A DNA stretch of 64,000 nt. Origin: Bacteroidia bacterium. Its GTDB lineage: Bacteria > Bacteroidota > Bacteroidia > UBA8524. The notes under the pieces are model-generated. The model had not been told where the DNA came from, did no database searches, and saw only the letters and a list, made by a program, of their open reading frames with translations. Location: NCBI GenBank assembly GCA_965222995.1, contig OZ244977.1, forward strand, positions 582,095 through 646,094, in the 5' to 3' direction. Of this stretch, positions 1-64,000 are shown in pieces; within the stretch, counting starts at the first letter, position 1; every line of letters begins with the position of its first letter. The translations under genes were made by a program, and so were the position numbers.

Positions 1-348
1 CTTATACACTCGTGGTACTATAGTATTAGCCATATCATCTTCCATTGAAGGTGAAGTAGCTTGATTGTTATTGATAGTAATTTTAATGGCTTTCTGAAAT
101 TTAGCAGATTTAATTTCAGAAGTAAATTGTCTTATTACCCCATTGCTACCGTCATTAACAATTGGGCAAGCAAAATTTAGGTCTTTACCTGCTTCAAACT
201 TAAAGTAGTTGCCATTAATTTTACACTCAAGCCATACTTGTGGAGTTCCTTCAATAGGTTTGGGAAGCTCATTTTTGGTACAACCTCCAAAAACAACTAT
301 TAAAATAAAACTTAGGGTAAGTGTTTTAATATTCCTTAAATGTTTCAT
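1..348 (-). CDS. Hypothetical lipoprotein, 5'-truncated by window edge; paralog of the next gene
   Basis: Minus-strand frame is open from the window edge to an ATG at 346-348. The N-terminus MKHLRNIKTLTLSFILIVVFGGC has a lipobox-like Cys. Its GTPQVWLECKINGNYFKFEAG segment resembles GKPTVWVEGYVNGVPFKYEAG of ORF 348..965. Confidence 0.5.
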   Translation of the reverse strand, partial: MKHLRNIKTLTLSFILIVVFGGCTKNELPKPIEGTPQVWLECKINGNYFKFEAGKDLNFACPIVNDGSNGVIRQFTSEIKSAKFQKAIKITINNNQATSPSMEDDMANTIVPRVYK

Positions 349-965
349 TACTCTTCTCCGAAAGGAATATAACCATGACCATCTGTAATATCATACCAGA
401 AACCATTTGAGGGGTTTTTAACCCTACAATGGAAAAATATTTCTGCTACTTTATAGCGTTTGCCATTATACATAACATCGCTTACAGAAGCAATTTCAAA
501 TCTTGAATTTATGCTGTTTTGGTCATAAGGAACTGTATAAAACTTAGATTGTGTATTATGGTCTATATACAATAAAATAATTTCACTGGTTCTGTAAGGT
601 ACATAAGGGAAAGAATTAGAGTGAACAAACTTATACGTACCTGTTTGTATGGTTTTATCTAAGTCTTCCTGCACTGTACCTAGTTTTCTAGCACCATTGT
701 TTATAGAAATCTCAAGCGATTTATTCAAATCAGGTGCATTAATTTTAAAAATATATTGTCTGCTTTGGCTATCAATATTATGAGCTATGACATTTGCATA
801 ACTTGCATTAGTGCCCGCCTCATATTTAAAAGGTACACCATTAACATACCCTTCTACCCAAACAGTAGGTTTACCGTCAACGGCTTGTGGTAGCTCATTT
901 TTTTTGCATGAGCTGATACCCGTTAAAAGCAGAGATATAAAAGCTATGTATATTAACTTTTTCAC
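348..965 (-). CDS. Hypothetical lipoprotein (signal peptide with lipobox LTGISSC)
   Basis: 205-aa ORF with N-terminus MKKLIYIAFISLLLTGISSCKK. It is the tandem paralog of the partial ORF at 1..348 and lies directly downstream of the sigma/anti-sigma pair. Confidence 0.6.
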   Translation of the reverse strand: MKKLIYIAFISLLLTGISSCKKNELPQAVDGKPTVWVEGYVNGVPFKYEAGTNASYANVIAHNIDSQSRQYIFKINAPDLNKSLEISINNGARKLGTVQEDLDKTIQTGTYKFVHSNSFPYVPYRTSEIILLYIDHNTQSKFYTVPYDQNSINSRFEIASVSDVMYNGKRYKVAEIFFHCRVKNPSNGFWYDITDGHGYIPFGEE

Positions 966-2309
966 TTATCGTGTTAAATTCAGTTTCACAAATAACTGCA
1001 AATGCGCAGGTAAATGTTTTTTATTGTTATTAAAAAAGCTGTTTTTAGTTACGTCATTAAACATTTGGTTATAGCGTACACCCAAGCTATATTTACTAGG
1101 CAGGTTAAATTCATAACCCAGCAATAAACCATAGTTAAATGTATTTAAATCTTCGTACACACCGTTTTTCGTAACTGTTGTTGATGATTTTTCTGCAAAT
1201 CTTTCCCTTTGTTCTGCAACTTCTGTCTTAGCATTTACCAACCACATAGCTGATGTTCCTATGCTAAACTTATGTTTTGGTGTTAATGAGTAGTTTACAG
1301 ATATAGGCAACTGCACATAATCCAATGCCTTGGTAACTAAAAAGAAGTTGGTAGTAGTTTTCTCCAAGAAAAACTCTGTTTGTGTTACATTTCTGGTAAT
1401 GTTATTACCTGTGCTGCGTAAGTAGTTTAGCTCTGCATTAACAGCCCATCGGCGGCTTAAATTTTTACCAAAAAATATCCCTACCATAACGCCACTACCC
1501 ACTTGGAAGTTGTTTGAAGAAGTACTTAGTACTCTATTAAAATTACCTCCTGCTTGTATACCTACCTGTAAACGGTGGAAACGTCTTATCTCATCCAGTT
1601 TTCTTTCAGCTTTTTGGGCAGAGTCAATAAAAGTTTTCTTAGTAGTAACTAAGCTGCCAAAATCAGGATATTCAAAAGGGAACTCCGGATTAATAGATGT
1701 TAGAAGTGTATTTGATAATAAATTTTTAGTAAACAACTTAATATCTGAGGTCTCTGGAGTTACTTTTTTATCAGTATTTTCAACTACAGTAATTTCATCG
1801 GTTTTTTTACTGTCGTCATTTTTTGCAACTACAGGTGTAGGAGCCTCTTTAACTTCAGCGGTTGAGTTGTTTGATGGTGTTGTCGCCGAAGGTGAAACAT
1901 CAGGCGTATTAGTAATTTCGTTAGCAGCAGTGTTCTCATCAATAGAAATAATACCTGCAGTATTAACATCTTTTGATGAGTTTAACTCATTGTCAGCCGA
2001 TGTAGTGTTGGTTTCTTGTTTTGCAACAGGTGCTTGTGCAACAACTTGCTCATTAGCTTTTGGAGCAACATTTTCAGCATAGGTATTAGTATCGTAGCCC
2101 GAAATATAAGCTACTACGGAGCCTGCCAATATAATTGCACCTGCTACACTGGCAAGTATATATTGGTTTATGTTTTTTAAGACGGAGCCGCTATCGTCAG
2201 CATCAAGCATAGCTTCCATGTTTTCCCAAGCACCGGAAACATATTCGCTTTCATGACCATCCAAGCGGTCTTTAAAAAACTTGTCTATGTCGTTAATATT
2301 ATTGTCCAT
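966..2309 (-). CDS. Anti-sigma-factor-like membrane protein with C-terminal outer-membrane beta-barrel (PorT/OMP_b-brl-like) domain
   Basis: 447 aa. A cytoplasmic N-terminus with a W-x7-D motif (SGAWENMEAMLD) is followed by a single TM segment (ILASVAGAIILAGSVVAYI). A long S/T/N/E-rich low-complexity linker leads to a ~200-aa C-terminus with the alternating hydrophobic pattern of OM beta-barrels. The gene overlaps the upstream ECF sigma gene by 11 nt. Confidence 0.6.
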   Translation of the reverse strand: MDNNINDIDKFFKDRLDGHESEYVSGAWENMEAMLDADDSGSVLKNINQYILASVAGAIILAGSVVAYISGYDTNTYAENVAPKANEQVVAQAPVAKQETNTTSADNELNSSKDVNTAGIISIDENTAANEITNTPDVSPSATTPSNNSTAEVKEAPTPVVAKNDDSKKTDEITVVENTDKKVTPETSDIKLFTKNLLSNTLLTSINPEFPFEYPDFGSLVTTKKTFIDSAQKAERKLDEIRRFHRLQVGIQAGGNFNRVLSTSSNNFQVGSGVMVGIFFGKNLSRRWAVNAELNYLRSTGNNITRNVTQTEFFLEKTTTNFFLVTKALDYVQLPISVNYSLTPKHKFSIGTSAMWLVNAKTEVAEQRERFAEKSSTTVTKNGVYEDLNTFNYGLLLGYEFNLPSKYSLGVRYNQMFNDVTKNSFFNNNKKHLPAHLQLFVKLNLTR

Positions 2310-2865
2310 TGGTAATTTCTACCTTTTCTAAATTAGCCTTTTTTTTAAGCATTACCTTTAGCTTTTGCCTTGCGGCATGCAGGTAAGTGCGTGATGTTAC
2401 TTCTGAAATATTAAGTTGCTCACCAATTTCTCTGTGGCTGTAACCGTCAATTGCATATAAATTGAAAACAGCTTTTGCCATGGGAGGAAGCTGGTGCACC
2501 AACTTCATTATCTCTTCAACATTATATTTTGAAACTACACTATTGTCAGTTTCACCATTATATATTTCTAAATATTCGCTATTGGGTGAGATGTAGTGAT
2601 TATAATTTTTACGCTCTTTTATATAATCAAGCGCAGTGTTAATTATAATTCGCTTAATCCAACCTTCAAAACTACCCTGGTTTCTAAACTGCCCAATATT
2701 CTTAAACACTTTAAAGAAACCTAAATTCAAAACCTCCAACGCCTCATCCTGCTTCTTCATATACCTTAGGCATATTGCATACATTTTTCCAAAGTAATGC
2801 TCATATAGCTTTTTTTGAGCTATTCTATCGTTTTCACGACATTTTTCTATGAGCAATTCATTCAT
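2299..2865 (-). CDS. ECF-type RNA polymerase sigma-70 family factor
   Basis: 188 aa with sigma-70 region 2 motifs (FFKVFKNIGQF, SFEGWIKRIIINTALDYIKER) and a region-4 HTH (YSHREIGEQLNISEVTSRTYLHAARQKL). Confidence 0.85.
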   Translation of the reverse strand: MNELLIEKCRENDRIAQKKLYEHYFGKMYAICLRYMKKQDEALEVLNLGFFKVFKNIGQFRNQGSFEGWIKRIIINTALDYIKERKNYNHYISPNSEYLEIYNGETDNSVVSKYNVEEIMKLVHQLPPMAKAVFNLYAIDGYSHREIGEQLNISEVTSRTYLHAARQKLKVMLKKKANLEKVEITNGQ

Positions 2866-3026
2866 TGGACGAGGTGTGCTATTAATGACGATGCTTTTGG
2901 CAACGATGTTGTTATTAGGTTATAAAAATTTACTTAAGATACTATAAAAAGAACAAAATTGCCGATAAAAGGGTTTTACCTTTATTTATATCTGATGTAT
3001 ATATTAACGTAGCAATAATATCATAG

Positions 3027-3034
3027 TATCTTTG
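3027..3034 (+). promoter_or_regulatory. Bacteroidetes-type -7 promoter element TAtcTTTG upstream of mnmA
   Basis: tatctttg matches TAnnTTTG and lies 13 nt before the ATG at 3047. Confidence 0.4.
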
Positions 3035-3046
3035 CAAAGATAAAAA

Positions 3047-4153
3047 ATGAGTAAAAAAGGTAAAATATTAGTAGCCATGAGTGGCGGCATAGATAGTACC
3101 GTTACAGCTATAATGTTGAAAGAAGAAGGGTATGAGGTGGTAGGAATTACCATGAAAACATGGGACTATGCCAGCTCAGGCGTTAATGGCAAAGAAACAG
3201 GCTGCTGCAGCTTAGATTCTATAAACGATGCACGTGCCATTGCCGTTGAGCATGGCATACACCACTTTATATTGGATATACGCGATGAATTTGGCGATTT
3301 TGTAATAGACAATTTTGTAGATGAATATTTGGCAGGTCGTACACCAAACCCTTGCGTACTTTGCAATACCCATATTAAGTGGGAAGCACTATTGAAACGT
3401 GCCGATATGTTGGATTGTGAGTTTATTGCCACAGGACATTATGCCAACCTAAATATTAACCCCATTAACAACAGGTATTATGTATCAAAAGGGTTGGATG
3501 AAAACAAAGACCAATCTTATGTTTTGTGGGGTTTGGCGCAAAAAAACTTAGCACGTACAAAATTCCCAATGGGTAAATACCATAAGCCTGATATAAAACA
3601 AATGGCAATTGATATGGGCTACCATGAATTAGCTAAGAAAAGCGAAAGCTATGAGATTTGCTTTGTGCCTGACAATGATTACCGAGGATTTTTGAAAAAT
3701 AGGGTAGAAGGCTTAGAAGAGCGTGTTGAAGGAGGAAACTTTGTAAGAGCAGACGGTACTATAATTGGTAAACACAGAGGGTACCCGTTTTATACTGTGG
3801 GGCAACGTAAAGGACTGGAAATAGCCCTTGGAGAGCCTATGTTTGTGCTTGAAATACAGCCAGATACAAATACAGTTGTTTTAGGCACTAAAGACGAACT
3901 GGAACGTAGTGGTATGCTTGTGCGTAGCATTAACTTACAAAAGTATGATGCTATAGATACCGAGTTAGACAGCATTACAAAAATAAGGTATAAAGACGCG
4001 GGTACACCTGCAGTTATCACTCAGAAAGAGAACAAAATGGAGGTGATATTCAATAGTAAAGTAAATGCTATTGCACCGGGGCAATCGGCAGTTTTTTATG
4101 AGGGGAACGATGTAATTGGCGGTGGTTGGATTGAAAAAAGTTTTGAGGTATAA
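3047..4153 (+). CDS. mnmA: tRNA-specific 2-thiouridylase MnmA
   Basis: 368 aa with a PP-loop (VAMSGGIDSTV) and the conserved CCSLDS, NPCVLCN and GHYA segments. Length and layout are typical of MnmA. Confidence 0.92.
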   Translation: MSKKGKILVAMSGGIDSTVTAIMLKEEGYEVVGITMKTWDYASSGVNGKETGCCSLDSINDARAIAVEHGIHHFILDIRDEFGDFVIDNFVDEYLAGRTPNPCVLCNTHIKWEALLKRADMLDCEFIATGHYANLNINPINNRYYVSKGLDENKDQSYVLWGLAQKNLARTKFPMGKYHKPDIKQMAIDMGYHELAKKSESYEICFVPDNDYRGFLKNRVEGLEERVEGGNFVRADGTIIGKHRGYPFYTVGQRKGLEIALGEPMFVLEIQPDTNTVVLGTKDELERSGMLVRSINLQKYDAIDTELDSITKIRYKDAGTPAVITQKENKMEVIFNSKVNAIAPGQSAVFYEGNDVIGGGWIEKSFEV

Positions 4154-4172
4154 TTTTTAAACACACATACAT

Positions 4173-4193
4173 AAGGCAGGTACTACCTGCCTT
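4173..4193 (+). terminator. Possible intrinsic terminator after mnmA (weak T tract)
   Basis: Inverted repeat aaggcaggta c tacctgcctt is followed by aattatttt. It ends immediately before the next start codon. Confidence 0.35.
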
Positions 4194-4202
4194 AATTATT
4201 TT

Positions 4203-5879
4203 ATGAAAACATATTTTGTAGTATTTTTTTTAATAGTATCTGTTTTTGCTAAAGCTGATTCTAATGACTCAATAAAATTTTGGGTATCCTTTAAAGACAA
4301 AAAAAGCACTCCATATTCTGTCAACAAGCCGGAAAAATTTCTTTCAAAAAGAGCAATTGAAAGACGCAAAACCTTCAACATAAAAATAACAGAGCAAGAC
4401 TTCCCTGTAAACCCTTCATACGTTAATAAAATAGAAAAAACAGGAGTAAAAGTGCTTAATAGATCGCGTTGGCTAAACGGGGTATCTATTTTAACTGCAG
4501 ATAATAAAAAGATTAAAGAAATTCTTGAACTTCCATTTGTAGCTGATGTGAAAAAGGTAGGGGTATATAGCAAAAAAGATAATTCTAAAATGGATTATTT
4601 AATGGAGCTTTTTATGAGTTTAGGAGGGGACAGCGATACTTCAAAAATTGATGGGCCGTACTACGGGGATGGTTTAAACCAAATACAAATGCTAAATGGT
4701 GTGGAAATGCACAAAAAGGGGTATACCGGCAAGGGCGTTGTTATTGCAGTACTTGATGGGGGGTTTATGAACGTACACAAAATAAAGACCTTCAGGCATT
4801 TGTTTATCAACAATCAAATATTAGGTGCCTGGGATTTTGTACAACTTGATAGTAATGTATACAACGATAATAATCACGGTATGAATGTACTAAGTTGTAT
4901 GGCTGCTAAAACTCCTTACAAAATGGTGGGTACTGCTCCTGATGCTCAATACTGGTTGTTAAGAACAGAAGATGCTAATACAGAGTATTTAATTGAAGAG
5001 TATAACTGGGCTAGCGGCGCTGAATTTGCTGATAGTGCCGGTGCAGATATCATAAACTCATCATTAGGGTATACCACTTTTGATGATAAAACTATGAACC
5101 ATACCTATAAAGACTTAAACGGGAAAAAATCGGTATGTACACAAGCTGCAGCAATTGCAGCACAAAAAGGAATTATAGTATGCAATGCTGCAGGAAATGA
5201 GGGAGATGATAAATGGAAGTATTTGGGTGCCCCTGCCGATGCCGTTGGAATAATTACTGTTGGTGGAGTGAATGGTGATAGTACACATGCTGAGTTTAGC
5301 TCGTATGGCCCAACTGCTGATGGTAGAATAAAACCCACAGTTGTTGCACAGGCAACCAAAGCTATTGTGTCTTCTGTTGACGATAAATTTTATGGTTCTC
5401 AAGGGACATCGTTTTCATCACCAATATTATGTGGTATGGTAGCTTGTTTGAGGCAAGCAAACCCAACAAAAACAGTTGATGAAGTTATAACAGCCATTCA
5501 GTTTAGTGCTACACAGTATCATGCCCCCGATACAGTTTTGGGTAGTGGAATTCCTAATTTTGTTTTAGCAAACCAATATTTAGGAGGTGATGAATACTTT
5601 GACTATAAAAGAAATCAAATAGCCGTTCCCCCTTCATCAATCTTTAAAGAAACCATAAGTTTCACCACATTTTCGCCCAAATACGATAGTATAGTTGTTA
5701 CCATAACCGATACAAAAGGGAATATAGTTTTACGTAAATCTATACTACCTGATGTGAAAAATCCGTTGGGTTTTCATAAAATTAATTTAAGCGAGGCAAA
5801 TAACTTTGCAACAGGAACTTATACCTGTACTGTAAAAATTGATAAAGAAGTAGCAGTATACAAATTAACCAAAGAATAA
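4203..5879 (+). CDS. Secreted subtilisin-like S8 serine peptidase, probable T9SS C-terminal sorting domain
   Basis: Signal peptide MKTYFVVFFLIVSVFA. The catalytic triad context is VLDGGF (Asp), HGMNV (His) and GTSFSSPILCGMVA (Ser). The C-terminal ~80 aa end in GTYTCTVKIDKEVAVYKLTKE, consistent with a Por-secretion CTD. Confidence 0.85.
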   Translation: MKTYFVVFFLIVSVFAKADSNDSIKFWVSFKDKKSTPYSVNKPEKFLSKRAIERRKTFNIKITEQDFPVNPSYVNKIEKTGVKVLNRSRWLNGVSILTADNKKIKEILELPFVADVKKVGVYSKKDNSKMDYLMELFMSLGGDSDTSKIDGPYYGDGLNQIQMLNGVEMHKKGYTGKGVVIAVLDGGFMNVHKIKTFRHLFINNQILGAWDFVQLDSNVYNDNNHGMNVLSCMAAKTPYKMVGTAPDAQYWLLRTEDANTEYLIEEYNWASGAEFADSAGADIINSSLGYTTFDDKTMNHTYKDLNGKKSVCTQAAAIAAQKGIIVCNAAGNEGDDKWKYLGAPADAVGIITVGGVNGDSTHAEFSSYGPTADGRIKPTVVAQATKAIVSSVDDKFYGSQGTSFSSPILCGMVACLRQANPTKTVDEVITAIQFSATQYHAPDTVLGSGIPNFVLANQYLGGDEYFDYKRNQIAVPPSSIFKETISFTTFSPKYDSIVVTITDTKGNIVLRKSILPDVKNPLGFHKINLSEANNFATGTYTCTVKIDKEVAVYKLTKE

Positions 5880-5938
5880 TATTTAAAGGTTAGTTGAAAC
5901 TTTTTTGGCTGATTTTTTGTCTGTTTGATGTGAAACTT

Positions 5939-8326
5939 ATGAAAACAATTCTAAGGCGGTTTTCCGTTTTATTTATATTAGTCTTAATATCATTTATTTC
6001 AGCCCAATCACAGAGCTATATCTTAAGTGGTAAAGTTACTGATGAGCAAACAGGTGAGTCTCTTATTGGTGCGGCGATACTCAATATTAATAATGCAAAA
6101 CAATATGCTACCACTAATGAAAAAGGGTACTATCAGATTTTTTTAGAGCCGGGGAAGTATACTTTCAAAATAAGTTCAGTAGGTTATGAGGCTAAACAAG
6201 TAAGCCTTGAAATAAAAAAGAATACATCAAAAAACTTTCAATTAAAGCCCAAAGCCGTAAATGTGGGTGAAGTTATTGTTAAAAGTGAGGCAAGTGATAA
6301 AAATGTGAAGAGTATTGAGATGAGCAAAGTGCAACTCTCAGGCAAAACAATTAAAAAACTACCTGTAATTTTTGGGGAGACTGATGTACTGAAAACCATA
6401 ACACTTTTACCCGGTATAAAAAGTGGTGGTGAAGGAAATACAGGGTTTTATGTAAGAGGAGGAGGCCCTGACCAAAATTTAGTGCTGCTTGATGATGCTG
6501 TGGTATATAATGCTTCACATTTACTGGGTTTTTTCTCTGTATTTAATGGAGATGCAGTAGAAGATATAGAAGTAATAAAAGGAGGGATGCCGGCTAATTA
6601 TGGGGGAAGACTATCGTCAATTGTTAGTGTGGGGATGAAGGAGGGAGACAAATATAAATATAGAGTTAATGGGGGTGTGGGTTTAATTTCATCAAGATTA
6701 CAAGTTGAAGGACCTATACAAAAAGGAAAAAGTTCTTTTGTTATAAGTGGGCGAAGAACATATGGCGATGTTGTTGCAAGACCTTTTTTGGCGGATAGTT
6801 TAAAAGAGAATGCACTCTATTTTTACGATTTAAATGCAAAGCTTACTTTTAACTTAAGCCCTAAAGACCGTTTATACTTTACAGGGTATTTAGGTAGAGA
6901 TGTTTTTCGTTTTGTGAATAACCGTGTTAACCGTTTTACTTTTACAGTTGGATGGGGAAACCGTATAGCTTCAGCTAAGTGGAATCATATATATAACTCT
7001 AAACTTTCATCAAATGTTAGTCTTACTTATAATGATTTTGAGCTGGGGTCAAACGCTGAATTTGCCGGTGGTACTTTAGATGTATTTTCAGGTTTAAGAG
7101 ATATTACAGGCAAAGCAGACTATATATATATACCTCAAAAAAATATAAAGCTCAAGTATGGGATACAATACATATATCATACATTCATCCCCGGTATTTT
7201 ATCTGCTCAACAAGCAGGAGTAAATATCAATAGCGAAATAAACAGGCAGTTTGCTCACGAGGGTGCCGCTTATGTTTCATTAGACTGGGAGGCAAGTACC
7301 CGATGGTTTATTAATGCCGGCTTGCGTTATTCTGCTTTCGACCAAGTTGGTCCTTATAAACAACCCTTGTTTGATGAGTTAGGCGCACCCACCGGAGAGT
7401 TTCTAGAGTTTAGCAGAGGCACTTCAATACAATTATGGCATGGGGCAGAACCTCGATTTTCATTCCGCTATATTATAAATCCAACAACTTCAATAAAAGG
7501 CTCATATACACGAACTTTACAATATTTGCATTTAGCAACATCATCATCAGCAACCCTACCAACAGACTTATGGGTGCCTAGTTCTCGGTTAGTTAGACCT
7601 CAAATAGCAAATCAAGTAGTATTGGGGCTATTTAAGAACTTTAAAGAGGATACTTATGAAACATCTATAGAAACATATTACAAGCCCATGCAAAACCAGA
7701 TAGAGTTTAAGCCCGGAGCGCAATTGTTTTTTAATCAGAATTTAGAAAACGAAATGGTATTTGGCTCAGGATTATCGTATGGGGTTGAGTTCTTAATAAA
7801 GAAAGTGAAAGGGAAGACAACAGGCTGGATTGGGTATACATGGAGTAAAACTACCCGTACCTTTGATATATTTAATAATGGAGACCCTTATTTTTATAGA
7901 TACGACCGTAGACACGATATATCGGTAGTTATAAGCCACCAAATCAATAAAAAATGGGATTTTAATTTTGTGTTCGTTTATGGTTCAGGCAATGTATTAA
8001 CACTTCCACAACAACGCTTTACTTATAGTTTTGGAGTAAGCCCACAAGCACCTGCACCATTCTTTAATATTATTGATAGGTATGTAGATATTGCCAATTA
8101 CCGCATGCCTGCATACCATAGAGCAGATATTTCTTTTAACTATACTCCTAAGCCTGATGCTAAAAAATTTAAAAGTAGCTGGAACTTCTCCATCTATAAT
8201 TTATACAGCAGGGCAAATCCATACTTTATATACTTTGACCCTGATGTGTTAACCCAAACAGTTAAAGCACGTATGGTGTATCTTTTCCCTATTATACCAT
8301 CAGTAACGTGGAATTTTAAATTTTAA
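5939..8326 (+). CDS. TonB-dependent outer membrane receptor (CarboxypepD_reg-like N-domain + plug + barrel)
   Basis: Signal peptide MKTILRRFSVLFILVLISFISAQS. GKVTDEQTGESLIGAAI is a carboxypeptidase-regulatory-like motif. Plug-like segments follow. The C-terminal barrel ends in an aromatic residue (NFKF). An upstream in-frame ATG at 5894 is the alternative start. Confidence 0.9.
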   Translation: MKTILRRFSVLFILVLISFISAQSQSYILSGKVTDEQTGESLIGAAILNINNAKQYATTNEKGYYQIFLEPGKYTFKISSVGYEAKQVSLEIKKNTSKNFQLKPKAVNVGEVIVKSEASDKNVKSIEMSKVQLSGKTIKKLPVIFGETDVLKTITLLPGIKSGGEGNTGFYVRGGGPDQNLVLLDDAVVYNASHLLGFFSVFNGDAVEDIEVIKGGMPANYGGRLSSIVSVGMKEGDKYKYRVNGGVGLISSRLQVEGPIQKGKSSFVISGRRTYGDVVARPFLADSLKENALYFYDLNAKLTFNLSPKDRLYFTGYLGRDVFRFVNNRVNRFTFTVGWGNRIASAKWNHIYNSKLSSNVSLTYNDFELGSNAEFAGGTLDVFSGLRDITGKADYIYIPQKNIKLKYGIQYIYHTFIPGILSAQQAGVNINSEINRQFAHEGAAYVSLDWEASTRWFINAGLRYSAFDQVGPYKQPLFDELGAPTGEFLEFSRGTSIQLWHGAEPRFSFRYIINPTTSIKGSYTRTLQYLHLATSSSATLPTDLWVPSSRLVRPQIANQVVLGLFKNFKEDTYETSIETYYKPMQNQIEFKPGAQLFFNQNLENEMVFGSGLSYGVEFLIKKVKGKTTGWIGYTWSKTTRTFDIFNNGDPYFYRYDRRHDISVVISHQINKKWDFNFVFVYGSGNVLTLPQQRFTYSFGVSPQAPAPFFNIIDRYVDIANYRMPAYHRADISFNYTPKPDAKKFKSSWNFSIYNLYSRANPYFIYFDPDVLTQTVKARMVYLFPIIPSVTWNFKF

Positions 8327-8332
8327 GAAATC

Positions 8333-9196
8333 ATGAGAAACTTGAAGCACATAATAAGTATACTAATAATAGCAATAACTTTAGTTTCTTGTGAGAAAGA
8401 AATTGATGTCCCTTTACCACCTACTGAAAGTGAGATAGTTGTAGAAGCATATATAAACCAACTTGACCCATTATTTAATTATGTGGTTTTAACGCGTTCT
8501 GTAGATTACTTTAATCCACAACTGGATGCCATAGCCGTGAGTAATGCGCAAGTTTTTATAACTGAAGGTTTGGTTAATGGTACCGATACAGTTTGGGACG
8601 ATGCAAACAAGAAGCAATTAGTCGAGGTAGCTCAAGATACTATACCGGGTATATACTTCAATATAAACTTAGTAGGGCGCATCGGATATGTATATAGATT
8701 AGAGATAAATGCTGATGGTAAATACATTCATGGGGTAACCAGTATACCGGCTTTGGTACCGTTAGATAGTTTAACATCAAGCTTCAGGGTTAACCCTGTA
8801 AATGATAAAGATACAGGCTATTTTATGACAATTCATTTTGATGAACCTGTTGAAACCGGTAATAATTATCGATATTTATTTAAAGTAGGAGGGGATACAA
8901 TCTCTTTTGGTTGGGGTAGTATAAATGATGAAGACGGAGCTTTTAATGATGAGATTGTTAACGGTGTATATAGAAGCTTCACTTTTGGCGATAGATTTAA
9001 GTTTAACGATACAGTAAGTTTTTATTTAACCTCTATAGATAGACCGGCATTTAACTTCTGGGATTCATATTCTCAAGCAAGAAGCAATGGAGGACCTTTT
9101 GCCACTCCTGTTCAGCTAAAATCTAATATCAATGGAGCTATTGGCTCATTTACAGGAAAGGCAGTGAGTAGGAAGCGATTAATTTTTAAGCCTTAA
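8333..9196 (+). CDS. DUF4249-like lipoprotein commonly partnered with TonB-dependent receptors
   Basis: Lipoprotein signal (LVSCEKE). It starts 7 nt after the receptor stop. This size and position are typical of the Bacteroidetes receptor-associated lipoprotein family. The family name is from memory. Confidence 0.55.
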   Translation: MRNLKHIISILIIAITLVSCEKEIDVPLPPTESEIVVEAYINQLDPLFNYVVLTRSVDYFNPQLDAIAVSNAQVFITEGLVNGTDTVWDDANKKQLVEVAQDTIPGIYFNINLVGRIGYVYRLEINADGKYIHGVTSIPALVPLDSLTSSFRVNPVNDKDTGYFMTIHFDEPVETGNNYRYLFKVGGDTISFGWGSINDEDGAFNDEIVNGVYRSFTFGDRFKFNDTVSFYLTSIDRPAFNFWDSYSQARSNGGPFATPVQLKSNINGAIGSFTGKAVSRKRLIFKP

Positions 9197-9224
9197 ATAT
9201 ATAATATGGATACTAATTACTAAT

Positions 9225-9752
9225 ATGGATACAAAAAGTTATAAGTTAAGCTATCCTATCGGTGAGTTTTCTCCTCCAAAAAAAATTACCTCTAATCAAA
9301 TAGATGTCTGGGTTGAAGATATTACTCAACTGCCTAAACAATTAGAACAAGTTTTAGCTAAACTTAGAACAGAACAACTGAACAAACCATACAGGCCTAA
9401 TGGCTGGACAGGGCATCAAGTGGTACATCATATAGCTGATAGCCACATGAATGCTTTTATAAGGTTTAGCCTCACTCTTACTGAAGATACACCTTCTATT
9501 AGACCTTATCTTCAGGATGAATGGATGAACCTTTCTTATATTAATGCTACCCCAATCCAATTGTCTGTGGATTTAATAAGAAACCTCCATGCACGTTGAT
9601 CTATTTTACTTTCTTCATTAACAACTGGTGATTGGGAAAGAGAATATTTTCATCCGGAGTATAATTATACCATTCCACTTAAAGAAGTGGTTGGTTTACA
9701 TGCCTGGCATAGCAAACATCATGTAAAACATTTAGAACTGTTACTAAAATAA
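9225..9752 (+). pseudogene. DinB_2/YfiT-type metal-dependent hydrolase-like gene interrupted by an in-frame TGA at 9597-9599
   Basis: A 124-aa ORF (SYPIGEF, QVVHHIADSHMNAFIRFSL, PSIRPY) is followed in the same frame by 50 more codons (EREYFHPEYNYTIPLKEVVGLHAWHSKHHVKHLELLLK). The TGA sits where homologs have Trp (HxRW), one transition away from TGG. Confidence 0.6.
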
Positions 9753-9770
9753 ATACTAGATACATAAATC

Positions 9771-9809
9771 AAAAAAGCCCTTGGTATTATAATACCAAGG
9801 GCTTTTTTA
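9771..9809. terminator. Bidirectional intrinsic terminator between convergent genes
   Basis: The sequence is aaaaaAGCCCTTGGTATTA/TAATACCAAGGGCTtttttt. A perfect 14-bp-arm hairpin is flanked by an A-run and a T-run. Confidence 0.65.
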
Positions 9810-9828
9810 TAGTAATTAAAATTTTAGT

Positions 9829-12800
9829 TTATCGTAGAAGAGTAACGGTCCCACTAAATGTATATGGTTTACCTGCGAAGCTGGTTACATTCACCACATA
9901 CGTATACACATCTTGCTGAGCGAACTCCCCTTTAAAGAATCCGTCCCAACCCTCAGTAATATCCGTAGAGTAATATACCTTTTCACCCCAACGGTTAAAC
10001 ACAAACACCTCAAACGTCTCATAACCCTCCGCACTTACATAGAACCTGTTATTACGTTCATCCCCGTATAAATTAGGCGTAAACGCATTCGGGATATACA
10101 CCGTAATATCCGGGCCGATAATCAACGTATCCAAATGTTCAGACGAACAACCCTTATCCGTAATCGCCGTTAAACGCACAATATACGTACCCGTATCCGT
10201 AGGATACTCAAACATAGGACTAAACGCCTTAGAATTCGTATTACTCAAATCACCGAACTCCCAAGTATAATCCAGCGTTTGTCTGTTCGCCGGAGCATCC
10301 ACCACAGTTAAATTCGTAAACTGAATATCCGTAGCCGCCACCGTAGTAACCTCACGCGACATAGAAAAATTAGCATACGGCGTAGGATCAATAGTAACAT
10401 TCACAGGCGTAGCATCACGGAAACACGACGTATTTCTATTCGTAACCCTCAAAGTAATCGTATACGTACCCTCACTATTATACACATGCGTTTCAGAAGC
10501 ATTAGAACCCGTATTATTCGCACCACTGGCAGGATCCCCGAAATTCCACACATAATCCGCCTCAGATGCCTGATCCGTCAACGAAGAAAAATCAACCGGT
10601 CTAGGCTCACAACCACCCAGCGGCGGTAAAATTTCAGCCGTAGGAATAGGATAAATAGAAATATCAAACGATTGAGAAGCAGGTGCACACACATCATTCG
10701 CAATAGTATTCGTAGTAAACACACTCACAGAAAACTTCTGCGTAGCATTATCCTGCGAACCCGGCGTATACACAGGCGCATCCGCCGTAGTACTGCTAAA
10801 AGCACCATCCCCTTGCGAAGACCACTGCACCCCGGTAGCCGCCGTATACGCAGCCGAAAGATTAAACGGCTCACCCTCACAAGCAGCAGGAGGAACAGTA
10901 ACATTCAACGTAGGCGTTTCCTGCACCTCAATAGAACCATTCGCCTCCACCGTACACTGGTAGAAATTCGTTACCGAATACTTCAAATCAAACGTACCCG
11001 GACCCGAATTACCCGCATCAAACTGACCACCGGCACTCACCGTACCGTTTTGCGAGCTCCATACCCCGTTAGAAGGAGAACCGTAAGCCGTAACAGAGAA
11101 GAATCCAACATCCTCACACTGTTTAGGAATAGCCGCAATAGCCGTTTGAGGGATAGGGAATATCGTAACCTCCATAGAATCCGTTACCGGACAATTATTA
11201 TTCGGAATATCATACTCATAATATACCCAGCTTTTTGCAGGAACCGTAGCCGTAGACGGGAACAAGCCCGGATTAAAACTAGTACCCTGCAAGCCCATAG
11301 CCCCTAGCTTTTGCGACCAAGTACCCCCCGCAGGAGCAGCACCCGACACCACATTCAAATCCACAGCAGAAGCATTTTGGCATAACGCAGGCGGAATACC
11401 CGCATCCACATTAGGCACCTCACGTACCGTAACCTTAGCCGTATCATAATTAATACACTTAGTAGACGTACTGGTAACCCGCATAACCATATTATACGTA
11501 GCCTTCTGAGCCAACTTACTCAAATCTAAATTGTAACCACCCAAACCGGGCGACAACGCATTATTAGCTTGCGTATTCGGCGAAGACCACACAATAGTAG
11601 AATTAAACTGATTCGTATTCGGGCCGATATGATTACCCATAGTAATCACCCCGTCATACCCGCAATAACTACCATCCAAAGTCTCAGCAATAGGCAAAGG
11701 ATTTACAGGCACAGCCACCACCTTGCTATTCTTACAACCCTGGTTATCCGTAACAGAATATTTCACCATATGTTGAGTAGGTCCCGGAGCACCCGGGTTA
11801 GCACCCGCACTATCCGGATAGAAGAAGCCACCGTTAACAATACTCGGTTTCACAACCCCTTCCCAAGTACCCGTAGTAATCGTAGGCCAAACCAAAGCCT
11901 CAGACGTTAAACTAAACGGAGGGTCATTTACACAACGTGCAGAAACAGGAGCAAAATTAATCTCCGGCAAATCACTTTTAGTAACCTGTACCGTATCCGT
12001 ATTCGTACAAGTAACCCCCTGATACGTTCTGGTAGCCTTAATATGCACCTCACGGTCACCCGTAACCACAAAACTATGCTGGTTAAACGTAGACACCGGT
12101 GTATTCAAATTAGGAACAATATACCACTCATACGTATCCGCACCCGTAGCCGTCATAAACACCGTATCCTGGTCACAAATAGTCTGGTTAGGACCACCAT
12201 CCACAGGCACCGTATTCACAAACAAATTCATCGTATCGTAATTACTACAGCCCAAACTATCCGTTAGCTGTAAAATATACTCACCGCTATCCGAAATATT
12301 CGTAAAACGAGAAGTATCCCCGTTACTCCATAAGAACGTATACGGAATAGAATCATTTCCACCATCCAAAGTTTGGATAGCATCATAACAAATACGGAGA
12401 TCCGGACCGATACTCACAGGAGGAAGCGGTTTCCAGAATACATCCACCGTATCACTATTCTCACAACCGTCCTGGTCTTTTACAGCCACCCAGAACGTAG
12501 AATCCCCTCCTGGATTAATAATAGCGCTAGAAGAAGTATCCCCCGAACTCCAGGTATACTCATAATGAGGAATACCGTCCCAGGTAATCGCATTCAAAGT
12601 CATCGGATTACCGTCACAAATCAAAGTATCAAACGGTAAATCCACCTGAACAAACGGGTCAATATCAATCGTATCCACAAAAGCATTAATACAAGGCGTA
12701 GACGTACGCAAGGTTAAAAACAAACGGTTTTTACCCGGCTGCATACGAATTGTATCCTGCTTTTTACTTGCAAAAGCAATATTTCTGTTATTAGAATCCT

Positions 12801-14085
12801 TCACCAACCAATCGTGCGTCAGTCCCGGATAATTATTCTTCTTCGGCGTATAATCCACAGCCACCAAACCACAATTCAGTTTAGTCCATTGGATAGTAGC
12901 CTCAGGACTTTCCCGAACCGTAATACTAAAGGCCCGGATAGACTGACCTGCCAACGGGCAAGCATCATCCTTAGCCGTAATGGTAAACGTATAAGGGATA
13001 TTACTTACATCAGCATTCGTAGGCGTCCAGCAGACACTACCCGTGGCCAAACGTTTAGAGCCGTTGGTATGTGTAAACACCGCCCCTCGAATACCCTTGT
13101 TCCAGGAAATTTTAACCGTATCCTTCTTATCATTATCCTCAGTTTCAATATCAATACACGTTTGTTGTCCCGCACAAGCAATGGCACTTTGTCCCTTAAT
13201 ACGGGGTACCTTATTGTTCGGACAAGGGACGACGATAATCTGCATATCCCGTCGGGTAATACCCACTTTGGTCATCACCCCGTTAATCTTTCGCCACTCA
13301 GTAACCTCAAGTACCAAAACAGTAACTTGGTTTTGAACGGTAGGACGGAAGCTTAAGTCACCGGTTACAGGGTCTAAACGGAAGCCAGCGGGTTGGTTAA
13401 GACCTGCATTAGGGAATCCTAAGAAAGAAATAGGACGTTGAGCACTCCATGAACCACTGTAAGATATCTTGGCTCCCTGACCGCTTAAAGGCTCTACCAA
13501 ACGGTAAGAAAGAGAGTCTCCATTATCTACAGTATCCAGAGCACCGTTGTTAAACACAAAATCCTGACCTACACAAATAAGGGCAGCAGGTTTAGAAGTA
13601 AATACAGGTGAACTGTTACAAGGAGTTTGGCATTTATTTAATACAGCCTCGGTATAAAAGTTCTGGTTAGCTGCTCCGGTAGTAATATTACTGTTACGGC
13701 AACATTGAGACCAGCTTAAGGTTACCTCACAGCAGTTAAGTACACTTAAGTCTATAATGCCTCTAAAAACGTGCTCTTCAATACCGTAAGCATAGCTACC
13801 GCTACATCTACTTTGGGTAGGACAGCGGGAATCTATACCCGTAATGTCTTTCCTGCTTATAAGTGGTAAGGTAAAACTACGGGTACCTGCATTACAACGT
13901 GCCTGTATAGGTGAGTTGCTTAACTGTATACCGTTACAATCACGATATACGGTAGCAGTTACTTCATATCTTCCGTTACCCAAACACTTGTAGGTAATAT
14001 CACTACCCATTACGTGGGTAGCCTGTACTTCAGTTACAGTAAATATACCAGCAAGGGCAAAAATTAGTAGTAATATTTTTTTCAT
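9829..14085 (-). CDS. Large (1418 aa) cell-surface adhesin-like protein with type-B T9SS (gliding-motility-associated) C-terminal domain
   Basis: Signal peptide MKKILLLIFALAGIFTVTEVQA. The body is Cys-, Thr-, Gly- and Asn-rich and repetitive. The C-terminal ~90 aa (ITVYIPNAFTPN...DERNNRF...FNRWGEKVY...GWDG...YTYV) match the CHU_C/gliding-associated CTD pattern. Confidence 0.85.
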   Translation of the reverse strand: MKKILLLIFALAGIFTVTEVQATHVMGSDITYKCLGNGRYEVTATVYRDCNGIQLSNSPIQARCNAGTRSFTLPLISRKDITGIDSRCPTQSRCSGSYAYGIEEHVFRGIIDLSVLNCCEVTLSWSQCCRNSNITTGAANQNFYTEAVLNKCQTPCNSSPVFTSKPAALICVGQDFVFNNGALDTVDNGDSLSYRLVEPLSGQGAKISYSGSWSAQRPISFLGFPNAGLNQPAGFRLDPVTGDLSFRPTVQNQVTVLVLEVTEWRKINGVMTKVGITRRDMQIIVVPCPNNKVPRIKGQSAIACAGQQTCIDIETEDNDKKDTVKISWNKGIRGAVFTHTNGSKRLATGSVCWTPTNADVSNIPYTFTITAKDDACPLAGQSIRAFSITVRESPEATIQWTKLNCGLVAVDYTPKKNNYPGLTHDWLVKDSNNRNIAFASKKQDTIRMQPGKNRLFLTLRTSTPCINAFVDTIDIDPFVQVDLPFDTLICDGNPMTLNAITWDGIPHYEYTWSSGDTSSSAIINPGGDSTFWVAVKDQDGCENSDTVDVFWKPLPPVSIGPDLRICYDAIQTLDGGNDSIPYTFLWSNGDTSRFTNISDSGEYILQLTDSLGCSNYDTMNLFVNTVPVDGGPNQTICDQDTVFMTATGADTYEWYIVPNLNTPVSTFNQHSFVVTGDREVHIKATRTYQGVTCTNTDTVQVTKSDLPEINFAPVSARCVNDPPFSLTSEALVWPTITTGTWEGVVKPSIVNGGFFYPDSAGANPGAPGPTQHMVKYSVTDNQGCKNSKVVAVPVNPLPIAETLDGSYCGYDGVITMGNHIGPNTNQFNSTIVWSSPNTQANNALSPGLGGYNLDLSKLAQKATYNMVMRVTSTSTKCINYDTAKVTVREVPNVDAGIPPALCQNASAVDLNVVSGAAPAGGTWSQKLGAMGLQGTSFNPGLFPSTATVPAKSWVYYEYDIPNNNCPVTDSMEVTIFPIPQTAIAAIPKQCEDVGFFSVTAYGSPSNGVWSSQNGTVSAGGQFDAGNSGPGTFDLKYSVTNFYQCTVEANGSIEVQETPTLNVTVPPAACEGEPFNLSAAYTAATGVQWSSQGDGAFSSTTADAPVYTPGSQDNATQKFSVSVFTTNTIANDVCAPASQSFDISIYPIPTAEILPPLGGCEPRPVDFSSLTDQASEADYVWNFGDPASGANNTGSNASETHVYNSEGTYTITLRVTNRNTSCFRDATPVNVTIDPTPYANFSMSREVTTVAATDIQFTNLTVVDAPANRQTLDYTWEFGDLSNTNSKAFSPMFEYPTDTGTYIVRLTAITDKGCSSEHLDTLIIGPDITVYIPNAFTPNLYGDERNNRFYVSAEGYETFEVFVFNRWGEKVYYSTDITEGWDGFFKGEFAQQDVYTYVVNVTSFAGKPYTFSGTVTLLR

Positions 14086-14256
14086 TTCAAATGTTCCTTT
14101 TTTTACTATCTCGTTCCACTATACTAGATAGGGTGAGATTAATAAAACGTTGCCTAACCTTTAAAGTTTTTTAATTCTTTTACATTGCTAATATATGTAT
14201 TAACAAATAAAATGACAACTGTTTGAAAATGCTTAATATAGCAAACAGTTTATTTT

Positions 14257-17200
14257 TTATACCAAGCTGATTTTGTTGAACTTAGTAAAATTACACCATT
14301 CACAATCTTCTCTGCCACAACCTTTGCTAAATTGGTGATTTTTTATAGATGAATATGTAGATTTTATTTGCTCTTTTACTATTTGTATATCTCCGAAAGA
14401 AATAGGTACATTTTGCTGAATATATTCGTTGGTTTTTTTGTCGGGTTCTACAAAGTCGAAAATGGCTTGTTGCATCTCCCAGTCTTTAGTTTTTTCATTA
14501 TCAAGTAATAAGCGGTAAAAAACGGCTTGCCGCCAGTAATCACCACCATTTACAGCTTCATGACTGTCTTTATTTGCATTTGCTCCCTCAACTGGCGGTT
14601 TTATTTTTTTGCGTGCATTTTCAGGCTTGCCTGTTTTATAATCTACCACCGTTGCCAATTTCCCATCAAACTCAATCTTATCCATTTTACCGTTTAGCGG
14701 TACCCCCTCAACAATAATATTCCTAAATACCCTTTCTACTGTAACGATTTTATTCCAACTATTGATATATGTATCGTAATAATCAGGCAAAATTTCTAAG
14801 CCATAAGCTAAACGGCGTTTGTATTGCTCTTCTATAAAGTTCTGCTTTAGCAACATCATATAATATCTAAAGTCTTGCAGCATTTGTTCTTTGGTAGGAA
14901 ACTGCTTTTTATCACTAGCCAGCATTTTTCTAAACAGCGACTCTAAGGTGTTGTGCACTGCTGAGCCAAATGCCATATACTCGTTTTGCGGAGCAGGAAC
15001 CCGTAGTATATTGTTAAAGTAAAAAGCAACAGGGCAACGCAAGTAATTTGATAAATGGGTAACACTTAGAGAATAGTTTTTTAATATATCTGCCAGGTAC
15101 TGTTTATCCAAGAGTTCTATCTCTGGTTCTTCAGCAGGTTGTAGTAAATGCTCTATAAAATCACTTAAAGCTTCATCTTTAAGAGTAATATTTTCTTTTT
15201 CTATTTCTGACAAATGCTCTATTTCTGCCACAAATCGGGAACGTTCCAGTTGTTTCTCATTAGTATTTTGTTGGGCATAACTAATGTATAGTTCTTTTTT
15301 AGCACGGGTCAGGGCTACAAAAAATAAACGACGGGCTTCTTCAGTTTCTATATCAGCATCTTTTTTCACTGAGTCAGATACAATGGTATCAGGCAAACTG
15401 TAGGTATAACTGCGTCCTGCCTTATCCCAAATGGTATTGTTGCAGCCTAAAAGGAAAACGGTATCAAACTCAAGCCCCTTTGATGAATGTGCTGTAATAA
15501 GGTTTACCCCATCTGTTCTGCCTGATGTTCTTGTAAACGAAAGCTCAATATTATCAGCATACATTAGGTCTAATACATGTATAAGCTTACTAACGTGTAT
15601 GGTAGGCGTACGGTTAAACTCTTCTTCAACAAAACCAAAAAAGGCTTTTAACATTTCTAGCTGTGTAAATTTATCAGGGCTTTTCATAACCGTAGCTAAA
15701 ATGCCTGAGTTATTTATTAGCTTTTCTATAAGCTGTGGCAGGGTAAGATTATCTGCTTGCGAAAGCCAGTAGTCTATATCCTCACCCAATCGCTTCATTC
15801 CGGGGTTGGAGAAATGTTGGTCGAAAAGTGAGGGGGCTTGTTTTTTGCCGAAAGTAGGGTCTAATAATTCTTCGCGAAAGGAGGTAGAGCGTTCTTTATA
15901 GTTTTTTCTTGAGATGGATATACTAAGTTTTGCAGCTTCAATAGGAGGGATGTTAAAAAAATCGAAGTGCATAATCTCGAATAATAAATACTCACCACTA
16001 TGTGGAGTCTCTAACTCTAAAGCTATGTAACGAAGTATGGTAATAAGCTTATAAATAAGCGGCTCATTAAGCAGATTGATTTTCTTTTTTATGTGGTATG
16101 GAATTTTTTTAACCTCTAAGTACTTTACTAAATCATCGCATTGGCGGTGGTTGCGATAAATAATGGCAACCTCGGTTAAGTCTTTGCCTTGGTGGTGTAT
16201 GGCTTCTACCTTATGGGCAATATCTATAATTTCATGGTAGGTGTTTGCATAACTACGAATTATAGGTTTTGTATCTAAATTTTTCAGTTTTTGGTTTGAT
16301 GATACTAAGTCTTTCTTTAAATAATTAAACCCTGTGTGGTTTATTAAACGCTCGTTATTATTTTCTATTAATGTATGAGCAGCAGTAAGTACAGTAGGTA
16401 CAGAGCGGTAGTTTTCTGTTAGTACTACCACTTGCAAATTAGTGCTGTATTTTAATGCAAAATCTTCTATATTTTTTACATTAGCCCCTTGAAAACGGTA
16501 GATTGATTGGTCATCATCTCCCACAGCAAAAACATTAGGACTGTCCCAAAAATCTGTAAGTTGTGAAAGCAATTCGTTTTGAGAGCCACTTGTGTCTTGA
16601 AACTCATCTATCAAAAAATATAAAAAACGTTCTTGGTAGCTGTACAGTAAATCTTCGTGTTGTTTAAATGCTTGTAGTACCCACAAAATCATGTCGGCAA
16701 AATCGTAACGCTGGCGTTTTTTTAATAACTCTTGGTAATTATCAAACTCTTTGGCTGCGGCAACCAATTTTTCCATTTTGCCTTTTTCCAGCTCAATCTT
16801 GTCAGTTTTTAAGTCGCCAACTTCTATGCCTCGTTTTTTGTTGGCACGCTTGTAGGTAAACTCTTCACGGTTGGGCAAGTCATCAATATACTGCTGGGCT
16901 TTTTCTTCAATATGCTCTGCTGTCCAGTCTTCTGTTTTCATTAGCTGGAAAAGCCTGTCTAGTCTTGAGGTTTCATAGTACACTTCACCCGTCCAGCGCT
17001 TTAGGGGATGTTGTGCATCAAAAGTATCTACCAGTTCACGTAATATTTCAATCTTTTCTAAATCAGAAACAGGCTGTAGCCCTCTATAGCCAAAATAATC
17101 AGGGTTTTCTTGTATTACCTCATTACAAAAACTGTGAAAGGTTTCTATTTTTACCCTATAGGCATCAGGACCTATAAAAGTTATGAGGCGGTTACGCATA

Positions 17201-17436
17201 GCCAATGCTCCCGCCTCTGTATAGGTAAGGCAAAGAATATTCTCGGGCTTGCTATCGGTATTTAAAAGTATATAGCCAATGCGGGCAGCAAGAACTTGTG
17301 TTTTACCCGTACCCGGTCCTGCAATTACCAAAACAGGTCCTTCTGTAGTTTCTACAGCTTTGCGCTGAGCAGGGTTTAGCTTTTCTAACTCTTGTAAAAA
17401 ATGTTGTTGGTATTGTTGTGGTTGTTGTGCCTGCAT
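14257..17436 (-). CDS. UvrD/REP-family SF1 helicase fused to C-terminal PD-(D/E)XK (RecB/Cas4-like, Fe-S) nuclease domain
   Basis: The N-terminus has Walker A (AGPGTGKTQVL) and UvrD motifs (DEFQDTS, VGDDDQSIY, TAHSSKGLEFD). The C-terminus has the Cys pattern C...C-x4-C-x2-C (LRCP....KGCGREDCEWC) with acidic and Lys residues typical of RecB-like nucleases. Confidence 0.85.
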   Translation of the reverse strand: MQAQQPQQYQQHFLQELEKLNPAQRKAVETTEGPVLVIAGPGTGKTQVLAARIGYILLNTDSKPENILCLTYTEAGALAMRNRLITFIGPDAYRVKIETFHSFCNEVIQENPDYFGYRGLQPVSDLEKIEILRELVDTFDAQHPLKRWTGEVYYETSRLDRLFQLMKTEDWTAEHIEEKAQQYIDDLPNREEFTYKRANKKRGIEVGDLKTDKIELEKGKMEKLVAAAKEFDNYQELLKKRQRYDFADMILWVLQAFKQHEDLLYSYQERFLYFLIDEFQDTSGSQNELLSQLTDFWDSPNVFAVGDDDQSIYRFQGANVKNIEDFALKYSTNLQVVVLTENYRSVPTVLTAAHTLIENNNERLINHTGFNYLKKDLVSSNQKLKNLDTKPIIRSYANTYHEIIDIAHKVEAIHHQGKDLTEVAIIYRNHRQCDDLVKYLEVKKIPYHIKKKINLLNEPLIYKLITILRYIALELETPHSGEYLLFEIMHFDFFNIPPIEAAKLSISISRKNYKERSTSFREELLDPTFGKKQAPSLFDQHFSNPGMKRLGEDIDYWLSQADNLTLPQLIEKLINNSGILATVMKSPDKFTQLEMLKAFFGFVEEEFNRTPTIHVSKLIHVLDLMYADNIELSFTRTSGRTDGVNLITAHSSKGLEFDTVFLLGCNNTIWDKAGRSYTYSLPDTIVSDSVKKDADIETEEARRLFFVALTRAKKELYISYAQQNTNEKQLERSRFVAEIEHLSEIEKENITLKDEALSDFIEHLLQPAEEPEIELLDKQYLADILKNYSLSVTHLSNYLRCPVAFYFNNILRVPAPQNEYMAFGSAVHNTLESLFRKMLASDKKQFPTKEQMLQDFRYYMMLLKQNFIEEQYKRRLAYGLEILPDYYDTYINSWNKIVTVERVFRNIIVEGVPLNGKMDKIEFDGKLATVVDYKTGKPENARKKIKPPVEGANANKDSHEAVNGGDYWRQAVFYRLLLDNEKTKDWEMQQAIFDFVEPDKKTNEYIQQNVPISFGDIQIVKEQIKSTYSSIKNHQFSKGCGREDCEWCNFTKFNKISLV

Positions 17437-17457
17437 AGCTACAGCGAATGTAGCTAA

Positions 17458-18546
17458 TTAGAAATATTTTAAAGGGGTATTATCATATAGCGTTCCAATA
17501 AACTTAGGTGCAGTAAATCTAAAACCTATGCTTAAGACGGTTGAGTAATAGGTAGTAGAAGCATCCATACCCGGTAATGAAACCATAGTTCTATCACCCC
17601 GAGCTACTAAGCCGGCATAAAACCTTTTATCGTTATAACCTACTGAGAAAAAAGCATCACCTAAAAGTGTAGGTCTCCAACCTGTTGAAATTCTTTGCCC
17701 TTTATTATCTACTGTATTGTGATACTGGAAATCGCCCATAAAGTATAGACCAAAAGAAGCAAACCATTTTTTCAGTACAAATGTACCTGAAAAACCGGGG
17801 CCCAAGCCCAGTGAATACACCTGAAAGTTTTTTAAGTTTTGATAGTTTCCAAAAAAGCCCTCTTGCCCACGATTAAAAATGGCAGAGTCTGCATTAGCCC
17901 GCATTCTATAAATATGGCTAACTGCAAAAAAAGTGGCTTGCGATTTTTTTTGTTGTTCACTGAAGCTGTACGCTGCCCCATAAGAGAACTTTTCATGATT
18001 GAAAATATAAAAAGCTTTGGCTTTGGTGTAACGCATGCTTAAGTCGGGGCGTTTTATAAAAGGCTCTTCATCGGTTTGTAGACTGTCATAACTAGGTGTA
18101 TTTGCATCGGAAAAACCTTTAAATACATTGTGGTAAAACTCAAACACAAAGGGACTGGTATTTAACCTAAGTTTTAAAATACTGTACTGGGTTTTACCGT
18201 ATATTTTTTCATTTTCAGGAATTATAGGTCCCTTGAAACCAATAGATAATGATACTGCCCTATAATTAATATCAAAACCCGTTACATCTCTTAAGTAAGG
18301 TTCATAACTGCTGCTTTTTTCTGCTAAGCTATCGTCTAAAGGTTCAAACCGAAACTCGAATGTGGGGACGGCTATCCAAGGCTCAATTGCCATTACATTA
18401 TCACCAAATTTATGTATATAGTTGGTATCGTAATTTAGTTTTTTAGGGATAGAAGTTAAAATAGAATCTTCAGTCTGTATTTGTGAAAATGCAGTATTTA
18501 GGCAACAAATTAATGCCGTTAGCAGATATAGCCTTAACGTTTTCAA
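17458..18546 (-). CDS. Secreted beta-rich protein of unknown function, tandem paralog 1 of 3
   Basis: 362 aa with a signal peptide. Blocks shared with the neighbours include YDTNYIHKFG, YEPYLRDVTGF, LRLNTSPFVFEFYHN and a YDNTPLKYF C-terminus. Confidence 0.7.
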   Translation of the reverse strand: MKTLRLYLLTALICCLNTAFSQIQTEDSILTSIPKKLNYDTNYIHKFGDNVMAIEPWIAVPTFEFRFEPLDDSLAEKSSSYEPYLRDVTGFDINYRAVSLSIGFKGPIIPENEKIYGKTQYSILKLRLNTSPFVFEFYHNVFKGFSDANTPSYDSLQTDEEPFIKRPDLSMRYTKAKAFYIFNHEKFSYGAAYSFSEQQKKSQATFFAVSHIYRMRANADSAIFNRGQEGFFGNYQNLKNFQVYSLGLGPGFSGTFVLKKWFASFGLYFMGDFQYHNTVDNKGQRISTGWRPTLLGDAFFSVGYNDKRFYAGLVARGDRTMVSLPGMDASTTYYSTVLSIGFRFTAPKFIGTLYDNTPLKYF

Positions 18547-18593
18547 GAATGTACAAAAGTGATACTTATATTATTATATCGCAAAAAATGAGC

Positions 18594-19685
18594 TTATAAG
18601 TATTTTAGAGGGGTGTTGTCGTACACCTTTCCAAAAATTTTAGGGGCAGTAAAACGGATGCCTATGTTTATTTCCGCATTGAAAAAGAGTGTAGATGCAT
18701 CTACATTAGGAAGTGAGATTACACTTCGGTCTCCCTTAGCAATAAAACCGGCATAAAATCTATCTCCGTTATATCCGAATGAAAAAGAGGCATCTCCCAT
18801 GATTGCACCTCGTGTACCTTCAGAAAGTAAGACATTTTTATTGTCAAAAGCAGTATGATATTGTACGTCTCCCAGTACTTGTACATTGAAGGAAAAAAAC
18901 CACTTTTTGTGTACTAAAGTACCTGCAATACCAGGACCTAAACCAAAAGAATACACTTTTAAACTTTTCAACTCTCCATACCTGCCAAACAAGCGCTCTT
19001 GACCTCTATTGAAAAACGAAGAATCGCCCCATGTATTAATTCTGTATAAGTGTGAGCTTATAAATGCAGATGCCCTGCTTTTCTTTTGACGTTCAATAAA
19101 TCTATTAGCTGCTCTATACGAATATTTTTTGTATGAGTGGATATACAATACTCTTAGTTTGGTGTATTGCATATTTATGTCTCTACGCTTTATGAAAGGA
19201 TTTGCCTTTGTTCTTGTAGAGTCGTATTCTCTTGCATTCCTATCAGAAAAACCTGAGAATGTATTGTGATAAAAATCAAATAGAAAAGGGTTGGTATTTA
19301 GCCGTAAGCGAATGATAGAATAATCTGTAGAACCAAAGCGTTCTTGCTCTTCAGGCGAAATTCTACCTTTTACTCTAAGTGATAGAGTTACTGCTCTATA
19401 TGTAGTTGTAAAACCTATTACATCTCGCAAATAAGGTTGGTAACGGTTGTGTTTATGTTTTAAACTGTCTATTTCAGGCTGAAAACGCAATTCAAAATTA
19501 GGCGCAGAAATTAACGGGGCAATAGAAAGTATATCTTTATCAAACTTATGTACATAATTAGTATCGTGCTTATGACGTTTAGGAGTTTTTTTAACCTCTA
19601 CCGTAGTGTTTTGGGCACCAAGGCTAAAAGTATAAAAAAGGGCTATAAACAGCAGATATGTTTTGACGGTAGGCAAGCGGCACAA
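18594..19685 (-). CDS. Secreted beta-rich protein of unknown function, tandem paralog 2 of 3
   Basis: 363 aa with HDTNYVHKF, YQPYLRDVIGF, LRLNTNPFLFDFYHN and a YDNTPLKYL C-terminus. Confidence 0.7.
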   Translation of the reverse strand: MCRLPTVKTYLLFIALFYTFSLGAQNTTVEVKKTPKRHKHDTNYVHKFDKDILSIAPLISAPNFELRFQPEIDSLKHKHNRYQPYLRDVIGFTTTYRAVTLSLRVKGRISPEEQERFGSTDYSIIRLRLNTNPFLFDFYHNTFSGFSDRNAREYDSTRTKANPFIKRRDINMQYTKLRVLYIHSYKKYSYRAANRFIERQKKSRASAFISSHLYRINTWGDSSFFNRGQERLFGRYGELKSLKVYSFGLGPGIAGTLVHKKWFFSFNVQVLGDVQYHTAFDNKNVLLSEGTRGAIMGDASFSFGYNGDRFYAGFIAKGDRSVISLPNVDASTLFFNAEINIGIRFTAPKIFGKVYDNTPLKYL

Positions 19686-19693
19686 AAATATAA

Positions 19694-20806
19694 CTAATGT
19701 GATTTAAAATACTTAAGTGGAGTATTATCATAAATTGTGCTAAAAATTTTAGGTGCATTAAAACGCATACCTATACTAAGCTCATTATTAAAAAATGAGG
19801 TTGTACCATTTATGTGAGGCAGGTTTATTAAGTTTCTATCTACACTAGAAATAAAGGTAGCGTAAAACTTATCTCCATTATAGCCAAAAGAAAGAGCAAT
19901 ATCTCCCATTATGCCCCCACGCCAACCTTTTGAAAGTAAAGCTTCATTTGGGTTTTTAGCATTATGGTGTAACATATTTCCTAAAACCTCTGCCCTAAAT
20001 GAGAAAAACCATTTTTTCCATACCATATTGGCTATAAAACCGGGACCAATACCCATTGAAAATACTCTTAGGTTAGAGAGGTTTTGCATACTGCCAAAAG
20101 CATTTTCTTGTCCACGATTAAAAAAGGAACTGTCGCCCCAATTGTTTAGGCGGTACGCGTGAGAAGAAATGTAGAACGATGTTTTAGATTTCTTTTGCCT
20201 TTCTGTAAACCGAAAAGCTGCCCTGTACGAGAATTTTTTGTGAGAGAAAATATACAACACTTTAAGTTTGGTGTACCGTGTTCTTAAATCAGGACGAATA
20301 ATGAAAGGCGCACCATTAGGCAGTGTGGTGTTATAAGCCTCAGTATTTCTATCACTTAATCCATTAAAAGCATTGTGAAAAAAATCGAAAATAAAAGCAT
20401 TGGTATATAAGCGAAGCCTGTATAAATTGTATTTGGTTTTGCCATATAAATTTTCATCCTCTGGTGAGATGCGTCCCTTTACTTTTGCAGAAAACGTAAT
20501 GGCACGATAACTAAAAGTAAAGCCGATAATATCTCTTAAATAGGGGCGGTAAACATTAAATTTATCTTCGAAACCTGACTTTTTTGGTGTGTAAGCTATA
20601 CTAAAAGTAGGAGCAGAAATAAGCGGAGCAAAGGAAACTATGTTACTACCGTATTTCTGTATATAATTGCTATCATAATCAAAAAGTTCTTCTTTGCTAA
20701 GGGCATCTTTTATTTTACCCAATTCTTTTTCAATTATCTGGGCATAAATATGTTGCACAGCTACTAGCAGTAATGCACTAAAAAGATATTTTTTTAGCAG
20801 TCTCAA
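19694..20806 (-). CDS. Secreted beta-rich protein of unknown function, tandem paralog 3 of 3
   Basis: 370 aa with YDSNYIQKYG, YRPYLRDIIGF, LRLYTNAFIFDFFHN and a YDNTPLKYFKSH C-terminus. Confidence 0.7.
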   Translation of the reverse strand: MRLLKKYLFSALLLVAVQHIYAQIIEKELGKIKDALSKEELFDYDSNYIQKYGSNIVSFAPLISAPTFSIAYTPKKSGFEDKFNVYRPYLRDIIGFTFSYRAITFSAKVKGRISPEDENLYGKTKYNLYRLRLYTNAFIFDFFHNAFNGLSDRNTEAYNTTLPNGAPFIIRPDLRTRYTKLKVLYIFSHKKFSYRAAFRFTERQKKSKTSFYISSHAYRLNNWGDSSFFNRGQENAFGSMQNLSNLRVFSMGIGPGFIANMVWKKWFFSFRAEVLGNMLHHNAKNPNEALLSKGWRGGIMGDIALSFGYNGDKFYATFISSVDRNLINLPHINGTTSFFNNELSIGMRFNAPKIFSTIYDNTPLKYFKSH

Positions 20807-20906
20807 AACCCAAACAAATTTCGACTTTAATTTTTGTGATGTTTCAAAAACTTAATCACCTAACAGAAAAATGCAGTAGAATGTTGAATTTATACCCTAA
20901 AATGTT

Positions 20907-21779
20907 TTACGGGTAGTATTCTATTTCGTAGGTGAAAAAACGAAGTAATGTTTTATTAGAAATTGCTGAAAACCTTAAAAGGTTATGTAGCTCATCATAA
21001 AAATATAAATGTTTAGTTTCACCACGACTGTATTTATAACGAGGTTTATATTTGAATTTCACTTTTTCAGCACGATTTTTATGGTCAATATTATACCTGT
21101 ACCTCGTTTTTATTTTAAACTGGCTGCCCAGCTTTTTTAAGAAAAACTTACTTTTAAGTATTTTAGACTTCCCTCTGAGGTTATATTTATACTTGGTAGC
21201 AGAAATAGATGTAGAATCATAACCTTCTATTTCTCTTACCAAGCCTCTAAGGTTGTATTTATAGCTGAATTTAGAGGTTACATTACCGCTAGCATCATAA
21301 TCTATTTTTTCTTTTAACCTTCCTTTTTTATTATAATTATATTCTCCAAATAAAACCCCTTTATCTTTCAGGTTTTGTATAGGTGTAGCATCAATTAACT
21401 CTTCGTTTGGGAGTTTAATTTCTGCTGTTATATTCCCATCTTTATTTAGTACTGCAATAATTATTGATGAAGTTTGAGGAAAAGTGATTTTTATGAAACT
21501 ATCATAGTAGTTATAAAACTCTGTTTTCACTATGCTATCATAATTACTTACTTTTCTTTTTTTAAGAAAACCTTCTTTAGAAAACTCATAAGTAATAAAC
21601 TTATTTTTAGTAGAGTCTGCAATGGTAGAATCACCTTTAATCTTGTTATACAGCTTATTTTCAATAATAATTTTCACATTTCCCTTTAGCCTAAAATCTT
21701 TTTCGGCTCTGTATTTTAATTGAGCTGTGGTTGGCAGTGAGTAAATAACAAGTAGCCAAAAAAAAGCAAGTGTTTTCAT
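20907..21779 (-). CDS. Lys-rich secreted hypothetical protein with YD-like short repeats
   Basis: The likely start is at 21779, giving signal peptide MKTLAFFWLLVIYSLPTTAQ. The ORF track extends to 21803. It has repeats FSYKYNLRG / KYKYNLRGK and a segment GRLKEKIDYDASGNV reminiscent of YD repeats. Confidence 0.5.
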   Translation of the reverse strand: MKTLAFFWLLVIYSLPTTAQLKYRAEKDFRLKGNVKIIIENKLYNKIKGDSTIADSTKNKFITYEFSKEGFLKKRKVSNYDSIVKTEFYNYYDSFIKITFPQTSSIIIAVLNKDGNITAEIKLPNEELIDATPIQNLKDKGVLFGEYNYNKKGRLKEKIDYDASGNVTSKFSYKYNLRGLVREIEGYDSTSISATKYKYNLRGKSKILKSKFFLKKLGSQFKIKTRYRYNIDHKNRAEKVKFKYKPRYKYSRGETKHLYFYDELHNLLRFSAISNKTLLRFFTYEIEYYP

Positions 21780-21786
21780 ATAGATG

Positions 21787-23778
21787 TTATTCATTAATAT
21801 CAATACCTAACTCAGGGTAATACTCAATATTCGGTGGCGGTGGAATGGAAAAACTATCTATAGGAGTGATAAAGTTTTTTGCTCTGCCTTTTAACTCTAC
21901 TTGGGGGCTAAAGTTAGTAGAGTCGCTTGCGGGTAATTGCTCACGTTGTACCATGCGGCGTATTACCAAATTGGCTTTTTCTTGCAGCCAATATTTCATG
22001 GTGCCGTCTTTCTCAAACCCATATTTAAATGCTTTTGGTCGGGGTATAATATTAGAGAGGTAAATACCTTCGGCAAGGGTTAAATCAGCCGGTTTTTTAT
22101 TAAAGTAGAACTCACTAGCCTCGCCAATACCATATATATTGGGTGCAAACTCTATTATGTTTAGGTACGCCTCAAACATACGTTCTTTACTTACCAAGCG
22201 GTTGTTTTCTATAAGCCATACTATTAGGACTTCTTCTACCTTGCGAGCTACAGTTTTCCTGCGTTTTAAAAAGGCATTTTTAACCAATTGCATGCTAATG
22301 GTGCTACCACCGCGTACAAATTTTAAGTCAGCTTTGTAAACGGCAGCAATGGCATCTCTAAACGATTGGGGAATAAAACCCCTGTGCCTGAAAAACGAAG
22401 GGTCTTCGTTTATAAGTAAAGCATTAGTAAAATATGGGCTTACTTCTACTAAAGGAGTAAAGTAAGGATTGGTATCGCTAACATTTATGGTACGTAGTTT
22501 TTGGTCTCCCTCATAAACAGTATGCATAAAGGGCTGGTTTATTTTAGTATAGTTAACCTTTCCGTACTTTACTATTCTAAAACCCTCTTTTTGCAGTGAT
22601 GATTCAAACTGTAAACTATCGGGCACGGCCCCATCTATAAAACAGTTTAGGCGGTAACTTAGGTTACCCTTTACCTCTATACCTTTAAAAGTACTAAACA
22701 TGCCTTGTGGTAAGGCATTAAAAAAGTTTTGTGCAGGGGTAGAGGGCATAATTACTTTTAAACTATACAGTTTCTTTTTACCCAACGGGTATTGTATAAA
22801 TGTATTAAAATCAATACCATTAGTACTAATTTTTGAGCTGGAATCTATGGTTAAAAAAGCTTTGTTTATATAAGCATCAATATCTCCGCCTGCTTGGTTA
22901 AATACAACCGTGTCTTTAGCAATTTTAGCGTTATAAATAGCCAGTGTGTCAATAGTTCCTTTGCCTTTAAATATCAGTTTTTTGTTTTGATAGTCTAGCT
23001 CGTTAACGGTTAGATGCAGTTTTTTAAACTGTAAGCCAGATTTGAAAAGGGAAGCGAAATATATGTTTATGCCTTCATTACCAAATAGTTCTAGCCCACC
23101 TTTAATACCATCCTTATCAAAACTGCCTTTGGCTATCCATGGGCTGTTGCCAAACTCCTTTTGAGGCAGTAATGTGGCCGTAAATTTGGTGTTTTTCCAA
23201 TCTAAATTTTGTAAGGTAATATGTCTTAAACTATCACCGTACTTTAGGCTAAATTTGGTATTAGAAACATTTACAGCATCAGGCAAGTAACCTAATGCAG
23301 TTTTTATATAATTAAATATTTTTTTCGAGTAATCGCTATTAACCACATCACTGTTTTTCTGTTTTTTTCTAGGTTTTAATAAGGCCCTAAAATTGGTTTG
23401 CGAGCTGTCTTTTCTAAGGTAAATATGGGTATTAGTAACCTGTAAATTACTGAGATTTATTTTCCTGAAAAGGGCAGGTAAAAGCTTTATAGAAACTGAT
23501 ACAGTATCTGTTTTGAGTAAGGTATCTCTGTTTTGGGGTACTAAACTAATTTGCGCAAGCTGTACAGTGTTTAGCGAGGTAAACCTAGCACTGCCTACAT
23601 TAAAAGTAAGGTAGGTGGTATTTTCTATTTTGGTTTTTACTTTGGTAAGCGCCTTTTGTAAAACATAACTACGCAAAGAGAAATAACCTATTACCCCGAT
23701 AAGCAAAAACGCTGAAATAGTAATAAATACATATTTCAGCGTTTTAAATGAGAATATTTTATTTATAAAGCGGCTCAC
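21787..23778 (-). CDS. Membrane-anchored protein with C-terminal peptidoglycan glycosyltransferase (GT51 transglycosylase) domain
   Basis: An N-terminal TM segment and ~430 aa of unknown region are followed by transglycosylase motifs (EDPSFFRHRGF, RGGSTISMQLVKN, RKVEEVLIVWLIE). Confidence 0.75.
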   Translation of the reverse strand: MSRFINKIFSFKTLKYVFITISAFLLIGVIGYFSLRSYVLQKALTKVKTKIENTTYLTFNVGSARFTSLNTVQLAQISLVPQNRDTLLKTDTVSVSIKLLPALFRKINLSNLQVTNTHIYLRKDSSQTNFRALLKPRKKQKNSDVVNSDYSKKIFNYIKTALGYLPDAVNVSNTKFSLKYGDSLRHITLQNLDWKNTKFTATLLPQKEFGNSPWIAKGSFDKDGIKGGLELFGNEGINIYFASLFKSGLQFKKLHLTVNELDYQNKKLIFKGKGTIDTLAIYNAKIAKDTVVFNQAGGDIDAYINKAFLTIDSSSKISTNGIDFNTFIQYPLGKKKLYSLKVIMPSTPAQNFFNALPQGMFSTFKGIEVKGNLSYRLNCFIDGAVPDSLQFESSLQKEGFRIVKYGKVNYTKINQPFMHTVYEGDQKLRTINVSDTNPYFTPLVEVSPYFTNALLINEDPSFFRHRGFIPQSFRDAIAAVYKADLKFVRGGSTISMQLVKNAFLKRRKTVARKVEEVLIVWLIENNRLVSKERMFEAYLNIIEFAPNIYGIGEASEFYFNKKPADLTLAEGIYLSNIIPRPKAFKYGFEKDGTMKYWLQEKANLVIRRMVQREQLPASDSTNFSPQVELKGRAKNFITPIDSFSIPPPPNIEYYPELGIDINE

Positions 23779-23779
23779 A

Positions 23780-24343
23780 TTATACCGTCATTATTTCTTT
23801 TTCTTTAGTAGCAACTAAATCATCAATTTTTTTAATATACTGGTTAGTAAGGTCTTGTACATCGCTTTCGCCGCCTTTAGCAGCATCTTCTGCTAACCCG
23901 TCTTTCTGTAGTTTTTTTATGCTTTCATTGCTGTCTTTACGAACGTTACGTATGCTAATTTTTGCTTGTTCAGCTTCAGCTTTTACTTTTTTAACCAAGT
24001 CTTTACGACGCTCTTCTGTTAATGGGGGTACATTTATGCGAATTAAATCACCATCGTTTTGAGGGTTCAGTCCAAGATTAGCGTCTGTAATTGCTTTTTC
24101 TAAATCGGCAATCATACTTTTATCAAAAGGCTGTACTGTTATAGTACGGGGATCTGGAGTTGAAACGTTCGCTGTTTGGTTAATAGGTGTCATTGAACCG
24201 TAGTAGTCTACATTAACACCATCAAGCATACTGGCAGATGCTTTTCCCGCTCTTATTTTCAAAAACTCATTTTCAGTGTGTGTAATACACTTTTTCATCC
24301 CTTCCTCAGCTTCCTCAAGTACAAATTGTAGTTCTTCACTCAT
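23780..24343 (-). CDS. frr: Ribosome recycling factor
   Basis: 187 aa with the overall RRF pattern (LEEAEEGMKK...RNVRKD...KEKEIMTV). Confidence 0.93.
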   Translation of the reverse strand: MSEELQFVLEEAEEGMKKCITHTENEFLKIRAGKASASMLDGVNVDYYGSMTPINQTANVSTPDPRTITVQPFDKSMIADLEKAITDANLGLNPQNDGDLIRINVPPLTEERRKDLVKKVKAEAEQAKISIRNVRKDSNESIKKLQKDGLAEDAAKGGESDVQDLTNQYIKKIDDLVATKEKEIMTV

Positions 24344-24493
24344 AACTGTTTGCGTAAATTATAATTTTCGATTTAAAAAAATTAAGGTTGCAAAATAAAG
24401 CTTTTATAGCATTTATATAAAGTATTCTTAGGTGTACAAAATATTTATTAAAATCTTATTGAAGGTATATCCATTGAGAATATATTGAAACTA

Positions 24494-24501
24494 TATATTT
24501 G
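24494..24501 (+). promoter_or_regulatory. -7 promoter element TATATTTG upstream of gpmA
   Basis: The TAnnTTTG match lies 22 nt upstream of the ATG at 24523. Confidence 0.4.
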
Positions 24502-24522
24502 CAGCAAAATATAAAAACTTGT

Positions 24523-25128
24523 ATGGCACAGTTAGTTATTATTAGGCACGGACAATCGCAATGGAATTTAGAAAACCGCTTTACCGGTTGGGTTGATGTG
24601 GATTTATCTCCCAAAGGAATTGAAGAAGCAAAAAAAGCAGCTGAAATGCTAAAAGACTACAAGTTTGATATGGCTTTTACCTCGGCATTGCAACGTGCAC
24701 AAAAAACACTAAGTGCTATTTTGGAAATAACCGGTCAGGCAGATATACCTGTAACTAAACATGAAGCTTTGAATGAGCGCATGTATGGTGATTTACAAGG
24801 ATTGGACAAAGCAGAAACTGCAAAAAAATATGGCGATGAGCAAGTACATATTTGGCGTAGAAGTTATGATGTGCCTCCACCAAACGGTGAAAGCTTAAAG
24901 GATACTGAGGCAAGGGTTATCCCTTATTATAAAGAGCACATAGAGCCTTTACTAAGAGAGGGTAAAAATATTATAATCTCAGCACATGGTAATAGCTTGC
25001 GTGCCTTGATTATGTATTTGGAAAACTTAACTCCCGAAGAAATTTTGAAGAAAGAGTTGGGCACCGCCCGCCCCATTGTTTATGATTTAGACGAAAACGC
25101 CAAAGTTCTCAAAGCACAAGCGATGTAG
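24523..25128 (+). CDS. gpmA: 2,3-bisphosphoglycerate-dependent phosphoglycerate mutase
   Basis: The RHGQSQWN catalytic His motif, [10 protein letters not shown] and the [10 protein letters not shown] second His motif are present. The ORF-track start at 24499 is further upstream. I prefer the ATG at 24523 ([10 protein letters not shown]). Confidence 0.9.
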
Positions 25129-25168
25129 TTAGAAAATTTTGAATTATAATACAATTCGAAATTTCAAA

Positions 25169-26218
25169 TTACGAATTAGTTAAGTGTTGCCAACCTTGGG
25201 CTTTTAGGGCAAACTTGTTGTCGTTTTTAGTCATTAAGTGTATACCTTCTTCTTTGGGTGTGCAATGCCCAATAATACTTATCAAATCAGTTTTTTGAAG
25301 TTTTTCATAATCAGCTTGAGGAATGGTGAATAGCAACTCGTAATCTTCGCCACCATTAAGTGCGGCAGTAGAAGGGTCTATGTTAAACTCTTCTGCCATT
25401 TGTATGGTTTGGTGGTCCATGGGTAACTTGCTTTCATACACATTCATTCCTACGTTAGAGTGCTGACATAAATGATAAACTTCTGAGGCTAAACCATCTG
25501 AAACATCAATCATACTGGTAGGCACAATACCCTGTGCATCCAACCACTCTACAAAATCTTTTTGCGCTTCGGGTCGTAACTGACGACCTACTATATAGTC
25601 CCAGCCTCCCAAATCAGGTTGCATATTAGGGTTAGCAATATATACTTGCTTTTCGCGCTCTAATAAATTTAAACCCATATATGCACCACCTAAATCTCCT
25701 GTTACACACAACAAGTCGTTATCTTTTGCGCCTTTTCGGTAAGTAATTTTTTTCTCATCAGCATAACCAATGGCAGATATAGAAATAATTAAACCCTGCT
25801 TTGAAGATGAAGTATCTCCACCCACTACATCTATCCCATATTTTTCACAAGCTATATAAATACCTTTATATAGTTCTTCTACAGCTTCGAGGGAAAAGCG
25901 ATTAGAGAAACCAACTGAAACGGTAATCTGTTCGGGCTTCCCATTCATGGCATAAATGTCTGAAAGGTTTACAACAACTGCTTTATACCCCAAGTGCTTA
26001 AGTGGCATGTATGACAAATCAAAATGTACCCCTTCAAGTAACATGTCAGTACTAACCAACATTTTTTTGCCATCTGCATCAATTACTGCGGCATCATCAC
26101 CCACACCTTTAACGGTAGATTTGTTTTTAAGCTCAATATCTTTGGTAAGGTGGTCTATTAAACCAAACTCACCCAAATTACCAATTTCAGTGCGCCCTGC
26201 GTTTTCAAACATTTCCAT
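25169..26218 (-). CDS. thiL: Thiamine-monophosphate kinase
   Basis: AIR-synthase-related fold motifs GDDAAVI, VVNLSDIYAMNG, GGDTSSS, DVSDGL and NGGEDYELLF. I prefer the internal start MEMFENAG at 26218. The longer ORF would overlap the divergent ComF gene. Confidence 0.85.
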   Translation of the reverse strand: MEMFENAGRTEIGNLGEFGLIDHLTKDIELKNKSTVKGVGDDAAVIDADGKKMLVSTDMLLEGVHFDLSYMPLKHLGYKAVVVNLSDIYAMNGKPEQITVSVGFSNRFSLEAVEELYKGIYIACEKYGIDVVGGDTSSSKQGLIISISAIGYADEKKITYRKGAKDNDLLCVTGDLGGAYMGLNLLEREKQVYIANPNMQPDLGGWDYIVGRQLRPEAQKDFVEWLDAQGIVPTSMIDVSDGLASEVYHLCQHSNVGMNVYESKLPMDHQTIQMAEEFNIDPSTAALNGGEDYELLFTIPQADYEKLQKTDLISIIGHCTPKEEGIHLMTKNDNKFALKAQGWQHLTNS

Positions 26219-26265
26219 AGAAGTGCAAAGGTACATCAGTTTTACATTTGTTATTCTAAATTGCA

Positions 26266-26955
26266 GTGATGAATCTGATTGCTGATTTTGTTTCTCTTTT
26301 CTATCCTCAAATTTGTGCTGCTTGTGACGGTGAACTGCTGAATGGGGAGGAGCATATTTGTTTAGATTGCCAGCTACAACTGCCTTATACGGGGTTTGCA
26401 AACCAAAGCCCTAATGCTGCTGAGCAAATGTTTTGGGGTAGAGTAGAACTTGAAGGGGCTACAGCTTTTTTATATTTCAAGAAAGGGAGCCGTACCCGCA
26501 AGCTAATGCATAGAATTAAATATAAAGCTGAAAAAGAGTTGGCATTACATATTGGTAGAATGATGGGCGAAGAGTTGAAACAAAGTGGAAGATTTGCAAC
26601 GGTTGAAGGTATAATTCCTATTCCACTTCATAAAAAGAAACAACGCAAACGTGGTTTTAACCAAAGCGAATGGTTTGCCAAAGGGCTGGCTGAAAAGTTA
26701 GAAGTTAATGTAATTACAAATGTGCTTTTAAAAATCTCTGAAACTAAAAGTCAAACCAAAAAAAACCGTTGGCAACGCTGGCTAAATATGGGCGAACAGT
26801 TTGTAGTTAAGCAGCCTGATAGCATAAAGGGTAAGCATATTTTACTGGTTGATGATATTGTAACCACAGGGGCTACTTTAGAATCGTGTGTAGTAACATT
26901 AAAAGAAAATATCGGTTGCACTGTTAGTATTGCTACTATGGCAATTACTGAGTGA
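26266..26955 (+). CDS. ComF-family protein (zinc-ribbon + phosphoribosyltransferase domain)
   Basis: An N-terminal double CxxC (CAACDG...CLDCQ) is followed by the PRTase motif ILLVDDIVTTGATL. Confidence 0.8.
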   Translation: MMNLIADFVSLFYPQICAACDGELLNGEEHICLDCQLQLPYTGFANQSPNAAEQMFWGRVELEGATAFLYFKKGSRTRKLMHRIKYKAEKELALHIGRMMGEELKQSGRFATVEGIIPIPLHKKKQRKRGFNQSEWFAKGLAEKLEVNVITNVLLKISETKSQTKKNRWQRWLNMGEQFVVKQPDSIKGKHILLVDDIVTTGATLESCVVTLKENIGCTVSIATMAITE

Positions 26956-28075
26956 GTAGAGCTGCTAACTTTTCTCCCGTATTACTTCCCAGTGCTATAC
27001 CCATACCATTGCAACCGAAGCCCAAAGCAATATTTTCCGTGATATTTTTAATTATGGGTTGCTTGTTGGGCGAAAAACCCATTATACCCTGCCAGTTGCG
27101 TTCAACCTCTAATTCAGTATTTGGGGCTATTACAGTTTTCAGGTAGTGCTCTAGCTTATGTAGTATGGTATTGTTAGGTTCAAAAGTTGTAGTTTCTTCG
27201 TGTTTTAAGTCTAAGTTTCTGCCACCACCAAAAAGTATTTGGTTTCCGTAATTTCTAAAGTAATAAAAGCCTTCTTCAAAATGGAAGGTCCCTTTTAATC
27301 TTAAATTTTCTATAGGTTTAGTGGCAATTACTTGTCCACGCCCGGGCTTAATACCTAGCTCCGGTAAAAATTGATGGGTGAATGCGTTGGTACACAAACC
27401 CATTTTTTTGCAAGTAAACTCTACATTTTTATTAAGCTGGTGGTGATGCACAAAAACGCTAACACCCATTTCGGTTTCATCAAATTCAATTACCTCAGCA
27501 CCATAGATAATTTTTATACCCAACCCTGTAGCATAGCGCGAGAGATTCTCCATCATTAAACCCGTATCAATTTGTCCTTCAAGTGGGGTGTAAATCAGGT
27601 GCTTGGTATTGCCAAAGCCAAAGTTTGGTATTAAATCGTTTTTTAATTCAAAAACCTTGGTGTTAAAATAGGGTCGTAGTTGTTGGTTTAGCGTGTCAAT
27701 TTTTTGGGGTTCAAAGCTTTCATCATCATCAAAAATAAGTTCATAACCACCATTTTGCTCATAGCCAATTTTGTTGTCTCCCAATCGGTGGCGCAGCTTT
27801 TCTAACCCCTTTTGGCGTTCAACTGCAAGTTTGGCAACAGTATCAGCATCAGTAAGCTCCATGTCGGCCATCATTTCACAAGCTTTTGCAAAGCAAGCAA
27901 AACCGGCATTTTTAGTACTTGCACCTGTTGGGAAAATGCCTCTTTCAAGTACTAATACATCTTTCTCGGGATTTTTTTCTTTTAGTGAGCAAGCTGTGGA
28001 AAGCCCTGTGATTCCTGCCCCAATAATTATTACATCATATTTTGTAAATGAATTTTGTTCCCAAAAACTAATCAT
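26945..28075 (-). CDS. FAD-dependent oxidoreductase (DAO family)
   Basis: N-terminal Rossmann motif VIIIGAGITGLSTA and a DAO-like layout over 376 aa. Confidence 0.8.
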   Translation of the reverse strand: MISFWEQNSFTKYDVIIIGAGITGLSTACSLKEKNPEKDVLVLERGIFPTGASTKNAGFACFAKACEMMADMELTDADTVAKLAVERQKGLEKLRHRLGDNKIGYEQNGGYELIFDDDESFEPQKIDTLNQQLRPYFNTKVFELKNDLIPNFGFGNTKHLIYTPLEGQIDTGLMMENLSRYATGLGIKIIYGAEVIEFDETEMGVSVFVHHHQLNKNVEFTCKKMGLCTNAFTHQFLPELGIKPGRGQVIATKPIENLRLKGTFHFEEGFYYFRNYGNQILFGGGRNLDLKHEETTTFEPNNTILHKLEHYLKTVIAPNTELEVERNWQGIMGFSPNKQPIIKNITENIALGFGCNGMGIALGSNTGEKLAALLTQ

Positions 28076-28203
28076 GTTGCAATGTTAGTATAATGCTTAA
28101 AAAATTCTATGATTAGCAATTATCTATCCTAAAAAGATATTAATCGAGTTTTTTACTGAACATAACCCCAGTTGTATGTACTTTTACGCAAATTTCATAG
28201 CCT

Positions 28204-29121
28204 ATGCTGAAGATTGAAAGTGTTACTAAACAATATGCTGAAAAACTGGCTTTAGACAATGTAAGTTTTGAAGTACCGGAAAGAAGCATATTTGGTTTGT
28301 TAGGTCCCAATGGGGCAGGGAAAACATCGCTTATTAGGATAATTACCCGTATTACAGCTGCCGATGAAGGGAGGGTGTATATAAATGGAGAGCTTTTGAA
28401 CCCCAAACATGTTGAGATAGTTGGGTATTTGCCTGAAGAGCGCGGGCTATATAAGAAAATGCCCATTATAGACCAAGCTATGTATTTTGCCCAGCTTAAA
28501 GGGCTAAGCAAAAAAGAGGCAAAAACTGCTATAGATTATTGGTTTGATAAGTTTGATATAAATAGCTGGCGAACAAAAAAGGTTGAAGACCTTTCAAAAG
28601 GAATGCAGCAAAAGGTGCAATTTATTTTAACCGTATTACACCAACCCAAACTTATTATTTTGGATGAACCTTTTACAGGTTTTGACCCTGTTAATGCCGA
28701 GCTTATTCGCAAAGAAATAATTGAGTTAAGGGATAAAGGTGCTACAGTAATACTTTCCACACACCGTATGGAGTCTGTAGAACAGATGTGCGACCATATA
28801 GCACTGATAAACAATTCGCAAAAGGTATTAGACGGTAAGCTTAAGGAAATTAAAAATAACTACAAGCAAAACAAGTATGAAGTTATTACCGACGTATTTG
28901 AAAGCAGTGTTATAAGTGGTTTTACTATCGCAGAAACTGAACAACTGGAAGAAAATAAGCAAAAAACTGTTTTTGAAGTTGTGGGGGAGAATAATAACCC
29001 AAATACCTTGCTTCAACAGTTATTGCAAGCAACTAAGGTGTATGCCTTTAATGAGGTATTGCCCAGCATTAATGATATTTTTATTGAAATAGTAACACCG
29101 GCAGGGGAGGTAATGGCATGA
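28204..29121 (+). CDS. ABC transporter ATP-binding protein (ABC-2 type)
   Basis: Walker A GPNGAGKTS, a signature LSKGMQQKV and Walker B ILDEPFTGFD. The stop TGA overlaps the next ATG (ATGA). Confidence 0.9.
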   Translation: MLKIESVTKQYAEKLALDNVSFEVPERSIFGLLGPNGAGKTSLIRIITRITAADEGRVYINGELLNPKHVEIVGYLPEERGLYKKMPIIDQAMYFAQLKGLSKKEAKTAIDYWFDKFDINSWRTKKVEDLSKGMQQKVQFILTVLHQPKLIILDEPFTGFDPVNAELIRKEIIELRDKGATVILSTHRMESVEQMCDHIALINNSQKVLDGKLKEIKNNYKQNKYEVITDVFESSVISGFTIAETEQLEENKQKTVFEVVGENNNPNTLLQQLLQATKVYAFNEVLPSINDIFIEIVTPAGEVMA

Positions 29122-30455
29122 AACAAATTTGGTTAATTACAAAGCGAGAGTTTTTAAGCAGAGTAAAAAAGAAATCGTTTTTAATAATGACTCTTTTAGG
29201 ACCTTTGCTAATTGCAGGTTTTTATGCAGCTATTATCTGGGTAACTGTTGGACAGGCAAAAGGTGATAAGCTAAGGATTATTGAAGTTATTGACAAAAGT
29301 GGTGTTGTAGACGGCGAGTTAAAAAACACTAAGAATATTGTTTTTGATTTTAAAGACGGAAATATTGATAGTGCCAGAAAAGACTTAAATAACTCAGAAA
29401 GTTATGGTTTATTGTACTTCCCACCTTCTTTTACCTTAGAAAGGCCTGTAGGTATTCAGCTTTTTACCCGCGAGCAAAGTAGTATAGCCACACAAGAACG
29501 TATTGAAAGAAGTATAGAACGGGAGTTAAAATCTCAGCGAATGCGAATAGCGGGGCTTAGTCAGGATAAAATAGACAGCTTACGTGTTGAAATTGACTTA
29601 AATGTATTACTGAACAGTAGCAATGGTGATGAAGTGAAAAAGTCGGAAACTGCAGTATTAACCGCCATTGGTTTCGCCCTTACTTTTTTGATGTACATGT
29701 TTGTTTTTATGTATGGTGTGCAGGTAATGCGTGGGGTAATGGAAGAAAAAACCAACAGGATTGTAGAGGTAATTATTTCAACAGTGCGTCCTTTCCAGCT
29801 AATGTTGGGAAAAATATTCGGTATTGCTATGGTGGGACTTACCCAGTTTTTGATGTGGATAATATTGGGTGCGGGACTTTCATTTGTTGTAGCAATAGCA
29901 TTGGGTGTTACTATGGATACGGGTGATTTGCAAAGCATGCAATCATCGCAAGCCAATAGCCAGGAAATTGCAGAACAGGTGGCTGATATGCAAGCCGATG
30001 GTCTCTCATTTTGGGGAATTATTAATACCGCTTTGGGATACTTACCCTTTTTCTTGTTTTATTTCATTTTTGGGTACTTAATGTATAGCTCATTGTTTGC
30101 TGCTGTGGGTTCGGCAGTTGATAGTGAAACCGATACTCAACAGTTTATGTTTCCTATTACTATACCTATAGTTTTCTCTTTTATAGTCTCTATATCAGCC
30201 ATTACGAACGACCCACACAGTACTTTAGCATGGTGGATGTCAGTTATTCCGCTTACCTCTCCGGTTACCATGATGGCTCGGCTTCCTTTTATTGAGGGAC
30301 ATGAATGGGATTTGGTACTCTCTATGGTATTGTTAATTCTTGGCTTTTTAGGCTCTACTTGGTTAGCGGGACGAATTTATCGTACCGGTATATTGATGTA
30401 CGGTAAGAAAGTAAACTATAAAGAAATCTTCAAATGGATTAGATATAAAGGGTAG
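29118..30455 (+). CDS. ABC-2 family transporter permease
   Basis: 445 aa with an N-terminal TM segment, a large extracytoplasmic loop and then ~5 TM helices. It is translationally coupled to the ATPase. Confidence 0.8.
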   Translation: MKQIWLITKREFLSRVKKKSFLIMTLLGPLLIAGFYAAIIWVTVGQAKGDKLRIIEVIDKSGVVDGELKNTKNIVFDFKDGNIDSARKDLNNSESYGLLYFPPSFTLERPVGIQLFTREQSSIATQERIERSIERELKSQRMRIAGLSQDKIDSLRVEIDLNVLLNSSNGDEVKKSETAVLTAIGFALTFLMYMFVFMYGVQVMRGVMEEKTNRIVEVIISTVRPFQLMLGKIFGIAMVGLTQFLMWIILGAGLSFVVAIALGVTMDTGDLQSMQSSQANSQEIAEQVADMQADGLSFWGIINTALGYLPFFLFYFIFGYLMYSSLFAAVGSAVDSETDTQQFMFPITIPIVFSFIVSISAITNDPHSTLAWWMSVIPLTSPVTMMARLPFIEGHEWDLVLSMVLLILGFLGSTWLAGRIYRTGILMYGKKVNYKEIFKWIRYKG

Positions 30456-30525
30456 GAGAGTGAATTAAGGCAGTATCTTTCTTTGTTAATTGCATTATAG
30501 AAATATAAAAAGTAATTTTAGCGAT

Positions 30526-31776
30526 ATGAAAACAATAAAAAACCTACTCGTTTTACCATTATTGTTTACTAGTTTACTACTCACTGCCCAACAAGTAATA
30601 AAGAAACCTTTATTACAATTGAAAGGGCATAAAGGTATAGTTGAAGGAATTGCTTACTCACCCAATGGTAAATACATTGCATCAACCGGCTGGGACAAAA
30701 CCATTAAAATTTGGAGTGTAGATAGTGGCAAACTGGTTCATAGCTTTAAAGCTCATGATGGAGCTGTGAGATGTTTGGCATATAGTCGTGATGGCAAAAT
30801 GCTTATTTCAGGGGCAAGGGATAACTCTGTGAAAATTTGGGATACCTCTTACAATGCAAAATATAACCTTTTTGGGCATCAGAATATAATAAATGCTGTC
30901 GTTATCGCTCCCAGCTTGCGTTATGCCTACTCAGGCGGTGATGATATGCAGCTTAAGGTATGGGATTTGAAAAAGAAAGGAGAATCGCGTACACTTAAAA
31001 AAATGCCACGTAAAATTAATGCTATTGCGGTAAGTGTAAGGGGAAGAGATATTTATGTAGCTACAGAAGGTCCTGATATATATAATCTAACGGCAGCGGG
31101 AAAAGAAAAGAATGCTTTTTCAGGTCACACGGATGAGGTTAATGATTTAGCTTATGCACTAAACAACCGCTATTTAATTTCGGGCTCATCTGATAAAACA
31201 GCAATTATTTGGGATGTTAAAAATGGAAAAGTAGTGCATACCCTTGTAGGGCATACCTGGAAGGTTACCCAAGTAGCTTTTTCAAACGACTCTCGCTTTG
31301 CTATAACGGGGTCTACAGACGGGACAATAAAAATTTGGGATGTTGAAACCGGCAAGCAATTATACTCATACGAAAATGGAGTTAACGCCATTACCTCTTT
31401 AGCTTTTTCACCTGATATTACCCGAATAGCTTCGGCAGCTATGGTAAACAGTTATGTTGATGAGGATAAGAAAAACTTAATTTACCTGTGGGACAGTAAA
31501 CAAGAGTTGGTTACTGTTACCAAGGCTCGCATACAACGACAACGTTTAGATTCTATTGCCAAAGCAAAAAAAGAGTTTAAAAGGCAAAGAGATTCGGCAA
31601 TAAGAGCTAAGGATTCACTTAAACGCGTTGAGAGGCAACGTAAAATTGAAGAAAAGAAAAAGGCTATAGAAAAACGAAAAAAAGAGTTGGAAGAACAAGA
31701 AAAGAAAAAGAATAAAGGAACTCCAAAAAAAGAAAAATCAGGCTACGCAATTCTGGAAGAAGAATTTAACATTTAA
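30526..31776 (+). CDS. Secreted WD40-repeat protein with highly charged K/E-rich C-terminal tail
   Basis: Signal peptide MKTIKNLLVLPLLFTSLLLTAQQ. At least six WD repeats are present (GH...WD, KIWS, KIWD, IIWD, KIWD). The last ~90 aa are a K/E/R-rich predicted coiled coil. Confidence 0.8.
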   Translation: MKTIKNLLVLPLLFTSLLLTAQQVIKKPLLQLKGHKGIVEGIAYSPNGKYIASTGWDKTIKIWSVDSGKLVHSFKAHDGAVRCLAYSRDGKMLISGARDNSVKIWDTSYNAKYNLFGHQNIINAVVIAPSLRYAYSGGDDMQLKVWDLKKKGESRTLKKMPRKINAIAVSVRGRDIYVATEGPDIYNLTAAGKEKNAFSGHTDEVNDLAYALNNRYLISGSSDKTAIIWDVKNGKVVHTLVGHTWKVTQVAFSNDSRFAITGSTDGTIKIWDVETGKQLYSYENGVNAITSLAFSPDITRIASAAMVNSYVDEDKKNLIYLWDSKQELVTVTKARIQRQRLDSIAKAKKEFKRQRDSAIRAKDSLKRVERQRKIEEKKKAIEKRKKELEEQEKKKNKGTPKKEKSGYAILEEEFNI

Positions 31777-32207
31777 TCTATATGGGGCACCTTAACACGT
31801 ATGTACACTAAATCTACATAATTGTTTAATTGTGTGTTAGGTACAGAAAAAATCAATTTGTCTTCTTCAATACTTTTTATGTTATACTCAATACCTTCAA
31901 GTTTTGCATTAAAAATTACTAACTGTTTGCTTTTAGCATCATATTGATAGGTATTAGCCATTTTAGTTTTTTCGGTATTGCCAAAATAATGGGTAGCGGG
32001 TGAGCCAAAAAACAAGCTGTCTTTTAAAAATATTCTATACTCTTCTTTTAAGTGCGTGGGTAGCATATCGTTATGCTCTACTACCCAAACCCCTTGCAGT
32101 AGCTGGAAAGGACTAATGATTTCTATTTTTTCTGCTGTGTTTTCCTGTGCAGACGCTAAACCAAAAGAGAACAATAGTATAAAAATACTAAGAATCAATT
32201 TTTTCAT
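31773..32207 (-). CDS. Hypothetical secreted protein
   Basis: 144 aa with signal peptide MKKLILSIFILLFSFGLASAQ. It is convergent with the WD40 gene and overlaps it by 4 nt. Confidence 0.5.
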   Translation of the reverse strand: MKKLILSIFILLFSFGLASAQENTAEKIEIISPFQLLQGVWVVEHNDMLPTHLKEEYRIFLKDSLFFGSPATHYFGNTEKTKMANTYQYDAKSKQLVIFNAKLEGIEYNIKSIEEDKLIFSVPNTQLNNYVDLVYIRVKVPHID

Positions 32208-32285
32208 AACCTTTAAACCAGTTTCAACTATAAAGATAGTGATTTTGAAATTAATGTTGCTTTTAGTCGTTTATATAGTAAGAAA

Positions 32286-32974
32286 CTATTTTCCTAAATC
32301 TTCTTCGGTTAATCCTCGAGCAAATAGTTTTGCTTTCAGTATTTCAAATTGTTCTTCCTCATGTATTCGGTTTTTATCTTCTACTAAGCCAATATTTAAA
32401 GAGTATCTACAGTTAAAGATTTCAATACCCACCAAAGAAATCTTTACTTTATTATTAATCCATTCGATAACCCCCAAATCAAAATTTCCGAATTTTTCTA
32501 AGTCTGTTTTAGTTGGTTCACCCAGTAAATCAGTGATATGATCTTTCAAGTAATGAAACCTTTTCATTCCATCATCATCATGCCCTATATTCTCTGTGAT
32601 TTCAGTTATAGGATAATGCCAAAGCCAAAAATGTATTTCATAGTCTCAAGGTGGCACTCTTCACCATCAAGAATATTATGCTTTCCTAAGTACCAATTAA
32701 CCCTATCTCCGCTATTTCTCCTTTGTTCTTTATACTTTCCAAGCTTGTTAAAGGGAGTATTCCAAGGAATAAATACACCTTTATCTTCAAGTAAAAGACC
32801 CTTTTGGAGGTTACTCCATACTTGTTGCCTCTTTATTTCTTTATTGCTAGAATAAGGATATGTATAAGTATAATTCAGCTTCTCTGTCTTTTTGAGAAGT
32901 GATAATAGCTCAGCGATTTTATCCTTAAATAGATGTAAAAGCATCATAATTTTGATGCAATTACTATAAAGCAA
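32286..32974 (-). pseudogene. Possible frameshifted hypothetical gene (two adjacent ORFs in different frames)
   Basis: ORFs 32606..32974 and 32286..32567 are collinear. The downstream ORF's frame stays open upstream of its Met to 32645 and so overlaps the upstream ORF's end. This is consistent with a single ~230-aa gene broken by a frameshift near 32610-32640. Confidence 0.3.
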
Positions 32975-34643
32975 CCGTTTCTTTTGAGGCTAAACGTTCT
33001 TTAATATCTAAGCGGTGTTTGCGTGCGGTATCTTGTGCAATATCATATCCTGCATCAGCATGGCGAATAACCCCCATAGCAGGGTCGTTATGTAACACAC
33101 GGTACAGTCTGCGCTCAGCATCTTCAGTACCGTCTGCCAATATCACCATACCTGCGTGTATAGAATAGCCCATACCTACACCGCCGCCATGGTGAATACT
33201 TACCCAACTGGCACCCCCGGCAGTGTTTATTAATGAGTTAAGTATAGGCCAATCGGCAACGGCATCACTACCGTCTTTCATAGCTTCTGTTTCACGATTT
33301 GGCGATGCTACCGAGCCTGTATCTAAATGGTCTCTGCCAATAACTATTGGGGCTTTTACTTTACCCTCTTTAACCAAATTGTTAAAAGCAATACCAGCCT
33401 TTTCACGTTCGCCTTGTCCTAACCAGCAAATGCGGGCGGGCAAACCTTGAAACTCAATTTTTTCTTGAGCCATTTTTATCCAACGGTGCAAGCTTTCATG
33501 TTCAGGAAACAGCTCTAATAAAACACGGTCGGTTTCATAAATATCTTGTGGGTCTCCTGATAAGGCTGCCCAGCGGAAAGGCCCACGCCCTTCACAAAAC
33601 TGCGGACGGATAAATGCCGGCACAAATCCGGGAAAATCAAAAGCGTTTTTCACTCCTTTTTCTAAGGCTCTTCCGCGAAGATTATTACCATAATCAAAAG
33701 TGATACTTCCTTTTTTCTGAAATTCAAGCATTAACTCTACATGGCGTGCCATACTCTCATAGCTTAGCTCTACATATTTATCAGGGTTTTCCTTTCTTAA
33801 ACGGTCTGCCGCTTCAACATCTAAAGTGTGAGGAAAATATCCCACTAAGGGGTCGTGTGCACTGGTTTGGTCGGTAAGGCTATCAGGAATAACACCTCTG
33901 TCCATCATGCGTTGCAATAAATTTACTGCATTGGCTACAACCGCTATAGATACAGCTTTACCTTCTTCTTTGGCTTTTAATGCCATATCTATACCTTCAT
34001 CAATATTGCGGGTCATTACATCGCAATAGCGGGTTTGCAAACGTTTGCGAACACGCCACTCTTCAACTTCAGCAGCTAGGCAAACTCCCTCATTCATAGT
34101 AATAGCAAGTGGCTGTGCACCTCCCATTCCGCCTAAGCCTGCGGTTACATTTAATGTGCCTTTAAGGGAACCGCCATAATGTTGGCGGGCTAGTTCTGCA
34201 AAAGTTTCATAAGTACCTTGTACAATACCTTGCGAGCCTATATATATCCAGCTACCGGCAGTCATTTGCCCGTACATCATCAATCCTTTTTTGTCTAACT
34301 CTCTAAAATGCTCCCAGTTTGCCCAGTTGGGTACCAACATACTGTTAGAGATAAGTACACGAGGGGCATCTTTATGGGTAGGTAAAATACCTACAGGCTT
34401 TCCGCTTTGTATAAGCAGGGTTTCATCTTCTTCTAAATCGCGTAGGGCTTTTACAATTAAGTCTAAGCTTTCCCAATTACGTGCAGCCTTACCTAAACCA
34501 CCATATACTATAAGGTCTTCGGGGCGTTCTGCTACTTCACTGTCTAAGTTATTCATTAGCATGCGTAGGGCAGCCTCCTGTACCCAACCTTTACAACTAA
34601 TTTCTGTTCCTCTCGGTATTTTTAAATCGTTTATACTTATCAT
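32964..34643 (-). CDS. hutU: Urocanate hydratase
   Basis: 559 aa. Length, Gly-rich NAD-binding segments ([10 protein letters not shown]) and overall conservation are typical of urocanase. Confidence 0.93.
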
Positions 34644-34736
34644 ATCCTAAATTCTTATTTCTTGTAACAGTATGGGGCAAAAATAGTTCAAATAATCAAA
34701 GGCTTTATAGTTAGGTATGGCATTTGTATATTTGCA

Positions 34737-35165
34737 ATGGTGTTGCAACAAGAACATACAAAAGCAGTAGATACACTTAAAAGCCATAAGCTGCGTATCA
34801 CAGAAACCCGAACTAAGGTTTTAGGCTTATTTATGAACGGACATTTAGCCCTGAAACAGTCTGATGTTGAAGATGCTTTGGGTACTAAGTACGACCGTGT
34901 TACTATTTATCGTACTTTAAATTCTTTTTTAGAAAGTGGCATTATCCATAAAATACCTGACGATAGCGGGGCTACTCAATATGCTTTGTGCGATAATTGT
35001 GATGCACACGAACACCATGATGAGCATATCCATTTTAAATGCACCAAGTGCAATAAGCTGGAGTGTTTAGACCACTATACCGTACCTAAATTTGAAGTTC
35101 CTTTAGGATATACTGTAGCCTCTGCCGATATGGTAGTAATAGGCATTTGTGCAGAGTGTACTTAG
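34737..35165 (+). CDS. Fur-family transcriptional regulator
   Basis: A winged-helix N-domain (LRITETRTKVLGLF, RVTIYRTLNSFLESGIIHKI) and a C-terminal metal site (HEHHDEH, CTKCNK...C...C). Confidence 0.85.
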   Translation: MVLQQEHTKAVDTLKSHKLRITETRTKVLGLFMNGHLALKQSDVEDALGTKYDRVTIYRTLNSFLESGIIHKIPDDSGATQYALCDNCDAHEHHDEHIHFKCTKCNKLECLDHYTVPKFEVPLGYTVASADMVVIGICAECT

Positions 35166-36091
35166 TCTTTTAGTTCTCTAGAAATTAAGTTCTCATATTG
35201 CTGAAACTTATAGTTTTCTGATGTTGCGTTTGAAGAACCAACAACATGCCGAATAATTTTTCCATTTTTATCTACAAGAAACTGTTGGGGAACTCCTTGA
35301 ATATTTAAATGTGATGTGAGTTTTCCATCAACATCATAAAGTATTTTAATACCTTTATTAGCAAAATATTTATTTGTAAAGGCTTGTTTGTAAGTATCTA
35401 TCCTGCCTGTATTTAGTAATATTACTTCAAAATTCTCTTTTTTAAATTTATCTTGTACTTTAGTAAGTAATGGTAATTGTTCGATACAAGGCAAGCAACT
35501 GTTTCTATAAAATTCAAATAGAATAATTTTGCCTTGTAAATTGCCAATATTAGTTTTAATTGAGTCTTTGTTTAAAAGTGCATGTGGCGGGGTGCCATTA
35601 TATATATTTGTATTCAGTTTTGGTGATGTTAAGTTATCGATTAACTCATCCCAACGCCCTATTGAGTTGGCATAAATTATATTACTAATGGATACAAAAA
35701 CAATAAAAACTATAACTATGTAAGTTTTTTTTAATGAATGGACTAAATAACCTAAGTAGAACGAAAGGGTTGCCCAAAAAGGTAGTAGAGGCAAATCATG
35801 CCAAAACATTATTTGATGAGAATTATATGTTGAAAGTATGATGTATAAAGAAGGCAAGAGTAATAAAATAACCTCTAGCAATTTTATTTTTTTTGATTTA
35901 ACTATAAGACCTATAATAAAAAACAGAGTTGAAATTACTGTTGGTCTAAAGTATATATTTTCAATATAGCCGCTTCTAGTAAAACTCCATACTGTAACAA
36001 CTCCAAATCCTAGAACTAATAAGATTATATATTTTAATATTTTTTTCATTTTAAATAGTTCCAGTTTAATTAAGTTTATTAACTGGAACAA
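35162..36091 (-). CDS. Polytopic membrane protein with C-terminal TlpA-like thioredoxin (thiol-disulfide oxidoreductase) domain
   Basis: Roughly five N-terminal TM segments are followed by a thioredoxin fold with the active site CLPC (LFEFYRNSCLPCIEQLPLL) and a cis-Pro region (IQGVPQQFLVDKNGKI). A possible alternative start lies at 36049 (MKKILKYIILL). Confidence 0.75.
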   Translation of the reverse strand: MFQLINLIKLELFKMKKILKYIILLVLGFGVVTVWSFTRSGYIENIYFRPTVISTLFFIIGLIVKSKKIKLLEVILLLLPSLYIILSTYNSHQIMFWHDLPLLPFWATLSFYLGYLVHSLKKTYIVIVFIVFVSISNIIYANSIGRWDELIDNLTSPKLNTNIYNGTPPHALLNKDSIKTNIGNLQGKIILFEFYRNSCLPCIEQLPLLTKVQDKFKKENFEVILLNTGRIDTYKQAFTNKYFANKGIKILYDVDGKLTSHLNIQGVPQQFLVDKNGKIIRHVVGSSNATSENYKFQQYENLISRELKD

Positions 36092-36109
36092 TTACGACAC
36101 TGTAATTTA

Positions 36110-36763
36110 CTATGGGATATTCAGTGCAATAGGGCATAAACCATCACAAGCCCACCTCCAAAAAGTGCCACAACCCGACTTTTTCTTTTTACATGAGTTT
36201 CTTTTTTCACAATCACCTAAAAAAGGGATGCACCAATCTGAACCAGAAGAACATTTACAATTATTATTATCATCCTCTTCAAATATATCATCATTTAAAT
36301 AGTTGGGGTCAATGTCATCTAATGTATTTACTATTCTTTTAATAGTATTTTCATTGAAGTTCGGAATAGCTGATGCCACCCATGTTGGTTCAAATGTATT
36401 TTTAAAACTGATGTCTTCAGCACTCCCATCGGTGAATAAATTAATACTCAACTGGTTAAAAATACTATTCAAATCACTTAACTGTGCAGAGTTCCATACT
36501 GTTAATCCTAACACCTGGTTTTTCTTATCCAACCAAATATTATATTTCTCTGTGGGCGTACAAGTATTGTAAGTAGCTTTCCTTACTGATGGAGAAAGAG
36601 TTAGGAGATATGCTCTTGTAATTGTTGTTTTACGTTGAAAGGCTACTTTTTCATCACTATTATTAATTTGAGGTTCTGTTTCAGACTGAGTGGTTTTAGT
36701 GCAAGAACTCATTATTAATAGCCCGGCTATTAATAATGCAAATTGACTTTTTAATTGTTTCAT
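36110..36763 (-). CDS. Lipoprotein with Cys-rich C-terminal module (9 Cys in last ~50 aa)
   Basis: Lipobox LLIMSSC. The C-terminus is NNNCKCSSGSDWCIPFLGDCEKRNSCKKKKSGCGTFWRWACDGLCPIALNIP. It lies 18 nt upstream of the TlpA-like gene on the same strand. Confidence 0.6.
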   Translation of the reverse strand: MKQLKSQFALLIAGLLIMSSCTKTTQSETEPQINNSDEKVAFQRKTTITRAYLLTLSPSVRKATYNTCTPTEKYNIWLDKKNQVLGLTVWNSAQLSDLNSIFNQLSINLFTDGSAEDISFKNTFEPTWVASAIPNFNENTIKRIVNTLDDIDPNYLNDDIFEEDDNNNCKCSSGSDWCIPFLGDCEKRNSCKKKKSGCGTFWRWACDGLCPIALNIP

Positions 36764-36913
36764 TTCAAGAATTACTTAAGTTAATGAATTGATAATTACG
36801 CAATATCAATATTAAGTTTTAATTACTTAACTTTAATAAAACAAGTTTTAGTATTTCCGCTTATCTAATTTTTTTTAATACTAGTAATGATGTTTTTGGT
36901 AACATCGTTGCAT

Positions 36914-36945
36914 AAAAAACCCCTTCACTTTGTAAGCAAAGGGGC
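36914..36945 (-). terminator. Intrinsic terminator downstream of lipoprotein gene 36981..37745
   Basis: The minus strand reads GCCCCTTTGCTTACAAAGTGAAGGGG followed by TTTTTT. Confidence 0.5.
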
Positions 36946-36980
36946 TCAACCTATATACTAATTACAATTATGAAAAAGAT

Positions 36981-37745
36981 TTAATCCCAGTGTACATGAT
37001 ACTCAACATCAGCATCGTTGTTTTTCAGGTCAAAGGCTTCAATAATTAATTCGTATTCACCTTTTGGCCAAGATGGATCAAAAACAATTTTCTCAGTAAA
37101 ATTTTCTCCCGTCCCGCTTAAGTTTCCATCAATATCTACATAATTTTTTTCTGTTCCTTCATGTATAAGCTTAATTTCATAACTCTTCAAGCCTTTATCA
37201 TCTCCTACAGTACCCTCAATTGTAATTTCATTACTATTTTTTAATTCTATTTCATTATTTGCATCAGGTGCAGGAGTGGTATTTACATTAAGAGTTGGGG
37301 CTATTAAATCTTCGGCGTTTTTTATTACTATTTCAGAAACAATAAAGTCAGCCTCATTGCCGGCTTTGTCAATTACTCGCATCGTAAAATCATAATTTCC
37401 AGCAGCTATATCAATGGGTAAAGTAATTTTAAAATTCAAATTAGCCGTTTTACCACTCAAATTAATAATACTGTCCCACTCAAAAGCAGGTGAGCCATTT
37501 TTCATGTGGGCATGTCCATCAAAGTTTTCGTGTATTTCTATCTTAGCCTGGCTAAGCTCAGTATCATCGTTAATGGTAGCTGAAATTGTAATATCATTCC
37601 CAGATGTAAACTCATCATCTTTTGAAGGGCTATTTAGCTGTACTGATGGCTTAGTGGTATCTTTTGGGCTGTTGTCATCATCTTTTTTACATGATGAGAT
37701 ACCTATTAATAGTAAGGCTGCAAGTGCTAAACTTAGTTTTTTCAT
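36981..37745 (-). CDS. Lipoprotein with two tandem Ig-like repeat domains (DUF4625-like)
   Basis: The start at 37745 gives MKKLSLALAALLLIGISSC. There are two repeats of ~90 aa (ITISATINDDTELSQAKIEIHE / ITIEGTVGDDKGLKSYEIKLIHE). The family name is from memory. Confidence 0.6.
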   Translation of the reverse strand: MKKLSLALAALLLIGISSCKKDDDNSPKDTTKPSVQLNSPSKDDEFTSGNDITISATINDDTELSQAKIEIHENFDGHAHMKNGSPAFEWDSIINLSGKTANLNFKITLPIDIAAGNYDFTMRVIDKAGNEADFIVSEIVIKNAEDLIAPTLNVNTTPAPDANNEIELKNSNEITIEGTVGDDKGLKSYEIKLIHEGTEKNYVDIDGNLSGTGENFTEKIVFDPSWPKGEYELIIEAFDLKNNDADVEYHVHWD

Positions 37746-37783
37746 TTCTATAGTTATTATTTTATATGACTCTTGTTTTTGAA

Positions 37784-37821
37784 ACATTGTTGCAAATATA
37801 ATTAAATGCAACAATGTTGCA
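37784..37821. promoter_or_regulatory. Composite palindromic operator-like element (TGTTGCA half-sites x3)
   Basis: The sequence is ACATTGTTGCA-aatataattaaa-TGCAACAATGTTGCA. It lies in the divergent promoter region between the lipoprotein gene (minus) and the ECF sigma gene (plus). The core TGCAACA-A-TGTTGCA is a perfect palindrome also found at 43113..43127. Confidence 0.45.
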
Positions 37822-37957
37822 AGTAAAAATGCATTTATCAAAGATTGATTATATTGAGGCTATAGATATTTTACATTAAGAGAAATATTTTTAAGTGCGA
37901 TTACAACCCGCCAACCTTAAATACCGTTAATAACATAAACGACCTTCTCCACACGGG

Positions 37958-38515
37958 ATGATTAGTGATAGTGAACTCATAAAAGGATGCATAAACAACG
38001 ACAGGTTGTACCAAAAACACCTGTATGAAAAGTATGCCCGAAAAATGTTGACAGTGTGCCTATGCTACACTAGAGACAGTTATGAGGCTGAGAATATTTT
38101 GCAAGAAGGGTTTATAAAGGTATTTGAGAATTTAAAAAAATATAAGCCCGTAGGAAGTTTTGAAGGTTGGATTAGAAGAATAATAGTGAACACGGCTACC
38201 GATTACTATCGCAAAATGAAACGTGTGAAGTTTATAGAGGTTGATATAGATGAGGCAGGGCACAAAGTATCTACAATAGATATAGACCAATTTGCCACAG
38301 AAGATATAGTGAAGGCTATACAGAAATTGCCAGAGGGGGGGCGAATGGTATTTACCCTATTTGCCATAGAGGGGTATAGCCACGCAGAGATAGCTGAACA
38401 ACTGGGGATTTCTGTAGGAACATCGAAATCTCAGTATGCCAGAGCAAGAACATTATTGCAAACTACACTAAAGAATAGTGAGAGAAATTTTTTTTTAAAA
38501 CATAAAATACTTTAA
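37958..38515 (+). CDS. ECF-type RNA polymerase sigma-70 family factor (paralog of 2299..2865)
   Basis: 185 aa with FIKVFENLKKY, SFEGWIRRIIVNTATDYYRK and a region-4 HTH YSHAEIAEQLGISVGTSKSQYARAR. Confidence 0.85.
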   Translation: MISDSELIKGCINNDRLYQKHLYEKYARKMLTVCLCYTRDSYEAENILQEGFIKVFENLKKYKPVGSFEGWIRRIIVNTATDYYRKMKRVKFIEVDIDEAGHKVSTIDIDQFATEDIVKAIQKLPEGGRMVFTLFAIEGYSHAEIAEQLGISVGTSKSQYARARTLLQTTLKNSERNFFLKHKIL

Positions 38516-38541
38516 AAACATAGCATAAGCTATATAGAGCA

Positions 38542-39933
38542 ATGAAAATTGTTGATTTAAATAACTATGAAGAGAACGACGGCTTAAGAGACAAGTTGAG
38601 GAAGCGTATGGACACGCATGAACCTGAACTTTCTGATAGCGTGTGGGATAGAATTCACCATGAAATGGACAGGCGAGAGGCAAACCGTAAAAAACGTTTC
38701 TTGTGGTGGTTTTCTTCGGTAGCTGTTGTAATGCTTACCAGCGGTATTGTTTCTTTTTTGGTGTTAAGCAATGCCGATAAGCCAGAAGTAGTGGCACAGA
38801 ATACCAAAGAAATAATTTTTTCTTCTCCTGATAACCCTAGTTCAGAAATAATCACATTATCGCAAGATGATGATGAGACTGATGATAACCTACCTAGTAA
38901 AACAGAAAATACATCAAATACAATTTCTAATTCAGGTTTGAGCAATAGAAATTTAGTTCCACCTGTACCGACACCTGTTAATTATAGTTCTGGGCAGGAG
39001 AATATACCTAACAACAGTGTAGAAACAGAAGATAATAGTACAACAAAAGAGCTTACTGAAAAATTAGAAACTAAAGGAGAAGAAGTTGTGCCTGATGCTA
39101 CTACCGAGTCTTCTGAAAATGAAGATATAACTAAGAAAAATGAAAAAGAGCAAGCTATTGCTTTACCTGTTAAGAAAAAAGAGAAACAAGACGACAGCAA
39201 GAAGACTAAAAAAGCAAAAGCAGCCTCAAATTTTTTAAATAAGCGTTGGTTTGTTGGGATAAATTATAGCTTCAACCAAACATACCGTACTGTTACGGAT
39301 ATAACCCCTTCTTTTTTTTACCCTTCGGCAGAAGAACGCAACAAGTTTGAAAAAGCAGGATATAGTTCTAGCTACGGCTTAGAGTTTGGGTTTTATCCTA
39401 TAAAAAACTTTTTTGTTAAATCAGGCTTGGGAATATTCAACTATAAAGAAAATGTTGAATATGATGTGAAGAAAAGACAGTACTTTCCGGGGGGAGGAAT
39501 AGCAGTTATTTATGGGGATTATAAGGATAGTATAGCTGTTGGTAATAGTGTTAAAAAACAAAATACTTACCAATACATACAAATACCAATTGAAGTGGGC
39601 TATAGCAGAACCATTACACCCAGGTGGCAACTTTTTGTGAGTGGCGGGGCCGTTTTGAATATTTTACAGAATTACAGATATCACATGTATGAGTCATTTT
39701 ACGAGAATGCTGTCATACCACCGGGTGTTGAAGAAAATTATGATGACATGTATACAAACTATGTAATGCTTAGTGGAGGTATAGGAGGGCAGTATGCATT
39801 ATCGAGGAATTGGATGTTAAGCTTTGGTATAAATTACCGTAGGGCTGTAACATCAGCCGCCGACAAAAAATATGCAGTTGATGTAAGACCTTATTCACTG
39901 GGCGCATCAACGGGTTTGGCGTTTAGATTTTGA
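38542..39933 (+). CDS. Anti-sigma-factor-like membrane protein with C-terminal outer-membrane beta-barrel domain (paralog of 966..2309)
   Basis: 463 aa. The N-terminus has the motif DSVWDRIHHEMD, then one TM segment (LWWFSSVAVVMLTSGIVSFLVL), then an S/T/N/E/D-rich linker. The C-terminal ~230 aa are beta-barrel-like, ending GLAFRF. Confidence 0.6.
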   Translation: MKIVDLNNYEENDGLRDKLRKRMDTHEPELSDSVWDRIHHEMDRREANRKKRFLWWFSSVAVVMLTSGIVSFLVLSNADKPEVVAQNTKEIIFSSPDNPSSEIITLSQDDDETDDNLPSKTENTSNTISNSGLSNRNLVPPVPTPVNYSSGQENIPNNSVETEDNSTTKELTEKLETKGEEVVPDATTESSENEDITKKNEKEQAIALPVKKKEKQDDSKKTKKAKAASNFLNKRWFVGINYSFNQTYRTVTDITPSFFYPSAEERNKFEKAGYSSSYGLEFGFYPIKNFFVKSGLGIFNYKENVEYDVKKRQYFPGGGIAVIYGDYKDSIAVGNSVKKQNTYQYIQIPIEVGYSRTITPRWQLFVSGGAVLNILQNYRYHMYESFYENAVIPPGVEENYDDMYTNYVMLSGGIGGQYALSRNWMLSFGINYRRAVTSAADKKYAVDVRPYSLGASTGLAFRF

Positions 39934-40047
39934 ACTTTTGAGTAGAAAGTTATTGGTTAGGTGTTAGCCCTGAGGTAGTAAAATACCACAGGGCTTTTTG
40001 GCTAAACTTAATCGACTAATAAACTTTTTATTTCGACGACCAATGTT

Positions 40048-40055
40048 TATATTTG
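40048..40055 (+). promoter_or_regulatory. -7 promoter element TATATTTG upstream of S8 peptidase gene
   Basis: The TAnnTTTG match lies 26 nt upstream of the ATG at 40082. Confidence 0.35.
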
Positions 40056-40081
40056 ATATATCGTCTTATTAAAGACAAGAC

Positions 40082-41728
40082 ATGAAAAAATATATTTTAC
40101 ATATTGTTTTTTGCATAGCTTTCATTACTCCTGGCTTTGCTCAGATAGCTGAGGATAATGGCTTCATTGCAAATCAGTTATATGTAAAAATCATTCCTCC
40201 AACTGCACAATCTTTCGAAGTACAATATATACCTCACCCAGATAATCCTGATATGGGCAAAAGTGCATGGCAGGTAATAAAAAATTATGGGGGAATGAGT
40301 ATGGTAAATGCCTTTTCAACTACCTATAAAGATTTGCAAAATGTGTATAAAGTAACTTTAAAAGAAGGTTCTGATATTGAAGCATTGTTGAATGCATTGG
40401 GCAAAAACCAAGATGTTGAGTATGTTGAGCGAATACCTGTTTACAATACAACTGCAAAACCTGTTGATTTAGATGAGGGCAAACAATGGTATTTCAAAAC
40501 CATTAACATGGATAGGTCGTGGACTTCGGTACAACGTGTTTCATGGAGGCTAAAAACTATTGCCGTTATTGATAATGGTGTTCTCTACAATCATGAAGAC
40601 TTGGTTGGTAGTATAGAACAGAATTTAGGAGATATTCCCGGAGATGGTATTGATAATGACGGTAACGGTTATATAGATGATTTTTATGGATGGAATGTTG
40701 CTGCAAATAATGGCGACCCAAGACCACATGATATACCTCAAAACCTGAGAAATGATGCCCGCTTTGAAAAATACGGCTGGCATGGAACCCATGTTGCCGG
40801 GGTTATAGCAGCTGGTATTGACAACAATAAGGGGATAGCATCTTTAGGTATAAATAATAAGGTACTTTGTATAAAAGCGGCGGGAGTAATAAATGGTAAA
40901 CCTAACGATGCCATATTATACAACATTAATGAAGCCTTTAGATATGCTATAGATAGAAAGGTTGACATAATAAACTGCTCATTTGGGTCATCAAACCCCT
41001 CTATTGTAACGCAAGCAATTATAAATGAAGCAGCAAGTAAGGGCATTATAATTATTGCTGCAGGAGGGAACGGAGGAACTGATGAAGCATTTTATCCCGC
41101 AGCATACAATAATGTAATAGCTGTTGGTGCTACCACCCGTGATGATAAAATATTGGGTGAAAGTAATTATGGTAGCTATATTGATGTGATGGCACCCGGG
41201 CATGAAATTTACAGTACCGTTAGTACTAGTAATAATAGTTATGGATACTTATCGGGGACTTCAATGGCAGCGCCTATAGTATCAGGGATTGCGGGACTTA
41301 TAATATCTATGGAGCCGCATTTGGCAAACCAAATTGAAGAAATTATTAAGGGAGGATGTGATAATATTGACTCTAAGAATCCAAACTTTAAAGGTAAAAT
41401 GGGTGCAGGAAGGGTTAATGTAGACAGAAGTTATTTGTATATGGAAGGGCTGGTATCTGTAAAAGAGTTTCCAAACTATAAGAACTTTAGCGTTTACCCT
41501 AATCCTTCGTCAAATAACATATATATTCCCTTCAACGAAATTTCTATTTCAGGGCAACCCGTTTTAGTAAAAATATTAAATACGGTTGGTGCCCAAGTTG
41601 CCCAACAAGAAGTTAACTATCAAAACCAACCTGTTTCTGTAACACAATTGTCGCAAGGAATTTATCAAGTTGTTGTTACTAATATTAGTGGAGAGAACTA
41701 TCGCTCTCGTTTGGTCGTAAATCGCTAG
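40082..41728 (+). CDS. Subtilisin-like S8 peptidase with type-A T9SS C-terminal sorting domain
   Basis: Signal peptide. Catalytic motifs are AVIDNGV (Asp), HGTHVAGVIAA (His) and GTSMAAPIVSGIAGL (Ser). The C-terminal ~80 aa (FSVYPNPSSNNIYIPF...GIYQVVVTNISGENYRSRLVVNR) match the Por secretion CTD. Confidence 0.88.
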   Translation: MKKYILHIVFCIAFITPGFAQIAEDNGFIANQLYVKIIPPTAQSFEVQYIPHPDNPDMGKSAWQVIKNYGGMSMVNAFSTTYKDLQNVYKVTLKEGSDIEALLNALGKNQDVEYVERIPVYNTTAKPVDLDEGKQWYFKTINMDRSWTSVQRVSWRLKTIAVIDNGVLYNHEDLVGSIEQNLGDIPGDGIDNDGNGYIDDFYGWNVAANNGDPRPHDIPQNLRNDARFEKYGWHGTHVAGVIAAGIDNNKGIASLGINNKVLCIKAAGVINGKPNDAILYNINEAFRYAIDRKVDIINCSFGSSNPSIVTQAIINEAASKGIIIIAAGGNGGTDEAFYPAAYNNVIAVGATTRDDKILGESNYGSYIDVMAPGHEIYSTVSTSNNSYGYLSGTSMAAPIVSGIAGLIISMEPHLANQIEEIIKGGCDNIDSKNPNFKGKMGAGRVNVDRSYLYMEGLVSVKEFPNYKNFSVYPNPSSNNIYIPFNEISISGQPVLVKILNTVGAQVAQQEVNYQNQPVSVTQLSQGIYQVVVTNISGENYRSRLVVNR

Positions 41729-41814
41729 TTAGCCTTATTTACTTTATCCTTTATCGTAATTGGATTTACAGTATTTCATTTGTTTATATATTGGTGCTCA
41801 CTTATTTTTAGAGC

Positions 41815-42984
41815 ATGAAAAAAATCTTATTTAGTGCGCTACTTCTTATAGCGTTCACATTTTCACAAGCACAAACATTTACAAACAAAGAGGGTAGCAA
41901 GTATAAGTTTACTACTGTTAAAGATATTGAAGCTACAGCAGTAATGAGCCAAAACCGCAGTAGCACTTGTTGGAGTTACTCTTCGCTATCGTTTTTTGAG
42001 AGTGAGCTTATCCGAATGGGTAAACCTGCTGTGAAATTGGCACCTATGTATATAGTGCGTAAGGCTTATGAAGACAAAGTAGAGAAATATGTGCGTATGC
42101 ACGGTACGATAAATCTTGCTGCAGGGGGTGCCTTTCACGATACAAAATATGTATGGGAAAAGTATGGTATTATTCCCTTAGAGTTGGATAGTAGTGATGA
42201 AATTACAGGCGATGAAAACCCTGTACACGGCGAGTTGGATGCGATGATAAAGGCCGCTGCTGATGTTATTATCAAAGCAAAAAATAATAGAAAACTAAGT
42301 AAGGTTTGGGAGAATAGTATTAAGGGAATTTTAGATGCCCATTTTGGTGAGGAGCCTAAAGAATTTGACTATAAAGGTAAAAAGTATACACCTAAAAGCT
42401 ACGCAGAATCATTAGGGTTAAATATGGTCGATTACGTAGCCATAACCTCATTTAACCACCACCCTTTTTATAGTGAGTTTGCGCTTGAAGTGCCTGATAA
42501 CTGGCAGTGGGGTACCTGCCATAATGTACCTTTAGATGAGTTTCAGCAAATTATGGATAATGCCCTTGGCAATGGCTATGGCGTTGCTTGGGCAGCAGAT
42601 GTTAGCGAACTGGGCTTTAACTGGAAAGAAGGTTTGGCTATTGAGCCCGCAGCAGATTTAGGTAAAAGAGGTTCTGATGAATGGGCTGCTGCTTTTAAAT
42701 CACCCGTAAAACAAAAAACAATTACGCAAGAACTTCGCCAACAGGCTTTTGATGATTATACCACACAAGACGACCATGGTATGCATTTTACAGGTATAGT
42801 AAACGACCAGCAGGGCAATGTATACTATAAAGTAAAAAACTCATGGGGAAGCTATAAAGGCAATAGTTGTGAGGGGTACCTGTATGCCTCTCGTGAGTAC
42901 GTACTTTATAAGACTACAAATATCTTAGTTCATAAAGATGCTATACCTAGTGCAATTGCAACGAAAATGGGTTTAAAAAAATAG
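41815..42984 (+). CDS. C1-family cysteine peptidase (aminopeptidase C / bleomycin-hydrolase-like)
   Basis: Signal peptide. The catalytic Cys context is QNRSSTCWSYSSLSFFESE. His/Asn region segments are present in the C-terminus (HGMHFTGIV...NSWG). Confidence 0.8.
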   Translation: MKKILFSALLLIAFTFSQAQTFTNKEGSKYKFTTVKDIEATAVMSQNRSSTCWSYSSLSFFESELIRMGKPAVKLAPMYIVRKAYEDKVEKYVRMHGTINLAAGGAFHDTKYVWEKYGIIPLELDSSDEITGDENPVHGELDAMIKAAADVIIKAKNNRKLSKVWENSIKGILDAHFGEEPKEFDYKGKKYTPKSYAESLGLNMVDYVAITSFNHHPFYSEFALEVPDNWQWGTCHNVPLDEFQQIMDNALGNGYGVAWAADVSELGFNWKEGLAIEPAADLGKRGSDEWAAAFKSPVKQKTITQELRQQAFDDYTTQDDHGMHFTGIVNDQQGNVYYKVKNSWGSYKGNSCEGYLYASREYVLYKTTNILVHKDAIPSAIATKMGLKK

Positions 42985-43004
42985 TAAACGCTTTATTCTA
43001 ATAT

Positions 43005-43039
43005 AAAAGCCCTATGCAACAGCAAAGGGGCTTTTTTTT
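43005..43039 (+). terminator. Intrinsic terminator after C1 peptidase gene
   Basis: AAAAGCCC-(15-nt loop)-GGGCTTTT with a T8 run. Confidence 0.55.
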
Positions 43040-43097
43040 GTAGCTCTAAAACACTTCGATATAGTAGTTACTCTGCATAAGTCAATTTTGAGATAGG

Positions 43098-43142
43098 AAA
43101 ATACACTATAAATGCAACATTGTTGCATTTATAGTGTATTTT
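43098..43142. promoter_or_regulatory. 45-bp near-perfect palindrome (operator-like) overlapping the promoter of oxidoreductase gene 43162
   Basis: AAAATACACTATAAATGCAACA-T-TGTTGCATTTATAGTGTATTTT has 22-nt arms around the core TGCAACA-T-TGTTGCA. The -7-like TATTTTTG at 43137..43144 lies inside the right arm. The ATG is at 43162. Confidence 0.5.
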
Positions 43143-43161
43143 TGTCCCATTAAAAGAAGCA

Positions 43162-44067
43162 ATGAGTAAACTATACGATACAATTATTATTGGTGGGAGC
43201 TATTCTGGTTTATCAGCAGCAATGTCATTAGGGCGGGCATTAAGAAACGTACTAATTATAGATGAGGGAAAACCCTGTAATATCCAAACACCTTATTCAC
43301 ACAATTTTATTACTCAAGATGGCAAAGCACCATTAGTTATAAAAGAAGAAGCTTTAGCACAAGTTTTAAAGTATAATACAGTTGAACTTAAAAAGGGTAA
43401 AGCTGTTTCAGTAGAAAAATTGGCTGAAGGAACCTTTAATATTATGAGCAGTGATGGGAAAGAATGGCAAACTGGGAAACTATTATTTGCTTCGGGAATT
43501 AAGGATATAATGCCAAATATTAAGGGATTTAAAGAGTGTTGGGGTATATCTATACTACATTGCCCTTATTGCCATGGTTATGAAGTAAAGGCCCTTGAGA
43601 CAGGAGTTTTGGCTAAAGGAGATATAGGATTTGAATTTACTAAAATGATAAGTAACTGGACGAATAAATTAACACTATACACTAACGGTGAAGATGATTT
43701 AAGTAAAGAGCAGAGAGAAAAATTAGAAACCAATGATATAATGTTAGACAAAAGAAAAATACAAGAATTTGTGCATGATAGAGGTAACCTGAAAAGGGTT
43801 GTATTTAAGGATGGAAACCATGTGGATTTAACAGTAATGTATGCCAATGTTGAGACAAAACAACATTGTGATTTTCCTGAGCTTTTAGGTTGCGAGTTTA
43901 CTGAATCTGGTCTTATAGAAGTTAACGGGTTTCAACAAACAAGTATTGCAGGGGTTTATGCCGCAGGCGATTGCGCTTCAATGTTTAGGTCAGTAGCTCT
44001 CTCTGTTTCATCGGGTTCGGTTGCCGGAGCAGCCATTAACCATGAATTAATTAACGAAAGTTTTTAG
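43162..44067 (+). CDS. Thioredoxin-reductase-like NAD(P)/FAD-dependent oxidoreductase with CPYC redox motif
   Basis: FAD motif IIIGGSYSGLSAA, a CxxC at ILHCPYCHGYE and a second nucleotide-binding motif GVYAAGDCAS. Confidence 0.8.
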   Translation: MSKLYDTIIIGGSYSGLSAAMSLGRALRNVLIIDEGKPCNIQTPYSHNFITQDGKAPLVIKEEALAQVLKYNTVELKKGKAVSVEKLAEGTFNIMSSDGKEWQTGKLLFASGIKDIMPNIKGFKECWGISILHCPYCHGYEVKALETGVLAKGDIGFEFTKMISNWTNKLTLYTNGEDDLSKEQREKLETNDIMLDKRKIQEFVHDRGNLKRVVFKDGNHVDLTVMYANVETKQHCDFPELLGCEFTESGLIEVNGFQQTSIAGVYAAGDCASMFRSVALSVSSGSVAGAAINHELINESF

Positions 44068-44069
44068 CC

Positions 44070-46454
44070 TTATTTTTTTTCCAAAACAGGAATAATAACC
44101 GTAACTACTACGTTTCTGCCCGGTTCTGGCAAGTTAAGAAAACGCCAACGGCTAAGGTGGTTTAAATAGCGTACATCCGTTAAGTTTTGTACTTGTAAAT
44201 AAACGGTAGCTCGTTTTTTTCCTTTAGTTTCAATTTCAAAACCAGCACCTGCATTCCATAATTGATAGGCAGGTGTGGTTAGCTCATTTCTATCGGTACG
44301 GTTTTGAGCTGTAATATAATTGTGGCTAAGCTGTATAAATAGACCCTTAATATTTCTCCCCACCTTCGGTAATTCCCACTCAACTTCGCTTTTTAGCGAG
44401 GGTGGGGGGGTAAATGGCAATGGTAAATCTTCACTAACATTATAAGTTCTTACCAAGTCTCCCGTAAGAGATAAGTGTAAATGCTTAGTTGGGTGGTACT
44501 CTGCAGTGAATTCACCACCGCTATAAATTGCCTCGGCTTGGGTAAACTGGTATATCTGCCCACCCTCGGGCAAGAAAGAAAAACGGGCTGTTGGGCGTAA
44601 ATAAATATAATTGGTAAAGTAGTTAAAGAAGGGGCTAAAACTAAATAAGAACTTTTCTTTTTCTACGGAGATAACTACATCGGTTTGGTAGCCGTTTTCA
44701 GGTAATAAACTGCTATCACCTACCTCGTGCCGAAAACTGCCATGGTGCAGTCCGTTTACACTTAATTCTTGCGGTGTAGGCATACGGAAAGACTTACCAA
44801 AGTTTAGTTTAAAACTCCAATAATTATTAGGGTTGTATGCAGCACCAATGCTACCGCTCCAGCTATAAAAATCTCTATTAATATCAGGATTACGTTGAGT
44901 ATAGCCTTTAATTGTGGTGGCGTTTTGCCAAACAGGTTGCAGGTGGCGTTCTATAGCTACATTACCATAATCGAAACGAAGACCTGCATTGGCTATAAAT
45001 TTACGGCTTATATGCCATTTTTCTACTGCAAAGGCACCTATGTTAAAGGCATCAAAATTAGGGAGCAGAAACTCAAACCCACCAAAACGGTTTTGCTGGT
45101 AGCTGCTACTAATGCCATATACACCATCCAGTACTTTTAAGGTTTTAGCATGGTAGCGAATATTGGTACTAAAAGTTTGTAGTCTTAGACTATGAGCGGT
45201 AGTGCTATTTATTTGCGGCCCCACACCATGCGCATGCGGACTAGAGTTTTCATTGCGTAAGTTGTTTTGGTAGCCTGCATCAATCTCCATCCAGTTTTTA
45301 CCAATTTGTATATTGGTGTTAGAGATAATTTTAAAGTGGTTTATATCTTGGTTAGGTAAAGCAATATTGCGTTCATCACCATCAGGAGTTAGTTGGTAAG
45401 CTCTTGGAATACCTAAAGCACCGCTAAAAATACCTATTTGTTGGTTGTAGTTACTTATAGTTATATGGCTGTAGCCCCAGTTTTTATTTACCCCCAACAT
45501 TAGCGAGGCATGGCGTTCTCTACCCGCTGTATTTTTCAGTTTTTGGTTATAGATGGGCAATACAAAACGGTTGTATACAAAACTATCGGCTGGTACATTA
45601 TAATCACCATAATCTAGGGCTGTAAGTCTTGCTCTATATACAAACCCCTTGTGGTTTCCCTTTGCTTGTGCAGAAACACCGTATGTATTATTTACACTTT
45701 TGTAGTTGGTAAGAAAAGCCGCGCTGTGGCTACCCTCCATAGGGCTAACAGGATGTTTAAGGTTTACCACACCGCCAATAGCATCAGACCCGTAAACTAA
45801 TGAAGCAGGACCTTTTAATATTTCTATTTGTTCAACGGCAAACTGGTCTATCTCTAAACCGTGGTCGCCGCCCCATTGTTGCCCTTGTTGTTTTATGCCA
45901 TTATCTGCCACTGCAACACGGTTAAAACTCATTCCCCGAATAACAGGTTTAGAAACACCTGTACCCATATTAATGCTATTAATACCAGGCAGCTTATCTA
46001 ATGAGTTCATTAGCGTGGTACCCATATTTTTTTGTAGGTAACCTTCATCAACAGCAATTAACTCTACAGAGCTTTCTTGTTGTGATAGTTTTAGAACGTT
46101 ACTCTCTATTACTACCTCATTTACTTCTAAACTAGTGGGTACAAGTGTTACAGTTAGCTGTACATCTTCATCGGCTATTATAACGTCTCGGGCAGCAGGC
46201 TTATAACCAATCATACGGATATGTATGTGATACCGCCCGTTTTTTACATTTTTTATGGTGAAGTTGCCTAAAGAATCTACACCCACGCCTTGCTGTGTTT
46301 CGTGCAGATATACTGAAGCCGCAAAAGCAGGTTCCTTATTCTCTATTAATACCTTACCACTAATTTTGTATTGGGCAGACAGTAAGGTAGTTATGAGAAT
46401 AAAAAAGAGTAGTAGTATATATTTGCTCTTTGCCAACTTTATAAAAGACGACAA
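44070..46454 (-). CDS. TonB-dependent outer membrane receptor
   Basis: Signal peptide, CarboxypepD_reg-like N-domain (YKISGKVLIENKEPAFAASVYL) and plug segments. The C-terminal barrel is 794 aa. It lies 31 nt downstream of the MarR-like gene on the same strand. Confidence 0.9.
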   Translation of the reverse strand: MSSFIKLAKSKYILLLFFILITTLLSAQYKISGKVLIENKEPAFAASVYLHETQQGVGVDSLGNFTIKNVKNGRYHIHIRMIGYKPAARDVIIADEDVQLTVTLVPTSLEVNEVVIESNVLKLSQQESSVELIAVDEGYLQKNMGTTLMNSLDKLPGINSINMGTGVSKPVIRGMSFNRVAVADNGIKQQGQQWGGDHGLEIDQFAVEQIEILKGPASLVYGSDAIGGVVNLKHPVSPMEGSHSAAFLTNYKSVNNTYGVSAQAKGNHKGFVYRARLTALDYGDYNVPADSFVYNRFVLPIYNQKLKNTAGRERHASLMLGVNKNWGYSHITISNYNQQIGIFSGALGIPRAYQLTPDGDERNIALPNQDINHFKIISNTNIQIGKNWMEIDAGYQNNLRNENSSPHAHGVGPQINSTTAHSLRLQTFSTNIRYHAKTLKVLDGVYGISSSYQQNRFGGFEFLLPNFDAFNIGAFAVEKWHISRKFIANAGLRFDYGNVAIERHLQPVWQNATTIKGYTQRNPDINRDFYSWSGSIGAAYNPNNYWSFKLNFGKSFRMPTPQELSVNGLHHGSFRHEVGDSSLLPENGYQTDVVISVEKEKFLFSFSPFFNYFTNYIYLRPTARFSFLPEGGQIYQFTQAEAIYSGGEFTAEYHPTKHLHLSLTGDLVRTYNVSEDLPLPFTPPPSLKSEVEWELPKVGRNIKGLFIQLSHNYITAQNRTDRNELTTPAYQLWNAGAGFEIETKGKKRATVYLQVQNLTDVRYLNHLSRWRFLNLPEPGRNVVVTVIIPVLEKK

Positions 46455-46485
46455 AAATACCCTAAATGCAAGTATGTTGCAAAAA

Positions 46486-47154
46486 TTAATCTGTGTACGA
46501 GTGCTCAGGACAATCTATTCGCAATTTATCCTTTGGCAATTTTTGCTTAAGAAGATTACAATAACCGCCACCTGTATTTTGGTAGTACTCGCAGGTTAAG
46601 CACATTCTTTGTAGGGTGATTATGCTACTTTTGGTTAATTTATAAATTAGCTCTACCAATGCATTAAATAAATCTTCCTTTTGGGTTTGTGATAGTTGAC
46701 TAATAGGCTTTTGTAAAGGGAGAATAAAGTTTGATGTTTTGTAAGCCAGCTTCTTACCTTTTGGAGTTAGTGTAAGTGAATAGCTTCTAGTATCTAAAGG
46801 GTCTGCATTTTTTTCTATTAGTTTTTTTTGTGAAAGAGCCTTTACTGCATCACTTATAGTCGCTTTAGTTAAGTTAAACTCTTTGGCCAGGTATCCCACC
46901 TTGCAGTATTGATTTTGTGTATGGAAGGCTAAGAAGATTAGTATTTGCATTTGTATAGGGCTTAAAGTATGCTCCTTTGCTTCATCCCAAAGAGCTACTC
47001 TAAATGCTTCTGAAACTCTTTCTAAAGCCACCACAATTTTGCTGTCTAAACTAGAGTTTTGTACATTTAAGTTAAAAGCTGTTTCATCCATAAAAGTAAT
47101 GCAGAGTATAATACCCTGCATTACAAAGTTAGTAGTCCTAACTATTAAAATCAA
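46486..47154 (-). CDS. MarR-family winged-helix regulator with C-terminal Cys4 (CxxC...C...C) extension
   Basis: The MarR-like core is LSPIQMQILIFLAFHTQNQYCKVGYLAKEFNLTKATISDAVKALSQKKLIEK. The C-terminus is RMCLTCEYYQNTGGGYCNLLKQKLPKDKLRIDCPEH. The alternative start MDETAFN lies at 47091. Confidence 0.7.
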   Translation of the reverse strand: MILIVRTTNFVMQGIILCITFMDETAFNLNVQNSSLDSKIVVALERVSEAFRVALWDEAKEHTLSPIQMQILIFLAFHTQNQYCKVGYLAKEFNLTKATISDAVKALSQKKLIEKNADPLDTRSYSLTLTPKGKKLAYKTSNFILPLQKPISQLSQTQKEDLFNALVELIYKLTKSSIITLQRMCLTCEYYQNTGGGYCNLLKQKLPKDKLRIDCPEHSYTD

Positions 47155-47158
47155 AATT

Positions 47159-47743
47159 TTAGAATTCTCCCTCGTTAATGTACGGATGGCACCATAACAG
47201 CGTAGTTAATGTTATGGCTTTAAACCATGCAGTATGCATAGCTTCAACCTCATCTTGGGTATGGCCTTTTTTGGCAAGAAACGGCTTTATGGTTGCTGTT
47301 ATTGGGAAGATAAATGCTACCATATATCTGAAATGGACTATAGGAGTAGCATCTACAGTGTCTGTTTTATTTTTCTTTATAGAGTGGTGGCGAAGAGCAA
47401 TTTCATGCTGGTAATTAAGCCAATCTTGATTATAGGTACGATTACATAGGTCTAGAATCCATTGTTTAAATCTTTCGCGTACTTTATTTAAGTAATCTTC
47501 ATCAGGTGAACTATTTTTACCAAAATAGCTTATCAAATGTTTATGGCTATCTACAAAACCATACCATACATCTAATACATCATCAGTTTGGTCTGCTAAA
47601 ACCACCCCTGCCTTTTTAAGTTGCAACTCGTCTTCTTCTGTAAATAAAACTGTTTGTTTAAGAAGGTCTAAATCTTCAAGTGTAATGGGTGAAGTAGCTA
47701 CTTGCCCATAAGTGTAGCCATGAATGTTTTTTTGTGTTGTCAT
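47159..47743 (-). CDS. Protoglobin-like stand-alone sensor globin
   Basis: 194 aa. Segments GYTYGQV, DVLDVWYGFV, IALRHH and FRYMVAFIFPITATIKPFLAKKGH closely recall archaeal protoglobin (~195 aa), which I am recalling from memory. It lies 4 nt upstream of the MarR-like gene. Confidence 0.7.
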   Translation of the reverse strand: MTTQKNIHGYTYGQVATSPITLEDLDLLKQTVLFTEEDELQLKKAGVVLADQTDDVLDVWYGFVDSHKHLISYFGKNSSPDEDYLNKVRERFKQWILDLCNRTYNQDWLNYQHEIALRHHSIKKNKTDTVDATPIVHFRYMVAFIFPITATIKPFLAKKGHTQDEVEAMHTAWFKAITLTTLLWCHPYINEGEF

Positions 47744-47757
47744 AGTGTTATAAGATT

Positions 47758-47810
47758 AATTTCGTTTTCAAATATAGTTAGGATTCCTAACTATATTTGA
47801 AAACGAAATT
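47758..47810. promoter_or_regulatory. 53-nt perfect palindrome (26-nt arms, 1-nt centre) 15 nt upstream of protoglobin start codon
   Basis: AATTTCGTTTTCAAATATAGTTAGGA-T-TCCTAACTATATTTGAAAACGAAATT, verified base by base. It is AT-rich and followed by TTTTTC on the plus strand. Confidence 0.55.
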
Positions 47811-47902
47811 TTTTCATCTTGAATATTACTAGCAAGAAAACTTAGTATAATAGTGGTTATAAGAGAGGTACAATTAATGAATACCTATGAAAAAATAACC
47901 TG

Positions 47903-48529
47903 CTACCGCTCTATCTTAAACTTAACTGTTAAAGAAAACAAATTGTTATATAAGCCAACCACTCTTTGCGATAGTGAATTATCTACAAAAACAGTACGCC
48001 AATCATCTCTGGCTTGTGAACGAATAGAGTATTGGTAGCGAAGCTGTACAGCCGTTTTTTCATTAATTTCATAAACTGCTCCCAATAAAAACTGGTTGTC
48101 GAATTTTTTAAACTGGTCTGTAAAATCTTGGTTACCCGTAAAGTCTTGTACTTCTGCTTTTAACAATACCCCACCCGCAAAACCAAACTGGAAACTAAAC
48201 TTTTTATATGTATATGCTGCAAATAAAGGAACCTCAATATAGTTTATTCTATACCTGTCAAAAGTTGATGAAGAATTGATAGTATCTTGGCTAGTAGTGC
48301 GCACTGCTCCCTTTTGTGAATATAAAAACTCTAACCCCCCACTCCATTTTTCATTAAAGGAGTAGCTAATCCAAAAACCACCGTTTAGCCCTACTTTGTT
48401 ATAACCCGATAGTCTATCACCATCTAGTTGAGAGAAATTTAAACCGCCTACGACTCCTCCATCAAACTTTTGGGCATTAACACCTAAAAAGCAAACAAGT
48501 GCAAAAAGTAACAGGCTTAGTTTTCTCAT
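47903..48529 (-). CDS. Small outer-membrane beta-barrel protein (OMP_b-brl/PorT-like)
   Basis: 208 aa with a signal peptide and alternating beta-strand pattern. It ends in an aromatic residue (F-x-I-E-R region). Its start overlaps the hutH stop (ATGA on the minus strand). Confidence 0.7.
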   Translation of the reverse strand: MRKLSLLLFALVCFLGVNAQKFDGGVVGGLNFSQLDGDRLSGYNKVGLNGGFWISYSFNEKWSGGLEFLYSQKGAVRTTSQDTINSSSTFDRYRINYIEVPLFAAYTYKKFSFQFGFAGGVLLKAEVQDFTGNQDFTDQFKKFDNQFLLGAVYEINEKTAVQLRYQYSIRSQARDDWRTVFVDNSLSQRVVGLYNNLFSLTVKFKIER

Positions 48530-50001
48530 TTCTGCATAAATTTAATACTAGCTTCTATATGTGAGTGCATGTAGGTATCATTAGTAATAAAAGGAACTAC
48601 CTGGCGGTAGTGCTCTCTTAGTTTTTCTATTTGGGTTGATGATTTTATGTCTTTTCTAAAATCTAAAGCTTGCATAGCAGTAAATAACTCAATAGCTAAA
48701 ATACGCTCTACATTTTGCACCACTTTAAATGCCTTGGTAGCAGCATTTGCCCCCATACTTACATGGTCTTCTTGCCCGTTTGATGAGGTAATACTATCTA
48801 TAGATGCTGGGGTACAATATTGTTTGTTTTGGCTCACCATACTGGCGGCAGTGTATTGCGGTATCATAAAACCCGAATTAACCCCGGGATTAGCTACTAA
48901 AAATTCAGGCAAACCCCGCTGACCGCTTACTAACAGATAAGTTCTTCGTTCTGATATATTACCTAACTCTGCCGTTGCTATTGCTAAATAATCTAATGGT
49001 AATGCAATGGGTTGCCCGTGGAAGTTACCCCCCGAAAGTGTGTCGCCCTCATCAGGGAAAATCAGGGGGTTATCTGTTACACTATTAATTTCTGTATGAA
49101 TGGCTTGTTTTATATAGGCTAAGGCATCTTTACTAGCACCATGTACTTGTGGCATGCAACGGAAAGAGTAGGGGTCTTGCACTGCTTTACCTTCTTGTTT
49201 TACAATTTCACTGTCTATTAATAACTCACCAAAATAGGTAGCAGTATGCATATGCCCCTCATGTGGGCGAATACGGGCTATGCGCTTATCAAATGCCTTT
49301 AAGTTACCGTTAAAGGCTTCAAAACTAACAGCGCCAATAGTATCTGCCCAAAGGGTAAGCTGCTGAGCTTTTAAAACAGTGTAGCAACCGTAGGCACTCA
49401 TAAATTGTGTACCGTTTATTAGCCCTATACCTTCTTTTGCCTGTAGCACTATATTGGGTTTACCTACTATTTTATTAGCCTCGCTACCGTGTAGTTTTTT
49501 CCCTTTATGATAGATTTCACCTTCACCTAAAAGGGGTAAACTTAGGTGGGCCAGAGGTGCTAAATCTCCCGATGCACCTAAACTACCTTGCTGGTACACC
49601 ACGGGAGTAATATCGTGATTGAAATAATCTATAAGCCGTTGTACTGTTTCCAATTGCACGCCCGAATACCCGTAACTAAGCGACTGTGCTTTTAGCACCA
49701 ACATTAGTTTTACAATTTCTTGAGGAACTTCATCCCCTGTTCCACAAGCATGAGATACAAGCAGGTTGTATTGCAGTTGATTTAGCTCATCATTACTAAT
49801 TTGGTTTTTATACAGCGAGCCAAAACCTGTATTGATACCGTAGATAGGCTTATCGTTATTTTTAAGTTTGTTTTCTAAAAACTCACGGCTTTTGGTTATA
49901 CGTGCTGTTGCCGCTTTTGATAACTCTACTTGTGCCCCCTCTTGTTGCAGGGTGTATATATTTTCTAAGGTTAAAAATTTATCTATTTGGTGTTTGCTCA
50001 C
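48526..50001 (-). CDS. hutH: Histidine ammonia-lyase
   Basis: 491 aa with the MIO-forming motif GSLGASGDLAPLAHL and the overall HAL/PAL signature. Confidence 0.93.
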   Translation of the reverse strand: MSKHQIDKFLTLENIYTLQQEGAQVELSKAATARITKSREFLENKLKNNDKPIYGINTGFGSLYKNQISNDELNQLQYNLLVSHACGTGDEVPQEIVKLMLVLKAQSLSYGYSGVQLETVQRLIDYFNHDITPVVYQQGSLGASGDLAPLAHLSLPLLGEGEIYHKGKKLHGSEANKIVGKPNIVLQAKEGIGLINGTQFMSAYGCYTVLKAQQLTLWADTIGAVSFEAFNGNLKAFDKRIARIRPHEGHMHTATYFGELLIDSEIVKQEGKAVQDPYSFRCMPQVHGASKDALAYIKQAIHTEINSVTDNPLIFPDEGDTLSGGNFHGQPIALPLDYLAIATAELGNISERRTYLLVSGQRGLPEFLVANPGVNSGFMIPQYTAASMVSQNKQYCTPASIDSITSSNGQEDHVSMGANAATKAFKVVQNVERILAIELFTAMQALDFRKDIKSSTQIEKLREHYRQVVPFITNDTYMHSHIEASIKFMQK

Positions 50002-50124
50002 GGTGCTTTGGTTGTTAGTTCTTAGTTACTTGTTATTAGGTTATAGTTCTGTGTTTTGAGTTTAAAGTTTCAGGTTCAATGTTAAATGTCCTTTATACCT
50101 TATACTTACTACCTTCTACTATTT

Positions 50125-51501
50125 TCAATTCTTAATTAAGGCAATAGCTTCATCAATGGTATAGCTGCCTTGCTCTCCGCTTTTTAGGTTTTTTAGGGTA
50201 AGCTGCCCGCTTTCCATTTCGCTTTCACCAATAATTACAGCAAAAGGTATTTGGTTTTTATTAGCAAAATCTAGCTGTTTTTTTAGCTTGGCATTAGTGG
50301 GATAAATTTCTGTATTTATACCCGCTTGTCTTGCTTTTACAGCTAAAGGAATGGCATAATCAATACCTTCACTTGTCATGCAGCAAAATAGCAGTTGCGT
50401 AAAATTACCATTTTGTTGCGGGAAGAGGTTTAGGGCATCCATTACATCGTAAATTCTATCTGCCCCAAAAGAAATGCCCACACCGGAAACTCCTTTCAAT
50501 CCGAAAATCCCCGTAAGGTCGTCATACCGTCCACCACCACCAATGCTCCCCATTGGGGTATCGTTGGCAGTGACTTCAAAAATGGCTCCCGTATAGTAGT
50601 TTAATCCTCGCGCGAGGGTAAGGTCAAGGTTCAGTTTAGTAAAGTCAAAGTTGGTTGCTTGTAAATATTTCCAAACCGTTTCCAGTTCTTCAATCCCTTT
50701 TTTACCGTCTTCACTAGTTTCTAGAGTTGTTTTAAGATAGGCTAATGTGGCTGTATTATCTCCCTTAAAGTTTATAATTTCTATAGCTTTTTTGGCTTGC
50801 TCATTAGTAAAACCTTTTTCTAAAAGTTCTTTTTCTACACCCTCAGCACCAATTTTATCCAACTTATCAATAGCTACTGTTAAAGGAGTAAGTTTATCTT
50901 CAACACCAATAGCTTGGGCAATGCCCATAAGTACTTTGCGGTTGTTAATTTTTATGGTAACGTTTATGCCCAGCTGCTCAAAAGCTTCGGCATAAATCAT
51001 TACTAAATCAGCTTCATTTAAAAGAGAGTCAGAGCCGATAATATCGGCATCGCATTGATAAAACTCACGGTAACGCCCTTTTTGGGGTCTATCAGCACGC
51101 CAAACGGGCTGCATTTGGTAGCGGCGGAAAGGGAAAGTAATATGAGTTTGGTTCATCACTACATAGCGGGCAATAGGTACGGTAAGGTCATAACGTAAGC
51201 CTTTTTCACTTATTTGTGATATCAGCTTATTGCTGTTGCGTTCATTCCAATCTTGTTCTTTTGCTTTTTTTGCGAAATCGCCTGAGTTAAGCACTTTGAA
51301 TAATAGAGTATCACCTTCGTCGCCATATTTACCCGTAAGGGTATTCAAGTTTTCCATACTTGGTGTTTCTATAGGCATAAAGCCATAGCGTTGAAACACC
51401 TGCTCTATAGTATTGAAAATATAGCGGCGGCGGGCGACTTCAATAGGTGAGAAGTCTCGGGTTCCTTTAGGTATTGATGGTTTTTGCATTACTCTGGGCA
51501 A
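50125..51501 (-). CDS. hisS: Histidine--tRNA ligase
   Basis: Class II aaRS motifs (GTRDF, RYDLTVP, FYQCDADIIG, GGGRYD) and a C-terminal anticodon-binding domain. The start could alternatively be at M5. Confidence 0.93.
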   Translation of the reverse strand: MPRVMQKPSIPKGTRDFSPIEVARRRYIFNTIEQVFQRYGFMPIETPSMENLNTLTGKYGDEGDTLLFKVLNSGDFAKKAKEQDWNERNSNKLISQISEKGLRYDLTVPIARYVVMNQTHITFPFRRYQMQPVWRADRPQKGRYREFYQCDADIIGSDSLLNEADLVMIYAEAFEQLGINVTIKINNRKVLMGIAQAIGVEDKLTPLTVAIDKLDKIGAEGVEKELLEKGFTNEQAKKAIEIINFKGDNTATLAYLKTTLETSEDGKKGIEELETVWKYLQATNFDFTKLNLDLTLARGLNYYTGAIFEVTANDTPMGSIGGGGRYDDLTGIFGLKGVSGVGISFGADRIYDVMDALNLFPQQNGNFTQLLFCCMTSEGIDYAIPLAVKARQAGINTEIYPTNAKLKKQLDFANKNQIPFAVIIGESEMESGQLTLKNLKSGEQGSYTIDEAIALIKN

Positions 51502-51634
51502 AAGTAATTAAATTTGATTGTTGGCGTTTTATACTTACCGTTGAATATATTTTCGTATAAAATTATCGAAATATTTTTCTTATTTCGGTTGAAATAAGTA
51601 TAATTATTTATCAATTCATTTAAAATTTTAGACT

Positions 51635-52123
51635 ATGAAAAAAATTGCATTAATCACTTTAATTTCATTTTTCAGTATCACATACTCTTATGCGTGGGTC
51701 AAAACTACTACTACAAAGACGAATGGAGGGCTGTTCGGGTATTCTTCTATTCAAGAACAATTAAGTGGACCCCCTACTTCTACAAACTGCACTTTTACTT
51801 TAAAATGTTGGGACCCAGGGTGGACAAAATGTAAATTTATTTATTATGATATTGCCAGTACATCTCAATATGGTTGTCAGTCGATTGTGATAAATAACCA
51901 AGGAGATGATGATTGGTGGGATGTTTTAAATGATGATATTAATAATCAAATTACTAATGGTCATTCAAGCGGTACTTTTGTGAGACAGGATATACAAATA
52001 ACACACCCCACAACTAACAACCTTGAAAATGCAGTAGTAACTTGGTCTTACTCTAGCTCTAATGATATTCTTGAAATGACGGTTTACAGTTATGGAGAAG
52101 CACAAGGTTTGGGAGTCATTTAA
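51635..52123 (+). CDS. Small secreted 4-Cys protein, paralog A
   Basis: 162 aa with a signal peptide. Cys spacing is C-x5-C-x7-C-x16-C. It shares the block SGTFVRQDIQITHPTTNN with paralog B. Confidence 0.6.
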   Translation: MKKIALITLISFFSITYSYAWVKTTTTKTNGGLFGYSSIQEQLSGPPTSTNCTFTLKCWDPGWTKCKFIYYDIASTSQYGCQSIVINNQGDDDWWDVLNDDINNQITNGHSSGTFVRQDIQITHPTTNNLENAVVTWSYSSSNDILEMTVYSYGEAQGLGVI

Positions 52124-52150
52124 AGTAAAAACTATCAAAACAATATAATT

Positions 52151-52633
52151 ATGAAAAAAGTAATAACATTAGTAACCGTTTCCCTAATATTTTTGGGTGA
52201 AGCAAATGCTTGGATAAAAATAAATTATCAAAAAGATAGGTGGAGACTTTTTGGGTATAAAAATGTACAAGAGAATTTTTCAAAATCAGGGACAAACTGT
52301 TCTTTTAGCTTGAACTGTAATAATCCTGGATTAAGCAGATGTAAATTTACTACTTATGACATTGAAAATCCTTCCTTATATGGCTGCCAAGCCATTGTAG
52401 TTAATAATTCCAGCGATAATGATTGGGCAGGAGTGTTAGATACTGATATAAAGGCTCAAATTGCAAATGGTAATAACAGTGGAACATTTGTTAGACAAGA
52501 TATACAAATAACGCATCCAACAACCAATAATTCAGAAAATGCGGTTGCGGTATGGTCTTATACTGCTGCCACAGATATAATAGAAATTTATATTTATAGC
52601 TACAATGAGGCTGTTGAGTTAGATATTATATGA
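52151..52633 (+). CDS. Small secreted 4-Cys protein, paralog B
   Basis: 160 aa with the same Cys spacing and the identical 18-aa block. Many synonymous differences at the nucleotide level indicate an old duplication kept under selection. The TGA stop overlaps the next ATG. Confidence 0.6.
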   Translation: MKKVITLVTVSLIFLGEANAWIKINYQKDRWRLFGYKNVQENFSKSGTNCSFSLNCNNPGLSRCKFTTYDIENPSLYGCQAIVVNNSSDNDWAGVLDTDIKAQIANGNNSGTFVRQDIQITHPTTNNSENAVAVWSYTAATDIIEIYIYSYNEAVELDII

Positions 52634-53844
52634 AAGGATTAATATTTTTAATAACGCTACGGTTAGTCTTTATAACTGTAGCGTTATTGTATTCGGTTAG
52701 TTGTTTTTCTCAAGGCTGCCATGAAACAGAATTTTCAGATTTTTCAGTTTTAGGATATAAAGGCAACCCCTTTAATGAGAACTATATTATTAGACAAAAA
52801 GGAGATAAAATTTATGCTGTGAAAACAGGTAATACTGCTTTTCTTATACAAAGTATTAGAGAGTTTGATACATTATGGGTTTATAATATAAAAACGAAAA
52901 ATATTAGTTTTTTCAAAGTGTCTAGTCAAGACATGAAGAGGAAGTTTAAAAACGATACTGGTAAAGATTTTTATATTAGTAATGACGGCAAACTTTATGT
53001 TCAGACTTATAGGTCAATTCACATTTACATTAAAAATGATAATGGTTTCAATTTTTTTAAATCAATAAAACCAAAATTTTCTTACTCATATATTTTAGGC
53101 GAAATTGGAAAGTTTCTGATATTATATGAAGGTTATAATTATCACCCTTTAGACCAAAGAGAAAAGGTTATTATCTCAAAGTTTTCTACAGTGAGTGATA
53201 AAGTTGTGAAGTCTATTTACCCCAAAATGCTTGGGGTTGAGTTAACCCACTCAAATAAACGCTTTTGTGATATATATAAAAATACTATTCTTTTTGCACA
53301 GCCCTTTAGCGATACTATTTGCATTTATAACAGTGAGTTGGAACGTATTGGCAATATTGAACTTAAACACAAAGTTGACTCTACAATAAAGATAAACTAT
53401 AAAGAATATAGCACCGACCAAATACAGAAACTATTAATGGAGGATTATCTGTATAAAAGGAACATTAAAGTTGATGTATTTGGAGATACTTTATTAGTTC
53501 TTTTTAAAAAGAAGTTTCAAAACTTTAGGGGTAGTGTTTGGTTTGATGTATACACTCATAAAAACAACACTTGGCAGTTAACAGATACTTCAAAGTTTAT
53601 ATCGTTTACGTTTGACAGTACTAAGAAGGTAACACCAACAACTACCTATGTGCCTTACATTATAGATAATAACCAAATTATAGTATATGAAGGTAATATG
53701 TATGAACTAATTAATAAGCATATTGAAATAGGAAAACCCATTTCATATAAAGAATATAACAACCTTGTTGATGTAGCATTTTATGAAAATACTTTTAAAG
53801 TAGCATTGCAAAAGCAGCCTTTAAAGTGTTTATTAAATCCTTAA
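52630..53844 (+). CDS. Hypothetical membrane-anchored or secreted protein (404 aa), translationally coupled to paralog B
   Basis: N-terminal hydrophobic segment LIFLITLRLVFITVALLYSV. The body is rich in Y/K/N/F. No motif I can assign. Confidence 0.5.
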   Translation: MKGLIFLITLRLVFITVALLYSVSCFSQGCHETEFSDFSVLGYKGNPFNENYIIRQKGDKIYAVKTGNTAFLIQSIREFDTLWVYNIKTKNISFFKVSSQDMKRKFKNDTGKDFYISNDGKLYVQTYRSIHIYIKNDNGFNFFKSIKPKFSYSYILGEIGKFLILYEGYNYHPLDQREKVIISKFSTVSDKVVKSIYPKMLGVELTHSNKRFCDIYKNTILFAQPFSDTICIYNSELERIGNIELKHKVDSTIKINYKEYSTDQIQKLLMEDYLYKRNIKVDVFGDTLLVLFKKKFQNFRGSVWFDVYTHKNNTWQLTDTSKFISFTFDSTKKVTPTTTYVPYIIDNNQIIVYEGNMYELINKHIEIGKPISYKEYNNLVDVAFYENTFKVALQKQPLKCLLNP

Positions 53845-53942
53845 TTATAAATCAATTGAAAAAGTAATTAAATTTGATACTAACATTTTGGCATCTAATG
53901 ATGTCTTATAGAAAAAGACTTAATTTATACTCAATAATAAAA

Positions 53943-54812
53943 ATGAAAAAAGTATTACTTAGTGCATTTGCTATAATGCTAATTTTCTCAGCTTGTAAGC
54001 CGGAAGACAACACAGTTGAGCCTACTACAACACCAGACCCAAATAATGGAGGTGGTAATGAACCACAAGAAATTGTAGTACCTGAAGTTAACATGTCTAT
54101 GGTAACTAAAGTAACAGGGTCTCTTTGCCCTCCTTGCGGAAGTTGGGGATGGACTGCTTTTGAAAGCCTAATTAACACGAATAAAGATGATGCATTTTTT
54201 GTAGGGGCTTATAGTGATAACTACGTAGCCAGATTGTTTATTACTGATGAGGCAGAAACTATGGAACGTGCTTGGGGAGTTACGGGTTTCCCAACATTTG
54301 CAGCCAATGGAATGCCTCAACTAGACCGTAATAGTGGAGTGAATGTTCAAAGCGAAATTAGTAAAACCAATGCTGTTGTAGCTTCACACAAATCAGGTGA
54401 AGTATTTGTGAATAGTGGCTTCCGTACTAGTGTTGATGCTAATAATATGATGACTATTGAAACCAAAACTAAATTTTTCAAAGATGTAGGCGGTGATGTT
54501 TTTGTTGCTGTTTATGTTATTGAAGACAAAGTTATTGGTGCCCAAAGCGGTCATCCTGATGGTGCTAATGCTTCTCACCACTATGTATTACGTGGTGCTG
54601 CTAAACTGGATGGTGCTGCAAAAGCTGAGACATGGGGATACCAAATAGGTAACCCGGGTACTACTATTACTCCTGCAAATACTGAAGTAGAAAACACTTT
54701 TACTATTGATGTAAGCGGATACGACCAAGCTAATACATCCGTAGCAGTTGTTGTTTATAGAAAAGTAGGTGTGCGTTACCAATTTTTAAATGCGTATAGC
54801 AATCAAAAATAA
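53943..54812 (+). CDS. Lipoprotein with thioredoxin-like features (CPPC motif + GFPT cis-Pro-like loop)
   Basis: The start at 53943 gives MKKVLLSAFAIMLIFSAC. The motif SLCPPCGSWGW is followed ~60 aa later by VTGFPTF. It has a ~150-aa C-terminal extension. Confidence 0.55.
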   Translation: MKKVLLSAFAIMLIFSACKPEDNTVEPTTTPDPNNGGGNEPQEIVVPEVNMSMVTKVTGSLCPPCGSWGWTAFESLINTNKDDAFFVGAYSDNYVARLFITDEAETMERAWGVTGFPTFAANGMPQLDRNSGVNVQSEISKTNAVVASHKSGEVFVNSGFRTSVDANNMMTIETKTKFFKDVGGDVFVAVYVIEDKVIGAQSGHPDGANASHHYVLRGAAKLDGAAKAETWGYQIGNPGTTITPANTEVENTFTIDVSGYDQANTSVAVVVYRKVGVRYQFLNAYSNQK

Positions 54813-54834
54813 AAATCATAAAAACAATAAATTA

Positions 54835-54861
54835 AGCCTCGCCTACAGCGGGGCTTTTTTT
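54835..54861 (+). terminator. Intrinsic terminator ending the four-gene cassette
   Basis: AGCCTCGC-ctaca-GCGGGGCT (8 bp with one G-U pair) followed by T7. Confidence 0.6.
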
Positions 54862-54885
54862 GTACATTGGTGTAGGAGCAATACC

Positions 54886-54893
54886 TATCTTTG
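54886..54893 (+). promoter_or_regulatory. -7 promoter element TATCTTTG upstream of glycosyltransferase gene
   Basis: TAnnTTTG lies 27 nt upstream of the start codon at 54920 (apparently TTG). Confidence 0.4.
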
Positions 54894-54919
54894 TGCGCTG
54901 AAAAATCAGGATTTGTGTT

Positions 54920-56659
54920 TTGAATAGAGTAGCAAAATCTCTCCCTTTTGTAATTTTAATATTAGTTTACATTCTAGCTCTTTTTATCGATGTAATGGAC
55001 GTTGATTCATCTCAGTATGCTGCTATGGCTATGGAGATGGTACAAAACAACAGCTATTTAGAGATTACTGACCAAGGAAGAAATTATTTAGATAAGCCCC
55101 CATTATTATTTTGGCTTTCAGCATTCTCATATCAATTATTTGGTATGAGCAATGCAACTTTCAAATTGCCTTCTATGCTATTTGCATTGTTGGGAATATT
55201 ATCTACCTATAGACTGGCAAAGCTGTACTATGGTGAAAAAGTTAGCTATTGGGCAGCACTGATTGTGGGTAGTACGCAAGCCTTTTTTTTAATGGTAAAT
55301 GATGTGCGTACCGACCTGATGCTTACCGGGGCTGTAATTTTTGCCGTTTGGCAAATAGCTGAATATATTGAGAAAAAGCAGTGGTATAATTTTGTTTTGG
55401 GCTTTGTGGGGATAGGGTTGGCTATGTTGGCAAAAGGGCCTATTGGCTTGGTGTTACTGGCTATGGCATTGGGCATACATTTGGTTTTGTTAAGAGATTG
55501 GAAAACTATTTTTAAGTGGCAATGGCTGGCTGGGTTGGTTATAATAGGTATTGTTTTGCTGCCTATGATGATAGGACTTTACACTCAGTATGATAGTAAC
55601 CCAACGGTTGAAGTTAATGGAAAAGTAGGAGAATCAGGCTTGAAATTTTATTTCTGGACACAAAGCTTCGGACGGATAACGGGTGAAAATGTGTGGGATA
55701 ATAATGCAGGACCTCTATTTTTAACCGAGTCAACTTTATGGGCTTTTTTACCGTGGACAATCCTTCTTTTTTCAGCGTGGATAGGTGGCTGGTTTAAAAT
55801 TATAAAAGCAAAGTTTAAAATTGAAAAAGGGCAGGAGGCAATAACTATCGGCACGTTTACTTTTGCATTGTTGGCTTTAAGTAAAAGCAGCTATCAGCTA
55901 CCTCACTACATATTTGTAGCCTATCCTTTTGCAGCTATTTTCACAGCCAAGTGGGCTATTTGTGTTTTAGAGCATAGTTGGCAATGGGCTAAAAATACCA
56001 TTAAAATAACACAAATAATTATCTCTATTCTGATATGGGGAGCTATAGCCGGATTATTTTATGTTTTTGCTCCCAGTAATGTATTATTACCAGCCATATT
56101 AGTGGTGGGACTAATAATGGTACTATATTATTTGGCTAAAAATTTCAATAAACCCACAGCGGTGTTACAAGCAAGCTTCATTAGCATTTGCTTTTTTAAC
56201 CTAGCAATGAATACCCATTTTTACCCCAAGCTTTTAAATTATCAGGCGTTTAGTGTTGGAGGCAAGTATATAAACAGCAAAGTTTCTGATGAAAAAATAA
56301 ACAACGAGAACTTTATTATATTTCCTATGGGTGCAGCACACTCACTTGATTTTTATACAGGTTGGATAGTCCGAAGTATATGGAGTGAGCATTATTTTAG
56401 CAATTTTAAAAATGGTGATATAGTGTGGGTATATACTAACGAGAAAGGTAAAGAAAGACTAAAAAAACAATTGCCTGAATATGAAATTGTTGAGGATAAG
56501 CACATGCACTTTTATAAACCTGCAGAGTTACGTATTGAGTTTTTAAACCCTGAAACCAGAATAAATACCTTAAAGAACCACTACATTTTAAAAGTAAAAA
56601 TTAAACAGCAAGAAAAAGTTGATTTTTCTAAATTCTTGGTGCAGAAAAAATACAATTAG
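54920..56659 (+). CDS. ArnT/PMT-like (GT39/GT83 family) membrane glycosyltransferase
   Basis: 579 aa with ~12 predicted TM helices. The first periplasmic loop has YLDKPPLLFWLSA (DxP-like motif). Confidence 0.8.
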   Translation: MNRVAKSLPFVILILVYILALFIDVMDVDSSQYAAMAMEMVQNNSYLEITDQGRNYLDKPPLLFWLSAFSYQLFGMSNATFKLPSMLFALLGILSTYRLAKLYYGEKVSYWAALIVGSTQAFFLMVNDVRTDLMLTGAVIFAVWQIAEYIEKKQWYNFVLGFVGIGLAMLAKGPIGLVLLAMALGIHLVLLRDWKTIFKWQWLAGLVIIGIVLLPMMIGLYTQYDSNPTVEVNGKVGESGLKFYFWTQSFGRITGENVWDNNAGPLFLTESTLWAFLPWTILLFSAWIGGWFKIIKAKFKIEKGQEAITIGTFTFALLALSKSSYQLPHYIFVAYPFAAIFTAKWAICVLEHSWQWAKNTIKITQIIISILIWGAIAGLFYVFAPSNVLLPAILVVGLIMVLYYLAKNFNKPTAVLQASFISICFFNLAMNTHFYPKLLNYQAFSVGGKYINSKVSDEKINNENFIIFPMGAAHSLDFYTGWIVRSIWSEHYFSNFKNGDIVWVYTNEKGKERLKKQLPEYEIVEDKHMHFYKPAELRIEFLNPETRINTLKNHYILKVKIKQQEKVDFSKFLVQKKYN

Positions 56660-56664
56660 CTTTA

Positions 56665-59421
56665 TTATTTCCAGTGAGGTAAATCTATTGTTGCACTAAA
56701 ATAAATCATTCTACCCACACGGGGGCCACCATACACTTGTATAACTTTATTATTTAGCAGATTACTGGCACCAAACTTAAAGGTGGTATATATACGGCTT
56801 ACTTTATAGTTTATTTGTGCGTCAACCATATCATAAGTAGGAACAAAGCCTGTAAACTGTGGTGAACCTTCAAAAGTAAAACCTTCAACCCACCTGTAAT
56901 TAATGCTATACCCCCAGTTACGTATATGTTTACTACCGATTTTGGTGTTTATTTCTCTTCCGTTTATTCCAATATTAAATTTATGCTCGGGGGTATTAAA
57001 AGCCGGTATTATAGGATCCGTGCTTCCTTGCCTATCTAAAACATTCCAACTGTAATTGCCTGCAAAATTTATCCAAGATTTGATGTAATAGTTCACACCT
57101 ACCGAAAACCCTGTAGTTGTAACTAAATCTTTTGAGTTTGTGGTAACCCTAAATACATCGGTTTTGGTGGGGAAGTTTGTATTGGAATCAATTTCTAAAT
57201 CCATACCGATTTTAAATCCTAAAAAGTCTTGGTATACACTATAATAATAGCTGGCATCAATAAATAATTTTTTACCTATTGTAGTTCTGTACCCTACTTC
57301 GGCTGTCCGTACACGTTCAGGTTTTACTGCATCTACATTAAAAAAGTCTAAGTCATTTCGGTTCAAGGTATTCAGATATGTTAAAAAAGACTCAACTGTT
57401 ACCAAATTACTATATCCCTCTAAATTTCCTATAAGGGTTGCTCTACCCACATTTAAAAAGAAATATTGGTCGGTAAGTGTGGGGTTACGGATTGCCGAGG
57501 CAAATGAAAACCTGAAAATATTTTTGTTTTGCACATATACGGCGGTAAAAGCAGGAGAAAACAAGTGGTCAAAATTCTGGTTTTTATCCATACGTAATGT
57601 GGCACTTAGTTTTAGTTTTTCATCCAAAACTTTTTTCTCTAAGCCCGTATATACTCCATATTCAAAATTACTAATCCGTTCGCCTGCCGTATCAATAAAT
57701 AAAGTTCCTTGTGAGAAGGGCCTATACAGTCGGGCACTTGCACCAAAGCGTATATCAGCAAATTTTGGGTTAAAAATATATTCTCCTTGTGCATGGTAAA
57801 GAGCTGATTTATCAAAAAAGCGTGAACCCCCTTCTGTAACTTTGGTTGAAGTAATAGCATTGAAAGCAGAGTCGAAGGCTCTTGAACCCGGTGCAAAACG
57901 TTCTGCAATATTTATATTTTCATTATCAGCAAAAGTTCTGGTTTCTGCATGCCATTTCACAAATGAGTCATAATAATTGTTTTGAACAAACTCTTGCCTA
58001 CGACGGGCCAGTGTTGTATCTCCCGGTTGAAAAGGAGGAAAGCCCGGCAAAGCCCTCACGCGGCTATCAATATTCTGGTTCCAGTAGTTTGCATAGTCTA
58101 AACTCCACTGCACATCGGCTTTAGAGTTGTCTTGCAACAGTAAGGCAGTTCTAAACGCATCGTATGAGTTTCCTGCATCCTCATGTGTGGCATAAACTCT
58201 GAAAAAATATTTTTTATTTTTTCTTATCTCTAATCTATTCTGAAAGAAAAGAATATCACGCAAACTGAAACGGTTATCTCCCTGATACACGGTAGTACCT
58301 GTACCAAAGTTAAAAGCATAAATCAACTCAACATCTTTTTTTATTTTATAATGGGCTGCCAAGCTACTTTTAAAATTTCGGGTATCGTAGTCTACAATAT
58401 CAATTTCTTTGTAGCCTGTTCGGTAGTATACACCCAGCCCGGGAACAGATAATTGCCCAGAACGGTCGTTTCGTTGCTGGTATTCATCACCATAAACATT
58501 AACTGCATCCCAACCACCGGGGTTGCCAAATGGAGAGCGAGATTGAGGGGTAGCTTCATAATTTTCAGCTTCCCAGTCATCGGCACGTAAAGCAAAAAGA
58601 TTTACTTTATAAGCAAATTTATCTTCGCCCTTTTTATTTTTAAAAGATTGTGCAAAACGCACTGCCATTTCTCCCAAATTTCTTTCACCCACTTTCACTT
58701 GTGCAGTAATTCCTTGGTGGTCGAAAGGGTTTTTGGTAGTCATATTAATCACTCCATTAAACGCATTGGGACCATAATATGCACCACTGGCACCCACAAT
58801 TAAATCTACTTTTAATACATCCAGCTCAGGCGCACCTAAAAAATTACCGAGTGAGAAATTAAGACCCGGAGCTTGGTTATCAACTCCATCTATCAGCTGT
58901 AATGAACGTACCGGAGATGTACTATTAAATCCTCTGGTATTAATTACTTTAAAACCAATACTTGCAGCGGTTAAGTCTACCCCTTTTAAATGCGAAAGAC
59001 CTTCATAAAAATTGGCTGCAGGGGTTTCTTTAATAGAGATTAAATCTAGCGATTCAATGGTTAAAGGCGCTTGCTTTTGCTTTTCTGAAATTCGCATTTC
59101 AGTTACTTCAACTTCACCAACATTAACCACATTTGGGACTAGTCTTATTGTAATATTTTTTTTTGTATTTGTTATATTAATTTCTCGGTTAACATAACCT
59201 GTATAACTAATTACTAAAGCTGTAGGTAGCTGTGAAATGCTTAGTTTAAAATTTCCATTATAATCGGTAGTAGTACCTTTTGATGAGTTTTTTATTAAGA
59301 TGGATGCTCCAATTAATTCTTCATTAGTTTCAGCATCTTTTACTTTACCTTTTAGTATTTGCTGGGCACTAAGTATTGAAGCTCCCCATATAAAAAGTAG
59401 GGTAGTAAAAATATACCTCAT
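56665..59421 (-). CDS. TonB-dependent outer membrane receptor
   Basis: 918 aa with a signal peptide, a CarboxypepD_reg-like motif (LKGKVKDAETNEELIGASIL) and a plug. The barrel ends HWK. Confidence 0.9.
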   Translation of the reverse strand: MRYIFTTLLFIWGASILSAQQILKGKVKDAETNEELIGASILIKNSSKGTTTDYNGNFKLSISQLPTALVISYTGYVNREINITNTKKNITIRLVPNVVNVGEVEVTEMRISEKQKQAPLTIESLDLISIKETPAANFYEGLSHLKGVDLTAASIGFKVINTRGFNSTSPVRSLQLIDGVDNQAPGLNFSLGNFLGAPELDVLKVDLIVGASGAYYGPNAFNGVINMTTKNPFDHQGITAQVKVGERNLGEMAVRFAQSFKNKKGEDKFAYKVNLFALRADDWEAENYEATPQSRSPFGNPGGWDAVNVYGDEYQQRNDRSGQLSVPGLGVYYRTGYKEIDIVDYDTRNFKSSLAAHYKIKKDVELIYAFNFGTGTTVYQGDNRFSLRDILFFQNRLEIRKNKKYFFRVYATHEDAGNSYDAFRTALLLQDNSKADVQWSLDYANYWNQNIDSRVRALPGFPPFQPGDTTLARRRQEFVQNNYYDSFVKWHAETRTFADNENINIAERFAPGSRAFDSAFNAITSTKVTEGGSRFFDKSALYHAQGEYIFNPKFADIRFGASARLYRPFSQGTLFIDTAGERISNFEYGVYTGLEKKVLDEKLKLSATLRMDKNQNFDHLFSPAFTAVYVQNKNIFRFSFASAIRNPTLTDQYFFLNVGRATLIGNLEGYSNLVTVESFLTYLNTLNRNDLDFFNVDAVKPERVRTAEVGYRTTIGKKLFIDASYYYSVYQDFLGFKIGMDLEIDSNTNFPTKTDVFRVTTNSKDLVTTTGFSVGVNYYIKSWINFAGNYSWNVLDRQGSTDPIIPAFNTPEHKFNIGINGREINTKIGSKHIRNWGYSINYRWVEGFTFEGSPQFTGFVPTYDMVDAQINYKVSRIYTTFKFGASNLLNNKVIQVYGGPRVGRMIYFSATIDLPHWK

Positions 59422-59502
59422 TAGCCTTGGTTGCGGTTAGTTGTTGTAAATATAAAGTAAACAAGCAAAAATGCATTCAGAATGTTTGCCCACAAAAGTT
59501 TA

Positions 59503-60000
59503 CTAATTATTATTTTCTCTATACCACATAATTAAGTCTGTTTGTGGCATGGCACCAGTAAAGCCTAACTGGCGCATAAAGCCAATAATTTGTCCGCGAT
59601 GAAAAGCACTGTGGTGGGTGAGCTGTAATAATATTTGGTATATAGGCTGTGTAAATTGGGTTCCTCTAAAATTGGTATACTCAATTTCAGTAGCCAGATA
59701 ATCTTCTGTTTTATTTGCTAGTAGTTTGTTGTATTGCTCATAGCTCTTCAAAATTTCTTTTTTTAATTCATTATACGAACCTGTAAAGTTTTTAGAGGGC
59801 AAAGGCATATCCTTTTTGTGATATACCCTGTTATACCAAACGTTTTGGGCATTCCAAAGGTGTATGAGTATGGCTTTTATGTTTGGAAAACTGCTATTGA
59901 TAGGCTGCTCTAAATACTCCTCTAGCAGAGCATTCATAATACTTTCGATAGCCCAGTATGAGGCTAAGTGCATTTCTTTAAAATGTTTTAGACTATACAT
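59503..60000 (-). CDS. DinB-family (four-helix-bundle) protein
   Basis: 165 aa with conserved His positions (HLWNAQNVW, THHSAFHRGQ). Confidence 0.75.
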   Translation of the reverse strand: MYSLKHFKEMHLASYWAIESIMNALLEEYLEQPINSSFPNIKAILIHLWNAQNVWYNRVYHKKDMPLPSKNFTGSYNELKKEILKSYEQYNKLLANKTEDYLATEIEYTNFRGTQFTQPIYQILLQLTHHSAFHRGQIIGFMRQLGFTGAMPQTDLIMWYRENNN

Positions 60001-60107
60001 TTGTAGTTAAATAAGTTGTGAATGTATATGCAAAACGTTGTTTTATAGTTTTTTAATAAAATGGTTAACTTGTTTTACTAATATTAAACATTATAAAAAT
60101 AACTACT

Positions 60108-60491
60108 ATGAACAAAGATAGCAATGCAATTAACTGGTTTGAAATTCCTGTAACTGATATAAACAGGGCAAAAACGTTTTATCAAACAATTTTTGGTTTG
60201 AGTGATATGGAGGAAATGGAAATGATGGGTAACAAAATGGCGTTTCTTCCCTTTGAGGATGGTAATGGAAAAGTATCAGGTGCTTTAGTGCAGGGTGAGG
60301 GTTATAAACCTACAATGGATGGTGCTTTAATTTACTTAAATGCCGACCCTAGTATGGAGGCGTCAGATAAAATTGAAGGTGCCGGTGGAAAAATTATAAT
60401 GCCTAAAACAAACATTGGAGATAATATAGGGTTTATGGCTGTTTTTATTGATAGTGAGGGTAATAGAATGGCTCTTCACTCTAATGGATAA
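60108..60491 (+). CDS. VOC (glyoxalase/bleomycin-resistance) family protein
   Basis: 127 aa with the small beta-alpha-beta-beta-beta fold pattern (WFEIPVTDINRAKTFY...MALH). Confidence 0.75.
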   Translation: MNKDSNAINWFEIPVTDINRAKTFYQTIFGLSDMEEMEMMGNKMAFLPFEDGNGKVSGALVQGEGYKPTMDGALIYLNADPSMEASDKIEGAGGKIIMPKTNIGDNIGFMAVFIDSEGNRMALHSNG

Positions 60492-60495
60492 AGCT

Positions 60496-61185
60496 TTAGA
60501 GTTCCATAAGCAACTGCTTTAGTTCAGCCACCCCTTCGGTGGCTGTTTTGTTTATTACGGTAAGGTTTTCTACACCATATACAGGCTCACCGTTAGGGTC
60601 TATTAAATATTTTGGAATTTTAGCAGCTGCGTAGTGCAATAAGCCTGCTGCGGGGTATACCTGTAACGATGTACCTATTACAGCCAATATATCTGCCCGA
60701 GCAGTTATCATAGTAGCAACATCCATCATAGGTACTTCTTCTCCGAACCAAACTATGTGGGGCCGAAGTTGGTTGCCGTCCTCTGCCAAATCTCCCCATT
60801 TTAGTTCCCAACCGTTTAGCTCGTGAACCTTAAACGCATTTTTTACACTACGCACCTTTTTGAGTTCTCCATGTAAATGTACTATGTTAGATGAACCTCC
60901 ACGTTCATGCAAGTCGTCTACATTTTGGGTAATTATGTGTACATCAAAATGCTGTTCTAGTTCTGCTAAACCTGTATGCCCAGTGTTTGGTGTAACTTCT
61001 TGTAACTGCTCACGGCGTTGATTATAAAACTCTAGTACTAGTTTAGGGTTACGGTTCCACCCGTCTATGCTGGCAACTTCCATTACATCGTGATTTTCCC
61101 ATAGTCCGCCACTATCTCTAAAGGTTTTTAAACTACTTTCAGCACTCATACCTGCACCTGTAAGTACTACAAGTTTTTGTTTCAT
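60496..61185 (-). CDS. cobB: NAD-dependent protein deacylase (Sir2 family)
   Basis: Motifs GAGMSAESS, TQNVDDLHERGG, HGEL and GTSLQVYPAAGL are present. No Zn-ribbon Cys are visible, so it is the short Sir2 type. Confidence 0.88.
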   Translation of the reverse strand: MKQKLVVLTGAGMSAESSLKTFRDSGGLWENHDVMEVASIDGWNRNPKLVLEFYNQRREQLQEVTPNTGHTGLAELEQHFDVHIITQNVDDLHERGGSSNIVHLHGELKKVRSVKNAFKVHELNGWELKWGDLAEDGNQLRPHIVWFGEEVPMMDVATMITARADILAVIGTSLQVYPAAGLLHYAAAKIPKYLIDPNGEPVYGVENLTVINKTATEGVAELKQLLMEL

Positions 61186-61296
61186 GGTATAAAATTAGTT
61201 TAAGTTTTTCGTCATTACGAACGTAGTGAAGTAATCTTTGGTTTTTTAAGGCAAAAAGATTGCTTCATTGTGTCTCCTCGAAATGACGGTAAGGAG

Positions 61297-63072
61297 TTAC
61301 ATTCTTTCAGGAGCATTAATTCCTAATAGGTTTAGCCCTTGTTTTAGTACTTTGCCCGTAGTCTCGGTAAGTTTTATTCGGAAAGATTTTAAGGTTTCGT
61401 TTTCTTCTTTGCTTACAGGGCTATCCCTATAAAAACGGTTATATAGTTTTGCTAAATCATATACGTAAGCAGCAATGGCAGCAGGGTTATAGTCTCTACC
61501 CGCTTCTTCTACCGCTTTAGGAAATTTAGAAAGCCCAATAATTAAATCTCGCTCAGCTTCATTCATTTCTTTTGGAGCCTCGTTATTAACAGTAAAGCCT
61601 CCATCGCTATTATTTTTCAGTAATGAGCATATACGTGCATGTGTGTATTGTATAAACGGGCCTGTATTACCTGCAAAATCAATACTCTCTTTCGGGTCGA
61701 ACAATAAACGCTTGGCAGGGTCAACCCTTAGTAAAAAGTATTTTAAGGCACCCATTCCTAAGGTCTCAAATAGTTCGCTTTGCTCTGCTTTGCTTAACCC
61801 CTCTATTTTGCCAAGTTCTTCGCTAAGTTCTTTGGCTGTAGCGTGCATTTCGTCCATAAGGTCATCTGCATCTACCACTGTTCCTTCGCGAGACTTCATT
61901 TTACCTTCGGGTAAATCTACCATGCCGTAGCTAAGGTGGTATAGCCCATCGGCATAGCTTCTTCCTAGTTTTTTTAGTATGGCAAACAATACCTTAAAAT
62001 GGTAATCTTGCTCGTTACCAACAACGTATATAGAGTTATCACAACCGTACTGCTTAAATTTTTCATCAGCGGTACCAATATCCTGCGTTATATATACGGA
62101 TGTACCGTCTTTACGTAGTAAAAGCTTCTCATCCAGCTTTTCTTTTTGTAAGTCTATCCATACGCTACTATCGTCTTTCTTGAAAAATATATCACGCTCC
62201 AGCCCTTCTTTTACCACATCTTTGCCTAACAGGTAGGTATTACTTTCGTAATAATACTGGTCAAAACTTACACCCATACGGTCATAGGTTTTTCCAAAAC
62301 CATCATACACCCAGCCATTCATAGTTTTCCAAAGGTTTATCACTTCTTCGTCGCCTGCTTCCCATTTGCGTAGCATTTCTTGGGCTTCTTTTAGTAATGG
62401 TGTTTCTTTTCCGTCTTCACCCTTAGCCTTTAAAATAGCTTGTTCTTCTTTATAGTGTTTATCAAACTCTACGTAGTATTTGCCCACTAAATGATCTCCT
62501 TTTATGCCACTACTTTCAGGAGTTTCGCCGTTGCCAAATTTTTGCCACGCCAGCATACTTTTGCATATATGTATACCGCGGTCGTTTACCAGGTTGGCTT
62601 TAATTACTTCATATCCGTTATGTTCCAGTATTTGGCTTACGCTAAACCCTAAAAGGTTATTACGCACATGCCCTAAATGCAAAGGCTTGTTGGTATTTGG
62701 CGATGAATACTCTACCATTACTTTTTTGCCTTTACCTAATTGGGTTTTACCAAAGTCTTCAGCGGTATGAATGGTATTGCTAAAGTGGTTTACCCAATAA
62801 GTATCTGCAATTTCAAGGTTTAAGAAACCTTTTATTACGTTGTAATTGGCAATCTCATCGCAATTAATCTTTAGGTACTCGCCAATGTCTGTAGCAGTAT
62901 CTTCAGGCTTTTTTTTGCTGCTTCGCAAAAAAGGAAATACTACAAAGGTGTAGTCTCCCACAAAATCGGGTTTTGTAGTTTCCATTTTCAAAGTTTCAGC
63001 AGCTATATCAGCACTATATAAACTATTTAGTGCAGCAGCTACATGTTGTTGTAAAATCGCCTCTATACTCAT
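61297..63072 (-). CDS. argS: Arginine--tRNA ligase
   Basis: 591 aa with the class I HIGH-like motif PLHLGHVRN and a C-terminal DALR anticodon-binding region. Confidence 0.93.
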   Translation of the reverse strand: MSIEAILQQHVAAALNSLYSADIAAETLKMETTKPDFVGDYTFVVFPFLRSSKKKPEDTATDIGEYLKINCDEIANYNVIKGFLNLEIADTYWVNHFSNTIHTAEDFGKTQLGKGKKVMVEYSSPNTNKPLHLGHVRNNLLGFSVSQILEHNGYEVIKANLVNDRGIHICKSMLAWQKFGNGETPESSGIKGDHLVGKYYVEFDKHYKEEQAILKAKGEDGKETPLLKEAQEMLRKWEAGDEEVINLWKTMNGWVYDGFGKTYDRMGVSFDQYYYESNTYLLGKDVVKEGLERDIFFKKDDSSVWIDLQKEKLDEKLLLRKDGTSVYITQDIGTADEKFKQYGCDNSIYVVGNEQDYHFKVLFAILKKLGRSYADGLYHLSYGMVDLPEGKMKSREGTVVDADDLMDEMHATAKELSEELGKIEGLSKAEQSELFETLGMGALKYFLLRVDPAKRLLFDPKESIDFAGNTGPFIQYTHARICSLLKNNSDGGFTVNNEAPKEMNEAERDLIIGLSKFPKAVEEAGRDYNPAAIAAYVYDLAKLYNRFYRDSPVSKEENETLKSFRIKLTETTGKVLKQGLNLLGINAPERM

Positions 63073-63251
63073 TGTGGGTGCAAAGATATTTTGTGAAGTG
63101 GGATAATGGGAATTTTTTTGTTGCTGTCTCAGAAATAGGACTTTATAATATCATTAAAAAAGTACTTATAAACGCCGTATTTATAAATACTGATATCTTG
63201 GGTATAAACTAAAGTATATATTTGTTTAAATATTATCTGCAATTTTTAAAA

Positions 63252-64000
63252 GATGCTTCAGAGGGTATTGAATTCATCATTCCTGATAAATGTTTTAAGT
63301 AACAAATCTTTATTGGTAAAAAAGATAAGTTATTTCACCCTAGCAATTGTTGGACTTCAGCTGATAATGGGTGTTTTTTTAGATTACCCAAATATGGTTT
63401 TTGGGTTTATACTTCTTATAGCACTTTGCCAAGTTATCATTCTTTGGCTGATAAAAGCCAAGCAGGAAACAGCTGCAAAAATTGCTTTTTTAAGCAGTTC
63501 ATACACGTTCATTTTTTTCTTGACACCCATCTTTGGATATGAATATAATACACACTTATTCCTAGTGCCGGGTGTAGGGATGGCTCTTATTTTCTTTGAT
63601 AAAGAAATAGGAAAAAAGAAATGGTTTTTTGTTTTACTGGGGTTGCCAATGTGGCTAGCGATAGAAGTTTGGGCAAGGCATTTACCTGTTGTAGTATCAG
63701 TTTCTATTGAGCAAGCAGAACTAATGGGACAAATAAATATTGGGCTTACTATTATAACTTCAATTTTTATGTTCTATGTATTTACAAGTAGGCTAAATGA
63801 ACAGCTTAAAACTATTGAAGAAGAAAAGCAAAATGCAGAAAACTCCATAAAAAGACTTACCCAATTCAATAACCTGTTAACACACGATTTAAAGTCGCCA
63901 CTAGCCAATATTATTGACATAGTGAACTTAGTTGATAGAGATGACTTGAGTGATGAGAATAAAGAATTGTTTACTCTTTTAGATGATAAGGCAAAAGGAG
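63252..64000 (+). CDS. Membrane sensor histidine kinase, 3'-truncated by window edge
   Basis: The frame is open from the ATG at 63252 to the window end. It has ~5 TM helices and then the H-box NLLTHDLKSPLANI. It is absent from the ORF track because no stop falls within the window. Confidence 0.65.

Follow-up and report, generated by a model that had tools for sequence, protein, structure and literature searches.

The proposed sigma factor operon of module 1

The window analysed here is a 64-kb (64,000 nt) stretch of DNA from an uncultured, non-gut Bacteroidia lineage. Module 1 begins with an ECF sigma factor gene, and all of its elements were confirmed in position on the minus strand. The sigma factor gene (2299..2865, minus strand) encodes a Das/EcfO-like protein of 188 aa. 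Its Pfam domains were Sigma70_r2 (E = 1.6e-13) and Sigma70_r4_2 (E = 2.2e-14) only, which is the two-domain (sigma2 + sigma4) ECF type, and the NCBIfam model TIGR02937 passed its cut-off of 42.9 with 91.7 bits. The more specific NCBIfam models, subfamily as well as equivalog, all stayed below their cut-offs for this protein; the best were Sig70_bacteroi1 (88 vs. 126 bits) and sigma_PG0214 (81 vs. 130 bits). The sigma factor shared 38–45% identity with the sigma factors adjoining two distant Dma-like proteins. ECF21 sigma factors are found only in Bacteroidota and are encoded beside a Dma-type anti-sigma gene (10.1101/2025.09.27.678952). The module 1 sigma factor has this context; assignment to the group as such is made with a group-specific ECF classification HMM.

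The partner gene (966..2309) encodes a protein of 447 aa and shares 11 nt (2299..2309) with the sigma factor gene, an overlap already recorded in the first-pass annotation. Lipoprotein gene 1 (348..965, minus strand; 205 aa, lipobox LTGISSC) begins directly past the partner's stop codon. The ATG of lipoprotein gene 2 (1..348, minus strand) overlaps the stop codon of gene 1 by 1 nt, and gene 2 is cut at the window edge. The two lipoprotein genes were earlier described as paralogs, and this holds: they abut on the same strand and their products share 33% identity over 111 aa, gene 2 being partial. A full-length gene 2 paralog was found in orthologous loci, and at the closest of these loci the full-length pair showed 43% identity to each other.

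At E ≤ 0.001, 27 homologs were found. Orthologs of 87, 51, and 42% identity retain the 11-nt overlap as well as the gene order (sigma, partner, lipoprotein, lipoprotein). With these homologs and the conserved synteny, the ORFs of module 1 are genuine genes and not chance reading frames. The start codon of the 447-aa protein is backed by a near-invariant MDNNINDIDKFF motif.

Neither lipoprotein matched a Pfam family at E ≤ 0.1. In NCBIfam, the only match was Riean_0653_fam with 27 bits, under its cut-off of 57, and fold comparison gave only a weak LpqH-like match. Assignment to the NigD family was not supported, as there was no NigD Pfam domain and no match to NCBIfam NF051862 (NigD1/NigD2). 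At the sequence level, the two proteins show no relationship to NigD, the lipoprotein family known from the Dma1 regulon, which suggests that the output of module 1 differs from that of the studied systems.

Architecture of the 447-aa partner protein

The AF2 model of the partner protein comprised N-terminal helices, a transmembrane (TM) helix, a disordered region at residues 70–216, and a confident barrel. These parts agree with the first-pass description of a 447-aa protein with a W-x7-D motif, one TM helix, a disordered S/T/N/E-rich linker of about 150 aa, and a C-terminal OMP_b-brl-type domain. Residues 1–46 (2172..2309, minus strand) form an acidic segment (12 acidic vs. 4 basic residues) with W28-x7-D36; W28 was invariant and D36 nearly so across 22 orthologs. 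AF2 placed two helices in this segment (residues 4–16 and 27–36) with low confidence (pLDDT 45–49). We infer that the segment binds the sigma factor, because Das1, an ECF21 sigma factor, is pulled down by residues 1–40 of Dma1 (Pardue et al. 2024, PMC10927553). No Pfam match to the classical anti-sigma domains zf-HC2, RskA, and FecR was obtained in the partner proteins of either module of the window.

The predicted TM helix (residues 47–69; 2103..2171, minus strand), a putative inner-membrane anchor, contains the hydrophobic stretch YILASVAGAIILAGSVVAYISGY, which was kept in the orthologs. The N-terminal segment is net acidic and K45 is the only basic residue beside the helix, so the positive-inside rule alone does not set the topology of the module 1 protein; the module 2 protein has RKKR at this place.

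The predicted periplasm-spanning linker (residues 70–216; 1662..2102, minus strand) is polar and disordered (pLDDT 28–38) and hypervariable. Over 144 aa of it (residues 72–215, pLDDT < 40), the composition included T (21), N (17), A (14), E (13), and S (12), and S/T/N/E/D/K/P/A/Q made up 78%. The linker differed in sequence and length among the orthologs, whereas conservation was seen in the barrel and in the N-terminus together with its TM helix. A helix at residues 217–244 (1578..1661, minus strand; pLDDT 52–74), partly conserved, lies just ahead of the barrel.

Residues 245–447 (969..1577, minus strand) were predicted to be an outer-membrane beta-barrel domain. The Pfam family PF13568 (OMP_b-brl_2) matched residues 231–421 (E = 2.7e-14, 54 bits vs. 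cut-off 27) and PF13505 also matched the C-terminus (E = 2.4e-9). The barrel is of the small, 8-stranded type (OMP_b-brl_2) that belongs to the Dma family. Its C-terminus reads ...LNLTR and lacks the aromatic residue with which OMP beta-signals typically finish. PorT and other small barrels of Bacteroidota share the Pfam family OMP_b-brl_2 with this domain. Unlike the partner protein, PorT-type barrels stand alone with a signal peptide and have no anti-sigma segment, TM anchor, or tether.

Promoter-like motifs and the second module

A promoter-like motif of ECF type, ACAAC-N17-CGTCA, is located at 2886..2912 (minus strand), 21 nt at the 5′-side of the sigma ATG, and is proposed as an autoregulated promoter. 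When four orthologous intergenic regions were aligned, it fell within an invariant block. All nine module 1 ortholog loci with the motif have it at the 5′-side of the sigma gene, and eight of the nine have no other match. A strict match to the pattern, ACAAC-N17-CGTTA (37903..37929, plus strand), also precedes the sigma gene of module 2, where ATTACAACC and CGTT were conserved between two orthologous upstream regions. The form ACAAC-N17-CGTY is thus present ahead of both sigma genes, and it may serve as an ECF promoter. Across the window, four matches to the strict pattern were counted where 0.56 would be expected. A scan with the sigma-70 consensus was uninformative, giving 12 sites against 12.9 expected. 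The match at 1487..1513 (minus strand) was attributed to chance, as it falls within the sequence coding for the barrel and no orthologous locus has it at that position. The match at 10147..10172 (plus strand), antisense within a 1418-aa ORF, was likewise attributed to chance. In two very distant relatives, no similar motif was seen at the 5′-side of the sigma gene.

Module 2 lies on the plus strand. Its ECF sigma factor (37958..38515; 185 aa) contains Sigma70_r2 (E = 9.4e-16) and Sigma70_r4_2 (E = 2.9e-17). A gap of 26 nt, without overlap, separates this gene from that of a Dma-like protein of 463 aa (38542..39933), which has W35-x7-D43, the basic RKKR before a TM helix, a polar linker, and a barrel ending in ...LAFRF. 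A terminator-like hairpin with a U-run (39966..40000, plus strand; −19.5 kcal/mol, z = −2.8) closes the two-gene operon. An S8 peptidase gene downstream was rejected as an operon member because this hairpin lies in between, and no lipoprotein genes follow module 2.

The barrel of the module 2 protein scored 21 bits in the window copy, under the Pfam cut-off. Among 27 orthologs of this protein, 19 matched OMP_b-brl and 9 matched OMP_b-brl_2. The N-terminus and TM helix are homologous between the two modules (hhalign 94.7%, E = 5.9e-8). The first-pass annotation regarded module 2 (37958..39933) as almost identical to module 1. The shared architecture was borne out, but the near-identity was not: the sigma factors shared 42% identity and the partners approximately 21% over the N-terminal part. 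On these comparisons, module 2 is a distant paralog of module 1 with the same architecture. The whole two-gene module (37903..40000) presumably works like module 1 with another output.

Proposed signalling and relation to the Dma family

We consider it quite probable that 1..2912 (minus strand) is a four-gene operon encoding a Dma-type envelope-stress signalling module, in which the partner holds the sigma factor and releases it after outer-membrane damage. With its acidic two-helix N-terminus of approximately 46 aa, the 447-aa protein would keep the ECF sigma factor bound at the inner membrane, cross this membrane once, span the periplasm as a disordered tether of approximately 145 aa, and end in a small OmpA/NspA-like beta-barrel set in the outer membrane. 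Damage to the outer membrane, or a signal there, would cause both tether and anchor to be cut by proteases. The freed sigma factor would then transcribe from its own ACAAC-N17-CGTC promoter, yielding more sigma factor, more anti-sigma factor, and the two co-transcribed paralogous lipoproteins as the likely output. The gene order and overlap, the domain architecture, the barrel fold, the conservation pattern, and the promoter-like motif are directly seen at the locus. The sigma binding, the location in two membranes, the proteolytic release, and the autoregulation would follow the examples of Dma1/Das1 and Reo/EcfO. The earlier proposal of an inner-membrane-anchored anti-sigma factor with its C-terminus in the outer membrane agrees with the published Dma model, and all architectural elements of that model are present; binding and insertion of the 447-aa protein itself are presumed. 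For Dma1, only C-terminal barrel fragments were found to reach the OMVs (PMC10927553). Of the suggested role as a sensor of outer-membrane or secretion status, the outer-membrane part is in line with the Dma model; the secretion part (PorT/T9SS) was not upheld, as no link of module 1 to type IX secretion was found.

A different reading would make the tether transient: the single chain would be cut constitutively soon after assembly into a short inner-membrane anti-sigma factor and an independent outer-membrane barrel, and signalling would proceed without a physical link. In the case of Dma1, C-terminal fragments of approximately 20 and 17 kDa build up, and the full-length protein is lost in the stationary phase (PMC10927553). 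The conserved helix at residues 217–244 could mark a processing site. However, full-length Dma1 exists in growing cells as one polypeptide bearing both the N- and C-terminal tags (PMC10927553), and the fusion of N-terminal module and barrel recurs across many lineages, which would be difficult to account for were the link without function. We regard constitutive cleavage as unlikely. More improbable still is a C-terminal beta-barrel that remains soluble in the periplasm, which would make the protein a conventional single-membrane anti-sigma factor with a periplasmic sensor. Least credible is a common outer-membrane protein whose signal sequence is exceptionally long and whose residues 1–69 would be removed on export while the sigma factor is controlled otherwise: a possible signal-peptidase site (ISG|Y) does follow the hydrophobic stretch, but this stretch has the length of a TM helix (approximately 23 residues), the 46 residues before it are among the best conserved of the protein, the N-terminal segment is homologous between the paralogous modules and forms tandem arrays in relatives, unlike the n-region of a signal peptide, and tight coupling to sigma genes is general among orthologs and distant relatives.

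The two-membrane design proposed for module 1 is already known from gut Bacteroides through work on the Dma/Reo family between 2013 and 2024. Reo/EcfO of Bacteroides fragilis was reportedly described by Ndamukong et al. in 2013. The likeness of the window module to Dma1 (WP_008766767.1) and Reo is one of architecture and context. As in Dma1/Das1, an ECF sigma gene is followed by the gene of a protein of approximately 450–500 aa (Dma1 runs at approximately 55 kDa). In this protein, a short N-terminal segment leads into a single TM helix and a long disordered linker, and an OMP_b-brl_2 barrel forms the C-terminus. The Dma family is spread across the Bacteroidota (PMC10927553) and restricted to them, and the Dma1 regulon also includes lipoprotein paralogs. 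The differences lie in the origin of the window, an uncultured Bacteroidia lineage, and in the adjoining lipoproteins, which are not of the NigD family.

The Dma2/Das2 system of B. thetaiotaomicron (BT_1559-BT_1555) likewise holds the sigma factor, Dma, and downstream uncharacterised genes in one operon (10.1101/2025.09.27.678952). Its downstream genes are BT_1555 and those of DUF4858 and DUF4943 proteins, whereas module 1 has two paralogous lipoproteins without Pfam families; Dma2 is also confined to the genus Bacteroides, unlike the window module (10.1101/2025.09.27.678952). Reo/EcfO and M0N98_03760/61 of Phocaeicola vulgatus have the same architecture, and their sigma factor is far better conserved than the anti-sigma factor, as here (PMC9308784, PMC13114119). 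Toxins that damage the envelope induce these systems, the Reo/EcfO regulon included (PMC9308784, PMC13114119). Their regulons hold nigD paralogs and LPS O-antigen functions, and nothing comparable was identified in the window. In FecA/FecR/FecI, an outer-membrane event is also relayed across the periplasm to an ECF sigma factor, but three proteins are involved (a TonB-dependent receptor, the FecR anti-sigma factor, and the sigma factor), whereas here receptor and anti-sigma factor would be one chain. In Pfam, the module proteins matched neither FecR nor the signalling domain of TonB-dependent receptors.

The downstream lipoproteins are likely the regulated cargo of module 1. The idea has precedent, because a dma2 mutant shows its strongest induction in the genes that follow dma2 in the operon (10.1101/2025.09.27.678952) and NigD lipoprotein paralogs form the EcfO/Das1 regulon (PMC13114119). 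The translationally coupled pair has no Pfam family, is not NigD, and gave only the weak LpqH-like fold match; we tentatively speculate that it might represent an undescribed class of Dma-controlled envelope proteins, either dedicated effectors or outer-membrane co-sensors working with the barrel. In that case, this compact and self-contained operon would serve as a model of the tasks that Dma systems perform.

What is new here is the example from an uncultured lineage, the conserved promoter-like motif ahead of both sigma genes, and the non-NigD lipoprotein pair. The window adds two diverged Dma-type paralogs from uncultured non-gut Bacteroidia, each with a candidate promoter, and one of the two operons carries probable output genes. 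Their use is comparative, concerning which parts are conserved, what the promoter may look like, and which cargo genes accompany the module; the known mechanism is unchanged.

A profile search with the N-terminal segment matched 829 cluster representatives. In the 102 of these that were scanned, the commonest C-terminal domain was an OMP barrel (36 OMP_b-brl_2 and 23 OMP_b-brl). The N-terminal segment occurred in relatives as tandem arrays ahead of the TM helix, and both distant relatives examined are encoded directly at the 3′-side of an ECF sigma gene, overlapping its end. Sigma factor clusters showed more than 90% identity, against 53–68% for the partners. The distribution points to Bacteroidota only: six of the seven genome loci bear titles of Bacteroidia, Sphingobacteriales, or Cyclobacteriaceae MAGs, and the remaining one (L010), entitled Agrobacterium sp., is probably a mislabelled bin. 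Both named protein matches come from Bacteroidota/Bacteroidia.

Gene organization and conservation of module 1

Four closely packed genes occupy window positions 1..2912 on the minus strand. The first encodes an ECF sigma factor of 188 aa (2299..2865), in which Sigma70_r2 and Sigma70_r4_2 were the sole domains. This protein scored above the threshold of the general ECF model TIGR02937, and in the NCBIfam scan it fell below every subfamily cut-off. The sigma gene overlaps the gene of a 447-aa partner (966..2309) by 11 nt, and a lipoprotein gene of 205 aa (348..965) begins right behind the partner's stop codon. The second lipoprotein gene starts at an ATG (346..348) that shares one base with the preceding stop and continues past the window edge. 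Within the window, the two lipoproteins could be compared over 111 residues and were 33% identical, and the full-length pair of the closest ortholog locus was 43% identical; judged by these identities, they are true paralogs.

The order mnmA (divergent), sigma, partner, lipoprotein, lipoprotein was kept, together with the 11-nt overlap, in three ortholog loci whose partners were 87, 51, and 42% identical. Seven genome loci were found, six of them titled as MAGs of uncultured Bacteroidia or related Bacteroidota; the seventh, labelled Agrobacterium sp., is probably a mislabelled bin. The sigma factor is much more conserved than the partner, and genomes with partners 53–68% identical still carried sigmas within one 90% cluster. 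The same asymmetry between sigma and anti-sigma has been given for EcfO/Reo in P. vulgatus (PMC9308784).

The 447-aa partner and its N-terminal family

The partner was aligned with 22 orthologs (23–87% identity), and the alignment was used as input for an AlphaFold2 model. Residues 1–71 were strongly conserved, with W28 invariant and D36 nearly so (W-x7-D). The N-terminal residues MDNNINDIDKFF were near-invariant, and the start codon of the gene is therefore fixed. The model predicted helices at 4–16 and 27–36 and a hydrophobic helix at 47–69. Residues 72–215 were hypervariable in length and sequence, and the model was unstructured from 70 to 216 (pLDDT 28–38); the 144-residue linker contains 21 T, 17 N, 14 A, 13 E, and 12 S. 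A further helix was predicted at 217–244, followed by the conserved region 245–447. Residues 231–421 matched the Pfam families OMP_b-brl_2 (E = 2.7e-14) and OMP_b-brl, and the C-terminal part was predicted as a beta-barrel with pLDDT 72–94 in most 10-residue blocks and 60 in one. The first-pass annotation had described a real module correctly, including the gene overlap, the W-x7-D motif, the TM helix, the disordered linker, and the OMP_b-brl domain. The barrel ends in ...LQLFVKLNLTR (969..1000) without a terminal aromatic residue, and an ending of ...LNLT[RK] or ...LNLN[RK] was kept in 21/22 aligned sequences; this ending may point to a distinct signal for recognition by BAM.

The N-terminal segments of the two window families were combined into one profile, which matched 829 proteins at E ≤ 0.001 in a search of 1.84 billion cluster representatives. 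OMP_b-brl_2 (36) and OMP_b-brl (23) were the commonest partner domains among the 102 relatives scanned. Two distant relatives were checked, and each directly follows an ECF sigma gene whose end it overlaps; these sigmas shared 45% and 38% identity with the module-1 sigma. Together, the profile matches, the domain counts, and this linkage show that the N-terminal module plus barrel forms a large coherent family that is always linked to a single type of ECF sigma.

Other C-terminal fusions among the 102 relatives (alignment A7) were CHU_C type IX secretion domains (9), PKD (5), PorP_SprF (1), and DUF3575 (1), which hints that this anti-sigma module may also be coupled in other ways to the outer membrane or T9SS. 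Two relatives, P0091 and P0092, carry four tandem copies of a motif of about 30 aa (D-x-L-F-K-x-x-L ... W-x7-D) before the TM helix, and a third, P0105 (L015:829-3003), carries about nine. The usual linker and barrel follow the arrays in all three, and P0105 still overlaps an ECF sigma gene upstream. Such arrays are not mentioned in the Dma papers examined. We speculate that, given these arrays, one anti-sigma might hold several sigma molecules.

Comparison with Dma/Reo systems and proposed mechanism

The architecture of the module is already published. EcfO/Reo was described in B. fragilis by Ndamukong et al. (2013), as cited in later work. For the P. vulgatus ortholog, Evans et al. (2022, PMC9308784) noted a predicted topology that crosses the periplasm and ends in an outer-membrane barrel at the C-terminus, and they found its regulon induced by envelope-damaging toxins. 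Dma1(1-40) pulled down the ECF21 sigma Das1, full-length Dma1 bore its N- and C-terminal tags, and barrel fragments were the only part of it to reach vesicles; Dma1-like proteins occurred in 27/29 of the Bacteroidota genomes surveyed, and other Gram-negative groups had none (Pardue et al. 2024, PMC10927553). [quoted passage not shown] Because these features are in print, the first-pass interpretation, including the downstream lipoproteins as regulated cargo, re-derives the known Dma model. The window family, with its N-terminal module, barrel, and one kind of ECF sigma, matches the Dma/ECF21 literature; all architectural and contextual features of the Dma family were found, the likeness to Dma1/Reo being one of architecture and context, and that of the sigma to ECF21 one of domain content and genomic context.

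The best-supported reading, which we consider probable, is a Dma-type switch. The N-terminus of the partner would sequester the sigma factor, and the tether would join the inner-membrane anchor to the outer-membrane barrel. Envelope stress would lead to proteolysis that frees the sigma, which would then autoinduce the four-gene operon; sequestration, release, and autoinduction are drawn from the homologous systems. It is improbable that the partner is cleaved constitutively and its halves act separately, since this view is weakened by the pattern of conservation, by the fold matches, and by the repeated fusion of module and barrel. The same three observations make a soluble periplasmic C-terminal barrel very unlikely, and an ordinary OMP whose signal sequence is long scarcely credible.

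Module 2 and candidate promoters

Module 2 lies on the plus strand and comprises an ECF sigma gene (37958..38515) and a 463-aa partner gene (38542..39933); a terminator-like hairpin (39966..39995) with a U-run ends this two-gene module. It had been called almost identical to module 1, which holds for the design but not for the sequence, as the sigmas were 42% and the partners about 21% identical. Profile-profile comparison showed that the N-terminal segment and TM helix are homologous between the families (94.7% probability, E = 5.9e-8; residues 6–77 against 12–81). An RKKR positive patch precedes the TM helix of the module-2 partner. The barrel of the window copy was under the Pfam cut-off, and 19/27 orthologs matched OMP_b-brl and 9/27 OMP_b-brl_2. 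Its C-terminus (39901..39930) is a classical ...GLAFRF.

The ECF promoter consensus has AAC within the -35 element and CGT within the -10 element. In four orthologs, the intergenic region ahead of the module-1 sigma gene shares the invariant block TAACAACATCG...AAAA..ATCGTCA, whose sequence reads as an ECF-type promoter (-35 AAC, -10 CGT, spacing 17 nt). At the corresponding position, module 2 carries ACAAC-N17-CGTTA, where ATTACAACC and CGTT were conserved in orthologs. The strict pattern ACAAC-N16-18-CGTYA had four window matches where 0.56 were expected, a count reached in 0/100 shuffles. Nine module-1 ortholog loci contain the pattern; each has it ahead of the sigma gene, and in eight this is the sole match. 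We infer sigma autoregulation from this candidate promoter. The third and fourth window matches were rejected as chance, one being without conservation in orthologs and the other antisense within a large ORF.

A perfect 16-nt palindrome, TATCTTTGCAAAGATA (3027..3042), is located 4 nt ahead of the start codon of mnmA and was invariant in four orthologous intergenic regions. Each half is TAnnTTTG, the housekeeping -7 promoter element of Bacteroidota, and the palindrome may be a bidirectional promoter for mnmA and basal expression of the sigma operon.

In the two orthologs examined, module 2 is flanked by fur on its upstream side and, on its downstream side, by an S8 peptidase bearing a T9SS tail and next a C1 peptidase. 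In both, fur directly precedes the sigma gene, and the three minus-strand genes between them in the window (35162..37841) therefore look like an insertion. Their products are a membrane protein of 309 aa, a bacteriocin-like lipoprotein related to fulvocin C (NF033852, E = 4.9e-29), and a lipoprotein of the DUF4625 type (E = 3e-31). Each module has a gene for a subtilisin-like S8 peptidase nearby (4203..5879 and 40082..41728), and these two peptidases share only 26% identity. The one behind module 2 is syntenic in orthologs, where it bears a T9SS Por_Secre_tail; the terminator-like hairpin separates it from module 2, and a TAnnTTTG-like element lies upstream of it. The window also encodes a cysteine-rich secreted protein of 1418 aa (9829..14085, minus strand), whose C-terminus resembles, by eye, a T9SS sorting domain of the gliding-motility (CHU_C) type.

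Follow-up and report, generated by a model that had tools for sequence, protein, structure and literature searches.

A fulvocin C-related bacteriocin precursor and its five-helix thioredoxin partner: a predicted two-gene cassette from a Bacteroidia genome

Fulvocin C belongs to the earliest bacteriocins that were sequenced, around 1981, and the purified peptide corresponds to the core alone, with about 45 residues. It is a product of Myxococcus fulvus (Hirsch 1977; Tsai and Hirsch 1981, both cited in PMC8708641). Across the searchable literature on the fulvocin C family, no gene, precursor, processing or maturation step, partner protein or immunity factor is described, and no activity is reported for the family.

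Dedicated oxidoreductases devoted to bacteriocins occur in Gram-positive bacteria, such as BdbA/BdbB for sublancin, PedC for pediocin and SdbA in Streptococcus gordonii. The bacteroidetocin (class IIf) loci of the Bacteroidales also contain a membrane-anchored TlpA-like thiol oxidoreductase, without which the toxin does not reach its full activity in Bacteroides, organisms devoid of general disulfide-forming machinery; both this oxidoreductase and a TM protein encoded at the same loci are needed for full activity, and neither of them conferred immunity (Coyne et al. 2019, PMC6671954).

The present analysis deals with a window of 64,000 nucleotides, i.e., the whole stretch of DNA analysed, from a Bacteroidia bacterium, in which a gene coding for a cysteine-rich lipoprotein is followed, on the same strand, by a gene coding for a membrane-anchored thioredoxin-like protein, hereafter the partner. 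The features of this locus are as follows:

36914..36946, minus strand: hairpin CCCCTTTGCTTACAAAGTGAAGGGG then TTTTTT, after the upstream DUF4625 gene; likely terminator and upstream edge of the cassette
36110..36763, minus strand: fulvocin C-related bacteriocin precursor gene, lipoprotein of 217 aa (NF033852 match, HMMER relatives, AF2 model)
36701..36763, minus strand: signal peptide and lipobox, residues 1-21, LIMSS-C (C21), read directly from the sequence
36326..36622, minus strand: conserved helical pro-domain, residues 48-146
36113..36262, minus strand: fulvocin C-type core, residues 168-217, with 8 Cys (Cys conservation, Myxococcus alignment)
35162..36049, minus strand: partner gene, 5-TM protein with a C-terminal periplasmic TlpA/ResA-like thioredoxin domain, 295 aa (family matches, AF2, homologues)
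35627..36049, minus strand: five-helix transmembrane module, residues 1-141, Cys-free (AF2 model)
35165..35602, minus strand: thioredoxin-fold domain, residues about 150-295
35486..35497, minus strand: active-site CLPC (C185, C188), read from the sequence

The locus and the eight-cysteine precursor

Both open reading frames lie on the minus strand, and the position of the lipoprotein gene and its shared orientation with the downstream reading frame are as an earlier note on this DNA had them. The gap of 18 nt reported between the two genes holds for the TTG start of the longest downstream open reading frame (35162..36091, minus strand), which occurs 18 nt past the stop codon of the lipoprotein gene. 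The partner is identical to a database protein (P0003), and both this protein and all the homologues of the partner start at the ATG located at 36049, which is most likely the genuine start and yields a protein of 295 aa preceded by a gap of 60 nt. The nine cysteines formerly counted in the C-terminal 50-aa module are in fact eight, and the cassette at 51563..54861, credited with the same logic, does not follow it at the level of protein families: it comprises two 160-aa paralogues and a 404-aa protein, all three matching no family, and an Omp28-family lipoprotein, none of them fulvocin-like or TlpA-like.

No terminator-like site was found on the minus strand between the lipoprotein and partner genes. 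The hairpin at the upstream edge was missed by the consensus terminator scan, probably on account of a loop exceeding the 3-8 nt limit of the scan. Upstream of the lipoprotein gene no copy of the Bacteroidota -7 motif TAnnTTTG occurs, its only two copies being located inside the open reading frame, and a sigma-70 promoter scan performed no better than on shuffled sequences. Upstream of the cassette lies the gene of a DUF4625 lipoprotein that bears a His-rich motif, and a Fur/Zur-like gene, convergent with the partner gene, overlaps its end by 4 nt; the closest relative (L004) alone retains these two neighbours, which are missing from 21 other loci. No protease, exporter or regulator is shared by the flanks across the loci, and the cassette is an autonomous unit since its flanking genes share no family.

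The lipoprotein belongs to the NCBIfam family NF033852, "bacteriocin fulvocin C-related", with a score of 102.1 bits (cutoff 35) for residues 61-210, which cover positions 1-149 of the 150 positions of the model. This family membership had escaped the earlier note. Ten cysteines occur in the protein, namely C21, C68 and the eight residues C169, 171, 178, 185, 191, 198, 206 and 210, which are all grouped within the last 50 residues. The eight core cysteines are invariant or near-invariant among 50 and 90 homologues, C169 being present in at least 90% of the sequences, and an exhaustive HMMER search retrieved 385 cluster representatives related to the lipoprotein, so that the module qualifies as a conserved domain rather than a chance run of cysteines. 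A word-index protein search had returned just two relatives of the lipoprotein and few full-length partners. The cysteine pattern of the core, CxCSxxSD[WY]C...C...C...GCGTxW..C.G.C, is that of fulvocin C, and the core aligns in register and free of gaps with that of Myxococcus fulvocin C (locus L073). By composition, residues 168-217 contain 8 K/R versus 4 D/E. A lipobox-like motif was recognized in 100 of the 150 family representatives, and the AF2 model of the lipoprotein has a mean pLDDT of 85.4. The fulvocin-like family thus defined comprises hundreds of divergent members distributed among Bacteroidota, Acidobacteriota, Actinomycetota and other phyla; by homology to fulvocin C, its Bacteroidota members are predicted to be bacteriocins.

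The partner protein and its linkage to fulvocin-like genes

The AF2 model of the partner (pLDDT 79.8) consists of five helices (residues 2-25, 34-49, 57-85, 88-102 and 108-141) followed by a thioredoxin fold, in agreement with the approximately five TM helices and the C-terminal CLPC-containing thioredoxin domain previously read from the sequence. The CLPC motif, residues 185-188, holds the only two cysteines of the protein. K/R-rich stretches, one at the N terminus and others in the loops 50-56 and 103-107, point to a predicted N-in, C-out topology. The TM module is homologous across 25 partners, with conserved P66, P87 and G100, and no Pfam family was found for it. An electron relay of the DsbD or CcdA kind had been proposed for this module; residues 1-184 are devoid of cysteine and no conserved Cys column occurs in the 25 TM modules, so that a relay like that of DsbD, CcdA, VKOR or DsbB is not supported. 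None of the Pfam, PDB-sequence and fold matches connects the module with DsbD, CcdA or VKOR.

The C-terminal domain displays the thioredoxin fold, the CxxC active site and the cis-Pro loop, and scores above the cutoffs of Pfam Redoxin, AhpC-TSA and Thioredoxin_8. All of the 23 partners compared keep C185, C188 and P254, a residue assumed to occupy the cis-Pro position of the thioredoxin fold. The nearest relatives of the domain are DsbE, ResA, SdbA and TlpA, and at NCBI these partners bear no more specific name than "TlpA family protein disulfide reductase". The partner is not assigned as an orthologue of ResA, TlpA or DsbE, for which its NCBIfam scores of 59.5, 40.8 and 35.4 bits fall far under the respective equivalog or subfamily cutoffs of 170, 230 and 123. 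The CxxC dipeptide differs among the partners (CLPC, CGVC, CGIC, CGPC, CGYC and others). The redox direction is unreadable from the sequence; the TlpA/ResA/CcmG relatives are reductants.

Co-occurrence of the two genes, which the earlier note had proposed to check, turned out strongly positive from the bacteriocin gene and from the partner alike, and this two-way linkage supports its idea of a Cys-rich secreted substrate associated with a dedicated periplasmic thiol-disulfide oxidoreductase. The genome scan was seeded with the bacteriocin core only, using a degenerate DNA pattern for GCGTxWxxxCxGxC; about half of the pattern matches were chance matches in GC-rich genomes and were filtered with the family HMM. 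Among the matches listed, a same-strand 5TM-thioredoxin open reading frame is located directly downstream in 21 of the 56 true loci, including 17 of the 20 evaluable Bacteroidota loci; besides the present genome, 21 others have this partner architecture following a fulvocin-like gene. Carriers of the cassette include strains of Chitinophaga, Fibrella and Flavobacterium. Still among these matches, the pairing extends to the Chlorobiota and to some Acidobacteriota (Pyrinomonadaceae, Blastocatellia), and the partner is absent beside the fulvocin-like genes of Actinomycetota, Thermoanaerobaculia and Longimicrobiales at the loci examined. The Myxococcus locus examined has no 5TM-thioredoxin neighbour either. 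Conversely, a fulvocin-like gene adjoins all six partner families checked in the reverse look-up (6/6), with a swapped gene order in one locus. In pairwise comparisons the two proteins diverge in a correlated manner (Mantel r 0.72, and 0.47 without close relatives), and none of 5000 permutations reaches r. A TlpA-like gene was found at none of the 64 control loci, which correspond to chance matches. The pairing of lipoprotein and partner is not due to chance.

A few loci depart from this organization. The partners of L112 and L124 are restricted to the TM module, and that of L083 possesses a thioredoxin-like domain devoid of CxxC. In L001-L003 an intact partner, with 50% identity over its full length, adjoins what is left of a decayed toxin gene, interrupted by stops and frameshifts; the same may hold for L140.

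Roles of the partner and competing readings

The reading we regard as probable is that of a two-gene bacteriocin cassette, in which the thioredoxin domain folds the disulfides of the core and another function falls to the TM module, most likely protection of the producer or holding of the precursor at the membrane. The precursor, which would be exported via Sec and the lipoprotein pathway, begins with a lipobox-bearing signal peptide, continues with a conserved helical pro-domain and an acidic linker, and ends in the cationic eight-Cys core of about 50 residues. The five TM helices of the partner would place its TlpA/ResA-like thioredoxin domain in the periplasm, where its substrate would be the eight core cysteines; we infer that it most likely forms or isomerises four disulfides while the precursor emerges. 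The Cys-free TM module would represent a functional unit of its own, distinct from any electron relay. A separate role for this module is supported by the orphan partner beside a decayed toxin gene, the TM-only partners and the CxxC-less partner, and the first of these findings is hard to reconcile with a partner that serves maturation alone. The bacteroidetocin oxidoreductase, on which full toxin activity depends, provides a precedent for the folding role. Against the reading as a whole count the fulvocin-like genes of Actinomycetota, Thermoanaerobaculia and Longimicrobiales, which have no such partner, and the two bacteroidetocin accessory proteins, which gave no protection. No protease or exporter is conserved nearby, and any liberation of the core as a free peptide is therefore putative.

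Alternatively, the partner could be a pure immunity factor with no part in toxin maturation. It would protect the producer, and also cells deprived of the toxin gene, by trapping fulvocin-type peptide at the inner membrane, where the disulfides of the peptide would be reduced; a general CcdA/DsbD system would keep the CxxC of the partner in the reduced state. An orphan immunity gene would explain why the partner is kept intact after decay of the toxin gene in L001-L003, and possibly in L140, and the partner gene sits where immunity genes are commonly located, the cassette being autonomous and devoid of any other immunity candidate. The reductant nature of TlpA, ResA and CcmG, as well as a conserved polytopic TM module that exceeds the requirements of anchoring, point in the same direction. 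However, L112, L124 and L083 suggest a protection independent of redox chemistry, and the toxin activity of bacteroidetocin loci depends on the homologous class of oxidoreductases, which failed to confer immunity. The distribution of the thioredoxin partner, present in Bacteroidota, Chlorobiota and some Acidobacteriota but absent at all Actinomycetota loci examined, also fits folding better than immunity, because immunity would be needed everywhere and Bacteroides is devoid of general disulfide-forming enzymes. Actinomycetota possess DsbA-like disulfide-forming enzymes. We know of no redox-based bacteriocin immunity, and we hold the purely protective function to be rather unlikely; a new type of immunity, with a TM module that captures the peptide and a thioredoxin domain that reduces its disulfide knot, is equally a doubtful proposition. 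An immunity polypeptide might fold the producer's own toxin as well.

Two further readings fare worse than the two-gene cassette. According to a metal-handling scheme, close to the metal-binding module evoked in the earlier note, the Cys-rich tail would bind zinc or copper, the TlpA-like protein would keep its thiols reduced and the Fur-family gene would act as regulator. The Fur/Zur-like gene overlapping the end of the partner gene, the upstream DUF4625 lipoprotein with its His motif, the reduction of the copper chaperone ScoI by TlpA and the occurrence of 4txo among the fold matches of the partner speak for it. This scheme is nevertheless very improbable, as the core is homologous to the bacteriocin peptide fulvocin C, only Cys and Gly are conserved in the core alignment, to the exclusion of His, Asp and Glu ligands, the Fur and DUF4625 neighbours, shared with L004 only, are missing from 21 other loci and are no conserved partners, and the partner reaches 40.8 bits against a cutoff of 230 for the TlpA equivalog model. 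The adjacency could also be meaningless, the partner being a housekeeping TlpA paralogue for cytochrome or general periplasmic redox purposes that lies by chance next to the lipoprotein gene. TlpA-like genes are numerous in Bacteroidota and the NCBI name of the partners is a generic one, but the linkage crosses phyla on the same strand with short gaps, survives a swapped gene order and finds no counterpart at the control loci; moreover, it is the specific 5TM architecture that travels with the fulvocin-like gene, and the partner scores below the ResA, DsbE and TlpA cutoffs. These linkage data largely refute a chance neighbourhood, which is extremely improbable.

Meaning of the cassette and comparison with known systems

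For the fulvocin family, the cassette brings to light how a precursor is built and which conserved accessory protein accompanies it at such loci. A lineage-specific thioredoxin that travels with a disulfide-rich substrate would offer a compact system for periplasmic oxidative folding, the orphan-partner pattern permits a direct test of a thioredoxin as an immunity factor, and such cassettes may represent an unexplored source of disulfide-knotted antibacterial peptides.

With respect to fulvocin C, the precursor shares the same eight-Cys pattern and passes the NF033852 model as a whole. Fulvocin C is known as the free core peptide, whereas the core described here is the C-terminal part of a lipoprotein of 217 aa that also possesses a conserved pro-domain. 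BdbA/BdbB, PedC and SdbA belong to other organisms, have other anchors and serve other bacteriocin families, and to our knowledge they lack the five-helix N-terminal module. TlpA, ResA and CcmG/DsbE, involved in the maturation of cytochrome c and copper centres, have in common with the partner the fold, the CxxC, the location outside the cytoplasm and a conserved proline assumed to be the cis-Pro; in contrast, they are anchored by a single helix and have cytochrome biogenesis neighbours, whereas the partner is polytopic and sits beside a bacteriocin precursor.

The bacteroidetocin loci resemble the cassette in that a Bacteroidota toxin, secreted and Cys-containing, goes together with a five-TM protein and with a TlpA-like oxidoreductase anchored in the membrane, and the bacteroidetocin oxidoreductase (a 171-aa protein, L135) matches the thioredoxin profile of the partners with an E value of 2e-10. 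The five-TM protein of these loci was rejected as a homologue of the TM module, with an hhalign probability of 0.1% and nothing significant by hmmsearch. The bacteroidetocin toxin has 57 aa, a GG leader and four Cys and leaves the cell through an ABC/C39 exporter, whereas the precursor described here carries a Sec/lipoprotein signal with a lipobox and an eight-Cys core, and no transporter is conserved in its flanks. The TM protein and the oxidoreductase, which are encoded by separate genes in bacteroidetocin loci, are united here in one polypeptide, and this fusion parallels the still unexplained need for both of them in bacteroidetocin production. The kind of system is known, and the pairing of a fulvocin-type precursor with a 5TM-thioredoxin protein appears to be undescribed.

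Architecture and transcription of the gene pair

The precursor lipoprotein gene and its partner lie in tandem on the minus strand, in the following surroundings:

34737..35165, plus strand: Fur/Zur-like regulator, convergent with the partner gene and overlapping its end by 4 nt
35162..36049, minus strand: partner, five transmembrane (TM) helices plus a thioredoxin domain
36110..36763, minus strand: precursor, 217 aa, signal peptide ending at the lipobox LIMSS-C21
36981..37841, minus strand: DUF4625 lipoprotein, upstream of the precursor

The precursor matches no Pfam family and scores 102 bits against NCBIfam NF033852 "bacteriocin fulvocin C-related protein", whose cutoff is 35. Its final 50 residues, NCKCSSGSDWCIPFLGDCEKRNSCKKKKSGCGTFWRWACDGLCPIALNIP, carry 8 K/R against 4 D/E and form the Cys-rich tail recognized in the earlier note, with eight cysteines instead of the nine counted there. 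An exhaustive HMMER search retrieved 385 cluster representatives, almost all of 180-240 aa. According to alignments of 50 and of 90 members, the family plan consists of a signal peptide (lipobox-like in 100 of 150 representatives), a helical pro-domain with conserved R50, W77, K80 and F136, a variable acidic or Gly-rich linker, and a core (~45 residues) that includes GCG and in which eight cysteines are invariant or nearly so. One Myxococcus genome met in the scan for this core encodes ANCICSTASDYCPILTFCTTGTACSY...TGCGTGWVYACNGDCLY, which matches the sequence of fulvocin C and is split by a frameshift in the assembly; the window core aligns with this Myxococcus core free of gaps, with 8/8 cysteines in register. 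In this genome (Myxococcus sp. CA023, locus L073, ~4860-5000, minus strand), the genuine fulvocin C-type core extends over two frames with stops just upstream and no in-frame pro-domain visible beside it, which makes it a pseudogene or else the product of an assembly error.

In its longest reading the partner starts with TTG at 36091. An ATG at 36049 is, however, the start used by the identical database protein and by all homologues; from there the protein has 295 aa and the gap to the precursor gene is 60 nt. The only two cysteines occur in CLPC (residues 185-188), within a C-terminal half of thioredoxin fold that matches Pfam Redoxin, AhpC-TSA and Thioredoxin_8 but scores well under the curated ResA, TlpA and DsbE cutoffs; the partner thus belongs to the fold class without being orthologous to the cytochrome/copper maturation enzymes. 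Fold searches with the whole model were dominated by this domain, SdbA being among the top structural matches. The N-terminal half is made of five helices. Stretches rich in K/R, one at the N terminus and others in loops 50-56 and 103-107, point to an N-in, C-out topology, in which the thioredoxin domain would be periplasmic. The TM modules of all partners are mutually alignable, with conserved P66, LP motif (86-87) and G100; the module has neither a Pfam family nor a significant PDB sequence match. A DsbD- or CcdA-like relay through this module, as previously proposed, is not supported: the module is devoid of Cys in the window protein and shows no conserved Cys among 25 homologues, and, so composed, cannot transfer electrons through thiol exchange in the manner of DsbD, CcdA, VKOR and DsbB.

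Since a hairpin with a T-run follows the DUF4625 gene and no terminator-like site occurs between precursor and partner on the minus strand, the pair looks like one transcription unit. A promoter scan yielded no convincing motif for the pair. The Bacteroidota -7 motif TAnnTTTG occurs just twice in the region, at 36287 and 36398 of the minus strand; both copies fall within the lipoprotein ORF and precede the partner gene, which might possibly be transcribed separately.

Linkage and distribution of the cassette

A scan of one genome per species, with a DNA pattern restricted to the coding sequence of the bacteriocin core motif, gave at least 120 loci, and 56 of those listed were confirmed by the family HMM. 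Among the matches listed, 21 of the 56 confirmed loci possess a same-strand ORF of ~275-310 aa directly downstream, in which 4-5 hydrophobic helices at the N terminus are combined with a CxxC at around residue 180, whereas a TlpA-like ORF occurs in none of the 64 chance-match loci used as a control. Also among the matches listed, a partner-type ORF follows in 17 of 20 evaluable Bacteroidota loci; others come from one Chloroherpeton, one Pyrinomonadaceae and one Blastocatellia genome. In the reverse direction, every full-length partner looked up adjoins a fulvocin-like gene (L004 and L005, close relatives; L137, L138 (Fibrivirga); L139, with the gene order reversed; L140), and the co-occurrence that the earlier note suggested checking is therefore found from both sides. 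Pairwise divergences of precursor and partner are correlated (Mantel r 0.72; 0.47 without close relatives), a figure to which shared phylogeny contributes. The 72 flanking genes at 21 loci have no family in common and include no dedicated exporter, protease or regulator, so that the cassette is autonomous; the adjacent Fur-family and DUF4625 genes recur only in the closest relative L004 and belong to the local context.

Three Bacteroidota loci (L083, L112, L041) depart from the rule, L041 having a DUF1573 lipoprotein only and no partner. Variant partners are as follows:

L083 6141-7028: TM module plus thioredoxin-like domain without CxxC
L112 3651-4097: 145-aa protein, TM module alone
L124 7244-7687: TM module alone

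An optional third gene, usually between precursor and partner, is present in at least 7 loci and encodes a DUF1573 lipoprotein (110-143 aa, CxC motif):

L022 1186-1569; L053 1055-1495; L063 2143-2532; L110 4207-4638
L121 452-868; L138 3583-3978; L139 2142-2477; L041 3003-3500

Actinomycetota fulvocin-like loci (e.g., L008, L019, L031, L038, L082, L087, L095) show no thioredoxin or five-TM neighbour; their ORFs reach ~330 aa and occur as tandem pairs in L082, L087 and L095.

Elsewhere in the window, the cassette 51563..54861, formerly credited with the same logic, contains genes unrelated to the fulvocin/TlpA pair:

51635..54812, plus strand: a pair of secreted paralogues of ~160 aa each and a protein of 404 aa, all without family, then an Omp28-family lipoprotein containing CPPC

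The segment ~10000..14000, with a GC content of 0.43-0.47 against ~0.35 elsewhere, is probably an rRNA operon.

Orphan partners and the role of the partner

At three loci (L001-L003), a partner found on six contigs is intact, with 50% identity over its full length. Directly upstream (L001 ~5700-5930, same in L002 and L003) lies a decayed fulvocin-like remnant: the 447-nt gap holds toxin C-terminal fragments in two frames with stops between (ISPNY*NNDQFDTER, KCSCSIG, GCGTM, WGCDGMCNLALTTP*), frameshifts, and a deleted pro-domain. Since this asymmetry is reversed compared to closer relatives, where the toxin (71-72% identity) is more conserved than the partner (56-65%), it suggests that in L001-L003 the partner is kept under selection independently of the toxin. 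On one short contig, L140 (121-795), a stop interrupts the fulvocin-like gene (131 + 67 aa, core with fewer Cys) beside an intact partner.

Together with the TM-only and CxxC-less partners, L001-L003 conform to what an orphan immunity gene would be expected to show, and the main rival explanation regards the partner as a purely reductive immunity protein. For the thioredoxin domain, however, a folding or isomerase role is favoured by analogy with the bacteroidetocin locus and with the bacteriocins of Firmicutes served by thioredoxin-fold enzymes such as SdbA, and also by the occurrence of the partner in some phyla only, Actinomycetota fulvocin-like genes being devoid of it. Taking the folding precedent and the orphan-immunity pattern together, the best single account is a bifunctional partner, whose thioredoxin domain would handle disulfides while the TM module would protect the producer or dock the precursor. 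The gene pair noticed earlier is real, and the interpretation then given to it holds in part only.

Comparison with known systems

Databases already contain names for the two gene families, and dedicated thiol-disulfide oxidoreductases have precedents among bacteriocin systems. The conserved cassette of a fulvocin-type precursor and a five-TM thioredoxin protein, the precursor architecture of a lipoprotein with a pro-domain, the five-TM module and the orphan-partner pattern appear undescribed; a full-text literature search on fulvocin met passing mentions plus the papers of 1977 and 1981 only.

Among systems studied by experiment, the bacteroidetocin locus of gut Bacteroidales comes nearest; its four genes encode a five-TM protein, the peptide, a thiol oxidoreductase and an ABC/C39 exporter (PMC6671954). 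The oxidoreductase was argued to form disulfides, Bacteroides being devoid of a general disulfide-forming machinery (PMC6671954). In the locus fetched for comparison, this enzyme is membrane-anchored and TlpA-like (E 2e-10 to the partner thioredoxin profile), whereas no relationship is detectable between the five-TM protein and the partner TM module. Accordingly, the two systems share a functional trio built from non-homologous parts, two of the three being fused in the fulvocin-type cassette.

What the first reader, a model, noticed from the sequence alone, without database searches (positions are those of the whole stretch)
37784..43142. Shared 15-bp palindrome TGCAACA-N-TGTTGCA in two unlinked promoter regions (candidate regulon operator)
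TGCAACAATGTTGCA at 37807..37821, plus a third TGTTGCA half-site at 37788..37794, lies in the divergent promoter between a tandem-Ig lipoprotein gene and an ECF sigma gene. TGCAACATTGTTGCA at 43113..43127 forms the centre of a 45-bp near-perfect palindrome whose right arm overlaps the -7 TATTTTTG of a CPYC-type TrxR-like oxidoreductase gene. I found no other intergenic copies in the window. Occurrences in coding sequence, such as the TGTTGCAACA at the start of the Fur-family gene, look incidental. An operator overlapping a promoter predicts repression. The cognate factor is unknown. The motif does not match CRP/FNR, Fur or Rex boxes as I remember them.
Basis: seen in the sequence. Interest (0 to 1): 0.58.

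Follow-up and report, generated by a model that had tools for sequence, protein, structure and literature searches.

The report
Zinc-regulator (Zur) operator boxes in Bacteroidota
The shared palindrome is real: it is the DNA docking site of the Fur-family, most likely zinc-sensing (Zur) repressor encoded 3 kb away, and it marks a small metal-starvation regulon of a known kind, not a new type of system.

Summary
TGCAACANTGTTGCA occurs exactly at 37807-37821 and 43113-43127 (0.00 expected). Three degenerate copies, all in promoters, were missed or dismissed: 37780-37794, 46467-46481 and 34733-34747. The last overlaps the start of the Fur-family gene.

The cognate factor is that Fur-family protein (34737-35165). 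In 80 genomes carrying its homologues (43-54% identity), the motif sits next to the gene: 68 matrix hits against 2-4 in shuffles. An unanchored metagenome scan for the exact 15-mer again returns this regulator and its partners: a TonB-dependent receptor, lipoprotein lids, MerC-like, SCO1-like and TrxR-like genes. Closer relatives (70-87% identity) keep the boxes upstream of the same genes.

Zinc is the likely signal:
- The consensus equals the Zur site ATGCAACnnnGTTGCAT predicted for Desulfovibrio znuABC-zur in 2004.
- Exact boxes precede a ZrgA-type zinc-uptake operon and COG0523 (ZigA-like) genes.
- The protein keeps the His/Cys/His sensing ligands of E. coli Zur.

SCO1- and COX3-like neighbours leave a minor copper alternative.

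The boxes cover the -33 region or the -7 box and transcription start, which predicts repression.

One unexplained feature: the 45-bp palindrome upstream of the TrxR-like gene is kept by compensatory changes. It may also act as a terminator.

Verdict: a new member of a known kind.

The parts
34737..35165 (+). Fur-family regulator gene (142 aa), the proposed cognate repressor (Zur-like).
   Evidence: Pfam FUR hit at 43.8 bits. The best NCBIfam hit is Zur, but far below the cut-off (35.6 against 167 bits). It has two CxxC pairs, an invariant H71, D75, H97 and H99, and a nearly invariant C85. The profile alignment to E. coli Zur (4mtd) shows VHK, VLC and a downstream His aligned with these residues. 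I equate them with E. coli Zur H77, C88 and H96 from my own knowledge. The motif co-occurs with this family in other genomes.
34733..34747 (.). Box at the regulator's own promoter, TGCAATGGTGTTGCA (2 mismatches, 20.5 bits). It overlaps the last 2 nt of the -7 box TATATTTG (34727-34734) and the ATG/GTG start.
   Evidence: Conserved in L206 (TGCAGCAGTGTTGCA) and L207 (TGTAACAGTGTTGCA) but not in L208, L081, L083 or L085.
37807..37821 (.). Box A of the DUF4625 lipoprotein promoter (exact, 27.4 bits). On the - strand it ends 6 nt upstream of the -7 box TATATTTG (37800-37793).
   Evidence: Conserved in L206, L207 and L083/L084.
37780..37794 (.). Box B of the same promoter, TGAAACATTGTTGCA (1 mismatch, 23.1 bits). 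It overlaps the last 2 nt of the -7 box and covers the expected transcription start. Its centre is 27 bp from the centre of box A.
   Evidence: The same TGAAAC half-site is conserved in L206, L207 and L083.
36981..37745 (-). DUF4625 tandem-Ig lipoprotein gene, a putative surface 'lid' for a non-SusC TonB-dependent transporter. Regulated target.
   Evidence: Pfam DUF4625, 2 stretches, E = 1.9e-31. The lid role for DUF4625 was proposed for Bacteroides BT1419/BT1420 (bioRxiv 10.1101/2023.03.17.533168). A Fur-like / TonB receptor / DUF4625 operon follows a box in L194.
43113..43127 (.). Box upstream of the TrxR-like gene (exact, 27.7 bits). It ends 9 nt upstream of the -7 box TATTTTTG (43137-43144), and its centre is 42 bp from the ATG.
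   Evidence: Conserved upstream of the orthologue in L207, L208, L081 and L083. Exact boxes also precede homologues in the metagenome loci L089 and L181.
43098..43142 (.). 45-bp perfect palindrome that extends the box. It may double as an RNA hairpin or terminator for the upstream peptidase gene.
   Evidence: 15 complementary positions per arm. RNA fold of -28.3 kcal/mol, z = -9.95. Relatives keep palindromes of 15, 15, 16 and 7 nt per arm with different arm sequences. 7 of 22 pairs show compensatory changes, and the covariation score is 0.345 against 0.20 in shuffles and at most 0.13 in slid controls.
43162..44067 (+). TrxR-like flavoprotein (301 aa, HCPYCHG motif). Regulated target.
   Evidence: Pfam Pyr_redox_2; sequence. 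The closest solved relatives are 3FBS (4e-54) and entries deposited as DepH, GliT and thioredoxin reductase. It is the first gene after a box in 8 of the 9 loci of its cluster.
46467..46481 (.). Box upstream of the TonB-dependent receptor, TGCAAGTATGTTGCA (2 mismatches, 20.3 bits). On the - strand it ends 7 nt upstream of the -7 box TATTTTTG (46459-46452).
   Evidence: Conserved in L207 (11523) and L083 (20019).
44070..46454 (-). TonB-dependent receptor. The mechanical ORF start, TTG at 46454, lies inside the -7 box, so the likely true start is the in-frame TTG at 46436. Regulated target.
   Evidence: Pfam Plug plus TonB_dep_Rec. The best NCBIfam hit is ZnuD, the zinc piracy receptor, at 135.9 bits, far below the 950-bit cut-off. 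Homologous receptors follow the regulator gene in about 11 other loci.

Best explanation
The palindrome TGCAACA-N-TGTTGCA (wider consensus aTGCAAC-N3-GTTGCAt) is the operator of the Fur-family repressor encoded at 34737-35165. That repressor is a divergent, most likely zinc-sensing Zur.

Proposed mechanism: with metal bound, the dimer sits on boxes placed in one of two ways. Some boxes end 6-9 nt upstream of the Bacteroidota -7 element TAnnTTTG and so occupy the -33 zone. This is the case for the TrxR-like gene, the TonB receptor and box A of the lipoprotein gene. Others are fused to the 3' end of the -7 element and cover the transcription start. This is the case for the regulator's own gene and box B of the lipoprotein gene. 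Either position blocks RNA polymerase. Under metal starvation the repressor leaves and four units are derepressed:
- the regulator itself;
- a DUF4625 surface lipoprotein;
- a ZnuD-like TonB-dependent receptor, which probably works with that lipoprotein as receptor and lid;
- a TrxR-like flavoenzyme.

Shown here: the sites and their positions, their conservation, and the link between motif and regulator family. Inferred: binding, repression, zinc as the effector, the receptor-lid pairing, and the promoter elements, which rest on the published Bacteroidota -7 consensus as I remember it.
For: 1. The sites are non-random and lie only in promoters: 2 exact against 0.00 expected; 6 matrix hits of at least 12 bits in the 64-kb window against 0.2 in shuffles, all within 34.7-46.5 kb and all outside coding sequence except for the first codons of the regulator gene.

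2. Link to the regulator family. 80 genome loci were picked only because they encode a homologue (43-54% identity).
- They hold 14 exact and 52 near matches in 1.32 Mb.
- They hold 68 matrix hits against 2-4 in shuffles, and 51 of the 80 loci have at least one hit.
- The regulator ORF was located in 68 loci. The site is within 100 bp upstream of it in 18 and 101-1000 bp upstream in 25, where it sits ahead of a SCO1-like / regulator operon.

3. An unanchored scan of metagenome contigs for the exact 15-mer gave 123 hits, 70 of them intergenic. About 25 loci have the same families next to the site: the regulator (at least 11), a TonB receptor, an acidic His-containing lipoprotein, DUF4625, MerC-like, SCO1-like and TrxR-like genes.

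4. Footprinting in syntenic relatives (70-87% identity in the regulator). The boxes are retained upstream of the DUF4625, TrxR-like and receptor genes while flanks diverge.

5. Zinc.
- The consensus is the one predicted for Zur upstream of znuABC-zur in Desulfovibrio.
- An exact box precedes a ZrgA / ABC / FtsX-MacB / DUF3299 operon in L118.
- A box precedes MerC-like then COG0523 genes in L163, L188 and L197. The best NCBIfam hit for L163 is ZigA.
- A double box precedes DUF1826 then an ABC ATPase in L165.
- The regulator has a His, a Cys and a His aligned with residues of E. coli Zur that I take to be its sensing ligands.
- One source names a 50%-identical homologue 'Zn-responsive transcriptional regulator Zur'.

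6. The 7-1-7 inverted repeat is the Fur-family operator format (my own knowledge: Fur, PerR and Zur boxes of Bacillus subtilis).
Against: - There is no experimental evidence of binding or of a metal response.
- The regulator is far below the NCBIfam Zur cut-off.
- The window holds no classic zinc genes under a box (no znuABC, COG0523 or ribosomal paralogues). The receptor's ZnuD hit is weak.
- Many homologous loci pair the regulator with SCO1/SenC-like genes (30 loci) and, in 4 loci, a COX3-like gene. These families are usually tied to copper and cytochrome oxidase.
- The box at the regulator's own promoter is lost in four relatives, and L085 has the regulator but no box within 10 kb on either side.
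- The weight matrix was trained on sites taken from the same loci, so the matrix counts are partly circular. The plain pattern counts are not.
- My gene calls in the loci are crude longest-ORF calls.
Confidence: 0.72

Rival explanations
1. The operator and Fur-family repressor are as described, but the sensed metal is not zinc. Copper is the main alternative. The regulon would then be a copper-acquisition system made of a TonB receptor, a lid lipoprotein, a MerC-like importer and a SCO1-like chaperone.
For: In 30 homologous loci a SCO1/SenC-like gene precedes the regulator gene in a box-controlled operon. A COX3-like gene follows the regulator in L010, L030, L033 and L067. The window has a TlpA/ResA-like redoxin close by. 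The receptor also hits the TonB copper receptor model weakly (4e-12). A sensing site that contains Cys could also bind Cu(I).
Against: The same consensus was predicted upstream of znuABC in Desulfovibrio. Exact boxes precede a ZrgA-family zinc-uptake operon and ZigA-like COG0523 genes in three loci. The aligned His/Cys/His set is that of Zur. To my knowledge no Fur-family copper sensor is known.
Confidence: 0.1
2. The palindrome is bound by a different local regulator, such as the MarR-like protein at 46486-47154, or it is part of an ECF-sigma-dependent promoter.
For: The MarR-like gene ends 5 bp from the 46467-46481 box, and this adjacency is conserved in L083. The ECF sigma gene is divergent from the double box.
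Against: The BLASTP comparison of window proteins against the 80 regulator-anchored loci found no MarR homologue and only one distant ECF sigma hit. The metagenome site neighbours were compared with the same reference set, and none matched the MarR-like or ECF proteins. L207 and L208 keep boxes without a MarR gene nearby. Relatives without DUF4625 have no box upstream of the ECF sigma gene. ECF promoters are not palindromes (my own knowledge).
Confidence: 0.03
3. The sites act mainly as nucleic-acid structures rather than protein operators, for example hairpins, terminators or a dispersed palindromic repeat. A weaker and compatible form is that only the 45-bp palindrome at 43098-43142 has a second role, as the intrinsic terminator or insulator of the upstream peptidase gene.
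For: The extended palindrome is kept in five species by compensatory changes and folds at -28.3 kcal/mol, z = -9.95. In L207, L208 and L083 it is the only hairpin in the 74-95 bp gap between the peptidase and TrxR-like genes, and in four of the five species a TATTTTTG run follows the G+C-bearing part of the stem.
Against: The other four boxes in the window have no extended palindrome. A 15-bp core alone folds weakly. The boxes at the TrxR-like homologues in L089 and L181 have no extended arms. The simple terminator scan reports nothing here. The window already has a canonical terminator at about 43005-43040. Position upstream of orthologous genes and the link to one regulator family fit an operator, not a mobile repeat. 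Template switching within quasi-palindromes could keep the arms perfect without selection (my own knowledge).
Confidence: 0.05

Closest known systems
Predicted Desulfovibrio Zur box ATGCAACnnnGTTGCAT upstream of znuABC-zur (Rodionov et al. 2004, Genome Biol 5:R90; PMC545781)
   Same: The consensus is the same. The D. vulgaris site ATGCAACagtGTTGCAT is an exact instance of TGCAACANTGTTGCA. [quoted passage not shown]
   Different: The phylum differs (Bacteroidota here), and so does the regulon: a TonB receptor, lipoprotein lids, MerC-like, SCO1-like and TrxR-like genes instead of znuABC. Orthology of the two regulators was not tested. The Desulfovibrio site is itself only a prediction, and a 2009 paper says little is known about DVU1340.
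Fur-family 7-1-7 operators of Bacillus subtilis (Fur, PerR, Zur) and the Gram-positive Zur consensus TAAATCGTAATnATTACGATTTA
   Same: The architecture is the same: two 7-nt inverted half-sites around one central base, A/T-rich flanks, promoter overlap and repression by a metal-bound dimer. The architecture is from my own knowledge. The consensus is quoted.
   Different: The half-site sequence (TGCAACA) is unrelated to TCGTAAT, TGATAAT or TTATAAT.
E. coli Zur and its znuABC operator (PDB 4MTD/4MTE)
   Same: The protein aligns over its full length (E = 1.6e-9 with the family profile). The two CxxC pairs and a His, a Cys and a His line up with E. coli Zur residues that I take to be the sensing ligands H77, C88 and H96.
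   Different: The NCBIfam Zur equivalog score is far below its cut-off. The operator sequence is different. There is no clear equivalent of the fourth ligand, E111, across the family.
Zur-regulated TonB-dependent zinc receptors (Neisseria ZnuD; Caulobacter Zur-regulated receptors, PMC4176598)
   Same: A TonB-dependent receptor under a Zur-type box, with ZnuD as its best NCBIfam hit.
   Different: The similarity is weak (135.9 against a 950-bit cut-off). Here the receptor is paired with Bacteroidota-specific lipoproteins: DUF4625, or an acidic repeat family carrying DDEHxFFF and LKHQP motifs.
DUF4625 'lid' lipoproteins of non-SusC TonB-dependent transporters in Bacteroides (BT1419/BT1420; bioRxiv 10.1101/2023.03.17.533168)
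   Same: The same Pfam family and an association with a non-SusC receptor. L194 has the regulator, a receptor and DUF4625 in one box-controlled operon.
   Different: In the window the lipoprotein and receptor genes are 6 kb apart and linked only by the shared operator. The substrate of the Bacteroides pair is unknown.

Membership tests
Fur-family operator (7-1-7 inverted repeat) | Two 7-nt inverted half-sites separated by one base, with A/T-rich flanks | tested here: met
   The symmetrised profile of 39 distinct sites has T-G-C-A-A-C-a-n-t-G-T-T-G-C-A at 94-100% in the core, with A/T flanks.
Fur-family operator (7-1-7 inverted repeat) | Lies in or on core promoter elements of the regulated genes | tested here: met
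   The boxes end 6-9 nt upstream of a TAnnTTTG element or overlap its last 2 nt, at all four window promoters. That TAnnTTTG is the promoter element is inferred from the published Bacteroidota consensus.
Fur-family operator (7-1-7 inverted repeat) | Co-occurs with a Fur-family regulator gene across genomes, including sites at the regulator's own promoter | tested here: met
   80 anchored genome loci; unanchored metagenome scan; at least 11 sites adjacent to the regulator.
Fur-family operator (7-1-7 inverted repeat) | Metal-dependent binding by the dimeric regulator | not testable with these tools
   Needs a gel shift or footprint with purified protein.
Zur (zinc uptake regulator) subfamily | Structural zinc site made of two CxxC pairs | tested here: met
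   C102, C105, C138 and C141 are invariant in 20 homologues.
Zur (zinc uptake regulator) subfamily | Sensing site that includes a Cys (E. coli Zur H77, C88, H96; residue identities from my own knowledge) | tested here: met
   H71 (invariant), C85 (at least 90%) and the His cluster at 93-99 align with VHK, VLC and a downstream His of chain 4mtd. PerR and Fur have no Cys at that column. This rests on alignment only.
Zur (zinc uptake regulator) subfamily | Passes a curated Zur family model | tested here: not met
   NF008646 Zur scores 35.6 bits against a cut-off of 167. Fur, PerR and Irr models score similarly low. The protein is a divergent branch, not a member of the enterobacterial equivalog.
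Zur (zinc uptake regulator) subfamily | The regulon contains recognised zinc-uptake or zinc-sparing genes | tested here: met
   Met in related loci, not in the window: a ZrgA / ABC / FtsX / DUF3299 operon (L118); COG0523 ZigA-like genes (L163, L188, L197); DUF1826 plus an ABC ATPase (L165). Within the window there is only a weak ZnuD-like receptor.
Zur (zinc uptake regulator) subfamily | Operator matches a described Zur box | tested here: met
   It matches the Desulfovibrio-type predicted consensus ATGCAACnnnGTTGCAT. It does not match the Gram-positive consensus quoted there.
Zur (zinc uptake regulator) subfamily | Zinc-responsive expression of the targets | not testable with these tools
   Needs expression data under zinc depletion and repletion, and a regulator mutant.
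Intrinsic terminator (only the 45-bp palindrome 43098-43142) | Stable stem-loop followed by a U tract, downstream of a co-directional gene | tested here: inconclusive
   Strong fold, compensatory changes, and TATTTTTG after the G+C-bearing stem in 4 of 5 species. However, the simple terminator scan finds nothing and the U run pairs with the A run of the left arm.
Dispersed palindromic repeat (REP or MITE-like) | Many copies at non-orthologous positions, not tied to particular genes | tested here: not met
   The 64-kb window holds only 5-6 copies, all in promoters of one gene set and conserved upstream of orthologues.

The most novel reading that the evidence does not exclude
The Zur box upstream of the TrxR-like gene is built into a dual-use element. 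It sits at the apex of a 29-47-bp hairpin kept by compensatory changes, so one stretch of DNA would act as terminator or insulator of the upstream peptidase gene, as operator, and, through its U tract TAtTTTTG, as the -7 promoter element of the next gene.

In addition, the regulon would define an uncharacterised Bacteroidota zinc-acquisition route. Its parts would be a TonB receptor with DUF4625 or acidic His-lipoprotein lids, a MerC-like membrane protein working with a SCO1-like partner, and a flavoenzyme related to DepH and GliT. I recall DepH and GliT as dithiol oxidases, which hints at a thiol-based zinc chelator.
Probability: 0.25. Interest if true: 0.6.

Novelty: new member of a known kind. 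Interest (0 to 1): 0.4.

Why it matters
It names a regulator and a likely signal for four otherwise unconnected genes in this window. It also gives a testable operator model for a Fur-family branch that is widespread in Bacteroidota, with more than 596 homologous loci in the genome collection. This branch also occurs in other lineages: homologues of a 33%-identical member are named from Spirochaetales, Synergistaceae and Myxococcota.

My searches of the held paper library found no described metal-starvation or Zur regulon for Bacteroidota. The major 2018 Zur review never mentions Bacteroidetes.

The predicted regulon points to candidate components of zinc uptake in this phylum:
- a non-SusC TonB receptor with DUF4625 or acidic lipoprotein lids;
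- MerC-like and SCO1-like proteins;
- a flavoenzyme related to DepH and GliT.

This would supply a candidate substrate for the DUF4625 'lid' family, whose substrate is unknown. It would not change the general understanding of Fur-family regulation.

Tried and rejected
1. MarR-like and ECF sigma as cognate factors: rejected because they do not co-occur with the motif.

2. ECF sigma as a regulated target: rejected because relatives without DUF4625 have no box upstream of the sigma gene.

3. Copper as the effector: considered seriously after the SCO1/SenC and MerC hits and the COX3-like hit. Downgraded after the ZrgA, COG0523 and Desulfovibrio znuABC evidence.

4. Known RNA family: Rfam gives only sub-threshold microRNA-precursor matches, that is, generic hairpins.

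5. Simple terminator and sigma-70 promoter scan of 42900-43250: nothing found. The sigma-70 scan is not suited to Bacteroidota promoters.

6. Literature searches for a Bacteroidota Zur box or regulon: nothing relevant. One search was spoiled because 'zur' matched inside 'seizure', and because 'MerC' matched 'Merck'.

7. Identifying the source genome: the exact regulator protein is 'not on record' for context look-up, and the genome collection has no homologue above 54% identity.

8. Some exact matches in the metagenome scan are chance or unrelated:
   - phage loci (L104 terminase, L111 prohead protease);
   - coding-sequence hits in high-G+C contigs;
   - a 41-bp tandem repeat in L116.

9. L190 has an exact box between a different Fur-family gene and an RsgA GTPase paralogue. 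That Fur-family gene is not in this regulator's BLAST cluster. Left unresolved.

Full report
**Observation.** The two exact 15-mers are at the stated coordinates: TGCAACAATGTTGCA at 37807-37821 and TGCAACATTGTTGCA at 43113-43127. No exact match arose in 100 dinucleotide-preserving shuffles of the window.

With up to two mismatches there are five sites against 0.46 expected, although 1 of 100 shuffles also reached 5. The three additional sites are:
- 37780-37794 (TGAAACATTGTTGCA).
- 46467-46481 (TGCAAGTATGTTGCA).
- 34733-34747 (TGCAATGGTGTTGCA).

A weight matrix built later finds the same five sites plus one weak site at 36898, and nothing else in 64 kb at 12 bits or more (0.2 expected). The palindrome around the second exact site is perfect over 45 bp (43098-43142). 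Its right arm overlaps TATTTTTG at 43137-43144.

**Gene context.** The sites lie in a 14-kb stretch between the histidine-utilisation genes hutU (32964-34643) and hutH (48526-50001). In order, the genes are:
- a Fur-family gene (34737-35165, +);
- a TlpA/ResA-like membrane redoxin (35162-36091, -);
- a fulvocin-related Cys-rich protein (36110-36763, -);
- a DUF4625 tandem-Ig lipoprotein (36981-37745, -);
- an ECF sigma factor (37958-38515, +) followed by an outer-membrane-like protein;
- a T9SS-tailed S8 peptidase and a C1-like peptidase;
- a TrxR-like flavoprotein with HCPYCHG (43162-44067, +);
- a TonB-dependent receptor (44070-46454, -), whose best NCBIfam hit is ZnuD, far below the cut-off;
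- a MarR-like gene and a protoglobin gene.

The -7 type promoter elements and the T9SS sorting domain point to Bacteroidota.

**Which factor?** The 7-1-7 inverted-repeat layout is that of Fur-family operators (my own knowledge), and one box lies on the start of the Fur-family gene, so I tested that link. The protein has homologues mainly in Bacteroidota. One source calls a 50%-identical homologue 'Zn-responsive transcriptional regulator Zur'.

I fetched 80 genome loci chosen only for encoding a homologue (43-54% identity; Cytophagales, Chitinophagales, Sphingobacteriales and a few Flavobacteriales). They carry 14 exact and 52 near matches in 1.32 Mb. The matrix gives 68 hits against 2-4 in composition-preserving shuffles, and 51 of the 80 loci have at least one hit.

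The sites fall at a few recurrent places:
- directly upstream of the regulator gene;
- between a divergent MerC-like gene and a SCO1-like / regulator operon;
- upstream of a TonB receptor homologous to the window's receptor;
- upstream of an acidic lipoprotein with repeated DDEHxFFF and LKHQP motifs.

The matrix counts are partly circular because the matrix was trained on sites from these loci. The plain pattern counts are not.

**Unanchored test.** A scan of metagenome contigs for the exact 15-mer returned 120 loci with 123 hits, 70 of them intergenic by my ORF calls. About 25 loci have the same families next to the site:
- the regulator (at least 11 loci);
- the lipoprotein family (8 loci);
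- the TonB receptor;
- MerC-like and SCO1-like genes;
- DUF4625 (L115, L194);
- the TrxR-like gene (L089, L181).

Other hits are chance: coding-sequence hits, phage loci and a tandem repeat.

**Footprinting in close relatives.** Six syntenic loci whose regulator is 70-87% identical were retrieved. The results were as follows:
- The double box upstream of DUF4625 is kept wherever that gene exists (L206, L207, L083/L084).
- The receptor box is kept in L207 and L083.
- The TrxR-like box is kept in L207, L208, L081 and L083, while the surrounding intergenic DNA has diverged.
- The box on the regulator's own promoter is kept in the two closest relatives (L206, L207) but not in L208, L081, L083 or L085.
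- Relatives that lack DUF4625 (L208, L081, L085) have no box upstream of the ECF sigma gene, so the double box belongs to the lipoprotein gene.
- L085 has the regulator but no box within 10 kb on either side.

**Which metal?** Evidence for zinc:
1. A full-text search for the motif found Rodionov et al. 2004 (PMC545781). They predicted a Zur site ATGCAACnnnGTTGCAT upstream of znuABC-zur in two Desulfovibrio species. A later paper notes that little is known about that regulator, DVU1340.
2. In L118 an exact box precedes a ZrgA-family / ABC ATPase / FtsX-MacB permease / DUF3299 operon.
3. In L163, L188 and L197 a box precedes a MerC-like gene and then a COG0523 GTPase gene. The best NCBIfam hit for L163 is the zinc metallochaperone ZigA.
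4. In L165 a double box precedes DUF1826 and an ABC ATPase. I recall DUF1826 from zinc-starvation clusters.
5. A profile alignment to solved structures places an invariant His (H71), a nearly invariant Cys (C85) and the His cluster at 93-99 opposite residues of E. coli Zur that I take to be its sensing ligands H77, C88 and H96. PerR and Fur lack the Cys.

Evidence against zinc, or not fitting it:
- The protein fails the curated Zur model.
- SCO1/SenC-like genes (30 loci) and COX3-like genes (4 loci) in box-controlled operons suggest copper.

I put zinc at roughly 0.8 given that the operator-regulator link is right, and copper or another metal at about 0.1 overall.

**Mechanism (inferred).** Using the Bacteroidota -7 consensus TAnnTTTG (my own knowledge), the boxes take two positions:
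- Upstream class. The box ends 6, 7 or 9 nt upstream of the -7 element: lipoprotein box A, the receptor and the TrxR-like gene. This is where a -33 element would sit.
- Fused class. TAtaTTTG runs straight into the box (TATATTTGCAA...), so the box covers the expected transcription start: the regulator gene and lipoprotein box B.

The lipoprotein promoter has both, with box centres 27 bp apart. For the regulator gene the -7 element ends 3 nt before the ATG, and the closest relative starts at GTG, so its mRNA is probably leaderless or nearly so. The first in-frame TTG of the receptor ORF (46454) lies inside the -7 element. The likely start is the TTG at 46436, which opens a signal-peptide-like sequence.

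**The 45-bp palindrome.** Upstream of the TrxR-like gene the box is extended to a perfect palindrome in every close relative, with 15, 15, 15, 16 and 7 nt per arm, but the arm sequences differ.
- On a five-sequence alignment, 7 of 22 pairs change on both sides and stay paired. 90% of cells are paired. The covariation score is 0.345, against 0.20 in shuffles (0 of 500 reach it) and at most 0.13 when partners are slid.
- The RNA fold is -28.3 kcal/mol, z = -9.95.
- The other boxes in the window, and the boxes at the TrxR-like homologues in L089 and L181, have no such extension.
- In L207, L208 and L083 the palindrome is the only hairpin in the 74-95 bp gap between the peptidase gene and the TrxR-like gene. 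In four of the five species a TATTTTTG run follows the G+C-bearing part of the stem.

It may therefore double as the terminator or insulator of the upstream gene. The window has an extra canonical terminator at about 43005-43040. The simple terminator scan does not call the palindrome. Concerted evolution of quasi-palindromes by template switching is a neutral alternative. I leave this open.

**The TrxR-like target.** Its closest solved relatives are an uncharacterised oxidoreductase (3FBS, 4e-54, with the same HCPYCHGYE motif) and entries deposited as DepH and GliT. I recall these as FAD-dependent dithiol oxidases. True thioredoxin reductases score much lower. It is the first gene after a box in 8 of the 9 loci of its cluster, so it is a conserved regulon member. 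I have no tested explanation for its role. A link to a thiol-type zinc chelator is speculation.

**Comparison and novelty.** The element works like, and by layout is, a Fur-family operator. Its sequence is the Desulfovibrio-type Zur box predicted in 2004. The regulator is a divergent Zur-like branch, not the enterobacterial equivalog. What seems new is the lineage and the regulon content:
- In the held library I found no description of a Zur box or zinc regulon for Bacteroidota.
- The 2018 Zur review does not mention the phylum.
- DUF4625 proteins have been proposed as lids of non-SusC TonB transporters with unknown substrate.

I cannot exclude that regulon databases outside the library list this motif. 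Verdict: a real and correctly interpreted operator, a new member of a known kind, and of moderate interest.

Noticed in passing
window 43098-43142; L207 8128-8172; L208 15659-15703; L083 16540-16586; L081 15702-15730: The Zur-type box upstream of the TrxR-like gene is extended into a perfect 29-47-bp palindrome in five related genomes. The arms differ between species, so the pairing is kept by compensatory changes. In three relatives it is the only hairpin between the upstream peptidase gene and the TrxR-like gene.
   Followed up: partly
window 32964-50001, compared with L081, L083, L085, L206-L208: The region between hutU and hutH is a variable island. Relatives keep the regulator, ECF sigma and peptidase backbone but differ in whether they carry DUF4625, the fulvocin-related and TlpA-like genes, the TrxR-like gene, the TonB receptor, and the MarR and protoglobin genes.
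   Followed up: partly
window 36898-36912: A weak box-like site, GGTAACATCGTTGCA (12.5 bits), lies in the 218-bp gap between the DUF4625 stop and the fulvocin-related gene, about 135 bp upstream of that gene's ATG. I saw no -7 element nearby. The relatives examined lack the fulvocin-related and TlpA-like genes, so conservation could not be checked.
   Followed up: no
window 34727-34747: The -7 element of the regulator gene ends 3 nt before its ATG, and the closest relative (L206) starts at GTG. The mRNA is probably leaderless, and the right half of the box encodes the first residues (V-L-Q).
   Followed up: no
window 46434-46459: The mechanical start of the TonB receptor ORF (TTG at 46454) lies inside the predicted -7 element. 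The in-frame TTG at 46436 is the more likely start.
   Followed up: partly
L009 8820-9979 and about 30 similar loci; L010, L030, L033, L067: In Chitinophagales the box sits between a MerC-like gene with a His-rich tail and a SCO1/SenC-like gene (CxxxC motif) that is co-transcribed with the regulator. In four loci a COX3-like gene follows the regulator. These copper-type families do not fit a zinc regulon.
   Followed up: partly
L018 12868-13503, L005 3612-5255, L059 8978-10615 and others: A family of acidic lipoproteins with no Pfam hit, made of one to three repeats of about 180 aa with conserved DDEHxFFF and LKHQP motifs. They are encoded next to the box-controlled TonB receptors and are likely metal-binding lids or capture proteins.
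   Followed up: partly
L128 202-714 (63% G+C); L143 402-930 (59% G+C): Exact boxes lie directly upstream of homologues of the regulator in high-G+C contigs. For L128 the relatives are named from Spirochaetales, Synergistaceae and Myxococcota. The regulator-motif pair therefore extends well beyond Bacteroidota.
   Followed up: partly
L190 948-2540: An exact box with palindromic flanks lies between a different Fur-family gene, which scores closer to iron-Fur models, and an RsgA GTPase paralogue, in a 29% G+C contig. RsgA normally carries a zinc finger (my own knowledge), so this may be a zinc-sparing paralogue.
   Followed up: no
L116 35-131: Three exact copies of the 15-mer lie 41 bp apart inside a tandem repeat in a 53% G+C contig. 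This appears unrelated to the operator.
   Followed up: no
window 46486-47743: A MarR-like gene (222 aa) and a protoglobin gene lie immediately upstream of, and co-directional with, the box-controlled receptor. The MarR stop is 5 bp from the box. The MarR adjacency is conserved in L083.
   Followed up: no
window 30490-31776: A 428-aa bacterial protein made of WD40 repeats. It is conserved at the same position in relatives (L085, L206, L208).
   Followed up: no
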